The translations under genes were made by a program, and so were the position numbers. Shown piece after piece: positions 1-47,923 of a DNA stretch of 47,923 nucleotides; positions within the stretch are counted from its first letter, which is position 1, and each line of letters opens with the position of its first letter. The stretch comes from an uncultured Fibrobacterota bacterium (GTDB lineage Bacteria > Fibrobacterota > Chitinivibrionia > Chitinivibrionales > FEN-1185): assembly GCA_963753345.1 (NCBI GenBank), contig CAVWBU010000042.1, positions 1 through 47,923 of the forward strand, read 5' to 3'. A model generated the notes under the pieces. It had not been told where the DNA came from and did not search any database. It saw only the letters and a list, made by a program, of their open reading frames with translations.

Positions 1-71
1 AGTCCCTATGGGAATCGAACCCATGTTGCAGGAATGAAAATCCTGTGTCCTAACCACTAGACGAAGGGACC
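1..71 (-). tRNA. tRNA-Glu(TTC); discriminator and CCA lie outside the window
   Basis: Reverse complement GGTCCCT-TC-GTCTAGTGGTTAGGAC-A-CAGGA-TTTTCAT-TCCTG-CAAC-ATGGG-TTCGATT-CCCAT-AGGGACT folds as a cloverleaf. Anticodon TTC corresponds to GAA at 36-38 on the + strand. Confidence 0.96.
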
Positions 72-173
72 GATTTGCTTTTTGCAGGCCTGTAAAATAC
101 CTCGCCGCGATTTTTCGGGCAATAGAATTTAGAAAAGCCTGGAGAAGAAATGAAGAGATAGTATATTTACCGC

Positions 174-641
174 ATGGCCAATCTGAAAAGAGTTTCCGGA
201 ACCCTCCTGGTCGTCCTGTCATTCACGCTTTTGCCGCTCCACTTCTCGTGCGGCAGGCACGCAGAAGTGAAGTCTCACCTGCCCCGCATTCTCACGATAG
301 GCGAGGTGGCCACCGCCATGGACAGCGCCCGCGATTCGCTTGTGGTGTTCGACCTGTATGCGGACTGGTGCGCGCCGTGCAGGATGCTTGCGCCGTTGCT
401 CGACAAGATCGCGGAGGAGTACAAGGGCAGGGTGTCGTTCTACAGCATAAACCTTGACCAGGTGCCGGAGGCGGCCCAGAAGTTCGGGGTTGGGAGCATT
501 CCGTTCGTCGTATTTGTGAAGGAAACAACGATGGTGGCCTCGCTTACCGGCGTGCAGCCCGAGGAAGAGTACGTGAAAATCATAAGGCAGTATTTGACAT
601 TGTCAACTAAAGTTCCGCAATCCAGCCCCGAAAAGAAATAA
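174..641 (+). CDS. Thioredoxin-family protein with N-terminal (lipo)protein signal
   Basis: WCAPC active site and cis-Pro loop (SIP); hydrophobic N-terminus ending LHFSC. Confidence 0.9.
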   Translation: MANLKRVSGTLLVVLSFTLLPLHFSCGRHAEVKSHLPRILTIGEVATAMDSARDSLVVFDLYADWCAPCRMLAPLLDKIAEEYKGRVSFYSINLDQVPEAAQKFGVGSIPFVVFVKETTMVASLTGVQPEEEYVKIIRQYLTLSTKVPQSSPEKK

Positions 642-650
642 AGCTCTCAT

Positions 651-1010
651 GGGGGGAAGAATCCCCCTCGCTTCGGCCTCCTCGGCCTGTGGCCTGCGGT
701 GTCCTCCGCTACCCCCTCCTGGGTGGCCCCCAAGTAAGTTTACGTGCGAGAATCAATCCTCGGCTGGGGGGCACCCACGAAGAGTTGTGGAATACTGATA
801 GCTATACCCGATTACCAGTGTAATCCGGATGGCGAAAAATCGACCTTGACTAAAAGACATCTTCCCTCTGCCGCGCGCCAGGCCGGACCGGAGGGTGAGC
901 TATAGCGAATTGCCGGCCGACCCTGGCCGAAGGCCATCGGGGCGGTCCGGCAACGAGGCGAACAGCCGAGCCCGGAGGGAGGGCCGCCGCCGTCTTCGGC
1001 GGGGCGCCCA
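651..1010 (+). repeat. Bipartite intergenic repeat copy 1 (A 651-~792, B 870-1010)
   Basis: A: GGGGGA-N4-TCCCCC...CGCTACCCCCTCCTGGGTGG...GCACCCACG. B: GCCGCGCG...GACCGGAGGGTGAGC...GGCAACGAGGC...GAGCCCGGAGGGAG...CGCCCA. Both recur elsewhere in the window. Confidence 0.9.
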
Positions 1011-1110
1011 AGTCTTCTTTCTATTCCCCATCGTTTCACCCCCAGAAACAACTATTTTTTAATATTCTCTCAGCAACTCACTTGGTAATTGGTAAAAGGA
1101 GCTTGGTATC

Positions 1111-2586
1111 GTGGAACTAGCCGGGGCGCCGAACGACCAGAGAGCGGTACGCATTGACAAAATCAAAATGCTGCGCGAAAGCGGCGTGCTTCCGTATGCG
1201 GAGCGCTTCGAGAAGACGCACCTGCTTGCCGACGCGAAGAAGCTTGCCGACGGCACCAAGCCGGTGCGGGCCGCGGGCCGCGTGATTGCCATCCGGGGGT
1301 TCGGCAAGCTCACGTTCTGCCACCTGCTCGATTGCTCCGGCACCATGCAGTTCGCCCTCCAGAAGAACAAGCTGGCGCAGCAGTTCGAGCTGTTCATGAA
1401 GGCTGTTGACATGGGGGATTTTGTCGGCGTCGAAGGCGAGATCATCACCACGCGCACGGGCGAAAAGACCATCGACGTGTCGGGCTGGACGTTTCTGTCC
1501 AAATCGCTGCGGCCCTTGCCGGAGAAGTTCCACGGCCTTACCGACCAGGAACTGGTGTACCGCCGCAGGTATCTCGACCTCATCACGGCGCCCGAGCACA
1601 TGGAGCGGTTCAAGAAGCGCACACGGATCATCCGCACCATCCGCGAGTTCCTTGACAAAAACAGCTTTGTGGAAATAGACACGCCGGTGCTGGCCAACAA
1701 GGCGTGCGGCGCGCTGGCGCGGCCGTTCATCACCCACCACAACGCGCTTGACATCGACGTGTACCTGCGGATCGCGCCCGAAACGTACCTCAAGCGCGCG
1801 ATTGCGGGCGGGTTCGAGCGCGTGTACGAGTTCGCGCGCTGCTTCCGCAACGAAGGCCTCGACGCGTCGCACCTTCCCGACTTCACGCTCCTCGAATACT
1901 ACTGCGCCTACTGGAACTACGAGGACAACATGAATTTCACCGAACAGCTCATCAAGCACCTGCTCATGGAGGTCTGCGGCGGCCTTTCCATCACCTACGA
2001 AGACACGCAGATTTCCTTTGACGGCGCATGGCCCCGGATTTCCTTCCGCGACCTGATTTTCAAGGACTGCGGCATCGACATCAACCTGTGCGCGACAAAA
2101 GAGGAGCTGCTTGCGCAGATCAAGGCCAAGGGCATCACCTTTGAGGGCGACGTCGACGTCGCCCACGCGGGCCGGGGCAACCTGGTCGACCTGCTGTACA
2201 AGAAAGTGTCGCGTCCCGCGCTTGTCAACCCGGTGTTCGTGATCCATCACCCACTCGACCTGTCGCCGCTGGCGCGCAAGAACGACGCAAACCCCGCCGT
2301 GGTGGACCGGTTCCAGCTCGTGGTGAACGGCTGGGAAATCGTCAATGCGTATTCCGAGCTCGTGGACCCCATCGACCAGGCGCAGCGCTTCGAAGAACAG
2401 GCTGCCGCCCGCGCGCACGGCGACCTGGAGGCCATGGAGGTGGACAACGACTTCCTCCTGTGCATGGAATACGGCATGCCGCCCATCTCCGGCTGGGGCA
2501 TGGGCGTGGACCGGGTGGTCGCGCTCTTGACAAATGCGCCCAACCTGCGCGACGTGATCCTGTTCCCCCTCATGAGGCCGGAGTAG
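1111..2586 (+). CDS. lysS: Lysine--tRNA ligase (class II)
   Basis: OB-fold N-terminus, YLRIAPETYLKR, FRNEG, EYGMPPISGWGMGVDR and LRDVILFP motifs; GTG start after AAGGAG. Confidence 0.97.
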   Translation: MELAGAPNDQRAVRIDKIKMLRESGVLPYAERFEKTHLLADAKKLADGTKPVRAAGRVIAIRGFGKLTFCHLLDCSGTMQFALQKNKLAQQFELFMKAVDMGDFVGVEGEIITTRTGEKTIDVSGWTFLSKSLRPLPEKFHGLTDQELVYRRRYLDLITAPEHMERFKKRTRIIRTIREFLDKNSFVEIDTPVLANKACGALARPFITHHNALDIDVYLRIAPETYLKRAIAGGFERVYEFARCFRNEGLDASHLPDFTLLEYYCAYWNYEDNMNFTEQLIKHLLMEVCGGLSITYEDTQISFDGAWPRISFRDLIFKDCGIDINLCATKEELLAQIKAKGITFEGDVDVAHAGRGNLVDLLYKKVSRPALVNPVFVIHHPLDLSPLARKNDANPAVVDRFQLVVNGWEIVNAYSELVDPIDQAQRFEEQAAARAHGDLEAMEVDNDFLLCMEYGMPPISGWGMGVDRVVALLTNAPNLRDVILFPLMRPE

Positions 2587-2588
2587 CA

Positions 2589-3836
2589 ATGGCCCGCCCC
2601 TTCGAGCTGTTTGTTGCCATGCGGTACCTGCGCGGCAGGCGCAGGATGGGGTTCATTTCCTTTATCACCTGGACGTCGGCGGCGGGCGTGTTTCTCGGGT
2701 CGCTGGTGCTCGTGGTGGCGCTTTCCATTGCCAACGGGTTCGAAAAAGAAGTGCGCGACAGGATCGTGGGCATCACGGCGCACGCAAAGATCCTCCAATA
2801 CTACGGCAGGCCGATTGCGAACTACGATTCCCTGCGGTTGCGCATTCTCAAGTGTCCGAATGTTGTCGCGGCAACGCCCTATATCATGGAAAAGGGCGGC
2901 ATAGAGTACGAATCGGTGAAGGAAGGCGTGATGATCACCGGCGCAATTGCGGCGACCGAGACCACGGTCACCGAGGTGGGCCGCAAGATAACGTTCGGGA
3001 AATTCGCGCTGGATTCCGCATTTTCAAGCAGGAACCGGAAGCTTCCCGGCATCGTCCTCGGCATCGGCATGGCCGATAAGATGGGCGTGCGTCCCGGCGC
3101 CGAGGTGGTGGTGGGGGGCCTTACGGCCGAGGCGGCAAACGGCGAAATCACGTCCATCCCCATGGCGCGGTTCGTGGTGCGCGGCATCTTCGAAACCGGC
3201 ATGTACGAATACGACCTCAACCTCGTCTACATTTCCATCCAGGCGTGCCAGAGCCTGTTCTCCATGAACGGCGTGGAGGGCATCGCCATCCGCACCAGCG
3301 ACATGTTCCGGGCCGACGCGATTGCGCATAATGTCAAGGACTCGCTCGGCGGCTATCCGTACCGCTGCATCGACTGGAAATCGCAGAACAAGTCGCTGTT
3401 CGACTGGATGCGGCTCGAGCGGTATGTGATTTTCCTCGTGATATCGCTCATCATCCTTGTTGCGGGGTTCAACATCGTGTCGTCGCTCGTGATGATGATC
3501 ATCGAGAAGCGTCGCGAGATCGGCATCCTCATGGGCATGGGCGCCACGAGCGGCGGCATCATGCGGATATTCATGTTCAACGGCGTGGTGATCGGCGTGC
3601 TCGGGTCCACGCTCGGCGTGGCGCTCGGCGTGCTGGTGTGCTGGCTGCAGCTCCGCTTTAGGTTCATCCCCCTGCCGGGGGACATTTACTTTATCGACAA
3701 GCTGCCGGTGCTCATCCAGTGGAGCGATATCATCGCCATTTACATAGCGGCAAACGTCATCTGTTTTCTGGCAACGCTGTACCCGGCGTGGAGCGCCTCG
3801 CGCGTGCCCCCCGCCGACAGCATCCGGATAGAGTAG
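2589..3836 (+). CDS. lolE: Lipoprotein-releasing ABC transporter permease, LolC/E family
   Basis: FVAMRYLR N-terminus, GIFETGMYEYD, EKRREIGIL, ATLYPAW; ATG at 2589 just after lysS; followed by lolD. Confidence 0.92.
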   Translation: MARPFELFVAMRYLRGRRRMGFISFITWTSAAGVFLGSLVLVVALSIANGFEKEVRDRIVGITAHAKILQYYGRPIANYDSLRLRILKCPNVVAATPYIMEKGGIEYESVKEGVMITGAIAATETTVTEVGRKITFGKFALDSAFSSRNRKLPGIVLGIGMADKMGVRPGAEVVVGGLTAEAANGEITSIPMARFVVRGIFETGMYEYDLNLVYISIQACQSLFSMNGVEGIAIRTSDMFRADAIAHNVKDSLGGYPYRCIDWKSQNKSLFDWMRLERYVIFLVISLIILVAGFNIVSSLVMMIIEKRREIGILMGMGATSGGIMRIFMFNGVVIGVLGSTLGVALGVLVCWLQLRFRFIPLPGDIYFIDKLPVLIQWSDIIAIYIAANVICFLATLYPAWSASRVPPADSIRIE

Positions 3837-3845
3837 GGGACGCCC

Positions 3846-4520
3846 GTGAGCATGGTCGCTGTTTCCGGTTTGACAAGAACGTTCGTTGACGACGCGGGCG
3901 CCCTCGACGTGATCCGCGACGCGTCCTTTGCAATAGAGAAAGGCGAGATGGTGTCGCTCGTGGGCGCGTCGGGCGCGGGCAAGACCACGCTGTTGCAGAT
4001 TCTGGGCGGGCTGGACCGGCCCACGGCGGGCGAGGTGCGCATCAACGGAAGCCTTCTGGGCGACATGACCGCGGCGCGGCTTGCGGCGTTCCGCAATCTG
4101 TCGCTGGGGTTCGTGTTCCAGTTCCACCATCTGCTGCCCGATTTCACGGCGCTCGAAAACGTGATGATCCCGGGCATGATCGCGGGAAAAACGAGAGCGC
4201 AGTGCGAGACCCGCGCGAAGGAGCTGCTCGAACTGCTGGGCCTCGTGCGCCAGGGGAGCCATTATCCCTCGGAACTGTCGGGCGGCGAGCGCCAGCGCGT
4301 TGCGCTCGCGCGGTCGCTGTTCAACCAGCCCGTGCTCATTCTCGCCGACGAGCCCACGGGCAACCTTGACAAAAAGAACGGAAGGCTTTTGCTCGAACTG
4401 TTCCAGAAGGCCAATAAGGAGCTTGGGCAGACGTTTCTCGTTGCAACGCACAATCCGGAGCTCACCCAGGGCATGCACAGGACGATTTACATAGAGGACG
4501 GGAAAATAATCAGCAAGTGA
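3846..4520 (+). CDS. lolD: Lipoprotein-releasing ABC transporter ATPase
   Basis: GASGAGKT Walker A, GFVFQFHHLL LolD motif, LSGGE signature, ADEPTGNLD. Confidence 0.93.
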   Translation: MSMVAVSGLTRTFVDDAGALDVIRDASFAIEKGEMVSLVGASGAGKTTLLQILGGLDRPTAGEVRINGSLLGDMTAARLAAFRNLSLGFVFQFHHLLPDFTALENVMIPGMIAGKTRAQCETRAKELLELLGLVRQGSHYPSELSGGERQRVALARSLFNQPVLILADEPTGNLDKKNGRLLLELFQKANKELGQTFLVATHNPELTQGMHRTIYIEDGKIISK

Positions 4521-4548
4521 CACCAATTGACAAAAGGACGAGCCACCC

Positions 4549-5061
4549 ATGACCCCCTGCGAACAATGCCATTCGTCTCCCGCCACGGTCCACATCACCC
4601 AGATTTCCAACAAGGTGACCACGGTCTTTCATCTGTGCGAAACGTGCGCGCGATCGAAAGGGATCATGGTGGAAGTTCGGCAGGAAGACTTGCGGCCTGA
4701 ACTCGGTCACGAAAATCAGCAGCAGGCACGGGCTGCGTCGCTTGCGGATCAGGCAATGGACCGCGAATGCGGCCATTGCCACACCAAGCTGTCCGAGTTC
4801 AAGGCCACGGGGAGGCTGGGGTGCCCGGCCTGCTACAAGGAGTTTGAAAAGGAGATAGGGCCGGTGCGCGCAAAGGCGCACCGGGGCAAGCGGTATGCGG
4901 CCCGCGGCGCCGAGCTCATGTCCGGCGCCGACCTTGAGAAGCTGCGCCGCGAATTGACCGATGCGATTGCGCGCGAGGAGTTCGAGCTCGCGGCGCTCCT
5001 GCGCGACACGATTAGGGAGTTGCAGCCGGGCGCGCCGGGCGAAAATGCGATCAAGGAATAG
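4549..5061 (+). CDS. mcsA: McsA-like protein (four CXXC motifs plus UVR domain)
   Basis: CEQC, LCETCA, CGHC, GRLGCPACY; C-terminal UVR motif AIAREEFELAALLRD. Confidence 0.85.
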   Translation: MTPCEQCHSSPATVHITQISNKVTTVFHLCETCARSKGIMVEVRQEDLRPELGHENQQQARAASLADQAMDRECGHCHTKLSEFKATGRLGCPACYKEFEKEIGPVRAKAHRGKRYAARGAELMSGADLEKLRRELTDAIAREEFELAALLRDTIRELQPGAPGENAIKE

Positions 5062-5066
5062 TTTTC

Positions 5067-5093
5067 CTTCGCGACCTTTGCGATCTTTGCGAG
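5067..5093 (+). repeat. Three tandem 9-mers CTT(C/T)GCGAN
   Basis: CTTCGCGAC CTTTGCGAT CTTTGCGAG in the mcsA-malQ gap. Confidence 0.6.
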
Positions 5094-5125
5094 ATACTCT
5101 TTCTTCGTACCGGAGGAATGTGCAC

Positions 5126-6619
5126 ATGGCTGCTCCAGATCGCGCCTGCGGTATTCTTTTTCATCCCACCTCCTTTCCGTCGCCGTTCGGCATCGGCGAT
5201 CTGGGCGATGCCGTTTTTACGTGGATCGACATGCTTGCGGAGTCGGAACAGTCGTTCTGGCAGTTTCTGCCGCTCGGGCCGTGCGATGAACACGGCTCGC
5301 CCTACCACTGTGTGTGCTCGTTCGCCGGAAACCCGCTTCTCGTTTCCCCGCAGAGGCTCCTCGAAGCGGGGCTGCTGACAAAAAATGAAATTTCCGGCCT
5401 CCCGCCCCTCGCCGCCGACAAAGTCGATTACGCGAGGGTTACGCGGGAAAAGGAGCGCCTGTTCCGCGCCGCGTTTGCCAGGTTCAGAGAACAGGACGAT
5501 CTTCTTGCGTTCTGCGAAGAACAGCAATCGTGGCTCGACAAATTCACGTTATTCTGCGCCATCAAGCGGCAGCAGGGCGGCCGGCCCTGGAGCGCATGGG
5601 ACAGAGGGCTCATGAGGTGCGACCAGGAAGACCTTGACGCCTTCGGCAGGTCGAACGCGGAGGAACTTTTGTACCACGCGTTCCTTCAGTATGTCTTTTT
5701 CGAACAGTGGAGCTCGGTGCGGGAATACGCGAAATCGAAGGACATATGGCTCATCGGCGACATTCCCATGTACGTGGCGCTCGACAGCGTTGACGCATGG
5801 GCAAACGGGGGCATGTTCGAATTCGACGGGGACAGAAGGCCGATTAGGGTGTCCGGCGTGCCGCCCGACTACTACTGCGCCACGGGGCAGCTCTGGGGAA
5901 ATCCACTTTACAAATGGGATGACATGGAAAAGGACGGTTACGCATGGTGGATTGCCCGCGCGAAACGGTCCCTGGATTTCGCCGACATCGTCCGGCTCGA
6001 TCATTTCCGCGGGTTCGAGTCGTTCTGGGCCGTGCCTGCGGGCGACACCACGGCCGAAAACGGCGCGTGGGCAAAAGGTCCGGGTTCGCGCCTCTTTTCG
6101 GCAGTGAAGAAGGCGATCGGCGGCCTGCCCTTTATCGCCGAAGACCTCGGCGTGATTACCGACGAAGTGATTGAGCTGCGGAACCGGGCCGGGCTTCCCG
6201 GCATGAAGGTGCTGCAGTTCGCGTTCGACGGTGATCCCGAAAATTCCCACCTGCCGTACAACATACCGGTCGACAGCGTGGTGTACACCGGCACGCATGA
6301 CAACGACACCACCGCCGGATGGCTCGCCACGCTCTCCGGCGTCGACCGCGCGCGGGTCGACTCCTATGTCGGCACGCGGGCGGCGGCCACCGCCGACGAC
6401 ATCGTCCGTCTCGCGTACTCGACGAACGCGGGGCTGTGCATCGTCCCGATACAGGACGTGCTCGGCATGGGTTCCGCCGGCAGGATGAACACGCCGGGCC
6501 GGGCCGATGGAAACTGGCGGTGGCGCTGCGCGGGACGGGATTTCGGCCGGGAGAAACTTGCACGCGTCAAGGAGCTCGCCGGCATTTACGGAAGGGGAAG
6601 GCCCGAGGCCGACGCGTAG
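5126..6619 (+). CDS. malQ: 4-alpha-glucanotransferase (GH77)
   Basis: GILFHPTS, GVPPDY, GQLWGNPLY, RLDHFRG, AEDLG, YTGTHDNDT, RMNTPG; GGAGG at 5112 upstream of ATG 5126. Confidence 0.95.
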   Translation: MAAPDRACGILFHPTSFPSPFGIGDLGDAVFTWIDMLAESEQSFWQFLPLGPCDEHGSPYHCVCSFAGNPLLVSPQRLLEAGLLTKNEISGLPPLAADKVDYARVTREKERLFRAAFARFREQDDLLAFCEEQQSWLDKFTLFCAIKRQQGGRPWSAWDRGLMRCDQEDLDAFGRSNAEELLYHAFLQYVFFEQWSSVREYAKSKDIWLIGDIPMYVALDSVDAWANGGMFEFDGDRRPIRVSGVPPDYYCATGQLWGNPLYKWDDMEKDGYAWWIARAKRSLDFADIVRLDHFRGFESFWAVPAGDTTAENGAWAKGPGSRLFSAVKKAIGGLPFIAEDLGVITDEVIELRNRAGLPGMKVLQFAFDGDPENSHLPYNIPVDSVVYTGTHDNDTTAGWLATLSGVDRARVDSYVGTRAAATADDIVRLAYSTNAGLCIVPIQDVLGMGSAGRMNTPGRADGNWRWRCAGRDFGREKLARVKELAGIYGRGRPEADA

Positions 6620-6706
6620 CGGCCGTTCCGCGATGTTGTGATACCTGAAAAAGGCGACAAGGGGCTGCCGGGATTGGTGAACCTGGTGGGAATAAAGTCG
6701 CCGGGA

Positions 6707-7324
6707 CTACTTCTTCCGGGGCAGATGCTCCATCATGGTGGTGTGGATCTCAATGGTCTCGCCCTCGAGTTCGAGCGTCGCCAGGACGGTTTCGATGTTC
6801 CTCACTTGCTCGCAGTCCCCCAGTTTCTGCTTGAGCGCCTCGGTCTGTTTCTTGATTTCGCAGAACTTGGTGCGCAGGTCGCTGGTGAGCTCGTTGCAGT
6901 CGTCCGACAGCTCCTTCATCTCCTCCTTTTCGCGGAACCGTATCTGCGCCGCGATCTTGCCCTGCCGTATCATCCGGGCCCACTGTTCCAGTTTGTAAAT
7001 CGGCACGGCGTATTTCCGCGACGCGTACAACCCGATAAAAAACGCCACAAGGATATTGAGGGCGACGCTCACGGCGAGGCTGGGAAGGATGAGGAAAATA
7101 ATGTTGTTGGGCTCGGAAATGGTCGAAAAATGCGTCTTGGTGTCCAGCGTCACGCCATAGTAGGAAACGGATTGATAAATGATATAGTAGGTGGCTAGGA
7201 GCGTCACCACGCACACCAGGGTGGATATGACCGCCGCAGCGACGATCTTGGCAATAAGCCGCAGCTGCAGGGACCGCTTGATGAAAAAATTCGAAACCGG
7301 TTTTCTGTGGAACAGCTCTTGCAT
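6707..7324 (-). CDS. Two-TM HAMP-domain membrane protein
   Basis: Two hydrophobic helices, then SRKYAVPIYKL...IRFREKEEMKELSDDCN (HAMP) and a coiled-coil tail; GAGGGA before ATG 7324. Confidence 0.75.
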   Translation of the reverse strand: MQELFHRKPVSNFFIKRSLQLRLIAKIVAAAVISTLVCVVTLLATYYIIYQSVSYYGVTLDTKTHFSTISEPNNIIFLILPSLAVSVALNILVAFFIGLYASRKYAVPIYKLEQWARMIRQGKIAAQIRFREKEEMKELSDDCNELTSDLRTKFCEIKKQTEALKQKLGDCEQVRNIETVLATLELEGETIEIHTTMMEHLPRKK

Positions 7325-7564
7325 TGTTCCCTCGCTGGTCCGGGGATTGCGAAACGTGCTTAAAATAACATTTACACCGGCCCGAAACCATGTCTGCATC
7401 TCCTATTGTATTATTATGGCCATCTTCAGGCAAGCTACAAATTCGGATACGGCCCGCAAAGGAAATAAACCGTGTACAAGCCGCTGACATTCGAGTATAA
7501 TTAGAGTTATCGTTTGTGCGAAAAACCGCCGCTTCGGCCGGCCGGTAAAGTGGAGTCTTTTGTC

Positions 7565-9253
7565 ATGATCCAGAGACCTGTGCTGCGCCTCTTGTGTGCC
7601 GCATGGCTGTTGTTTCCCTTTGCAGCGGTAAACGCCCAGCATGCCAACGACACGCTCTGCTTCACCATCTATCTCACCCCCGACGAAAATTCGCTGTTCG
7701 GATGCCCCGGCAGCGACAACATGCGCCAAATTCTTTCCGGCCCGGTCCTTATGGAGGGCAAGGCGCTTCTGTTCTACTCCGAAAACGGCTATGCGCTGTA
7801 CAACCAGACCGGCGCACTCCTCGATTCCGCATCCACGTTCAAGGAAAACAAGAGACTTGGCATAGACGATCCCCGCAGGCTCAGGCTGGCCTATCCCCTC
7901 GACCAGTCCACTCTTCTTTACTTCAGGCGATCGCCGGACAAGAACACGGGCCTCGAAATATTCCAGAAGAAGCTGTTCAAGAAAATGCTTGTCAAGATTG
8001 ATCCAACGCAGTTCGCGACGTTCAAGGACATCGAGACCGCGCAGCTGTTCAATCTGACGAACAACTGCATCACCGACGACATGGCGTCGAAACTGTTTTT
8101 GCAGCCCAATCTCGTGGGATACACGTCGCTGTCGGGCGGGGAACGGTGGTGGTCTCTCGACAGGTTCTACGCCTTCACCTCGCCGATTATCGTGGAAAAG
8201 AACGGCGTCTTCGAATCGTTCTTCACCGGGCTTCTGCACGACCAGAAGATCGACGTGCAGAAGCACCTTGTCAATCCACTCGGGACCTACACTATGGACG
8301 GCAAATGGTACTACTACGGCGTGCACACCACGTTCGGCTCGCAGGACCCGGAGAGCTACCAGAAGCTCTACCTGTGCGACGCTGCGGGGAATATGCTGTA
8401 CAGCAACGAACTGCTCAAGCAGGTGATCGTGGACGCGGTCCTCGAATACGACAAGAAAAACAACACGAACTACACCGTGAAGCGGCCCGGACAGTTCGTG
8501 TTCACCCCCGCGGTGGACAAGAACGGCGATATTTTCTACGGTCTCATCGATTACGCAAAGCGCACCATCGACGTCAAGAAGCGCCTGTTCTACCGGTACA
8601 TCCCCCGCGTGGTTTCTCCGGTCCACGAAGACGCGGTGAACGCGCAGCGCCGCTACTCGTTCAAACCGCTTGTGCTCGACTGCCCTGAGGAGAACGCCAG
8701 GAAGATGCTGCCCGACATCACCTACCGCGACGACAAGGGCAAGAAGCGCAAGGCGACTCTCCGGGACCTAACGGTCAAGGGCTACCGGGTTTTTCTCAGC
8801 AGGGAGCCGAACAGGGAGCTCAAGCGGAAATTCACCCAGATATCGGCGACCCTGCCGCCGGCCGTCAAGCACATGCGCGATTCGCTCGACAAGCTTCCCA
8901 CCGCCTCCTGCCCCTATGCGCTGAGCCTCGAGCATGAGACCAAGGGCGTTCTGGCCACCTATTACTATGGCGTGGGCGACGAGGTGCTGTCGGCGCGCAT
9001 CCTCAACGTCACCGAGACGTTCGAGGTGTTTGTGCGGGTCGATCTCATCGATTACGCCGAGGTCGTGGTGTTTTCCCTCGACGGATCGTTTCTCAACAGG
9101 TTCACCTTCAACCGCCAGCCGTTTCTTGACAGAAAAGACATCATCGCGGTGACGAACGACCGCGCGGTCATCGAGGAAGACTACGAGCGCATCGCCGAGG
9201 ACTACACCTATTACTCGTGGGACCTCGGTGTGCAGGCGGCCATGCAGCAGTGA
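7565..9253 (+). CDS. Exported hypothetical protein (possibly beta-propeller-rich)
   Basis: Long ORF with host-like codon usage; signal peptide ending AAVNA; no family recognised. Confidence 0.75.
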   Translation: MIQRPVLRLLCAAWLLFPFAAVNAQHANDTLCFTIYLTPDENSLFGCPGSDNMRQILSGPVLMEGKALLFYSENGYALYNQTGALLDSASTFKENKRLGIDDPRRLRLAYPLDQSTLLYFRRSPDKNTGLEIFQKKLFKKMLVKIDPTQFATFKDIETAQLFNLTNNCITDDMASKLFLQPNLVGYTSLSGGERWWSLDRFYAFTSPIIVEKNGVFESFFTGLLHDQKIDVQKHLVNPLGTYTMDGKWYYYGVHTTFGSQDPESYQKLYLCDAAGNMLYSNELLKQVIVDAVLEYDKKNNTNYTVKRPGQFVFTPAVDKNGDIFYGLIDYAKRTIDVKKRLFYRYIPRVVSPVHEDAVNAQRRYSFKPLVLDCPEENARKMLPDITYRDDKGKKRKATLRDLTVKGYRVFLSREPNRELKRKFTQISATLPPAVKHMRDSLDKLPTASCPYALSLEHETKGVLATYYYGVGDEVLSARILNVTETFEVFVRVDLIDYAEVVVFSLDGSFLNRFTFNRQPFLDRKDIIAVTNDRAVIEEDYERIAEDYTYYSWDLGVQAAMQQ

Positions 9254-9353
9254 TGGCGCGCCGCGCGCCGCGCGATTCCATCCCCCAATCTGTTTTCTGA
9301 GAAGAACTCAACGGCCGGCGATACCGCCGCGCTCATGCAGAGGTGTTTTGCCT

Positions 9354-10832
9354 ATGCCTCATTGCGATATCGGAACCATTGTCGCGGGCCTCAATCCGGA
9401 GCAGGCGGCCGCGGTCACCGCGCCGGTGGGCACGCCGCTGCTCGTGCTTGCCGGCGCCGGGTGCGGAAAGACCACGGTGCTCACGAGGCGCATCGCCTTT
9501 CTTGCCGGTGAATTCTGCCCCGCCGGCGCCGTGCTCGCGCTCACCTTCACGCGCGCCGCCGCCCGTGAAATGGCGGAGCGGGTTGCCGCCTTTTCAAAAG
9601 GGAATGCGGGGTCCGCGCCGCCGCTCATCACCACGTTCCACGCCTTCTGCCTCAGGCTTCTGCTTTGGAAAAGCAAGGGGGTGCCTTTGTATACGAGGCT
9701 TGGCTATGCAAAGCGCCCCAGGCTTGTTTCAGAAAAAAACCGTCTCAGGATGATCGCCGAGGCTTCCACGCGCGAGGAGCGGCTCCTGCTGTGCGCCGAC
9801 GTGCTCGAACTTTCGGCCGTGCTTGCCCGGCGCGCCGTCTTCAACGCCGGCACGCCCGGGCCGCCGGACATCGAGGCCGTCGTCCTTGACATCGAGCGAA
9901 AGTATGGGCGGGCGAAAAAGAAGGCCGGTCTCTGGGATTTTGCCGATTTCATTGCCGGCGCGCTGGAGCTGATGGACAACCATGTGCAGGCCGTGTCGGG
10001 ATTCCTGTCCCGGTTTCGCGCCGTTCTAGTCGACGAATTCCAGGACACGAACCCGGCGCAGATACGGCTCCTTGAGAAGATCATTGTCCCTGCGATGCCG
10101 CTGTTCGCCGTGGGCGACGACGATCAGGCAATTTACGGATTCCAGGGCGCGGACCGCACTGCCGTTCTCGAATTCGGCGCCAGATTTCCCGGCGCAAGCA
10201 TTCTCAAACTGCAAACCAACTACCGGAGCACGCCGGCGATCCTATCGGCCGCAAACAGGATTTTCAGAAGCAAGCCGAAGGCATTCAGGAAAGTGCTTGT
10301 TGCCGGACGCAGCGGCGCAGGAAGCGCGCCGCAGCGGCGTGCGGTGAAGAACATTGTTTTCGAATCGGAAGAAGACATGGTGTCGTGGCTCGCGGCTTGC
10401 GTGGAAAGGCTTGCGGGCGAGAACGGTGTCGCGCCTTCCGGCGTCGCCGTGCTCTTCCGGCTCAACCAGACGCTTGACAGAGTGGATTCGATGCTGTTGG
10501 CCCGGTTGCCCTCCCGCGAGCGCCGGCCGCAGCTCCTCACGGTTCACAAGAGCAAGGGGAGGGAATTCGAGGCGGTGTTCCTGTGCGATCTCGAGGAGGG
10601 CGTGTTTCCTAAAAAGCAAGTGCATGGCGCCACTGTCTCCTGGCGCGAAAGAATGGCCGACCTGCTCGGCATCACCAATGACGACCACGGCGAGATGGGC
10701 GAGGAGAAACGTCTGTTTTACGTCGGCGTCACCCGGGCCAAGCGGTTCTTGTGGCTCGTGTCGGTGAGAAACAAGGAGCTGTACGGCCGGACCCGGAGAC
10801 TGGAGCCGTCGAGGTTTTTAAGGTTGATTTGA
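9354..10832 (+). CDS. UvrD/Rep/PcrA-family SF1A helicase, compact (492 aa)
   Basis: LNPEQ Q-motif, AGAGCGKT, LVDEFQDTN, VGDDDQAIYGF, NYRS, TVHKSKGREF, EEKRLFYVGVTRA. Confidence 0.9.
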   Translation: MPHCDIGTIVAGLNPEQAAAVTAPVGTPLLVLAGAGCGKTTVLTRRIAFLAGEFCPAGAVLALTFTRAAAREMAERVAAFSKGNAGSAPPLITTFHAFCLRLLLWKSKGVPLYTRLGYAKRPRLVSEKNRLRMIAEASTREERLLLCADVLELSAVLARRAVFNAGTPGPPDIEAVVLDIERKYGRAKKKAGLWDFADFIAGALELMDNHVQAVSGFLSRFRAVLVDEFQDTNPAQIRLLEKIIVPAMPLFAVGDDDQAIYGFQGADRTAVLEFGARFPGASILKLQTNYRSTPAILSAANRIFRSKPKAFRKVLVAGRSGAGSAPQRRAVKNIVFESEEDMVSWLAACVERLAGENGVAPSGVAVLFRLNQTLDRVDSMLLARLPSRERRPQLLTVHKSKGREFEAVFLCDLEEGVFPKKQVHGATVSWRERMADLLGITNDDHGEMGEEKRLFYVGVTRAKRFLWLVSVRNKELYGRTRRLEPSRFLRLI

Positions 10833-10870
10833 GAGAAATAGAGTTTTGATAAGATAAATGATGTTCAAGT

Positions 10871-11270
10871 GGGGGAGGTATCCCCCTAGCTCCGGCCCGG
10901 CTTGACACCGGTCCTCCGCTACCCCCTCCTGGGTGGCCGCCTTGACAAAGCAGATGCGAGACCATGCATTGTTGTGGCGGCACCCACGAGTGATTGCTGA
11001 CGGGCCCAATTTGAAGAGTTGAAAAGTTCAAATCAAGCGTATTGCTTTTTCCCCCTGAGGATTCGGCTGGCGCAAGAAGCAACCTTGACCGAATAGATTT
11101 CTCATGCCGCGCGTTAGGTGGACCGGAGGGTGAGCAGGAGCGAATTGCTGCCTGACCCGGCCCGAAGGCCATCGCGGCAGGCGGCAACGAGGCCGAACGG
11201 CCGAGCCCGTAGGGAGACCGACCCCATGTAGAGCCGCACGGTCGTGCGACTCCACATGGGGGAACGCCCA
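10871..11270 (+). repeat. Bipartite intergenic repeat copy 2 (A 10871-10990, B 11106-11270)
   Basis: Same A and B consensus blocks as copy 1, with compensated stems; AGTTGAAA-type 8-mers at 11009-11032. Confidence 0.9.
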
Positions 11271-11338
11271 GTTCTTTTTTTGAGTCTTGCAGGCTTGGAA
11301 CATTAATTCGACTCCTTCAATTATTTTACCCCCAGCCC

Positions 11339-11977
11339 ATGAAGCTCGCCATCACCAAATTCGTCACCGGCCCTCTCGAAACCAACACCTACGTCGTTGC
11401 CGCGGGGCAAAAGCCCGCGCTGGTTATCGATCCGTCAAGCAACTGCAACGAGCTGATCGGTCATTTGAAATCAAATAAAGCGACGGTCGAGGCGATCCTC
11501 CTCACGCACGGCCATTTCGACCACTTGCTCGGCATTACGGAAATCCGCGACTATGCCCCCGGCGCGCAAGTCTGGGTCCATCCCGCGGAAAAACCATTAT
11601 TGACAAATGCCGAATTCAACGGTTCATTCATGATCGGCATGGCATTCTCGTACCCCGGCCCCACGTGCGACCTGGCGGAAGGGCTCTGCACCGTGGGCGC
11701 CTATTCGTTCGATGTGCTTTACACGCCGGGACACAGCCCGGGCGGCGTGGCATTCGTGTTTCGGGAGGGAAAGGAGACGCACTGCGTATCCGGCGATTCC
11801 CTTTTCGCAGGCTCCATTGGACGCTACGACTTTCCAGGAAGTGACGGAGCCCTGTTGCTGAAGAATATAAAGGAGAAACTGCTCGCGCTTCCGGACGATA
11901 CCGTGGTGTATCCGGGGCACGGGGGAAGAACCACGATAGGCAGGGAACGCAGGCTCAATCCGTTTCTTGTGGAATAG
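11339..11977 (+). CDS. MBL-fold metallo-hydrolase (glyoxalase II/YcbL-like)
   Basis: THGHFDH, TPGHSPG, SGDSLF, YPGHG motifs. Confidence 0.92.
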   Translation: MKLAITKFVTGPLETNTYVVAAGQKPALVIDPSSNCNELIGHLKSNKATVEAILLTHGHFDHLLGITEIRDYAPGAQVWVHPAEKPLLTNAEFNGSFMIGMAFSYPGPTCDLAEGLCTVGAYSFDVLYTPGHSPGGVAFVFREGKETHCVSGDSLFAGSIGRYDFPGSDGALLLKNIKEKLLALPDDTVVYPGHGGRTTIGRERRLNPFLVE

Positions 11978-11985
11978 GGCTTCCC

Positions 11986-12894
11986 GTGAACACCCTTCCT
12001 CACCTCACCTCCTTTCTTTCCTATCTCAAGCTGGAAAAGACGCTCAGCGCCAACACGATTGCGTCGTACGAATTCGACCTCCATCGCCTCTGCGCGTATT
12101 GTTCGCGGAACGGGGTGCAGCGGCTCGATGACGTGTCGCCCGATCTTCTGCACCGGTACGTGCGCGACCTGCACGACATCGGTTTCGCTTCCACGTCGAT
12201 CCAGCGCACGCTGTCGTCCATGAGGGCATTTTTCGCATTTGTCATTTCCGAGGGGATTCTGCGCGCAGACCCCACCGAACTGCTGGAGAGCCCCAAATCC
12301 GGCCGGTATCTGCCGTCGGTGCTTACCGTGGAGGAGATTATAAAGGTGCTGGCCGCCGTCAATTGCGCAAAGCGCGGCGGCATCCGCGACCGCGCCATGC
12401 TCGAGACGCTTTACGCAACCGGAATGCGGGTTTCGGAGCTTGCCGCGTTCACGCTCGAACAGATCCTTGCCGCCGAAGGGCTCGTGCGCGTTGTCGGCAA
12501 AGGCTCCAAGGAGCGGATCGTGCCCATCGGCGAGGCCGCGCTTTCGTGGATCGACGATTATTGCAAAACGGAGCGCCCGCTTTTTTCCAAGTCCCATTCC
12601 GACAGCACGGTGTTCCTGGGCAGGACCGGAAAAGGGCTTTCGCGCATGGCGATCTGGAAAATCATTCAGCGCCACGTGAAGGCTGCAGGCGTCACCAAGC
12701 ACGTGTCGCCGCACACGTTCCGCCATTCGTTCGCGACCCACCTTCTGGAAGGCGGCGCCGACCTGCGCGCCGTGCAGGAAATGCTCGGCCACGCCAACAT
12801 CGTGACCACGGAGATCTACACCCATGTTGACCGCGAATACCTCAAGGAAGTGCACCGCACGTTTCATCCGCGCTACGCGAAGCAGGCGCCATGA
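11986..12894 (+). CDS. xerD: Site-specific tyrosine recombinase XerD
   Basis: LSANTIASY, RDRAMLETLYATGMRVSEL, GKGSKER, SPHTFRHSFATHLLEGGADLRAVQEMLGH, catalytic Tyr in TTEIYTH. Confidence 0.93.
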   Translation: MNTLPHLTSFLSYLKLEKTLSANTIASYEFDLHRLCAYCSRNGVQRLDDVSPDLLHRYVRDLHDIGFASTSIQRTLSSMRAFFAFVISEGILRADPTELLESPKSGRYLPSVLTVEEIIKVLAAVNCAKRGGIRDRAMLETLYATGMRVSELAAFTLEQILAAEGLVRVVGKGSKERIVPIGEAALSWIDDYCKTERPLFSKSHSDSTVFLGRTGKGLSRMAIWKIIQRHVKAAGVTKHVSPHTFRHSFATHLLEGGADLRAVQEMLGHANIVTTEIYTHVDREYLKEVHRTFHPRYAKQAP

Positions 12895-14485
12895 AGGGCT
12901 CGCTTGTCCAGATCCATTACCACAACAGGCCGGGCGGCGTTGCCGCGGTGATGGGGCACTATTGCCGCGCATTTCGTGAAGCCTGCGGCGGCCACGGCGC
13001 GTGCGTCATGGTGTGCTGCGCGGGACCGGCGCGCGCGCCCGGATGAGGGAGTGAAAATCGTAAATGTCAAGGAATGCGGCTACCGGACATTCACGTCGGC
13101 CGCCTCGTTTCATGCGGCCGGCCGGTTGCTGCTTGCGCGCCTCGGGAGCATCATCGCCGATCCCTCGCTGCCGCGCCCGGTTATTGTCGCGGGACACAAC
13201 CTCCCCCTGTGCAAGAACGCTGCGCTGTCGCACGCCTTTGCCGGTCTGGCGCGGGACTTCGCCCGCACCGGAGACGATGTCCGCTTTATCTCGGTTGTCC
13301 ACGATTTCGCGGAACAGGGCCGCACAGACCTCATGACGCAGGCGCATCTTCTGGAGCGTCGAGGGATTCGCATCTGGGACGCTCTCTATCCGGATTTGTC
13401 GAACCTGCGCTTTGCGGCGGTTTCGGCAAGCGCGCGCTATGTTCTGCGGAAGGCGGGGTTTCGCGCCTGCCTCGTGCCGAATGCGGTCATCGCTCCGAAT
13501 GGCCGGACAACCGCGGGCGCCTGCACTCGCGGGAAGAGCATACGCGTGCATCGAAACATTGACAATCGCGACCCTGTCCTTTTCTATCCCGGCAGGATCA
13601 TTTCGCGCAAAAACCCTGTCGAGGCGCTCGTGCTGTCGCATGTCTTCTTTTCGTCAACGCTCGTGCTGGGCGAGGACGGGACTTCCGCGGCCGACAGGGC
13701 GTTGTATCGGCGTCTGCAGGCGCTGTGCACGCAGTACAAGGTCCGGGCTGTTTTTGCCGGCGCGAGAAGAACGGGGGATGCGGAGGGGGGCTATTCCCGT
13801 TTGTATAGCAATGCGGATGCGTGCGTTTCGACGTCGGTGCTGGAAGGGTTCGGCTACGGCCTGCGCGAGCCGTGGCTGTACGGCCGGGCGGTAATCGGGA
13901 GGCTTCCGTGCGGGATCGCGCAGGTCGAAATTCCCGGCGGCGCGGGGCTTTACAAACGGTTTTTCGTTCCCAAGGAATGGATCGATGTCGAGGCGCTCAA
14001 ACGTCTCTACCTCCGACAGATGAGGCTCTGCTTCGGCAGTCGTTCGGCAACAGACAGCGCCGGCGCATTTTCCAAAGCCTTCAACCGCGAGTTTGTCCGC
14101 GGCAACGGCCTCGATTTCGGGTGTCTGGACATTGCCACGCAATGCGCGGTTTTTGAAGCGGTCTGCAGGTCCGGCGCGCTCGCGGAACAATGGAAAAACG
14201 CATTCCCCGGTCAGACGCACGTCGCTGGCCATATCGTTGGAAGAGGCATTGCATCCGTCAACCGGCAGCATTGCCGCAAAACAAAGACAGATAGAGGCCC
14301 GGCACGGCAGGGCCGCGTTTACATTGTCGCTCGCGGCATGTTTCGGAAAGCAAAGGGCTGCGCCGGCAAGCACGCGGCCCGATTGCCGCAGGATCCAGAG
14401 GCATTTCTGCAGCCTTGCGCAGTTCCGCCTCCTCGCTACGCCGCAGGCGCCCGGCGCGCGCCATTGCTGCACAGTTTCCCCTTGA
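12891..14485 (+). pseudogene. Glycosyltransferase family 4 protein with two apparent frameshifts (~13035, ~14215)
   Basis: ATG overlaps the xerD stop and reads MKGSLVQIHYHNRPGGV. The middle frame has YPGRIISRKN and STSVLEGFGYGLREPW. A third frame gives the plausible C-terminus IQRHFCSLAQFRLL, stop 14485. May be consensus error. Confidence 0.75.
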
Positions 14486-14541
14486 CTTTTTTCGACATTC
14501 ATTTGATATTTATGATACGGTTTACATGCGAGGAGGCTTAT

Positions 14542-14862
14542 ATGGCGAACGCAACCAAACACGATCTTATCGTCGAGGTATCGAAGTCCACCGGCCTCAC
14601 CCAGGCCGACACCAAGATCGTCGTGGAGGAGCTCCTCGAAACCATCGCCAAGAATCTTGAGGCGGAAAAAAACATAGAAATACGCGGCTTCGGCACGTTC
14701 TACACTCGTATCCGCAAACCCCGTCCCGCCCGCAACCCCAAGACCGGGGAAGTGGTGCCACTTTACAAAAGGGTAGTGCCGCTGTTCAAGTATTCGGGGG
14801 AATTCAAGGGCACCATTTCGGAGGCATTGCAGAAGAGGGGCTCGCCGCAGTCGCCGAAATAG
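14542..14862 (+). CDS. hup: HU/IHF-family nucleoid protein
   Basis: TKHDLI..., IEIRGFGTF, ARNPKTGE; GGAGG RBS before ATG 14542. Confidence 0.92.
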   Translation: MANATKHDLIVEVSKSTGLTQADTKIVVEELLETIAKNLEAEKNIEIRGFGTFYTRIRKPRPARNPKTGEVVPLYKRVVPLFKYSGEFKGTISEALQKRGSPQSPK

Positions 14863-14886
14863 ACGTTACCACAAGGAAAAAAACAC

Positions 14887-14926
14887 AAGGGCTTTTCCGC
14901 CGAGCGGAGAAGCCCTTCTTCTTTTT
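14887..14926 (+). terminator. Intrinsic terminator after HU (probably bidirectional)
   Basis: AAGGGCTTTTCCGC-CGA-GCGGAGAAGCCCTT stem followed by CTTCTTTTT; A-run on the other side; lies between convergent genes. Confidence 0.8.
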
Positions 14927-14951
14927 AGGCGCGGGTGAAATGAGTGAAGCG

Positions 14952-16616
14952 TCAGGGAAAGTGGAACAGGCATGGACGAGTAAACCCGATCTTCTTTGCG
15001 GCTTGCAGCCCGCCCGGGTCCGTTACCGTAAACGTTATGGTGTCGGTGCCGTCAAACGCCGTGTCTGCGGCGGAGACGGTGTCGATCATGATGTGCCGGT
15101 TGAAGAATTCGGGGAAAGGTATGAGTGCCGCGGATTCCGACGCCTTCAGAAGCCTGGGGGATTTCAGTGAATCCACCTTGAAATGTTTCCCGTTTGAAAA
15201 GCTCCAGCTCAGGCTGGACAGCGCGTCGTTGGGATCGTGCGCGGTGGTGATGGTGTCCAGGTATATGGTATCGGTCCTGAACCCGGAAAAGCATTGTCCG
15301 GAAGGGAAGGTGATCACGGGCGGATAGTTGAACACCGACACAAAGATCGTCGGCTGCGCGGTGGCGTAGAGCTGGTATGTCTTCGCGTTTAAGAGCTTGA
15401 ATGTCAGGTTGATAGTGCCGACCCACATGGTGTCCGCAGGGAAGGGGATCCTGAAAATGTGGCCCGGATCGATCGGAAGCGTTGCATTCGAACTGTCGGT
15501 GATGAGCCATGTCAGCGAGTCCTTTTTGTACGAGGTTGTGTCCTTGATGCTGGTGTCGGCGATGGTAACGCATGTGTCAAGGAATATCGGAGCGAACGGC
15601 TTGCCCTGCGGCTTTGTCCAGATCAGCGACCTTATCAGCGGCGGGAGGTGGGGCGTGCCCTGAACATGCAATGAAAACCGCAGACTTCCCCTGTTGCCGG
15701 CCTGGTCGATCGCCACGATCGAGTCGGGGGTCCTGCCGGTGTCGAGCAGGGAAGCGATGTGCAGCGCAGTGTCGTTATTGTAAACCATGCGGGTATTGTT
15801 GAACAGGACCGAATCGATCCCAACGGCGCTGGTGACGAGTGCCATGATGGTAACCGGTGAAGAAACGGCATTTACGGTGTCGGTGGGCGGCAGGAGCCGT
15901 ATCTGCGGGACTACGGTGTCTTTCACATACAGCGTGCATGCGGCCGTTCTGCTCATGTTTGAATCAAAATCAATGGCGGCCGCATAACAGACGACAGGCG
16001 CCTTGAGGGCGGCCAGCAGCGCCGGTTTCTTTACCGTTCGAGAAATCACCGCGCGGTGCGTTTTGGGCGCAAACGACGTTTCCTGCATCAATGCAGTCGC
16101 CGAGTCAAGCCACGTATCGGCCATCCACACGTTACTGTCCGGGTCGGTGACGGTAAAGGTGACGACAACGGAGTCGGCGGGAAGAACAACGTGAATCGCC
16201 GCCGAATCGGGCGTCACGACGGGCGACATGGCATAGACCGTGACGGTTCTCTTGAGGGAGTCCACGGACTTGTCCGCCTTGACAATTACAACAACGAGCG
16301 CGTAATCGCCTGCGGCTTTCTCGGAAAACGAAAAGGAAAAGGACACCCCGGTCACCGCGCCCGAGGCGATGATGCTGTCGGCGCCGCCCGTGCCGCTGTG
16401 CACGTAGAAACTGTCGATAAGGTTGGGCAGGTACACCTGCACCGTGCATTGCAGCGCGGTGTTCACCCTTACCGAGTCGTTCACTGCGTCGAGTGAATGC
16501 AGGGACATTTGCGGGACGATTTTTGCATCCGCCGGGTTGGAAAAGGGGCTCTTGCCGTTTGTGCACGAAAGAATGAGCGCCGCGCACACCGCCGTCGCGA
16601 GCGCGAGTCTTTTCAT
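14952..16616 (-). CDS. Large lipoprotein with Ig-like/cadherin-like repeats
   Basis: Lipobox LILSC after MKRLALAT; Thr/Ser/Val-rich beta-strand repeats such as TFTVTDP (twice). Confidence 0.8.
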   Translation of the reverse strand: MKRLALATAVCAALILSCTNGKSPFSNPADAKIVPQMSLHSLDAVNDSVRVNTALQCTVQVYLPNLIDSFYVHSGTGGADSIIASGAVTGVSFSFSFSEKAAGDYALVVVIVKADKSVDSLKRTVTVYAMSPVVTPDSAAIHVVLPADSVVVTFTVTDPDSNVWMADTWLDSATALMQETSFAPKTHRAVISRTVKKPALLAALKAPVVCYAAAIDFDSNMSRTAACTLYVKDTVVPQIRLLPPTDTVNAVSSPVTIMALVTSAVGIDSVLFNNTRMVYNNDTALHIASLLDTGRTPDSIVAIDQAGNRGSLRFSLHVQGTPHLPPLIRSLIWTKPQGKPFAPIFLDTCVTIADTSIKDTTSYKKDSLTWLITDSSNATLPIDPGHIFRIPFPADTMWVGTINLTFKLLNAKTYQLYATAQPTIFVSVFNYPPVITFPSGQCFSGFRTDTIYLDTITTAHDPNDALSSLSWSFSNGKHFKVDSLKSPRLLKASESAALIPFPEFFNRHIMIDTVSAADTAFDGTDTITFTVTDPGGLQAAKKIGFTRPCLFHFP

Positions 16617-16651
16617 TTGACAACCCCCTGCATGGTGAATGGCTTCGGCAG

Positions 16652-17386
16652 TCATCTGCCTTCTTCGAGCCTGCTTATCAGAAACTCCGGCATCCTGATT
16701 TTTCTCATTTTTGCCTGAGCCTTCTGCACGTCGTAGGCGATGCGGTGGTAGGTAAAGACCTTGGCGTCGGTGTCGAACGTGCCGTAACAGGAGTTGGCGT
16801 TCCTGTCGCGAGGCTGGCCCACGCTCCCGACATTTATAAGGAAACGCACGTTGGCTAGGGCGCCGTACTCCAGGCTTTCGCCCGGATGCACATACACTTC
16901 CTTTTCCTGCTCGAGCACGATAATGATGGGGATGTGCGTATGACCCACGAAGCAGAATGAGGTTTCGAAAAACTGGAAATTGAATGCCGCCTCTTCAAGG
17001 GAGGTGATGTAGTACCACATGTTCGGCTCATAGGGCGTTGCATGGACAAAGGTGTGGGAATTTCTGTCTTCCTTGAGGGGAAGGGTGAGGAGATAGTCGT
17101 GGCCCGATTTCTTAAGATTGTCGGAGGTCCACTCGATGGCGATTTTCGCATGAATGTTGAAATGCTGGGTGCTCAACATGCCGACGGCGGCCGCGTCGTG
17201 GTTCCCCAGAAGCACAAGGGAACAGGTCTTCCGGACAAGATCGATGCATTCGTTGGGATTCGCGCCGTAACCGACAATGTCGCCGAGACAGAGGATCTCG
17301 TCCACCTTCCGCGTTTCGATGTCGGCGAGAACGGCTTCCAGCGCTTCGATGTTGGCGTGGATGTCTGAAATCAGGGCGATTTTCAT
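16652..17386 (-). CDS. Calcineurin-like metallophosphoesterase
   Basis: SDIHAN, GDIVGYG, GNHD, GHTH, NVGSVGQPRD. Confidence 0.92.
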   Translation of the reverse strand: MKIALISDIHANIEALEAVLADIETRKVDEILCLGDIVGYGANPNECIDLVRKTCSLVLLGNHDAAAVGMLSTQHFNIHAKIAIEWTSDNLKKSGHDYLLTLPLKEDRNSHTFVHATPYEPNMWYYITSLEEAAFNFQFFETSFCFVGHTHIPIIIVLEQEKEVYVHPGESLEYGALANVRFLINVGSVGQPRDRNANSCYGTFDTDAKVFTYHRIAYDVQKAQAKMRKIRMPEFLISRLEEGR

Positions 17387-17388
17387 CG

Positions 17389-18111
17389 TCAGGTGTTTTC
17401 CATGTATCGGAAGGTGCTGGAGCCGATTTCGATCCTGTCTTTGTGGGCCAGCCGGTGGTTCTTCGTCTTCTTGCCGTTCACCTTGAACTGCCCGAGGAGC
17501 TTTGGCGTTCGAATCCAGTATGCGTCGCCTTCGCGCTCGATGACGAGGTGACCCTGGTCCACCAGAAAACCCGAAATGAAGATGTCGTCGTTCTCGGAGT
17601 CGCCCATCGTGACGAGGGGTTTGTCCAGTTTGTAAATAACATGCTTGTTGATCTCGATGAGGACGGCCGACGACGCCGACGGGTCTTTGTTCTGGTCCGG
17701 AACCACCGACGTCTGCTCCCGCGGAAGCGGCGGCTCGCTCATGGCGATTTCCTCGATGATGGGGGCAGGCTCGGACGCCGCTTCTTCGGCAGTCTTTGGT
17801 TCCGGGGTGCCGGAGGAGGCTTCAAAGAGGATGGCGTACTTGCCGATGGTGATCTTGTCACCGTCGGAGAGTGTGACCTTCTTTACTTTTGCGTTGTTGA
17901 CATACGTTCCGTTGAGCGAATTGAGGTCCGAGAGCACATAATCGCCCTGGGTCGTACGCTCGATCTTCGAATGCCGCCGGGAAATGCCCATGTTGGAAAT
18001 GCAAATGGTATTCTCGGGCAGGCGTCCTATCGTAATAACCGGATCGTCGAGCTCGTACGACTTGACAAGTTCGCTATCGAAGAAAACGATGAATTTAACC
18101 ATTTCAGCCAT
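17389..18111 (-). CDS. Tandem FHA-domain protein
   Basis: FHA1 is canonical (IGR...ISRRH...SLNGTYVN). A Pro/Glu-rich linker leads to a degenerate FHA2 that lacks the GR and SxxH phospho-Thr residues. Confidence 0.88.
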   Translation of the reverse strand: MAEMVKFIVFFDSELVKSYELDDPVITIGRLPENTICISNMGISRRHSKIERTTQGDYVLSDLNSLNGTYVNNAKVKKVTLSDGDKITIGKYAILFEASSGTPEPKTAEEAASEPAPIIEEIAMSEPPLPREQTSVVPDQNKDPSASSAVLIEINKHVIYKLDKPLVTMGDSENDDIFISGFLVDQGHLVIEREGDAYWIRTPKLLGQFKVNGKKTKNHRLAHKDRIEIGSSTFRYMENT

Positions 18112-18571
18112 GCCGATGACCTTTTATGAGCAAAAATATACAATCTAAGCCGGCTAGGTGCAAAACACCAATTATTAATACCTCAACATTTTTATTATAC
18201 CTTAAGAAACGGAATTTCACAATACCTTGTCAATCCCGCCCATGATTTGTTTGGCCGGGCGGGATTTGTGCGGCTTTGCGTGCGCACCGGCCCTCCTTGC
18301 GGCTGCCGGCCTTTCCGCGGCACAACGGTCAGAATGGCCGTTTCCGGTCATCCGAAGACTTCGGATCGCAGGAGTGAAAATATGTTCTTCACCTGAGCGT
18401 ATTAATTGCTCTTGTCTTTATTTTAACCCGATTTCTCTGAACCCTGAAAATCAGCTGAAGCGTTCAAATTCTTCTCCGGACTTGGGATAATCTATTATAT
18501 TATGTCATGTTTTGCCGAAAGAACCGGCCCTTTCACCCAGCACAATTGCTTGAAGTACCCGCGGGGGATAG

Positions 18572-18907
18572 ATGCCTGAAATAGGATCCTACAGGAATGT
18601 ATTTGACGATCAAAACGAGTTCAACAAGCTCAACGATCTTATTCTCGCCGCAATTCAGGATTTCTCCTCCTATCGCAAGGGAAACCTTACCTACGGTGAA
18701 ATAATGTTCGTGCTCGAATGCGTTCTCGATTCGCTTCGCGGCGCCTCGGAAAAAGACGCGCAGGCGGGCACCAGGATAAAAGGTCTCAGCGAGGCGCCGA
18801 CATTTTCCACGCTGCTGTCGATCACCTCCCGGCTTGTCGAGGTTATGGTTAAAAAAGGCATCATCGGCTCCGGCGACGAGGGTTTCATTCTTCACGGAGA
18901 CAAGTAG
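18572..18907 (+). CDS. Small hypothetical protein
   Basis: 111-aa ORF heading the anti-sigma cluster; GGGGG upstream. Confidence 0.65.
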   Translation: MPEIGSYRNVFDDQNEFNKLNDLILAAIQDFSSYRKGNLTYGEIMFVLECVLDSLRGASEKDAQAGTRIKGLSEAPTFSTLLSITSRLVEVMVKKGIIGSGDEGFILHGDK

Positions 18908-18946
18908 GTCGGCGGAGTTTTCTTCTGAAACGTTTCGGAGAATTCG

Positions 18947-19402
18947 ATGGATACCGAGAATCCGCATGTTTTCAAGGTGAAGTTTCCTTCCGACCTCGAC
19001 TATGTGGGACCGGTAAGGAAATTCGTGGCCGAAACCCTCGGGGTTTGCAAGTTCTCGCCGAAATTCGCCTATCGTTCCGAAGTGATTGTCGACGAGATTT
19101 GCCACAACGCGATCACCCATGGTTCACGCACCGTGGATGCCGCCGTGGAGCTTCAATGCAAGATTTTTCCCGACCGTTTCGAATTCCAGGTGAACGACCA
19201 GGGCGGAAAGAAAGACGACATCGACCGCCTCAAGAACGCGATGAAAAAGGCGGACGCGCATGTCGCCGATTTCACGCAGGACAAGGAGGCCCGCGGCCTC
19301 GGACTTGAGATCGTGCGGCTGTTGTCCGAAGAGATCAAGATGGAAATCGGTGCGGACAACATGACCACCGTCCGGGTCGTGCGCAAGAGGGAAGACGCCT
19401 GA
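18947..19402 (+). CDS. RsbW/SpoIIAB-like anti-sigma factor / Ser kinase (HATPase_c_2)
   Basis: VDEICHNAITHG N-box, VNDQG, RGLGLEIV. Confidence 0.88.
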   Translation: MDTENPHVFKVKFPSDLDYVGPVRKFVAETLGVCKFSPKFAYRSEVIVDEICHNAITHGSRTVDAAVELQCKIFPDRFEFQVNDQGGKKDDIDRLKNAMKKADAHVADFTQDKEARGLGLEIVRLLSEEIKMEIGADNMTTVRVVRKREDA

Positions 19403-19470
19403 CGGAGATTTGCAATCGGGAAGTTCGCAGGTTCGGACAGTGAAACAGGAAGGCCGATCGGGACCAGCGT

Positions 19471-20265
19471 ATGCCAGATCTGAAAATCAAGAGAATGCCG
19501 GTGGAATTGAGGCCGGATCTCAGCATGTGGAAAATCGAAGGCGCCCTGGATTCCGGGAGCATCGGGCGCATTCAAACCGAATTCAATTCGGTGCTGGAGT
19601 CAAAGCAGAGCTTTCTCATCGCCGAAATGTCCGGCGTTACCTGCGTCTCGTCGGCCGCCATGGGGCAGCTTATGGGATGCAGGCAGATTCTGGCGGAACG
19701 GGGCGGCGACCTTGTGATTGCTGGCGTGAGTCTCGACGTCAAGTCGAAACTCAGCGCAATGGGCGCCACCAAGATTTTCAAGTTCTACAACGAGATGCGC
19801 GCCGCCGTCAATGCCTATCACTGGGAGGTTGAGCGTAAGGCCGAAAAGGTGTGGCTGTCGTTTCCTCCGCACCTGCAGTTCGTGCCGCCGGTGCGCCAGA
19901 TGGTGAGCCGCATCGCCCGGCAGAAAGGCTATTCCCAGCGCGATTCGTTCCGCATCGAAACCATTGTCGACGAAGTATGCAACAATGCCGTCGAGCACGG
20001 CTCGGAAAAAATGGCGAAAAACGTCGACCTCAATGTCCAGATAAACCGTGAAAAAATCGAACTTGAGGTGATCAACGCAAGCGATCCCGACAAACTCGAA
20101 GCACTTCGGGCCGTGTCGGCATCCCTGCCCAAGGCCCCGAATGCTAACCTCGGGGAGCGCCGGGGACGGGGTCTTGCGCTCATCAAGATGCTGTCAAACC
20201 ATCTCGACATAAACTTCTCCGGCGATGGAACGTCGGTGCATGTTACCAAATTAAGAGAGGAATGA
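19471..20265 (+). CDS. STAS + RsbW-like HATPase_c_2 fusion
   Basis: N-terminal STAS (GALDS...VTCVSSAAMGQL); C-terminal VDEVCNNAVEHG and RGRGLALI. Confidence 0.87.
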   Translation: MPDLKIKRMPVELRPDLSMWKIEGALDSGSIGRIQTEFNSVLESKQSFLIAEMSGVTCVSSAAMGQLMGCRQILAERGGDLVIAGVSLDVKSKLSAMGATKIFKFYNEMRAAVNAYHWEVERKAEKVWLSFPPHLQFVPPVRQMVSRIARQKGYSQRDSFRIETIVDEVCNNAVEHGSEKMAKNVDLNVQINREKIELEVINASDPDKLEALRAVSASLPKAPNANLGERRGRGLALIKMLSNHLDINFSGDGTSVHVTKLREE

Positions 20266-20624
20266 GTATGGAGTCCCAGATCGAACTCGAATACGACGAC
20301 ATCAAGGGTCACAGCGACACCAAAATGGTCAAATTCATCGGCGATCTCGATGCCACCAACGTTGAAACGGTGCTGGAGAAGATCTGCAACCTTTTCAACG
20401 ACGGGTTCATCAACATCATCGCCGATTTTAAGAAGCTGCGCTATGTCAACAGCACGGGGCTCGGCATCCTGCTCCATTTCAGCAAGTCGGCCAAGGAGAA
20501 GAACGGCAGTTTCAAGATAGCAAACGTCAACGAAAACGTGTACGAAATAATCGAAATCATCGGGGCCACGACGCTTCTGGAGATCTACGACGAGGTCGAC
20601 GAGGCCGTTGCCGCGCTCAAGTAA
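20262..20624 (+). CDS. STAS anti-anti-sigma factor (RsbV/SpoIIAA-like)
   Basis: GDLDAT, LRYVNSTGLGILL with the phospho-acceptor Ser; ATGA overlap with the upstream gene. Confidence 0.9.
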   Translation: MSMESQIELEYDDIKGHSDTKMVKFIGDLDATNVETVLEKICNLFNDGFINIIADFKKLRYVNSTGLGILLHFSKSAKEKNGSFKIANVNENVYEIIEIIGATTLLEIYDEVDEAVAALK

Positions 20625-20714
20625 ACACTCTCAGGGGAAGGATAAGCCGTGACACATTTTGTTTCTTCCGCGCGTACCAGGGTTTCAACCTATTTATCAT
20701 CGGAGAGCTTTTCC

Positions 20715-22481
20715 ATGCATATCAAAATCGTACGGTTCTGCGCGCTCGTGCTCGCGATCGCGCTTGTTTCTTTCTGTCAAAAACAGGACAAGGCCAAAGA
20801 CACCATCGCCACCATTGATGGGGCCAAGATCACCAAGGACATTTACAACTCATTCTGGGAAATGCGGCGGCTGTATCCCAGCTACACCGGCGACTACTTC
20901 CCGGGAGAGCGGGCTATTTCATCCTATCTTGTCGAGACCGCGCTGCTGGCCGACGACGGCAACGCCAAATCGTATTCCGGCAAACTCAAGGCGGATCCCG
21001 ACTGGCAGTGGAAACAGAAATACTTCCCTGCGCAGATGTACCTCCAGAAGGTGCTGGACGCCAACCTTGGCTTTACCGACAAGGAATTGGAGAAGTATTA
21101 CAAGGCCCATGCCGGTTCGTACAAGATGAAAATGCAGGTGGATGTCCCCGCGCCCAAGGCTGCCGCAAACGCCAAGGCCGATGCCGCAGCGAAAGGCAAG
21201 GACACGTCGAAAACGAAAGTCACTCCCCCGCCGCAGACCGTGAAGAAAGACACCGTTATCCAGCGGACGCTGCCGGAAGTAAAGGACCAGGTATTGAAGG
21301 CGTTGTTCCTCGCAAAGTACCCGGTTCCGGATTCGCTGTTCCGCAAGCACGATCCCAAAGACACCACGAAGGTTGACACGTCGGAAGTGCAGAACCGCTG
21401 GATGTACATGGTGCGGAGCGACCTTCCCAATTTCTTCATGCGCAAATCCTACGAGGAAAAATACAAGCAGAAATTCCCCGATTCCCTCAAGGACTGGTAC
21501 GGCAAGGGCAAGGTGATCACCGAGACGGACATGGACGTCATCATGAGCTGGCTTGCCGAATCGCAGCGCGTCATGTACAATACGCCCGCGGGCAGGGCCG
21601 ATCTTGCGCGCTGGCTGCTCAAGTGGAAACTGTTCAGCGAAGACGCCGAGAAGTGCGGTTTCGCCTCCCAGGACAATGTCAAGGCGGTCATCGACTGGGC
21701 CTGGAAGGTCGAAGTGGCCACGAACTACGTGAACAACGACCTGGTTCCCAAGCTCAAGGCCAGCGTGTCGGTCGACACGCAGATGTGCGTGTACGCCATG
21801 TGGGACGACAGGGGGTCGATGACGCAGAAGGACACTGCGGGCATCAACCGCACCGTCACGCGCTATTTCACCAAGTCGATGTACATCAAGGTCGACAGCG
21901 CGCTGTACGCCCTGCGCAAAGCGCACAACGTGGTTTTCAAGCTGATGGAATACAAGGACGATCAGTCGGGTGATCCGATGAAGATCGTGGCGCACGCCGA
22001 CTCGATGCGCGACACGGGCAACACCACCGAGGCATCGAGCGCGTACCGTACGCTGATGACCGCCTTCCCGTTCACGGCCGAGGGCAAGAAGGCCTTTGCC
22101 GAACTGGCCAAGGTGCAGTCGGAAAAAGGCGAGTATACCGACGCCGTCAAGAACTACCGCGACTATCTGATTCTGGCGGGCGACAAGAGCAAGCGCTGCA
22201 ACACGTTCTTTATGATCGGGTTCATCTACGACGAGTATCTTAACAAGTGGGACCTTGCCGAGGCCAACTACAAGTGGGTGCTCAAGAACACACCCGAATG
22301 CGAGCTGGCCAACGACGCCGAATTCATGACGCTGCACCTGGGCGAGCCCATGAACAGCGTGGAGGAGCTCCGTGCCGAGGCGAGGCGCCAGGGCCGCAAG
22401 GTCGACACCACCACGCCGGTGCCCGAGATGATGAATCCTGATTCGGGCGCCAAGACGCCGCCGCCGCAGAAGAAGATATAG
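20715..22481 (+). CDS. Exported lipoprotein with SurA/PrsA-like N-terminal region and C-terminal TPR repeats
   Basis: Lipobox-like LVSFC; IATIDGAKIT; ELEKYYKAH; TPR-like FMIGFIYDEYL...AEANYKWVL. Confidence 0.78.
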   Translation: MHIKIVRFCALVLAIALVSFCQKQDKAKDTIATIDGAKITKDIYNSFWEMRRLYPSYTGDYFPGERAISSYLVETALLADDGNAKSYSGKLKADPDWQWKQKYFPAQMYLQKVLDANLGFTDKELEKYYKAHAGSYKMKMQVDVPAPKAAANAKADAAAKGKDTSKTKVTPPPQTVKKDTVIQRTLPEVKDQVLKALFLAKYPVPDSLFRKHDPKDTTKVDTSEVQNRWMYMVRSDLPNFFMRKSYEEKYKQKFPDSLKDWYGKGKVITETDMDVIMSWLAESQRVMYNTPAGRADLARWLLKWKLFSEDAEKCGFASQDNVKAVIDWAWKVEVATNYVNNDLVPKLKASVSVDTQMCVYAMWDDRGSMTQKDTAGINRTVTRYFTKSMYIKVDSALYALRKAHNVVFKLMEYKDDQSGDPMKIVAHADSMRDTGNTTEASSAYRTLMTAFPFTAEGKKAFAELAKVQSEKGEYTDAVKNYRDYLILAGDKSKRCNTFFMIGFIYDEYLNKWDLAEANYKWVLKNTPECELANDAEFMTLHLGEPMNSVEELRAEARRQGRKVDTTTPVPEMMNPDSGAKTPPPQKKI

Positions 22482-22504
22482 GCTGTTTTACAGAGGGGAA
22501 GTCT

Positions 22505-23425
22505 TCAGAATGCACCCGGCGCGCCGGGTGCATTCTTTTTTCCGAAGCAGAGCTCCTGGAAGCTGCAGAACCTGCAGAGGGCAGCGGACGGCGTCTGCGG
22601 GAACTCCTCGATTGCCTTCGGAAGGTTGGCGGCCGCGTCGCGGCAGTACGATTTGAGCTCCTCGGTCTGCGTTCGTATCCGCTCCTCGAACGCGCGAAAA
22701 TCGTTCTCGGAAAGGGCGATTTCAAATTCCTCGAATTCCGGCTGCAGGTAGACGATCTTGGGAAAAATGGCGTTCCAGGGAATGCCGAAGTTGCTTGACG
22801 CGGCGGCAGCGTACCCGATAAGCTGCTGCGAGTGCTTGTAGGTGTCTTTCGCGCCCGTCTTCCAGTCGAGGATGTACACGTCGCTTTCCACCGGGAACAG
22901 AAAATCCATCTTGCAATAGGCCTTGAGCCCGCAGATGCGGGTTTCGCCCATGCCCGGAGGCTCGATCATCCAGTTGTCTTTGTTGGTGATCGCCTTCATA
23001 AAGAGCCAGGTGTACACCGGGCTTCCCACAAAGTTTCTAAGGCAACGGGAGATCCTGCCGAACGCCTCGTCGCGGTCGATTGACTTCTGCGAACCGTAGT
23101 ACGTTTCGATGAATGTCTTCTGCGAGAAATATTCGTCGGTCTTTTCGCGCGCGAATTCCAAAAACCTGTTCTCGTCGATGTCGCTGTCGCTTTTCTGGAG
23201 GCGTCGCAGAAAGGCCTCCAGCACGTCGTGCACCACGTTGCCGATTTCCAGCGGGACCGAGGTGAGGTCTTTGAGCGCGGCCATCTTGTAGAACGGCACG
23301 CCGGCTACGTGCTTGGGGTAGTAGGTGTAGAAATACTGCCGCCTGCATTTGTCGAAAACCTCGTACCGGGAAATGGACCAGCCGAGGACGGGGGTGAATT
23401 CGTAAGAGGGATATTTGAGCACCAT
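22505..23425 (-). CDS. PD-(D/E)XK RecB-family nuclease with Fe-S staple (Cas4/AddB-like)
   Basis: N-terminal KCRRQY, GNVVHD, KMDFL, ILDWKTG, QLIGY, C-terminal CRFCSFQELC. Confidence 0.88.
   Translation of the reverse strand: MVLKYPSYEFTPVLGWSISRYEVFDKCRRQYFYTYYPKHVAGVPFYKMAALKDLTSVPLEIGNVVHDVLEAFLRRLQKSDSDIDENRFLEFAREKTDEYFSQKTFIETYYGSQKSIDRDEAFGRISRCLRNFVGSPVYTWLFMKAITNKDNWMIEPPGMGETRICGLKAYCKMDFLFPVESDVYILDWKTGAKDTYKHSQQLIGYAAAASSNFGIPWNAIFPKIVYLQPEFEEFEIALSENDFRAFEERIRTQTEELKSYCRDAAANLPKAIEEFPQTPSAALCRFCSFQELCFGKKNAPGAPGAF
22507..22541 (+). terminator. Perfect 30-bp palindrome plus T-tract; likely terminator of the TPR gene, embedded in the 3' end of the opposite CDS
   Basis: AGAATGCACCCGGCG|CGCCGGGTGCATTCT followed by TTTTT. 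Confidence 0.75.
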
Positions 23426-23487
23426 GGTGGTCCCTGTGGAGACGAAAGGAAAAGGAAAATATAATTAATGGGAAAACGACGGTCGGC

Positions 23488-24756
23488 TCACATCAGGAAC
23501 GCAAGGGTAATGCCCGTTGCGACCATGAGGATGAAACCGGGCAGCACCGCGCGCCTGAGCTGCGGCACGCCCGACACTGCGACGATCCCGCCCTTGACGA
23601 TGGTGTTGGCCGTCGCCGCGATCACGATGGCGCGCGCCGCGACCGACGCGTCGAGGCCGCCGCGGGAAAGCTTGGCCATGGAGAAGGAGATGGCGTCCAC
23701 ATCGGCAAGACCGGCGATGAAGCTTGACAGATACACACCGACGCTGCCGAAGTACACCTGCCCCACCCGCGCGAAGAGGAGGATGACGGCGAACAGGAGG
23801 CCGAACTTGATGGCGAGGCCGAGCTCGAACGGGTTGTCGAACGGGACTTCGTGCCGGTGCTTTTCGGTCCGCTGCCTCACGAACAGATAGCCGCAGTAGG
23901 CCAGGCCGACCGCCACGGACGCCAGGATGGGAACGAGCAGGGGCTTTACAAGAGATATGTTGAGAAATGCAACCGCGGCAAGCACGCGCAGGAACATCAC
24001 GGTCCAGGCGACGATGATGGCAAGGGCGAACGGCCGGGAGAGGTGGGGATGCTCTCGGCTTCGTCCCGACAGGCTCAGGGTGACCGCGGTGCTCGAGGCA
24101 AGTCCGCCCAGAAGCCCGGTGAGCCCGATGCCCCTTTCGGGACCTGCCACCTTGATGAGCACGTAGCCCACAAAACTTATGCCCGAGATGAACACCACGA
24201 AAAGCCAGAGCTTGAACGGGTTGAAAATGTCGAACGGCGGCGGCCCGAATACGCGGTCGGGAAGAATGGGCAGCACAATAGCGGTGATGACCGCGAACTT
24301 GAGAACGGCGAGCACGTCCTCGTGCGTGAGGTGGTGCACGAAACGATGGAGCTGCACTTTTACGGAGAGCAGCACGGTCATGGCCACGGCGATCGCCGCG
24401 GCGAGCGTGACCGTGCGCGGCCAGTAGGCGAGCCCGCCGCAGAGCAGGGTGAGCACCGCCGATACCCTTGTGGTGAGGCCGGGTTTCCCGTTTGTCGCGT
24501 CGAGATAGTAACTTATGGCGAAGAACACTCCCAGGGTGGCGACAACGCCGACAAATGGCCACGGCGACGCAAGCAGGTCGGAAAGCAGCGCCGCGGCGCA
24601 TCCGACAAGGCCCAGCAGGCCGAAGGTTCGCACGCCCGCGGGCAGTTCCTTGGCGTGCGCGTCCGACGCGTACTCGCGCTGGAGCCCCACGAGCACGCCG
24701 ATCACCAGGGCGACGCCGAAACGGAGAAAGAGACTGTTCGATTCGCCGATACTCAC
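23488..24756 (-). CDS. MgtC/SapB + DUF4010 membrane protein
   Basis: GVLVGLQRE, AGVRTF, GLTT, LGGLASSTAVT, GLADVDAI; GTG at 24756 has AAGGAA upstream (TTG at 24777 is the alternative start). Confidence 0.88.
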   Translation of the reverse strand: MSIGESNSLFLRFGVALVIGVLVGLQREYASDAHAKELPAGVRTFGLLGLVGCAAALLSDLLASPWPFVGVVATLGVFFAISYYLDATNGKPGLTTRVSAVLTLLCGGLAYWPRTVTLAAAIAVAMTVLLSVKVQLHRFVHHLTHEDVLAVLKFAVITAIVLPILPDRVFGPPPFDIFNPFKLWLFVVFISGISFVGYVLIKVAGPERGIGLTGLLGGLASSTAVTLSLSGRSREHPHLSRPFALAIIVAWTVMFLRVLAAVAFLNISLVKPLLVPILASVAVGLAYCGYLFVRQRTEKHRHEVPFDNPFELGLAIKFGLLFAVILLFARVGQVYFGSVGVYLSSFIAGLADVDAISFSMAKLSRGGLDASVAARAIVIAATANTIVKGGIVAVSGVPQLRRAVLPGFILMVATGITLAFLM

Positions 24757-24814
24757 GGGCTTCCTTTCGTATGTCAATAATCCGAATTTGTTTTTAATGC
24801 CCTCATTTGCCGGT

Positions 24815-25732
24815 CTAGCGTATATCTAAATCAAGTTGATCGCAGCAGCTATGCAGGCGTCTGATTGGAATGCGGGGATGCTTTTCCGGAAAGGAAATAT
24901 CTGTCTTTGGAAGATGATGTTCCTGTGATTGCACAAGTGATAGAACCGATTGATCGATTTTAATGCGAGGAACTCCGAGTCGTTCTTCCGCTATTCTTGT
25001 ATACTCTTCGGATATATCACCCAAGATTGCATATCGTTCGTTGATGAGGCTCGCTTCACCTGTGGTCCCCGATCCACTCATCAGGTCAATGGATAGTTCA
25101 CCTCTTGCGGTGGCCATGAGAAGTGTCTTTTCGATGACGGCAAGCGGCTTCTGTGAAGGATGCCCTGTCTGTTCTTTTCGCCCAACAAATCCGCATAATA
25201 GAGACTCTTCTATCACGCTTGGCGGACCAGGAATAAATAGCAGTTTGCCCTGCTGCATCTTTTCCCGTTGCACATCATTTAGGAAGTTTTCAACGTGCAT
25301 AACTGCATTAGGAGTTGTAAGATGAAGACATGTCATTTGCGCAGACCGCCAACCGCGAATACGAGATGGAGAATTCTTGTAGAACCACGTCAGCCAGCAT
25401 TTGAGTGTCAATGGTTAAGGAAGTATTCGAACAAATCGTGCGACAATTTCGGGAAAGCCCCACAGAAAAACATGATCTGACAGAGGTGCGACACACTTTA
25501 GAAGTTGTGGAAGATATTCATCATAGTCTTCACGTACACCGCCGACTCCTTTGTTGTACCATGGATCAAGAATACAGCATTGTGCATGAAATCCGAGCGA
25601 CAATAGCAGTTGGGATGATAGCTCAATATCGAGAGGGGGAAGAATTACAACACCATTCTTCCCAAGGTTAGTAGCAATTGTGTCGCGGAGTTCCAGAAGT
25701 TCAGGGTGCGCGACTTGAGTATGTGTTTTCAT
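24815..25732 (-). pseudogene. M.KpnI-like beta-class N6-adenine DNA methyltransferase interrupted by an in-frame TAA (25415-25417)
   Basis: Motif IV DPWY lies in the 5' part; GHPSQKP and DLMSGSGTTG (motif I) lie in the 3' part. Both ORFs are in the same frame (...RILP*PLTLKCW...). AT-rich. Confidence 0.85.
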
Positions 25733-26409
25733 TTGTGGTGGATTTCCCCCTTTTCGTCTATCTGGTATCCAAAGTATTCCAAAAGGAACTTAAAAATAAT
25801 TTCCTTCTCAGGACGGGGAGAGAACTGAACAATAGCATAGGTGTTCATCTTCCCTGTCGCTGAATCCCAGTAGTTCTTCTTTGTAACCTGATGGCGACCG
25901 CAAAGAGCCGTCCACTGATTTGGATCGGAAGGATCTGCGTCCGGATTCAACGAATGTGGGTTCCTGTGGTCTGGGGTCAATTTTACCCGTCCACCACCGA
26001 CCGGATCAACTTCACCATCACGCAGGCCGCATGCGTCACCACCTTCCGACCATTCACAACGGTATTTGGCTCTTTCGAGGATGGCAATCCAAGTCTTGTC
26101 GTTTGGCCTAACCCGTTTTCCAGCTTTCTTACGCTTTTCTTTGGTCGGCATTAAATATTCTTGAACTTTCAGGTCACCACGATTTCGCCATGAAAGAATC
26201 GTGTATCCGTCATCAGTGCGCAGTTCTGACAATCGTTGATGCCAATTCTCTGGCTCTTTCTTGGTTTTCGGATCGCGAGCTGCACGTTGAATTAATTCGC
26301 GGTCGAGTACTTTGCCCAGATTGTTCAAGAACAGTGCTTCGATTCGTTTCTTTACGCTTTTCTGTCGATAAGACCCTTTGAATTCTCCATAAACTTTTCT
26401 GTCAGCCAT
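25729..26409 (-). CDS. R.KpnI-like HNH type II restriction endonuclease (predicted GGTACC)
   Basis: RIEALFLNNLGKV, PENWHQRLSELRTD.GYTILSWR, VKLTPDH and ALCGRHQV.KKNYWDS match my recollection of R.KpnI; CCCH zinc ligands present; GAAAGGA RBS before ATG 26409. Confidence 0.9.
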   Translation of the reverse strand: MADRKVYGEFKGSYRQKSVKKRIEALFLNNLGKVLDRELIQRAARDPKTKKEPENWHQRLSELRTDDGYTILSWRNRGDLKVQEYLMPTKEKRKKAGKRVRPNDKTWIAILERAKYRCEWSEGGDACGLRDGEVDPVGGGRVKLTPDHRNPHSLNPDADPSDPNQWTALCGRHQVTKKNYWDSATGKMNTYAIVQFSPRPEKEIIFKFLLEYFGYQIDEKGEIHHK

Positions 26410-26436
26410 GTCGTCCTTTCTTTCATTCACGATCTT

Positions 26437-26465
26437 ATTTTACTATCAATAAATATATTATTCAA
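26437..26465 (-). promoter_or_regulatory. Sigma70-type promoter of the R-M operon
   Basis: Minus strand reads TTGAAT-17 bp-TAAAAT, about 27 bp upstream of the ATG. Confidence 0.65.
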
Positions 26466-26538
26466 ACGCGGTATAGGAAATCTTTAATTCTTAGCATGGT
26501 ACCATTGGCAGTTCACAAAAGGCAACCGCAAAATGGAA

Positions 26539-26562
26539 GGGGGTTCGCGTTGGCGAACCCCC
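26539..26562 (-). terminator. Hairpin terminator downstream of the small lipoprotein gene
   Basis: GGGGGTTCGC-N4-GCGAACCCCC, followed on the minus strand by TTCCATTTT. Confidence 0.6.
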
Positions 26563-26596
26563 GGCAGCGGTGACCAGAAAACCGTAATCGTTCAGG

Positions 26597-26791
26597 CTAT
26601 TCCTTGCATCCGCACTTGACGCAAAGATCGTGATACTTGATCGCCTCGTCCTTGTTCTGGAGATTGAAGGCCTTCTTCAGGTTGTCGCAGTCCTGATATC
26701 CCGCTTTCTGAAGGCATTTTTCGGTATTGGTGCAGGATACGCAAAAAGCAAGGGCGACGCAGATCGCTGCAAAGGCGATAAGACGTTTCAT
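26597..26791 (-). CDS. Small Cys-rich lipoprotein (64 aa)
   Basis: GGAGG RBS; MKRLIAFAAICVALAFCVSC signal and lipobox; C-terminal CVKCGC. Confidence 0.75.
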   Translation of the reverse strand: MKRLIAFAAICVALAFCVSCTNTEKCLQKAGYQDCDNLKKAFNLQNKDEAIKYHDLCVKCGCKE

Positions 26792-26934
26792 GGGACCTCC
26801 TTTAAGGTGATTGATTTTCAGCTTGAAACTGCACTGTCCCAATAAAATATATATATGAATGCCGCAATAAAAACATTTGATGAAAAAGGCGCACGGCCGG
26901 AGGAGGGGGAACGGATGTTTTTCCCCCGCGCAGC

Positions 26935-28572
26935 CTAGGTAAGTCCCACGGCTTTTCCGTTTGCAAGGATTTTTATTCTTGCCGCCGCAGGCACCTTGGG
27001 AAGGCCGGGCATGGTGACGATGTTGCCGCAGATCGCGACCACGAACCCTGCGCCCGCCGACACTCTGATCTCGTTGACCGTGATGCGGAAATCACGCGGC
27101 CGGCCGCGCAGCTTGGGGTCGTCGGAAAGCGACAAAGGCGTTTTCGCGATGCACACGGGCAGGTTGCCGTACCCGTGTCTGGTGATGAGCTCAAGGTCGG
27201 CCCGCGTGGCATGGTCGAACGACACGCCGGTTGCGCCGTAGACCATCTGCGCCACGGTCTCGATTTTCTTGTCAAGCGGCATGGAGAGCGGGTACAGGTA
27301 ATTAAGCTTTCTCGTGTTCCTCTCCACGGTTCGGAGCACCGCGTTTGCAACCGGTTCCGCGCCCCTGCCGCCGTCATGGAAATGGGTGGCTACCTCGGCC
27401 TCGACGCCGTGCTTTCCGCAGAACGTTACTATTTTGTCAAGGTCCCCCGGCTTGTCGCCGTCGAAACGGTTGACCGCCACCACCGGCTCCAGCCCAAACA
27501 GCCGGATGTTTTCGATATGCTTGGCAAGGTTGCCCAGCCCTCCGTCCTTCGTGTACCCGCCGTGGTATTCCACGGCCCGCGCTGTCGCGACGATCACGGC
27601 CGCCCTGGGCCTGAGGCCCGCGATCCGGCACTTGATATGAAAGAATTTTTCCGCGCCGAGGTCGGTTGCGAATCCCGCCTCGGTCACCACGTAGTCGGTG
27701 AGCTTGAGCGCCATGCGCGTCGCGATGGCGGTGTTGGTGCCCTGCGCGATATTGGCAAAGGGCCCGCCGTGCACAAAGGCGGGCGTGCCTTCCATGGTCT
27801 GGACCATGTTCGGGTCTATCGCGTCGCGCAGCAGGACCTGCATGGCGCCCACGGCCTTGATGTCGCGCGCGAACACGCGTTCGCCTTTGTACGTGTACGC
27901 CACCACCATCCTGCCGAGCATGTCGCCGAGGTCGAAGAAGTCGCGGCACAGGCACAGCACGGCCATCACCTCGGACGCGGGCGTGATGTTGAACCCGTCT
28001 TTCCGCGGAATGCCGTTCTTGACTCCGCCGAGCCCCACCACGATCTCGCGGAGCGCGCGGTCGTTGAGGTCGATCACGCGGCGCAACACCACGCGCCGGG
28101 GATCGATGGAAAGCTCGTTGCCGTGCTGCAGATGATTGTCGACCATGGCGGCGAGCAGGTTGTTCGCCTTTGTCACGGAGTACATGTCTCCCGTGAAATG
28201 CAGGTTCACCGCCTCGGCCGGGGTCACCTGTGACCTGCCCGCGCCCGTGCCGCCGCCCTTGATGCCGAAATAGGGCCCGAGCGACGGTTCGCGTATGCAA
28301 ATGGAGGTCTTCTTCCCGAGGCGGCGCAGGGCGTCGCCGAGGCCCACGGTGGTGGTGGTCTTGCCCTCGCCCTGGGGCGTGGGGGTCATGGCGGTCACGA
28401 GGACAAGGTTCCCGTCGGGCAGGCTCTTCCGCGATTCGTATTCGTCAATTGGCACCTTGGCAATGTAATGGCCGTGCGGGAGGATGGCCTCGGCGTTGAG
28501 GCCGAGTTCCTCTGCCACCTCGCGTATCCTGCGCGGAGGCTGTCCGTTCCTCGCTGCATTCTTATCCGTCAT
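26935..28572 (-). CDS. fhs: Formate--tetrahydrofolate ligase
   Basis: TPTPQGEGKTT, GIKGGGTGAG, LHFTGD, HGGPFANIAQG, VTEAGF, TMPGLP. Confidence 0.96.
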   Translation of the reverse strand: MTDKNAARNGQPPRRIREVAEELGLNAEAILPHGHYIAKVPIDEYESRKSLPDGNLVLVTAMTPTPQGEGKTTTTVGLGDALRRLGKKTSICIREPSLGPYFGIKGGGTGAGRSQVTPAEAVNLHFTGDMYSVTKANNLLAAMVDNHLQHGNELSIDPRRVVLRRVIDLNDRALREIVVGLGGVKNGIPRKDGFNITPASEVMAVLCLCRDFFDLGDMLGRMVVAYTYKGERVFARDIKAVGAMQVLLRDAIDPNMVQTMEGTPAFVHGGPFANIAQGTNTAIATRMALKLTDYVVTEAGFATDLGAEKFFHIKCRIAGLRPRAAVIVATARAVEYHGGYTKDGGLGNLAKHIENIRLFGLEPVVAVNRFDGDKPGDLDKIVTFCGKHGVEAEVATHFHDGGRGAEPVANAVLRTVERNTRKLNYLYPLSMPLDKKIETVAQMVYGATGVSFDHATRADLELITRHGYGNLPVCIAKTPLSLSDDPKLRGRPRDFRITVNEIRVSAGAGFVVAICGNIVTMPGLPKVPAAARIKILANGKAVGLT

Positions 28573-28620
28573 GCATGGCTCCGGAAAATGATGCGCCCCG
28601 CAACCCTGCGAAGCTAAAGA

Positions 28621-28649
28621 AAGATAGCCTATGGATTTTGTAAAATCAA
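28621..28649 (-). promoter_or_regulatory. Putative fhs promoter overlapped by the inverted repeat GATTTT-GT-AAAATC (28634-28647)
   Basis: Minus strand reads TTGATT-17 bp-TATCTT; the palindrome covers the -35 box and spacer. Confidence 0.5.
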
Positions 28650-28810
28650 CAGTCATGGAAGGCGCAGTGCACCGGTCCGGGGTGATCGAAGGCCGCTGGC
28701 GCCGGGCTTCCCGGTGCATTGCGCATTGTGTGTCATGCACCGCGAACGGAAGATATATTAAGGGAAATCTCACGGGATTTTCCGGTCACCGGCAAACAAA
28801 GGACGGCCCC

Positions 28811-31240
28811 ATGCAGGAGAAAATTTCGCTCGACGGAGAGCTTGTCGGCACGCTCTCGCACCAGCTCAAGTCGCCCATCACCACGATCCAGTCGCTGCTC
28901 AAGACCGTTGCGGACGGCTTTACAGGGGAGATAAGCCCGGAGGCGCTCCGGTTCATCATTCGGGCTGCCGGCAAGGCGGAAGAGGCGGACCTGCTGATTG
29001 CCGACCTGCTCAGCTACCGGTACTATTCCCGGGGCGGAAAGATTGACAGGGAAGAAATCGACCTCGGGAGTCTCGTGGAGACCGGGGCGCACGCATGCGC
29101 CGCCGAGGCTTCCGACAAGAACGTGTCGCTGCGCGTGCGGACGCCCGAAGGCCTTGCGGTGCTCACGCGCGGGGATGGTCGCGGCCTTGCCATGGCCGTG
29201 CGAAATCTGGTGGAGAACGCCGTCAAGTACACGCCCCAGGGAGGGCACGTGATTGTCACACTGAGTGCGCCGCGGGGCCGAGCACCATGCGTGCTGCAGG
29301 TGACGGATTCGGGCTACGGCATCGCTGCGGCGGATATGCGGTCCATATTCAAGCCGTTTTTCCGTTCCCCGCGGCATACGGCGACGGTGTCGGGCACGGG
29401 CCTTGGCCTTGCGATCACCAAGACGATTGTCGAGGCGCACGGCGGGACCGTTTCACTGGAGTCGAAAGAGGGGAAAGGCACCACGTTTACGGTTGCTCTG
29501 CCATGCAGCGGCGTGCAAAAGAAACTCCGCCGCGCGGCCGCGCGCAAGCGCGTGGTGATTGTCGGCGGGGTGACGGCCGGCCCAAAGACCGCGGCGCGCC
29601 TGAGGCGTCTCGACGAGCGCTGCGACATCACCATCGTGGAAAAGAGCGAGTTCTTGTCTTATGCAGGGTGCGGCCTGCCGTCGTACATCAGCGGCGGGGT
29701 GCGCTCGCCGAAGTCTCTTATGTCAACGGCGGACAACACGGTGCGCGACATCAACTTCTTTGAATCCATCAAGAACATCCGCGTGCTGAGCAGGACCGAG
29801 GCCGTCGGCATCAACCGGGTGAGGAAGACGGTGCGGGTGCGCGATCTCGCCGCGCACGAGGCGCGCGAGCTTCCCTACGACGTGCTCGTGCTCGCCACGG
29901 GCGGCCAATCGCGCCTGCCGGCGATTCCGGGAATAAGGCAAAAAGGCATTTATTCGCTGCACGGCATGGAAGACGCGGAGGCGATCCGCGCCGAATGCGC
30001 TTCCAAAAACGCCCGTGACGTTTACATTATAGGTGGAGGGCTCGTGGGGATTGAAACCGCCGAGTCGCTCGTGGATGCCGGCGCGCGGGTCACTATCCTG
30101 GAAAAGAGACCGCTCGTGCTTTCTTCGCTGTTCGACGGGGACATTGCCGAAAAGATCCAGAGCGCGCTCAGCGAAAAGGGGATACGGGTCGTCACGGGCG
30201 TGGCGGTTTCGAGGATTGCGAAAAAGGACGGCCGCTTAATGATTGTCACGGGCGCCGGCAGGTTCGCCGCCGACCTTATCATAGTGTCGGCCGGAGTGCG
30301 GCCCAATTCCTCGCTGGCGCGAAAGGCCGGGCTGCCGGTGAGCGCGGCCGGCGCGATCCGCGTCGATTCGCATCTGCGGACCAAGGATCCGTCCGTGTAT
30401 GCCATCGGCGACTGCGCGGAAAGCGTCAACTGCATAACCGGACGCAATGAGTACTGGCCGCTTGGCTCTGTTTCCACGAAGATGGGAAGGATAGCGGCCG
30501 ACAACATCGCGGGCAGGCCGTCGCGGTATCTCGGGTCGATCGGCACCACCATGTTCCAGAATTTCGGCGTTTCCATCGCCCGCACGGGCCTCACGGCTGC
30601 GAGCGCACGCGAACACGGTTTTCGCGCTGAATCAATCGTCGTAACCGGCCTCGACAAGGCGCATTATTCGCGCGATGCCGACTATGTCACGATCAAGCTG
30701 ATCGCCGATGTAAAAACGCGGGTGCTGCTTGGCGCGCAGGGTTACGGAAGGGGAGACGTGGTGCGGCAGATCCAGATTGCCGCGGCGGCAATCATGCAGT
30801 CGGCAACGCTCACCGATGTGTTCGATCTCGACCTCGGATATTCCCCATGCTTCAACAATCCCATCGACCTTGTCCAGATCGCCTGCTGCATGCTTGCCGC
30901 GAAAATCGACGGGTTCGTAAGGACCACGACCTTGTCGGGGCTTGAGCGCAGGGGAACGCGGGCGCACCTGGTGGACGTGTCGCCGTTCGCCGACCATGTG
31001 GCAAATGCCATCCCCGGCAGCGTGAGCGTTCCGCTGGAGAACCTCCGGCGGGAGGGGGTTCCGTTTGACAAAAGAGAAACGTGTGTACTGTACAGCAGGA
31101 CCTCGTCGCGCGCATACGAGGCCTACCGGTATCTCGTTACCAAGGGGTATGCAAGCATCTCGATTCTTGAAGGCGGGTTCGTCTTCTGGAGCAACGGTGC
31201 GATCCGGCCGCGCCCCGCGGCCGTGCAGGCCTTACAGTAG
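28811..31240 (+). CDS. Histidine kinase (HisKA-HATPase) fused to a CoA-disulfide/persulfide reductase-like flavoprotein and a rhodanese domain
   Basis: Kinase boxes: H SHQLKSP, N NLVENAVKYT, G1 DSGYGI, G2 GTGLGL. Then VVIVGGVTAG, SYAGCGLP, GGGLVGIE, YAIGDC, LDLGYSP. Rhodanese IPGSVSVPL...LYSRTSSRA...LEGG. Confidence 0.92.
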   Translation: MQEKISLDGELVGTLSHQLKSPITTIQSLLKTVADGFTGEISPEALRFIIRAAGKAEEADLLIADLLSYRYYSRGGKIDREEIDLGSLVETGAHACAAEASDKNVSLRVRTPEGLAVLTRGDGRGLAMAVRNLVENAVKYTPQGGHVIVTLSAPRGRAPCVLQVTDSGYGIAAADMRSIFKPFFRSPRHTATVSGTGLGLAITKTIVEAHGGTVSLESKEGKGTTFTVALPCSGVQKKLRRAAARKRVVIVGGVTAGPKTAARLRRLDERCDITIVEKSEFLSYAGCGLPSYISGGVRSPKSLMSTADNTVRDINFFESIKNIRVLSRTEAVGINRVRKTVRVRDLAAHEARELPYDVLVLATGGQSRLPAIPGIRQKGIYSLHGMEDAEAIRAECASKNARDVYIIGGGLVGIETAESLVDAGARVTILEKRPLVLSSLFDGDIAEKIQSALSEKGIRVVTGVAVSRIAKKDGRLMIVTGAGRFAADLIIVSAGVRPNSSLARKAGLPVSAAGAIRVDSHLRTKDPSVYAIGDCAESVNCITGRNEYWPLGSVSTKMGRIAADNIAGRPSRYLGSIGTTMFQNFGVSIARTGLTAASAREHGFRAESIVVTGLDKAHYSRDADYVTIKLIADVKTRVLLGAQGYGRGDVVRQIQIAAAAIMQSATLTDVFDLDLGYSPCFNNPIDLVQIACCMLAAKIDGFVRTTTLSGLERRGTRAHLVDVSPFADHVANAIPGSVSVPLENLRREGVPFDKRETCVLYSRTSSRAYEAYRYLVTKGYASISILEGGFVFWSNGAIRPRPAAVQALQ

Positions 31241-31609
31241 CTTTTGCACCTTGGCAAGCAGGGTTTTCGGGTCCACCGGCTTAAGGACGTAGTCGTCCAC
31301 CGGCAACCATGACGCGTCGCCGGCCTCCGACTTGTAATCGATGCGCGTTTCCCTGTCGACGTTGGTGATCATCAGTATCTTAACATTACGGAACTTCCCG
31401 TCCGCCTTGATTTCCCGCGCCGCCTCGAACCCCGAATTAAGCGATTCCATCATCACGTCGAGGATCACGAGGTCGGGCTTGAACGTTGCCATCAGCGCAA
31501 GCCCGTCGGCCTTTGTTCCTGCCTCCCTGAGATTGTACGGGCCGGCCAGGACCGTTTTCATCACTTCGCGGAGCGCGGCATCGTCGTCGATGATGAGGAT
31601 CTTCTTCAT
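31232..31609 (-). CDS. Single-domain response regulator (receiver)
   Basis: ILIIDDD, PDLVILDVMM (phospho-Asp), LMIT, LKPV; extra DASWLPVDDY segment. Confidence 0.92.
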   Translation of the reverse strand: MKKILIIDDDAALREVMKTVLAGPYNLREAGTKADGLALMATFKPDLVILDVMMESLNSGFEAAREIKADGKFRNVKILMITNVDRETRIDYKSEAGDASWLPVDDYVLKPVDPKTLLAKVQKLL

Positions 31610-31780
31610 TGCATTTCCTTTTCCCGGGTGAGGTGAAGCGTTGCTGCCGTCGCCTATAATTTACAATGTCGGGAAGCTCGCTCGAAAAAAAAATTTTCGC
31701 CGGCGGTTGCACCGCGGGACATTGGGAAAGGGATTTCCACCCGGGCACCGGGTATCAAAAACAATCTCCTTAAGATAAAT

Positions 31781-31809
31781 TTGACTAAAGGCGCAAAAAA
31801 CCTTATATT
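31781..31809 (+). promoter_or_regulatory. Sigma70-type promoter of the GH3 gene
   Basis: TTGACT-17 bp-TATATT. Confidence 0.6.
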
Positions 31810-31936
31810 CCCTACATTATATTTATGGGGACTGATGACCGGCCGGATTTGTTCTATCGGAACATCGAAATCCTGGCGGTCGGAACAGTCTCACCTGACC
31901 ACAAAGAGCAAACCCAGGAGCAAGGAGGGAATTGAT

Positions 31937-34235
31937 ATGAGACGTGTCCGGTGTATCTCAATCATGTGTGTCGTGTTGCTTGCCTATGCCATGGTATCTG
32001 GGCAGAGCGGCGACTTCCAGACCAAAGGCAGGGTGCTTGTGGCCGGTCAGCCTCTTGCGATGGCCACCGTCACCTACCTGAATGTGGCGCAGCGTCTGTC
32101 GTGGGATTTCTCCCTGTTGGACGGGACTTTCGGAAACACGGTTTCCACCAAGAACCCCCTTCAGCAGGACGCCACGGTTTCCCTTCCCTCGGAAGGCGTC
32201 GTGACCATCGACATCTTCGAGATGAGCGGGAAGCTTGCGGGCACGGTGAGCGGCAAACTTGACAAAGGCATCTACACCCTGCGGCCCCTTGCGGCAAAGC
32301 TCGCCCAGTCGATGTACATGCTCCGGATCAGGGCCGGCAACGCCGTAACGTATCAGAAAATGCTCAACGCGGGATTCAACAACGCGGGCTACACCATTTC
32401 CCTGTCCTCGAAACGTGAGCCCATGGTGATGGCAAAGAAGCTTGCCGCCATCGACTCGATACGCGTGGGGAAAACCGGATACACGCCCGTGGTGGTCCCA
32501 ATTTCATCATACACCGACAACGTGGGCGACGTGACGCTGACCCCCGTGGACATTGAAGGCGAGATCAATACCCTTTTCGGCCAGATGACGCTGGCTGAAA
32601 AAATCGGTCAGCTTCGTATGCCGGTTACTCCGGACGTGGGCACCGTGACGGGTGGGGAATGCGGCAGTATCTTTGGCGGCGGCGGAGCATTGCTGGGTTC
32701 CAGCATTGCAGGATGCGCCGATAACATTGATAACATCCAAAAAGGAATGGCAACTACCGCCAGGAAAATCCCGATCCTGGCTGCGTACGACTTTGTCCAC
32801 GGCGCAAGTGCAGTGCCGGGGGCAACCATGATGCCGCACAACCTGGCAATGGGTGCAATTCAGGATACGTTGCTTCTCCAGAAAGCATTCCGGGTATGCG
32901 CGCTTGAGGTCCGCGGCGCGGGCTGCAACTGGGGATTCGGGCCGTGCATAGCCGTCATCCGCGATGACAGGTGGGGACGCGCGTACGAAGGTTTCTGCGA
33001 AACCCCGGAGCGCACACAGATCATGGCGCGGCACGCGGTTCTCGGCTGCCAGCTTACCGACCTTTCCTGTCCCATGAGCCTATGCTGCATGCTGCAAGCA
33101 TTTTGCCGGCGACGGCAACACGGTGAACGGTGTGAACGCAGGGACAACCGTTGGACCCGATGCCACGGCCCGTGCAATAAATCTGCCCGGATACTCAGCC
33201 GCGGTCGCCGCGGGTGTGGCAACCATCATGCCCTCATTTTCCACATGGTGCGATGGCACGCCGATGCATATGAATAAAAAGCTTATAACAGGCTGGTTAA
33301 AATCCGACTCGGCCGGCCAGCCGAACTTTCAGGGTTTCATCGTCGGAGACTGGGCTGCGGCCTCTATTCCGGGCAGCATCGATGCAGGGCTCGATGTGCC
33401 GATGTCGCCGGATAACGGCGCCGGAACTGCCTCTGCACTCAACAACAATTATACTGCGTACCAGGCGAGAATCGATGACGCCAGCAAGCGCGTTCTTCGG
33501 GTAAAAGCCTGGATGGGCATGCTCAACCCGGCGGGCTCGTACTTGACTGACAGGAGACTGACCGCGCTTGTCGGCTGCGCAGCGCACCGGGACGTGGCCC
33601 GCGCGTGCGTGAGGGCCGCGTGCGTTCTTCTCAAGAACGCCGGTCCTGCTATTCCGATTCCCAAGACCGCGAATGTCGCGATCTGGGGCCAGGCCGGAAA
33701 CGATGTCGGCATCCAGTGCGGCGGATGGACCGTAAGCTGGCAGGGACAAAGCGGGGCGATTCCCGGCGGCGGCGGCACCACAATCTTGCAGGGTGTCCAG
33801 TCGCTTTGCACGGGTACGGTGACCACTTCAGGGACTTCCGATTATAATATCGCGGTCCTCAGCGAAAATCCCTACGCCGAAACGAGTTTCCCCAATGTCG
33901 CCATAACCGGCAATGATGCGACCGGCACGAACGCAACAGTCATAACGCAGGCCGCGGCAGCGCATGCCGCCGGGAAAAAGGTGATCGGCATTCTCATTGC
34001 AGGAAGGGCGCTTGACATATCAGGAGTGCTTCCCAGCTGCGACGCGTTTATCTGGGCGTGTCTGCCCGGTTCCGAAGGCGGACTGGGCATAGCGCAACTG
34101 CTGTTCAAAGACCAGGGGTACGGGTTTTCGGGCAAGCTGCAGGTTACGTGGCCCAACAACTCGACCAATGAACCCATCAACGCCGGAGACGGACAAACCG
34201 GTTTGTTCGCCTACGGGTTCGGGCTCACCGACTAG
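31937..34235 (+). pseudogene. Secreted GH3 beta-glucosidase/exo-glucanase with one apparent +1 frameshift (~33077)
   Basis: MTLAEKIGQ, DFVHG and RDDRWGRAYEGF in the first frame; ACCKHFAGDG, GDW and CGGWTVSWQG in the next frame. Removing one base near CCCATGAGCCTAT restores a full-length enzyme. Likely consensus error. Confidence 0.85.
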
Positions 34236-34324
34236 CGTTTGTTACGTTTTTGTTCCGGTTGTTTATGCAGCCGCGGGATTTTTCTCGCGGCTGTCTTTTT
34301 TTTCTACTGGTTCAGAATTCTCAT

Positions 34325-34851
34325 GGGGGGGAAGTCTCCCCCTCGCTCCGGCCTCCTCGGCCTTCGGCCTGCGGTGTCCTGCGCTACCCCCTCCTGGGTG
34401 GCCGCCATGACAAAGCAGCTGCAAGACCACGCATTGTTGTGGCGGCACCCACGGAGACCAGTGGAAAATTAACAAGTTGAATGCCTTAGCCCGCGCGATC
34501 CCCGCGACTTGGCGCAGGGTTAGCGGGCGAATTACGAGTATCTTTTCCTTGGGCATGGAAGAATCCCCGCCACTTGGGGCGGGGTTCTTCAATAGTTGAG
34601 AGGTTGACGAGTTGAAAAGTTGCAAATGCAAAGAAGAAGCCCTGATTAATTTATTGCGGATGCTGATTGGCGTAAAAAGAAGTAATTAACTGAATAGAAT
34701 TCCGTTGCCGCGCGCCAGGCAGGACCGGAGTGGTCCCGCCGTAGCGGGATTGCCGGCCGACCCCCGCCGCAGGCGCCTAGGGCGGTCCGGCAACGAGGCG
34801 AACAGCCGAGCCCGGAGGGAGGGCCGCCGCCGCAAAGCGGCGGGGCGCCCA
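34325..34851 (+). repeat. Bipartite repeat copy 3 with internal C module (A 34325-34470, C 34488-34593, 8-mer x4 34594-34625, B 34707-34851)
   Basis: A and B consensus. C consists of two hairpins sharing ATCCCCGCSACTTGGSGCRGGGTT. 8-mers read AGTTGAGA GGTTGACG AGTTGAAA AGTTGCAA. Confidence 0.9.
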
Positions 34852-34908
34852 AATCTTCTCTTGAGTTTTGAGACAGGCTGAACCTCTCCCCCGAAGGATT
34901 TTGTATTA

Positions 34909-36009
34909 TTAATTTATCTTTCTCCCCAAATACTCCCACGAAATCGTAAACCCAAACAAAAAACTGTTGCTGGACGGTTCGTAAAACGTCTCGCCCGCGC
35001 CGTCGACGGCGGTATTGCTGCGGCCGAACGTGTAGTAGAGAAAGTATGGCGCGAAGCGCAGCGCCGGCCTGTTGTCGCGTTTCTTCTCCACGAACAGCTC
35101 CACCTTCACCGACGCGCGGTTGCCCAGGGTCACGGGCGGATAGTTCGTCGACGCCCCGCCCGACGTGAGCCCCGCCTGCATCCCCCCGTAGAACATAAAA
35201 TTGACACATGCGTCTATGCCCACAACGGAGCGAGCGGATACGGGCCTGGAAATGTTGACTCCCAACGGCGCCGAGAACCAGTAGTAGAGTTCCCAGTTGC
35301 TTACGTCGGGGCTGTAGTACAGCTCACCCTGATTGTCCATCAGATCGCGGTACCATAATTTGCAATCGAGGCCGGTATACACAAAAAGGGGCAACGCGGT
35401 GTTGGGAAACGCGTATCCGAGATCGCACCCTGCAAACAGAAAAACGTTGGTCTTTTGAAACGTATACGGATCGAATTCAATGCCCGTGGTGTCGCCCGTC
35501 GCATTGACGGTGATTTGCCCCTGGGAAGACCCGTCGTAGGTGTTGTCGAAACCCACCAGCAGGCCGGCCTTGGGTCTTACCACCAGCCTGTTTTCCCAGT
35601 TGTAAAAGGTGCCGCCGAGCGACAGGCCGAAGACTGCGCCGTATTCATCGCTTTTGGGCGCTCCGAAAATCTGCGGGTCGCGGCCGAAGTGGTCCCGAAA
35701 AGCGCCCACCAAGTCGCTCAGGTCGACGTCTTCGCTGTAGTAAAGCCAGGAAAGCGAAAGCCCGATTGAAATGATCCGGGGATAGAAGAACAGGGAAAAC
35801 GGCAGCTCGGCTACGCTTGTGTCGGACAATGCCGGCTCGGGCTGCGCGCCGGCTTCCGGGACGGCGGGTGGCGCGGCAGTGGAATCTCCAACAATGGATG
35901 AATCCCTTGCGGCCGCCGACGCTGCCGCGGAATCGGTGGAAACCGTCTGCGAAAAAGAAATAGCGGCACAACCGAGTACGAAGAGAAATGTGAACCCGTG
36001 CGCTGACAT
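34909..36009 (-). CDS. Probable outer-membrane beta-barrel protein
   Basis: Signal peptide, Ala/Pro/Ser linker, alternating aromatic beta-strands, terminal FGFTISWEY. Confidence 0.7.
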   Translation of the reverse strand: MSAHGFTFLFVLGCAAISFSQTVSTDSAAASAAARDSSIVGDSTAAPPAVPEAGAQPEPALSDTSVAELPFSLFFYPRIISIGLSLSWLYYSEDVDLSDLVGAFRDHFGRDPQIFGAPKSDEYGAVFGLSLGGTFYNWENRLVVRPKAGLLVGFDNTYDGSSQGQITVNATGDTTGIEFDPYTFQKTNVFLFAGCDLGYAFPNTALPLFVYTGLDCKLWYRDLMDNQGELYYSPDVSNWELYYWFSAPLGVNISRPVSARSVVGIDACVNFMFYGGMQAGLTSGGASTNYPPVTLGNRASVKVELFVEKKRDNRPALRFAPYFLYYTFGRSNTAVDGAGETFYEPSSNSFLFGFTISWEYLGRKIN

Positions 36010-36193
36010 CAAGAGCCTTGACCTGGGAAGACATCCGCCTGCCAAAACGATGGCAGTGCATATTAAATTACATCGCCCTGCCGATGGCGGAGCAGGAGTT
36101 GTATTTTCCTCACCGGACACCGACCCGTGCCGTCAAAAGGAAAATCCCATGAACCATTCGGTTATTCGTCGTGTCCCGTGTTTACCTTTCTCC

Positions 36194-36222
36194 TTGACAC
36201 TTGATAATCCGCGTGATATACT
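36194..36222 (+). promoter_or_regulatory. Near-consensus sigma70 promoter
   Basis: TTGACA-17 bp-TATACT. Confidence 0.7.
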
Positions 36223-36311
36223 TGGTAGTGAAGGTCCCCCCGTTAGGGAAAACGAACAACCGACAAAAGAGGATGCCATGAAAAGGACAATATTACTGCT
36301 TTCTTGCGATA

Positions 36312-37199
36312 ATGATAATGGTCTGCGCGGTCTTCTCCGCCGATCTCGGCGGCAACGCCATGAGGAAGACAATGCGGCCTGAGGCAAACGGCATCACCAT
36401 AACAACAAGCATTCCCGATACGCTTTATGCAGACACGCTTTATTCCATACCCCTTACGGCAACCTACGCCGGAAACGGCACATTGGTGTGGACCGTTATC
36501 CGACAGCCTTCCAATATGCAGGAAATCGCAGACACCATCGTGTGGTTGCCGACGCTGGCAAACGTCGGCAACGACACCATCATCATTTCCGTTTCCGATG
36601 GGTCGTCAAGCGACACCATGACCAAGCCTATCGTGGTGCGCGCGGAACCGGCGGTCGGCATAACCACCGTGTTCCCCGATACGTTCTACGTGGACTCGCT
36701 TTATTACCTGCATCTCTCCGCACGATACTCGGGGACCGCCACGCTCACCTGGACCGTCATCAGAAAACCTTCCAACATGCAGGACATTGCCAACACGCTT
36801 ATATGGCTCCCCACATCATCAAACATCGGCAGCGATACGATCATCATCTCGGTTTCCAACGGTTCCGAGACCGACACCTTGAAAAAGCCGTTCGTGGTTG
36901 AACCGAGAGGCGGCACCAATGCCGGTCTCGCCAGGCGTCCCGAACCGAATTCCCTCAGCGCGCAGGTGAAGCACGTAATAGGTTCCACGGAGCTGGTTGT
37001 CGGCATTCCCAACTCCGTCAGTCCCCAGTGCGAAATAAGACTCTTTGATCCGTCGGGCAAAATGGTTTATAAGACGCTGCTTTTGGGACCGGGATATCAC
37101 CGGGTGTCTCTTGCTTTTGCCGGCATCAGAAGAGGATGTTACGTGGTAAAAGTTTCCGCCGGCCCGGAGAGTGTAACAACAATGGCCGTTTTAAGGTGA
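36312..37199 (+). CDS. Secreted protein with two tandem Ig-like repeats and a C-terminal sorting-type domain (true start probably 36278, with an extra T near 36300)
   Basis: Internal duplication PDTxYxD...WTVIRxPSNMQ...WLPT...DTIIISVS. ATG 36278 has a GAGG RBS and gives MKRTILLLLAIMIMVCAVFSA if one T is removed. Confidence 0.8.
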   Translation: MIMVCAVFSADLGGNAMRKTMRPEANGITITTSIPDTLYADTLYSIPLTATYAGNGTLVWTVIRQPSNMQEIADTIVWLPTLANVGNDTIIISVSDGSSSDTMTKPIVVRAEPAVGITTVFPDTFYVDSLYYLHLSARYSGTATLTWTVIRKPSNMQDIANTLIWLPTSSNIGSDTIIISVSNGSETDTLKKPFVVEPRGGTNAGLARRPEPNSLSAQVKHVIGSTELVVGIPNSVSPQCEIRLFDPSGKMVYKTLLLGPGYHRVSLAFAGIRRGCYVVKVSAGPESVTTMAVLR

Positions 37200-37620
37200 T
37201 AAAGCCTCTGCGTGCCCTGTGACGACCCGCTTGTTCCATCGGTAGAGTGGTGGAACAGGTTCTCCGCCCAACTCACAAACCCCAAAGATTGCTTGCAGCT
37301 TGCTGCGGGGTATTTCAATCTTTTGCCGCGTTTTTTTTCTTTATGATCAGGGCGATACCAACGGCTACGACGCATAGCAGGACGAAGAGACCGTAGGCGA
37401 GGACCATGGAGAGGATCATATAAGGTGAGGCCAAAATCTCTCAATTACTTTTTCCCGGTGCCCCGCGGGAAGAAAAGTGACAACGGGCAAACAACATAAT
37501 AGAAAGGGCGCAGCGCCGTTGCCACGCCCGTAAGGAACGCAGTGAAGAAGAGACAAAGCAATTCTTTGTTTTCAACTTTTCAACTTCTCAACTAATCCTC
37601 GCGGTCTTTGCCGGTCCTGT

Positions 37621-38730
37621 TCACCTCAAAACCATCATTTGTTTTGTTGCCAACACATGGTCCGACTTGAGCGTGACGATATACACCCCTCTGTTGAAGC
37701 TCGGAACAGCGATACTTCCGGATTCCTTGACCGCAATTCGCAGCATTAATTTTCCGGAGCAGGAATAGATTTCCAACCATGCGGGTTCTTGTCCACCGTA
37801 CAGATATTTCAATTCCTTGTTCTTGGTTATCGTAACCGATGCATTCCCCAGAAAAGCATAATTCATCGTCGGCTTATTATTGTTGATGACGGGAGTGACA
37901 GGCGGCAAACCAAAATCAAGAATATAGTCGGGTCCATATTTAGCCCAGTTCCCCAGTGAGGCCGGAAGATTAGGCGATGGACAGGTAAACAGGCTGTGAG
38001 GATCGTCGTAAGGAAAACTGTACGAAGTTGGACAAGCAGCCTTTTTTATAGCAGCGCAGGGTGAACCAACATCACCACTGCAATAAAAACCATTGGTGTC
38101 GAGCACCCCATTAATGGTATCCAAATTCAACATTGACGCGGGAGCGGTCAAATACAAGTCCGTTATGCAATCACCCTCCCCCCCGCAAGTCCATCCTTGT
38201 CGACCCACCGCCGCGTCCAACGCGACACTATCGGGGTAGAATGTTCCCGGCAGCGGATAAAATAATATGGGAAGGTTGTAACCGTCGACAAGACTTACAT
38301 CGTACCAATCGAGATGCCAATTCGCCGCAGTCCTTGAGTCCATATTGATCTCAGCGAGAGTAAACGGTCCGTTTTGATATTTTGGATCCCAATACCCCCA
38401 GATTCTTGCCGATGCCCAATTGTTTGGAACCTGAAATATCGTGTCATGTCCCATCTTCAGCGGAAAAGTAAAGCTCATGCCACTGCCGGTTGCACGGACA
38501 GTAAGGTCTTTGTGCCAGTAATTGTGGAGGTAGAAATACCGCGTGCCCACACCATATTGGCCGGTATGAGGCCATGTGTCTGCCACGGCCGGTTGGCACA
38601 CGGAGCATTGAACGATGGTATCTGCAACTGCGAGAGCAAATCCTGAACATGGTAACATTGTTGTTTGGACAGGAACAGATAAGGCCAGGAAGACAGACAG
38701 CAGGATCGCTGCAAAAGAGAACCTCTTCAT
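37621..38730 (-). CDS. Thaumatin-family (PR-5/GH152-like) secreted protein, copy 1
   Basis: ARIWG, TLAEI, DWYDVSLVDGYNLP and KAACPTSYSFPYDDPHSLFTC signatures; GGAGG RBS; C-terminal sorting-type domain. Confidence 0.87.
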   Translation of the reverse strand: MKRFSFAAILLSVFLALSVPVQTTMLPCSGFALAVADTIVQCSVCQPAVADTWPHTGQYGVGTRYFYLHNYWHKDLTVRATGSGMSFTFPLKMGHDTIFQVPNNWASARIWGYWDPKYQNGPFTLAEINMDSRTAANWHLDWYDVSLVDGYNLPILFYPLPGTFYPDSVALDAAVGRQGWTCGGEGDCITDLYLTAPASMLNLDTINGVLDTNGFYCSGDVGSPCAAIKKAACPTSYSFPYDDPHSLFTCPSPNLPASLGNWAKYGPDYILDFGLPPVTPVINNNKPTMNYAFLGNASVTITKNKELKYLYGGQEPAWLEIYSCSGKLMLRIAVKESGSIAVPSFNRGVYIVTLKSDHVLATKQMMVLR

Positions 38731-38920
38731 ATACCTCCCCCTTTTATTTAATGATACTTGTGAAGTTTCATGATGGCGTCGAAGGTTAGGATCGGATGTT
38801 GATAATATAATGCTTTTTTGCGGGATTGGCAGTGTAAATGAGATTAGGAAAGTGGAAGGGGTTGGGCGTTGCCCCAGGTGTATTCGAGTTGGCAGAAAAT
38901 CAGAGTCAAGAATTCTTGGT

Positions 38921-39345
38921 GGGGGCACCGCTGCGCGTTTCCCCCTGGCCCCAAGCCTCCTCGTCGCACGATGCGCGCCTGCGGGGTCTCGGGGCACACC
39001 CCCTCCTGCGAAGGTGCGCGCCAAAGTCGCTCGCTTGACGCTCGCGAGTCGTCGCACCTTCGCAACGCAACCTCATTGGAGCGCCGTTTCGCGGCGGGAA
39101 TTCAAGAATAAAAACACTGGTTATTGCGGGTAAGGAATTGCCCTCCGGCCTCAGGGCTGGCGCTGATGGCGTACAAGAAAAGAATGGGAAGTGAACCTAT
39201 GCCCCGCGCCATGCCGGACTGGAGGGTGAGCCAAAGCGAATTGCCGGCCGACCCGGCCGATAGGCATTGGGCGGATCGGCAACAAGGCGAGTAGCCGAGC
39301 CCGGAAGGAGGGCCGCCGCCGCGCCTTAGCGCGGCGGGGCGCCCA
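38921..39345 (+). repeat. Bipartite repeat copy 4 (divergent A 38921-39064, B 39201-39345)
   Basis: A keeps GGGGG/CCCCC, CCTCCTCG..CCTGCGG and ACCCCCTCCT, but its last stem is replaced by GCGAAGGTGCG/CGCACCTTCGC. B is near consensus. Confidence 0.85.
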
Positions 39346-39383
39346 AGCATTTATTATGTATTCTATTATCTTGACAAATACAA

Positions 39384-40496
39384 TTATCTAGTGACCATCA
39401 TCCTCGTCGTCTTTACAGCCCCGTCCGTTCTGAGACTGACAAAGTACATCCCCCGTGCCATTGCAGGCACACGCACTGTTCCCGAAGATTCCGTGAGGGG
39501 AATCTCGCATATCACTTTCCCGTTGCAGGAATACAACGACAGCCGGGCATTCGGTCCGCCGGCATAAGCGTATTTCAATTCGCCGTGTCTTGTCATTGTC
39601 ACTGCCATCGCACCAATGAAAGTGTAATTTATGGTCGGCTTATTATTGTTGATGACGGGAGTGACAGGCGGCAAACCAAAATCAAGAACATAGTCGGGTC
39701 CGGCCGCCGTGCCAGCGGCATTCACGGTCGGCGATGGACACGTAAACAGGCTGTGAGGATCGTCTAAGGCAAAACTGTACGAGGTGGGACAGGCAGCCTT
39801 TTTTAAGGCGCGGCATGCGGCTTGGCCCGCGCCGTCGTCCGAGCAATAAAAACCGTTGGTATCGAGCACCCCGTTAATGGTATCCAATTTCAGCATTGAC
39901 GCCGGAGCGGTCAAATACAAGTCTTTTTCGCAATCATCCTGACCCCCGCAAGTCCATCCTTGTCGGCCATAGGTCGAGTCCAGCTTGGGATTATCAGGTG
40001 GGAACGTTCCCGGCAACGGATAATACAACATGGGAAGGTTGTACCCGTCAACCAGGCTCACGTCGTACCAATCGCATCCCCACCCTGCATGTTGCGTGAT
40101 CTCTGCGAGGGTAAACGGTCCATTGGCGTATTTGGGGTCCCAAAGGCCCCAGATTCTAGCAGATGCCCAACCGTTTGGGATCTCAATTATTGTGTCGTGT
40201 CCAATCGGCAGCACAAAAGTAAGGTTTGTCCAACCGGCACCGCCATTGCCGTTTACATGGACAGTGAGGTCTTTGTGCCAATAATTATGCATGTAGTAGT
40301 GCCGCGTGCCCGCACCGTATTTGCCGTTATTGTGAGGCCATGTGTCTGCTACGGCCGGTTGGCACACCGAGCATTGAACAATGGTATCTGCAACTGCGAG
40401 AGCAAATCCGGAACATGGTAACATTGTCGTTTGGACAGGAACAGATAAGGCCAGGAAGACAGACAGCAGGATCGCTGCAAAAGAGAACCTCTTCAT
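39384..40496 (-). CDS. Thaumatin-family (PR-5/GH152-like) secreted protein, copy 2
   Basis: Same signatures; the first ~55 aa are identical to copy 1. Confidence 0.87.
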   Translation of the reverse strand: MKRFSFAAILLSVFLALSVPVQTTMLPCSGFALAVADTIVQCSVCQPAVADTWPHNNGKYGAGTRHYYMHNYWHKDLTVHVNGNGGAGWTNLTFVLPIGHDTIIEIPNGWASARIWGLWDPKYANGPFTLAEITQHAGWGCDWYDVSLVDGYNLPMLYYPLPGTFPPDNPKLDSTYGRQGWTCGGQDDCEKDLYLTAPASMLKLDTINGVLDTNGFYCSDDGAGQAACRALKKAACPTSYSFALDDPHSLFTCPSPTVNAAGTAAGPDYVLDFGLPPVTPVINNNKPTINYTFIGAMAVTMTRHGELKYAYAGGPNARLSLYSCNGKVICEIPLTESSGTVRVPAMARGMYFVSLRTDGAVKTTRMMVTR

Positions 40497-40628
40497 ATAC
40501 CTCCCCCTCTTATTTAATGATACTTGTGAAGTTTCATGATGGGATCGAAGATCATAAACGGATATCGATAATATAATGCTTTTTTTGATTATTGAGAGTA
40601 TAAATGAGGTTGCTTAAATGAATAAAGT

Positions 40629-41157
40629 TGGGCGTTCCCCTCGCTACGCTCGGGTCGGTTCTCCTTCCGGTCTCGGTCTCCGGCCTCGGGCGGCCTGCCA
40701 CGAGGGCCCTATGGGCCGTGGTCAGGCCGCACCGCGCTCCAGCGCGGCCTCCAGTCGCCCCTAACGCGCGGCAACAGAGATCTATTCTGTCAAGTTGTTG
40801 CAATTGCGCTATGCGGAATTTTAAAAGATAGGATCAACGCTTTGGCTTCTGACTTCTCAACCGCCCAACGATTGAAGAACCCCGCCCCAAGTGGCGGGGA
40901 TTCTTCCATGGCTAAGGAAATAGAATAACAAATATTCGCCCGCTAACCCCGCGCCAAGTCGCGGGGAATGCGCGGGCTGTGCTATTCAACTTTTCAACAA
41001 CTCTTCGCGGGTGCCCCCACACAGGAGTCTGGTTCTGCAACTGCTTCTTCTTGGGGTGCACCCAGGAGGGGGTAGCGGAAGACCGGCGCGGGTGACATTG
41101 AAGCCGTGATGGACATACACGCGCCGGGCTGGAGCGAGGGGGAAACTTCCCCCCCCC
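40629..41157 (-). repeat. Bipartite repeat copy 5, inverted (B 40629-40772, C 40871-40978, A ~40995-41157)
   Basis: Reverse complement shows A-C-B in the same order as copy 3; hairpin GAAGAATCCCCGCCACTTGGGGCGGGGTTCTTC is identical to copy 3. Confidence 0.88.
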
Positions 41158-41168
41158 TTTTAAACTTA

Positions 41169-42119
41169 TTACTCTTGACAAATTCTCATGTACCTTGTCG
41201 TCCCATCGGGCCTGATCTCAACCACCACCTGATTACCGTAGGTTCGTTCGCCACGACCCAACAGCCTTCCGGTCAAAGTGAACCGGCGCACGGCCTGGTT
41301 ATTTCCGACCGATTTGCAAGGCACGCTCAGGCCGGGCTTCTTTACAGACGACGATTCGCCAAGCAGCCACCACGTTGCGAAATTATCGCGGGAAGCGTAG
41401 ATGCCGTTTGTTGTCCCTGCAAAAGCGATGGAACCGATGCGTGTGATTGAACGGACGCCTTGGTCCACCGGGGCAAAACCCGTTGCGTGCCACGTTCTGC
41501 CGGAATCAGTTGACATGATGATGCCTGAACTATAGCCGATCTGCGCGCCGTAACCACCGTAAAGACCAGCCAGAGCGCTGATGGTATCGAAAGAGAGGCT
41601 CGTGATGATAGGCATGCTGCAGACAGAGCATCCAGGAACAGCAACGGTCCAGGTTCTCCCGCTGTCCGAAGACCATTCGATGGGCCCGGTGATGAATGCC
41701 TTAATCATCCATCGGTCAAGGGCTGTGTAATACGTATTGGCCATCAGACATCCTGCGCAATATTCAATCACACAACTATCGTTGGATGTTTGTTTCCAAT
41801 GAAAATAGGGAACAGCGGCGACAAACTCGCCGCAGGCGGTAATTGCGCGGATCGTGTCATCCCTAGTCACCTTGATGCACTTGATCATCTTTTGATAGGT
41901 GGGGCTTGACGAATCACACAAGCCAAAACTCACGTCGCTCCAACTGATACCGCTGTCGGGGGATGCGAAAATCTTTCCGGAAAATGTCCCGGCAATAAGA
42001 TATCCTTGTGCGGCCGCAAGCGAAGACACGTCGGTTGGAGGGGGAGAGCCGTGGGCATGATTCAATGACGCGAGAATGACAAATCCAATGCCAAAAATAG
42101 TGCGCGGGCAATGTTTCAT
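41169..42119 (-). CDS. Secreted Asp-box (BNR) beta-propeller protein
   Basis: SPDSGISW, SSDSGRTW, STDSGRTW and SRDNFATW repeats; signal peptide; GGAGG RBS. Confidence 0.8.
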   Translation of the reverse strand: MKHCPRTIFGIGFVILASLNHAHGSPPPTDVSSLAAAQGYLIAGTFSGKIFASPDSGISWSDVSFGLCDSSSPTYQKMIKCIKVTRDDTIRAITACGEFVAAVPYFHWKQTSNDSCVIEYCAGCLMANTYYTALDRWMIKAFITGPIEWSSDSGRTWTVAVPGCSVCSMPIITSLSFDTISALAGLYGGYGAQIGYSSGIIMSTDSGRTWHATGFAPVDQGVRSITRIGSIAFAGTTNGIYASRDNFATWWLLGESSSVKKPGLSVPCKSVGNNQAVRRFTLTGRLLGRGERTYGNQVVVEIRPDGTTRYMRICQE

Positions 42120-42228
42120 ACGGGCCCTCCGGTGTCTCTAATGATCAAATGGTCGGTGGATTTCCAGGTTGTTTGCGTTTCGCTGCGTTGATCATCGAAA
42201 AGCGCCCCTCCTGTTTCATTGTCACCTC

Positions 42229-43470
42229 TCAGTTCATGAGCAAAACAACCGAGGCGCTGGTCCGGCCGCCGATTCGAACGCGAAGAATACCCGCGCCGCT
42301 CATGGAGAACGTTGGGGGCAGGTGTAATTGCGACCGTCCGGCTTCAACAAAACGATTTTGAAGCGCCGTTGTCATTCGCCCGCGGTGGTCGAATATGGCA
42401 ACCGATACATACTCGGGCGAGCCGAGCCGGAACTCGAGACTATGATTTTTTGGCAAGTAACGAACCGAGGTTCCTGTTGCTTGTTTGGACGCATTTCCTC
42501 GTAAATAAGGCAAAACCCCAACCGGAGCTGAGAAAAAATATTTCATAAGCGGCGCGGCTTCGACGGTGTCCGTGCCGATCATCGACACGGGATCTTCCTT
42601 AATCAGGATATCGATGATGAACCGTTGAAACAAATTGCCTTTGTCGGCCATCACCCGCAGCTGACTTCCAATCGAGTCATCGCCCGTCTCAAATGGGAAA
42701 TACATCCGGTTTGAGTAGGTTGGCGCGCAATAGAAGATCCCTATGCCGGGCCACCAGGAGCGATTGCTTGGTAATGCAATGCCATTTTGAAGAATCAGCG
42801 TCGTCAGTGAATCGATTGCATATCTGATCGACTGAACATTGGCGGAATCGCGGATGACGAATACCGGATCCATCCGGCCTGAAAAAACGTGCGGCCGGAC
42901 AATAACTGAATCCCACCTTGATATGGATCCAGCCCCTTTGTATAACCATTGAGATCCGTTGTCCTGATAAGCCCAATAGAAATAGTATCTGTCAATCCCG
43001 CCGATATATTGATCGAAAATGACCAGCGATGCATACTGCCCTTCGCACGTCTTTACATAATATGCCCCCAATCCGAGGCGGACTGCCGTCATCCATCCCC
43101 TGGCCGGTGCGACGATGAACTGCGTATCAAACAGAGAATCGTACAGCGCGGTTATTGCCGCGGGATTGGAAATAATATCACCTTTCTCTTGGTACAATTT
43201 TACAGCCGCCTGGCCGAGGAGTGTATCAGGGACGATCCCGTATAGTGAATACAGCGAACTCCCGTTTATCCAGAGATCCTGTACGGGCCAGGGACACAGC
43301 CCCGGCTTTAAGCTGCACGAATCCTGCATAACTGAGAAATCAATATGGTTTGCGGTGTCCTGATATGGCGGGTCTTGCATCATGCCGATCCCGGTATGGA
43401 CTGCCGCATGGACGGTCAATGTTACTGCAAATAGTGCTGTTAACACTCGCACAAATTTTTCATATCGCAT
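42229..43470 (-). CDS. Secreted hypothetical protein with C-terminal sorting-type domain
   Basis: GGAGG RBS before ATG 43470; signal peptide ending VHA; C-terminal VSVAIFDHRGR. Confidence 0.75.
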   Translation of the reverse strand: MRYEKFVRVLTALFAVTLTVHAAVHTGIGMMQDPPYQDTANHIDFSVMQDSCSLKPGLCPWPVQDLWINGSSLYSLYGIVPDTLLGQAAVKLYQEKGDIISNPAAITALYDSLFDTQFIVAPARGWMTAVRLGLGAYYVKTCEGQYASLVIFDQYIGGIDRYYFYWAYQDNGSQWLYKGAGSISRWDSVIVRPHVFSGRMDPVFVIRDSANVQSIRYAIDSLTTLILQNGIALPSNRSWWPGIGIFYCAPTYSNRMYFPFETGDDSIGSQLRVMADKGNLFQRFIIDILIKEDPVSMIGTDTVEAAPLMKYFFSAPVGVLPYLRGNASKQATGTSVRYLPKNHSLEFRLGSPEYVSVAIFDHRGRMTTALQNRFVEAGRSQLHLPPTFSMSGAGILRVRIGGRTSASVVLLMN

Positions 43471-43610
43471 ATCAAACCTCCTCGTTTGGCCCGAAAAGTC
43501 ACGTCGCACTTCCGGGGACCCGCATCGACCACAAAGCCATTTGCGCCCACGCCCTCTCTTCTCCAATATTAATCTACCATGTTTTTGCTATAAAGCAAGA
43601 CTTCTTTGAA

Positions 43611-43638
43611 AATCGTGTTGTCTATAGACAACACAATT
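43611..43638. promoter_or_regulatory. Palindromic operator candidate in the divergent intergenic region
   Basis: Perfect 20-bp palindrome GTGTTGTCTATAGACAACAC (43615-43634), extendable to 28 bp with one mismatch. Confidence 0.7.
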
Positions 43639-43697
43639 GCATAAATTTTAGCGCTTGCCAATATGAGATGGTATATTTAGTTTAGTGAGGTGTTTCC

Positions 43698-44525
43698 ATG
43701 AATTCCCTTTTTGAATATACCGACTATCGCAAATTTCTCCGAGACTACTATGGTTCGAAAAAGGATGAAAAGAAGGGGTTTTCGCTTAAAGTCCTTGCCG
43801 ACAGGGCAGGATTTAAGGCCCGCGATTTTGTCCTGCGTGTCATGAACGGTTCGCGCAACTTGTCTCATTCCGGCGCCTTCATGTTGTCCATGGCACTGCG
43901 GCTTTCCGAAAAAGAGACTGACTACTTTACGAACCTTGTTTCCTTCAACCAGGCGAATGTGCCCCGCGAAAAAGATTTCTTCCTCCGGAAAATGGCCGAG
44001 GTAGGTAAATACAACCGGCTTCAGAAACTCAGGCAGGAGCAGGTTGTTTATCTTTCGGAATGGTATTACAGCGCTTTGCGGTCGCTTTTACCCGTGATAG
44101 ACTTCAAGAACAGCTATACCGAGCTTGCAAAATTTCTCGACCCGCCGCTTACACCCTCCCAGGCGCGAAAAGCGGTGGAGCTATTGGTGCAATTAGGTCT
44201 CCTAACAAGAGATAAGAACGGCAAGTACTCCGTTCCAGTATCGCAGCTTACCGTCGGCGACGAAGTAATGTCGGTCGCCCTGGCGCGGTTCCACAAACAA
44301 AGCCTTGAACTCGCGAAGCGCGCGATTGATTATTACCCTTCCCAAGACCGCGAGATTTCCGGCGTCACCATGAGCCTGTCTTCGGCGGGATTCGAAAAAA
44401 TAAAATCGGAAATACGGGCTTTTCGCAGGAAAGTAATGACTGTTGCTGAACAGGACGCAAACGAAGAAGGGGCGTTTCAACTCAATATCCAGTTGTTCCC
44501 CTTGTCAAAGAGGAGGAAGCCGTGA
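43698..44525 (+). CDS. TIGR02147-family protein (N-terminal HTH-like region plus DUF4423-like domain)
   Basis: FEYTDYRKFLRDYY, GSRNLS, EWYYSALR, REISGVTMSLS, FQLNIQLFPLS. Confidence 0.9.
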   Translation: MNSLFEYTDYRKFLRDYYGSKKDEKKGFSLKVLADRAGFKARDFVLRVMNGSRNLSHSGAFMLSMALRLSEKETDYFTNLVSFNQANVPREKDFFLRKMAEVGKYNRLQKLRQEQVVYLSEWYYSALRSLLPVIDFKNSYTELAKFLDPPLTPSQARKAVELLVQLGLLTRDKNGKYSVPVSQLTVGDEVMSVALARFHKQSLELAKRAIDYYPSQDREISGVTMSLSSAGFEKIKSEIRAFRRKVMTVAEQDANEEGAFQLNIQLFPLSKRRKP

Positions 44526-45484
44526 AAAAAACGTTTTGCAAGTTCATATATATTGCGGGATTGGGCTCTTTTCTGTTTTCCGCATGCACCGACACGAGGA
44601 TTTCCGGCCTTCCACCGAGCAGGGAAACCCTCAGATCGTCGCGGTGGTTGTCGACACGAAAGCACGTGGCAGAACCCATCGTGACGGTATTCCTTGCCGC
44701 ATCGAACAACGATTCCACGCTGCAGCCGTCCGGGGCCCTCAAGGTCGCGATGACACGGACCGACGAGCTTGGCAAATGCGCATTCGACAGTCTTTCTCCC
44801 GGCATTTATTCCCTCAAAGCGACCGACAGCGACAGCAGCCGTTCGGTACTCAAAGCCGATATTTCCATTTCGGTCATTCATCCTCCGCAGCCTGAATTCT
44901 CCGACACGCTGGTCCTCGCGGTCCCAGGGTCAATTCAGGGAGTTGTCACAAGGGGAGGCGTTCCCGGCACGTTCCAACCAGAATCTGGGTGACGCGTTCA
45001 TCCAGGTCAAAATCGGTGAGATGACAGGTTTACGGTCACGGGGCCTGATGGAAAGTATTCATTTCAGGCGCTTCCAACCGGCACCTATTCCATTTATTAT
45101 TATGCCTCCGACGGGTTCTATACCGCGAAGAGGGAAAACGTCATGGTGAACCCCGGCAAAGACACTCTGCTCGATACGGTGCTCCTCAAACCTGTTCCGC
45201 GTCTCATACCTCCATCGGGGTTTCATGCCGGTTACGACAGTGGGGCCGGGATAGTGCGTCTTTATTGGCAGAAGGTCAACTATGCGGATCTTCGATGGTA
45301 CGAAGTGGAAAGGATCGATCTTTCCGGCTCCCGTGACAGCATATTCACCACTATTGATACGACGGCGGTTGATTCTCTTACATCATTTGTCGCGGGCGAC
45401 ACCCTCGATTACGTGGTACGGTCCGTCGACAGTGCCTTCAATCGAAGCCAGAATGCTGGCCCACTGGAGATTATCGTACGATAG
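44522..45484 (+). pseudogene. Lipoprotein with carboxypeptidase-regulatory-like and FN3-like domains; about four apparent frameshifts
   Basis: Lipobox LFSAC. Segments STEQGNPQIVAVVVD, TRTDELGK, NQNLGDAFIQVKIG and TGPDGKYSFQALPTGTY lie in alternating frames (shifts ~44610, ~44660, ~44972, ~45022). Confidence 0.7.
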
Positions 45485-45572
45485 CCGAACGGATCTTCTT
45501 TCGCCAGCGTACCGACTGAAAGCCAGTGAGATGGGATTCTTGTAACTATAGTCAGCGGCAAAAATAAAGTTA

Positions 45573-45681
45573 CTTTACCCCCTTCTCCTGGCGGAGAAGG
45601 GGGCAGGGGGATGAGGTCAAATGAGTCTTTGGGACCTCACCCCGGCCTCTGGCCACCCCTCTCCGCCAGGAGAGGGGAAAG
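45573..45681. repeat. Inverted doublet of CCCC(T)TCTCC-N4-GGAGA(A)GGGG REP-like hairpins
   Basis: CCCCCTTCTCC-TGGC-GGAGAAGGGGG...GAGGTC / GACCTC...CCCCTCTCC-GCCA-GGAGAGGGG between convergent genes. Confidence 0.8.
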
Positions 45682-45738
45682 AATCTTGTTGAAGGTGTTC
45701 ATTCTAGATGTCAAAAAGTCGAACATAAGCGGCAGCCC

Positions 45739-46179
45739 CTATTTCATCACCTGGCGCTCCACGGTCTCTCTGTCAACGTTTTCCCGCATTTCATAGGCAA
45801 AGGATCGCTCCAGCTTAATGGATTGCCCGTTGGGATTTTCCGCGTCAAGAATATACAGCGTGGTGGGGTTGTCCAAATATCCCAGGACATTTGCAGTGTC
45901 AAACACCATGGTTTTTGCAGAGGAAACAGAAACGGCTTCCTTATCCACCCAGCCTGTCAAATCGTTCTTCTGTATTTGATACGTCCTGAGGCCGGTTGCA
46001 ATAATAAGGGGTCGATCTTGCCTGCCGATAATGAACAGCGGGGTTTCGCCCGGTACATGATTCTCGTTCTTGAAAACAGAGACACTGTCTTTGGCCGCTG
46101 CCGCGTATTTCTCATTGTCACCCCAAGCGAATGTTGCCATTGACGCCATAACAATAAAAGCCACTGCTTTTAAATACAT
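45739..46179 (-). CDS. Exported hypothetical protein (possible SH3b-like domain)
   Basis: GGAGG RBS, signal peptide, YQIQ...TGWV motif. Confidence 0.7.
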   Translation of the reverse strand: MYLKAVAFIVMASMATFAWGDNEKYAAAAKDSVSVFKNENHVPGETPLFIIGRQDRPLIIATGLRTYQIQKNDLTGWVDKEAVSVSSAKTMVFDTANVLGYLDNPTTLYILDAENPNGQSIKLERSFAYEMRENVDRETVERQVMK

Positions 46180-46222
46180 GCTATTCCTCCTTGCAAAGGT
46201 ACTTCCTCGACGTTTCTCGTGT

Positions 46223-47561
46223 TCAGCTCTCAAGAACTGGAATTGCCAGTTTTCCAATAAAAAGAACGCTGCCCGTAACATTGTCGCGGATCAGGAAAAT
46301 AAACGGCCGGTTTGCGATGAACGAGGCCGGCGACGGCATCTCGACTGACCCCATAGCCACGAGGATCACCGTTGCGGCCGCGGCTTCGGTGCCTCTTTCG
46401 TCAACAGCGACAAATGCCTTGTGGATGACGTCCTGGATGAACAGAGACCGCGTGCCGTCGATCCCGGAGAAATCCGCCGTGGGGGAAAACGCGGCCTGCA
46501 TCCCCAAAGCAACCAGAACGTCCTTCAGGCTTACCGATGATGTGGTGAATTTGAATTTCGGAATAGCGACAATAACGGCTCTCTCCTGCAGCGAACTCGA
46601 TACTTCGGTCAGGAAATCCGACGAGAGTCCGGATTCAACGGCAGCCATCTTCCCGGGTTGGGGAAGAATGAACAGCATCGAAATCTCTCCGCCTTTGTAC
46701 GGCATCTCAAGAGCAGCGTAATCCGACGTCGAGTCGTATTTGTAACGGCCGTCTTTATTCATGAAAAGCGGCCGTCACGGAATCGTTGTCCTGGTAAAAC
46801 GTCTCGTTCTGGGAATACTTGTTTGTAAAAAGTGTCGGCCCATTGCGCCTTGAAATAAATTGCATTTGTTAAAACAAGGGTGGTGGCGGGTGTAATCGTC
46901 TCCCTGGGGAATAAGGTCCTGTATCCTTAGCTTCGTCTGATCGCTTACCCAGGTATTAATTGTCAGCGCGGGATGGGTCGGGGTTGTTAATAAAATCAAG
47001 CAATCGCATGGCAGCTCCGTAGTTTACGCTTAACGTTTTCAAAAAATCCGGCAGGAAATAATAGGTCTTCTCACCCCAGAGCTGGTTCACGATATTCAGA
47101 TCAAAACTGTCTTTCTGTGCCCGAGCCTTGAGCGCCAGATCCAATGCGTCAAAAGCAGGGTGAAGCTGCGACTGATCAAGTGAGAAGTGAAGCACCTGAG
47201 CCATTTGGGATTCTGTCTGTGTCCGGGCGCCGGCCCAGGTCATGGCAAGCGCTATTGAAATACTGTAGGGAGAAAAGAACGTGTTGCCGCCCGCGCCATT
47301 CGACAGCTTCCTGTACAAATCGCATGCGAAATCCGTATTGCCTTTTGTGAGAGATGCCATGTCCTGAGAAGAAGAGGCCGGCAGGGAGTCGCGGCCGCCG
47401 GAACATGCCTGAACCGTTATGGAGCCTTCCTGGGAAGTGATAATGTTCTGATTATTGACAGGCCTGGTTGTGGCCGACAGCGAGGGATCGGTTCCGCAGT
47501 TTACAATGGAGATGATGGAAATGCCGGCGATAAGGCAGACAAGTCGGCTTGTTGTCTTCAT
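46223..47561 (-). pseudogene. Serpin lipoprotein split by several apparent frameshifts (~46770-46965)
   Basis: NTFFSPYSISIALAM, INTWVSDQT, LTNAIYFK (alternative frame), IPKFK, VDERGTEAAAAT, FIANRPFIFLIRD; lipobox-like IVNC. Confidence 0.88.
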
Positions 47562-47681
47562 GATCAGGCCCTCTTTCTCTTCTTGAGAACGTCGCTAACT
47601 ATAGTCGTCGAATGGGAAAGAAAGGTTCAAACTCGGGCATAATCGCTAATGGCTTCAAGCTTTTAACCAAGCAAATAAATG

Positions 47682-47923
47682 TGGGCGTTCCCCCAGGTGG
47701 AGTCGCATGATTTTGCGGCTCCGCCTGGGGTCGGTCTCCCTCCGGGCTCGGCCTCGGCCTCGTTGCCAGCCGCCCTATGCCTTGCGGCCGGGCACCCCGT
47801 CGGGTGCTTCCAAGGGTCGTCGGCCGGCACAAGGCAAGAGACACAATAATGAAGCGCGAAGCGCTATTTCCATACCTTGGGGAACGAAGTGACAATTCGC
47901 TCTAGCTCACCCTCCGGTCCACC
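47682..47923 (-). repeat. Repeat copy 6: B module with insertions, truncated by the window end
   Basis: Reverse complement reads GGTGGACCGGAGGGTGAGCTAGAGCGAATTG...GGCAACGAGGCCGAGGCCGAGCCCGGAGGGAGACCGACCCC...GGGGGAACGCCCA. Confidence 0.88.

Follow-up and report, generated by a model that had tools for sequence, protein, structure and literature searches.

In sensor kinases the signal almost always enters through domains located ahead of the kinase core. Several regulators let the redox state of a flavin or of cysteines control signalling, for instance NifL, MmoS and Aer (PAS-FAD), ArcB and RegB (quinone/Cys switches), SqrR and FisR, and in sensors of the NifL/MmoS/Aer/ArcB/RegB type the sensing element is a small PAS-FAD domain or a cysteine pair that lies N-terminal to, or within, the transmitter. 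To our knowledge, none of these redox sensors places a complete disulfide reductase, with its two dinucleotide-binding domains, plus a rhodanese C-terminal to a kinase. The same concept, cysteine redox state controlling output, links the persulfide sensor CstR to the protein described here, P0001. Rex, a cytoplasmic sensor of NADH/NAD+ redox poise that is tied to fermentation and hydrogenase genes, is a candidate functional analogue of P0001; however, Rex is a one-component DNA-binding protein without flavin/Cys chemistry, whereas P0001 would work through His-Asp phosphotransfer to a receiver that lacks a DNA-binding domain.

The window, i.e. the whole stretch of DNA analysed, comprises 47,923 nucleotides of contig CAVWBU010000042.1 from an uncultured Fibrobacterota bacterium, and P0001 is encoded there as a single copy in the 4.5-Mb genome. 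The uninterrupted 809-aa frame claimed in the preliminary description was confirmed by translation and by reading the codons directly: the open frame 28631..31240 (+) is unbroken and yields 809 residues from the ATG at 28811 to the TAG at 31238-31240. This start is supported by the homologues, since every one of them begins about 15 residues ahead of the phospho-acceptor His; therefore, an N-terminal sensor is absent, as had been proposed. Consensus matches in a promoter and terminator scan of 28400-31900 were weak only. The features of the locus are compiled in the table below.

Features of the P0001 locus (positions in the window)
Feature	Position	Strand	Basis
P0001, whole gene: 809-aa histidine kinase / Npsr-type flavoprotein / rhodanese fusion	28811..31240	+	ORF, translation, Pfam, homologue starts
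Predicted DHp / HisKA helical hairpin, residues 9-73, His17 then Gln18	28835..29029	+	AF2 helices 9-34, 43-73; HisKA 23.2 bits
Catalytic ATP-binding (CA) domain, residues 81-237, N/G1/F/G2 boxes	29051..29521	+	HATPase_c 100.9 bits
Short basic stretch joining the kinase to the flavoprotein, residues 238-246, low pLDDT	29522..29548	+	AF2 pLDDT <50 at 240-242
FAD/NADH oxidoreductase core + dimerisation domain, residues 247-692, redox Cys287	29549..30886	+	Pfam, Foldseek
C-terminal rhodanese, about residues 700-795, Ser762 at catalytic Cys position	30908..31195	+	Rhodanese 45.6 bits
Single-domain response-regulator receiver P0002, 125 aa	31232..31609	-	Response_reg 64.6 bits, sole domain
Formate-tetrahydrofolate ligase fhs, divergent context gene	26935..28773	-	FTHFS 751.8 bits

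When considered domain by domain, P0001 joins two known types of protein. The Pfam matches, with positions converted to the 809-aa numbering, are HisKA (9-68, below its cut-off of 26.9 bits), HATPase_c (121-232), Pyr_redox_2 (247-538, 205.7 bits), Pyr_redox (57.4 bits), Pyr_redox_dim (587-682, 47.5 bits) and Rhodanese (717-795). With HisKA kinases such as HK853 (3dge), ZraS (9jfj) and those of the WalK/PhoR type, P0001 shares a CA domain equipped with the N, G1, F and G2 boxes and, as modelled, a DHp hairpin carrying the phospho-acceptor His (phmmer E = 1.9e-25 to T. maritima HK853 and 1.6e-26 to ZraS), and its best NCBIfam kinase matches are PnpS, PhoR and WalK, all below cut-off. It differs from these kinases in having no TM, HAMP, PAS or other N-terminal input, nor a signalling helix before the DHp hairpin (the first helix of the AF2 model starts at residue 9), in the large domain that follows the CA domain, in a Gln at H+1 and in a HisKA score just below the gathering threshold, a threshold that its relatives P0124, P0130, P0131 and P0134 do pass (30.2-34.6 bits). 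The linker varies in sequence, although the P231-I250 spacing across it amounts to exactly 18 residues in 106 of the 118 homologues. The pTM of 0.73 of the monomer AF2 model was rejected as evidence of domain packing, because 70% of the chain is flavoprotein.

On sequence comparison, the kinase-flavoprotein fusion is genuine and widely conserved. More than 118 full-length homologues share the architecture, in addition to 79 genomic loci, across about ten phyla and all in MAGs, and every homologue is without an N-terminal sensor; among the matches listed, all 120 carry HATPase_c, Pyr_redox_2 and Rhodanese within 735-822 aa. The 79 loci come from MAGs of Fibrobacterota, Spirochaetota, Acidobacteriota, Planctomycetota, Verrucomicrobiota, Nitrospirota, Methylomirabilota, Desulfobacterota and Chloroflexota. 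Phylogenies built on the flavoprotein portion place the fused proteins in one clade, with SH-like support of 97 in FastTree (170 rows; 57 fused and two non-fused rows in the clade) and SH-aLRT support of 93 in a quick IQ-TREE run (87 rows; 41 fused and three non-fused). Searches of the literature, supplementary files aside, and of the PDB found no paper or characterised protein with this architecture, in line with the preliminary description, which knew of none.

Residues 245-809 of P0001 have the fold and domain order of the Npsr/CoADR-RHD/CoAPR enzymes. Foldseek TM(target) values reach 0.95 for A. fulgidus Npsr (6pfz; rmsd 2.1 over the C-terminal 565 residues, phmmer E = 1.8e-100), 0.92 for E. 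faecalis CoAPR (8a56), 0.90 for B. anthracis CoADR-RHD (3icr) and 0.88 for S. loihica Npsr (3nta). Common to this group and P0001 are the flavoprotein fold of two dinucleotide-binding domains followed by a dimerisation domain, the flavin-proximal Cys, the FAD/NADH motifs, the C-terminal rhodanese and the CoA-pocket loop. The redox Cys that had been assigned to TGC 29669-29671 is indeed Cys287, aligned by phmmer with Cys42 of 6pfz; it is conserved in 114/118 homologues and in 79/80 proteins of the locus set, and the FAD/NADH motif residues G252/G253/G257, G408/G410, E431 and D534 are invariant. Enzymes of this group are further marked by tightly bound CoA and by NADH-dependent reduction of persulfides or polysulfides; in P0001, the loop equivalent to AfNpsr 60-66 and the pocket-forming rhodanese domain are retained, and the flavoprotein probably binds CoA. 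P0001 departs from the group in three respects: it adds a 240-residue N-terminal kinase core, it carries Ser762 (AGC 31094-31096) where phmmer aligns the rhodanese Cys519 of AfNpsr and the corresponding Cys of BaCoADR-RHD, and it scores 346.7 bits against the CoA-disulfide reductase equivalog TIGR03385, under the cut-off of 578.8.

The rhodanese had been called disabled, which holds for one clade of the family. The catalytic position is Ser in 118/118 close homologues, whereas the sister clades of the fusion have Cys (28 loci) or Gly (6 loci). At least two losses of the Cys, towards Ser and towards Gly, have occurred in proteins that remained fused. Judged from these alignments, the Cys-to-Ser rhodanese is a derived, clade-specific state. 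In PMC9405070, both Cys, including the rhodanese C508, are described as required for turnover of E. faecalis CoAPR; since the equivalent Cys is gone, the window protein is probably unable to sense sulfane sulfur by the canonical route.

The gene for the receiver P0002 is convergent with that of the kinase, and the two overlap at their 3' ends by 9 bp (31232-31240), exactly as the preliminary description had it. Residues D9, D10, D51, T82 and K110 are invariant in 22 orthologues, and the linked receiver has the acidic pocket, the phospho-acceptor Asp, the Thr/Ser and the Lys by which a functional two-component partner is predicted. Linkage to this receiver, which had been proposed as a check, was found, and it is strongest in the Ser clade: among loci with enough flank, a convergent receiver within 300 bp occurs in 19/38 Ser-clade loci versus 4/33 others, and no receiver adjoins the gene in 13/38 and 26/33, respectively. 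Genomes without an adjoining receiver have an orthologue elsewhere in only one case out of five. In a phylum sample of 201 genomes, the kinase is present in 11, and ten of these have the receiver orthologue, compared with none of the 190 others; there the receiver always lies beside the kinase or within about 1.5 kb. First-pass clustering of 2296 neighbouring ORFs identified the receiver as the sole widely conserved neighbour (40/80 loci). By linkage and co-occurrence, the P0002 receiver is the dedicated partner of the fusion.

On balance, we lean towards P0001 being a cytoplasmic two-component sensor whose sole plausible input is the C-terminal flavoprotein, derived from the Npsr / CoADR-RHD type. 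This is the best available reading because the architecture is conserved and sensor-less, because the cofactor motifs and the Cys are conserved and because the receiver is dedicated. The same observations partly support the earlier proposal of a flavoenzyme turned sensor, with corrections as to the rhodanese, the direction in which the kinase would be driven and a family-wide link to fhs. In such a sensor, the flavoprotein dimer would bind FAD and probably CoA, and its FAD/Cys287 centre would take electrons from NADH and pass them on to a thiol oxidant, namely sulfane sulfur or a persulfide in the Cys-retaining clades and perhaps O2 or CoA disulfide/persulfide in the Ser clade. The conformational state of the flavoprotein would restrain or release the adjacent ATP-binding domains and thus determine whether phosphorylation or dephosphorylation prevails at the receiver, which, having no DNA-binding domain, would act through protein-protein contact; genomic context suggests the disposal of reducing equivalents (H2, formate metabolism) as its likely target. 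As for the primary signal, NADH/NAD+ poise is our tentative first choice; sulfane sulfur or CoA persulfide is a doubtful candidate, with higher odds in the Cys clades, O2 or peroxide is quite improbable, and the remaining odds fall to some other signal.

The H-box (SHQLKSP) bears directly on the direction of output. His17 (CAC 28859-28861) is followed by Gln18 (CAG 28862-28864) in place of the usual Glu/Asp, and H+1 is Gln in 111/118 homologues (Glu in 6/118) and in 70/78 of a second set. According to PMC8292422, H+1 in HisKA kinases is a strictly conserved acidic general base that is required for kinase but not for phosphatase activity, the latter being associated with Thr/Asn at H+4, and the Deinococcus bacteriophytochrome DrBphP, a natural HisKA protein that like P0001 lacks an acidic residue at H+1, acts as a phosphatase under signal control and has no kinase activity. 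Because Gln replaces the acidic residue, the P0001 kinase may be slow or phosphatase-biased, and autophosphorylation in the family may be weak given also that 29 loci from the Cys clades have Ala in place of N132; what had been described as gating of the kinase would then possibly be gating of a slow kinase or of a phosphatase.

An unlikely extension of this argument is that the core works as a phosphatase or phosphate sink: with Gln standing in for the general base it would barely autophosphorylate, and would instead dephosphorylate the receiver or take phosphate back, the receiver being charged by acetyl phosphate or by another kinase and the phosphatase being controlled by flavoprotein redox state. 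The redox input is thus common to this model and to the sensor kinase favoured above, with the direction of output reversed. Besides the H+1 and N132 substitutions and the DrBphP precedent, the many loci without an adjoining receiver would fit, as would the phosphotransacetylase gene beside one locus (L038), a single case. However, the phospho-acceptor His is conserved in 117/118 homologues and the CA box residues N132, N136, D166, G168, G170, F183, G195, G197 and G199 are invariant across the 118 sequences, as expected of a working kinase; Ser (95/118) or Ala (16/118) occupies H+4 rather than the phosphatase-type Thr/Asn, and a reversion to Glu at H+1 is seen in seven loci of the family. DrBphP itself has His at H+1, Glu at H+4 and an N-terminal photosensor, and differs in these points from the P0001 family with its Gln and Ser.

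More unlikely still is that the flavoprotein is primarily an enzyme, still active as an NADH-dependent disulfide/persulfide reductase or as an NADH oxidase, and thus an output or passenger that the kinase regulates or with which it is merely co-expressed. The conserved cofactor motifs and Cys287, together with the retention of both catalytic cysteines in the sister clades, are what a working enzyme would require; CoADR-RHD is moreover promiscuously fused to domains of sulfur trafficking, such as TusA+DsrE, a second rhodanese or NIR_SIR, and NADH oxidase activity is reported for AfNpsr in PMC7969121. Yet this would leave the kinase without any input, and the strict co-occurrence of a dedicated receiver with the fusion gene, the repeated loss of the rhodanese Cys from a fusion that was kept and a TIGR03385 score far under the cut-off argue against it, as does the absence of conserved sulfur-metabolism genes around the fusion, none having emerged from the clustering of the 2296 neighbouring ORFs.

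That two separate genes were joined by an assembly or frameshift error is practically negligible: the window genes GH3 (31781-34235) and serpin (46223-47561) look split, so frame problems or pseudogenes do exist in the assembly, but the same unbroken architecture recurs in 118 full-length homologues and 79 loci, a 93%-identical copy lies in another MAG (L001), and the junction at 29500-29550, where a stop or indel had been named as the decisive check, is bridged without an indel by contigs from two other studies (X5 record 15, 29406-30243, with 0 differences; X9 record 21, 29484-29732, with one substitution and 0 gaps), X4 records 9 and 10 also overlapping this region. Three proteins were considered as split forms and rejected. 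P0122, a 561-aa homologue of the Ser type, has no kinase part and begins at the linker, but only one such protein was found, on a contig of 3.4 kb; P0123 is a truncated piece of a fused protein, and P0160 is a degenerate relative without the redox Cys. None of them shows two-gene versions to be common.

The gene divergent from P0001 is fhs, as had been noted, with a true start probably downstream of 28773, because the FTHFS domain begins at ORF residue 72. The suggested tie to formate/C1 metabolism fared unevenly: fhs lies beside the fusion in 3/79 loci, in close relatives only, and was rejected as a family-wide conserved partner, while other redox genes recur nearby. Thus, 21/80 loci are flanked by hydrogenase (10), NuoEF-like (10), FDH (3), Rex (2) or fhs (4) genes, whereas only 2.95% of positions in the genome that carries the window would have a neighbour of this kind, a background taken from one genome and set against loci that include related, non-independent genomes. 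The hydrogenase/formate association covers only about a quarter of the loci, from several phyla, and HycI amounts to 0-2 copies per genome in five of the genomes with such a context. CoADR-like NSR enzymes are presented in PMC9431562 as alternative reductant sinks to hydrogenases in fermenters.

The sequencing runs in which DNA of the window occurs, with no RNA run among those listed, come from peat, sediment and soil habitats, and the family is found widely among uncultured anaerobes of such environments. Because its loci repeatedly adjoin hydrogenase and FDH genes, the fusion may have a general role in regulating the release of hydrogen and formate, which feeds methanogenesis and sulfur cycling there. 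The most far-reaching version, which we regard as rather unlikely, is that a persulfide-reductase-type flavoenzyme with its CoA “swinging arm” weighs NADH supply against a thiol/sulfane-sulfur sink and toggles a His-Gln transmitter between slow kinase and phosphatase, the receiver acting post-translationally on hydrogenase/FDH complexes, so that anaerobes of many phyla would switch the disposal of reducing equivalents between H2/formate and other sinks. If true, the CoA swinging-arm sensor would be the equivalent, in a bacterial two-component system, to Rex and to the sulfur-response switch of archaea. With a whole redox enzyme behind the kinase core as the sole candidate input, the mode of control would extend known kinase regulation, and the natural variants (Cys, Ser or Gly in the rhodanese; Gln or Glu at H+1) are ready-made mutants for the conversion of a reductase into a sensor.

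Individual loci illustrate the range of contexts. The receiver lies on the same strand and just downstream of a NiFe hydrogenase in L055 and of FdhA in L072; in L047 and L027 it is oriented divergently from hydrogenase or FDH operons. Sulfur-metabolism neighbours are confined to isolated cases such as L044, where the fusion has a double rhodanese and a multihaem cytochrome nearby. Finally, a Rex-like gene (Put_DNA-bind_N + CoA_binding) stands beside the fusion in L043, is matched in L054 and is also present elsewhere in the genome from which the window derives.

The fusion is a two-component sensor kinase carrying an unprecedented candidate input module after the kinase core, and it represents no new category of system. 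The preliminary description knew of no characterised protein of this architecture, and none has come to light: sequence and fold comparison with the PDB gave no chain joining both halves (best query-normalised TM by fold, 0.64), NCBIfam holds no model for the fusion, and a full-text literature search found no paper on it. The anatomy first described also stands. The 809-aa frame is uninterrupted, AAGGA lies ~9 nt 5' of its ATG and, since all 118 full-length homologues aligned begin ~15 residues ahead of the phospho-acceptor His, this start is supported and the kinase core lacks any N-terminal or membrane sensor. The codons of the redox Cys and the rhodanese Ser were both correctly assigned; by phmmer against solved structures, Cys287 aligns with Cys42 of A. 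fulgidus Npsr, and Ser762 with the rhodanese Cys519 of the same enzyme and the equivalent Cys of B. anthracis CoADR-RHD. The receiver ORF, of 125 aa, shares 9 bp with the kinase gene and has only a receiver domain in Pfam, and fhs is divergent and upstream, as reported.

Features of the fusion protein, contigs covering its junction and other genes of the window (nucleotide positions unless residues are indicated)
Feature	Position	Strand	Remarks
Fusion gene, single open frame	28631-31240	+	ATG 28811; 809 aa
HisKA	residues 9-68		Pfam 23.2 bits, slightly below the cut-off of 26.9
HATPase_c	residues 121-232		Pfam
Pyr_redox_2	residues 247-538		Pfam
Pyr_redox_dim	residues 587-682		Pfam
Rhodanese	residues 717-795		Pfam
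Cys287	29669-71	+	TGC, read directly
Ser762	31094-96	+	AGC, read directly
DHp hairpin	residues 9-34 and 43-73		two helices, AlphaFold2 model
CA domain	residues 81-237		AlphaFold2 model
Linker	residues 238-246		short, low-confidence, AlphaFold2 model
Flavoprotein-rhodanese body	C-terminal to linker		AlphaFold2 model
Receiver	31232-31609	-	single-domain
X5 record 15	29406-30243		crosses junction, 0 differences
X9 record 21	29484-29732		crosses junction
X4 records 9 and 10			overlap at junction
GH3 glycoside hydrolase	31781-34235	+	overlapping ORFs 31781-33277 and 33123-34235
Serpin	46223-47561	-	ORFs 46956-47561 (N-terminal part) and 46223-46762 (C-terminal part)
HU-type ORF	12976-14862	+	628 aa
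FHA-domain protein and metallophosphoesterase	16652-18111	-	upstream of fusion
Signalling genes	17389-20624		~8-11 kb upstream of fusion
STAS+HATPase_c_2 fusion	19471-20265	+
STAS protein	20262-20624	+
N6_N4 DNA-methylase fragment and two ORFs	24815-26430	-	in tandem; 198, 105 and 233 aa
Thaumatin-family ORFs	37621-40496	-	neighbouring; 478 and 370 aa

That the fusion might be an artefact is ruled out: contigs from runs of two studies besides the probable source span the join of kinase and reductase without an indel, and another MAG (locus L001) holds a 93%-identical copy. The gene is single-copy in its own genome (4.5 Mb, 94% complete). Two other genes of the window are split into two ORFs each, namely a serpin and a GH3 glycoside hydrolase; both ORFs of the latter hold parts of the GH3 N-terminal domain, and its split comes from a frameshift, from pseudogene formation or from misassembly.

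The fusion is a large, old and uncharacterised family. Of 7999 proteins scored in a word-indexed search, 2719 matched at E <= 1e-3; the 120 matches listed all measure 735-822 aa and contain HATPase_c, Pyr_redox_2 and Rhodanese, come from Chitinivibrionales, Chitinispirillaceae and Spirochaetota MAGs and, if annotated, are called only "FAD-dependent oxidoreductase" or similar. In one-genome-per-species contigs, relatives are encoded on 487 stretches, and the full fusion recurs in all of the best 79 of these 487 loci, every one from a MAG, with Fibrobacterota, Raymondbacteria, Spirochaetota, Acidobacteriota, Planctomycetota, Verrucomicrobiota, Nitrospirota, Methylomirabilota, Desulfobacterota and Chloroflexota among the lineages. 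Within the window's phylum the kinase gene is patchy (11 of 201 sampled genomes), being present in 5/7 genomes of the window's own family, 4/46 of a second and 0/78 of the largest. When the flavoprotein-rhodanese part alone was searched against 1.84 billion representatives, kinase-fused proteins came up in between ordinary CoADR-RHD enzymes of 560 aa. FastTree, run on 170 of these sequences, puts all 57 kinase-fused rows into a single clade (SH-like 97) that also takes in two kinase-less rows, one a truncated fused fragment (P0123) and the other a singleton on a 3.4-kb contig (P0122); a reduced IQ-TREE of 87 rows recovers the same clade (SH-aLRT 93) plus one more unfused, degenerate row (P0160). 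One fusion origin, followed by rare losses or truncated gene calls, would be the simplest, albeit unproven, reading. The same search returned CoADR-RHD fused to TusA+DsrE, to a second rhodanese and YgaP membrane anchor, and to NIR_SIR, C_GCAxxG_C_C or cNMP-binding domains, the last of which may be another regulatory use of the enzyme; representatives P0226, P0173, P0182, P0203 and P0258 have the module with such partners and no kinase.

The rhodanese had been described as disabled, and Ser does occupy its catalytic Cys position in 118/118 close homologues, within a strongly conserved loop (Y-S-[KR]-T-S-[SA]-[RG]-A-Y), but this state is derived and clade-specific: across the 79 loci and the window, the position is Ser in 44, Cys in 28, Gly in 6 and unreadable in 2 with frame-disturbed C-termini. 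The Ser proteins group in a single subclade (support 100). The Cys-bearing fused proteins, mostly from Planctomycetota, have the motif F-C-x-I-S-L-R-G-Y-E-A, and Cys is ancestral, since both they and the nearest unfused enzymes possess it. The flavin-proximal Cys is retained in 114 of the 118 homologues and in 79/80 when the 79 loci and the window are counted; the FAD and NADH motifs do not vary, and they include E431, an acidic residue of the kind that usually accompanies NADH preference. According to PMC7969121 and PMC9405070, the rhodanese Cys is the sulfane sulfur acceptor, tightly bound CoA swings the sulfur onto the FAD-adjacent Cys, turnover of E. faecalis CoAPR requires both Cys, and the CoA pocket is partly built by the rhodanese domain. 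Given the residue counts and these published roles, the family has retained the flavin/Cys(/CoA) centre throughout and has lost the external sulfur-acceptor Cys at least twice. In one Ser-type subclade (L017, L020, L023 and L026), a Cys stands immediately before the Ser (L-C-S-K-T-S-S-R), and the same loci have Glu, not Gln, directly after the phospho-acceptor (S-H-E-L-K-S-P), so that both reversions travel together.

Over the whole set, this H+1 residue is typically Gln (111/118 homologues, 70/78 loci) and only rarely Glu (6-7). Ser occupies H+4 in 95/118 homologues, and Ala replaces N132, the first N-box Asn, in 29 Cys-clade loci. According to PMC8292422, HisKA kinases strictly conserve an acid at H+1, which is the general base in autophosphorylation and has the N-box Asn as partner, and DrBphP, a natural protein with non-acidic H+1, is a phosphatase without kinase activity. 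Given the conservation of the His and of every ATP-binding box, the transmitter is probably functional though non-canonical; it may be a slow kinase needing activation or a phosphatase-biased enzyme.

The receiver is the dedicated partner of the fusion kinase, in line with the linkage first noticed. Clustering of 2296 neighbouring ORFs singled it out as the one widely conserved neighbour (40/80 loci). Where the downstream flank spans 450 bp or more, the receiver is convergent within 300 bp in 19/38 of the Ser clade and 4/33 of the others, upstream in 1/38 and 2/33, within 2 kb in 4/38 and 1/33, and missing in 13/38 and 26/33, respectively; it is co-directional in 1/38 of the Ser clade. At E <= 1e-25 in the 201-genome phylum sample, an orthologue occurs in 10 of the 11 kinase-bearing genomes, always adjoining the kinase gene or at most ~1.5 kb away, and in 0/190 kinase-less ones; in the eleventh genome, which is 82% complete, the kinase gene lies on a short contig. 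Of five Ser-clade genomes in which no receiver adjoins the kinase gene, only one has a clear orthologue elsewhere. D9, D10, D51, T82 and K110 are kept in 22 aligned orthologues, as is a segment A-G-D-x-x-W-L-P-V-D-D-Y at the usual place of helix 4, which is likely the output surface; the receiver has no output domain.

The tie to formate and C1 metabolism was proposed from fhs, which adjoins the kinase gene only in the three closest loci, but a hydrogenase and formate dehydrogenase (FDH) theme appears at other loci. In the 14 loci covered by Pfam annotation of neighbours, the receiver is divergent from a NiFe hydrogenase operon (Fer4_22, NAD_binding_1/DHODB_Fe-S, small and large subunits, HycI) at a distance of 125 bp in L047 (Thermoanaerobaculia), directly follows, on the same strand, a NiFe large-subunit gene and a NuoE/F fusion in L055 (Planctomycetota), comes after FdhA in L072 (Deltaproteobacteria), and is divergent from an FdhA-like gene and hydrogenase-type modules in L027 (Spirochaetota). 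The kinase gene itself precedes a Rex-like gene and a membrane-bound hydrogenase-type operon in L043 (Sedimentisphaerales), is converged on by HycI and Mbh/Mrp-type subunits in L009 and L063 and by an FDH operon with FdhD, MobA and Pta in L038, and is flanked by NuoE/F/G-like genes in L021, L030 and L032. By tblastn with 26 queries, at least one such gene flanks the fusion at 21/80 loci (hydrogenase 10, NuoEF-like 10, FDH 3, Rex 2, fhs 4), against 2.95% of positions within reach of a match in the window's own genome, a roughly nine-fold enrichment over at least ten different arrangements across phyla, in which the background is one genome and the genomes are related. HycI has only 0-2 copies in each of five of the genomes concerned, and three quarters of the loci have no hydrogenase- or formate-type neighbour. 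A physiological rationale for the association comes from CoADR-like NSR enzymes, described in PMC9431562 as an alternative sink for reducing equivalents that competes with hydrogenases in fermenters. The window's genome (G000) has clusters of a cytoplasmic NAD(P)-linked-type NiFe hydrogenase (C19:70612-74500), NuoEFG-like subunits (C32:7426-21544) and a membrane-bound hydrogenase type (C34:74306-78633), and a Rex-like gene (C27:95767-96306); this gene content suggests a fermenter that evolves H2.

On the most economical explanation, a kinase with no other input has acquired an Npsr-type flavoprotein as its input domain. In the AlphaFold2 model from the 118-sequence alignment (mean pLDDT 86.6), the flavoprotein-rhodanese body superposes on AfNpsr with a TM of 0.95 (rmsd 2.1 Å, 548 columns). 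The spacer from the CA end to the first FAD-domain strand has a length of exactly 18 residues in 106/118 homologues, and 22 is its usual length in the Cys clades; as its length is fixed although its sequence varies, a geometric constraint between two dimeric modules is suggested. The proposal of the flavoenzyme as a C-terminal sensor fits the conserved architecture and the lack of other input, and from the observed anatomy, conservation and partnerships we infer a mechanism in which NADH versus an oxidant would set the redox state of the FAD/Cys287 centre, probably with bound CoA, this state would pass via the fixed-length linker to the ATP-binding domains, and the signal would exit through the dedicated receiver to targets tied to H2/formate metabolism. 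In the Cys clades, canonical sensing of sulfane sulfur may persist; the Ser clade, to which the window's protein belongs, more likely reports the NADH/NAD+ or thiol-disulfide state.

Among the other genes of the window, the STAS+HATPase_c_2 fusion and the STAS protein constitute a partner-switching module. The HU-type DNA-binding domain of the 628-aa ORF occupies only its C-terminal end (527-612), the first 500 residues having no Pfam match. The methylase fragment and the two ORFs in tandem with it, the 233-aa one without a Pfam match, are possibly remnants of a restriction-modification unit. Each of the two thaumatin-family ORFs has one such domain, a type uncommon in bacteria.
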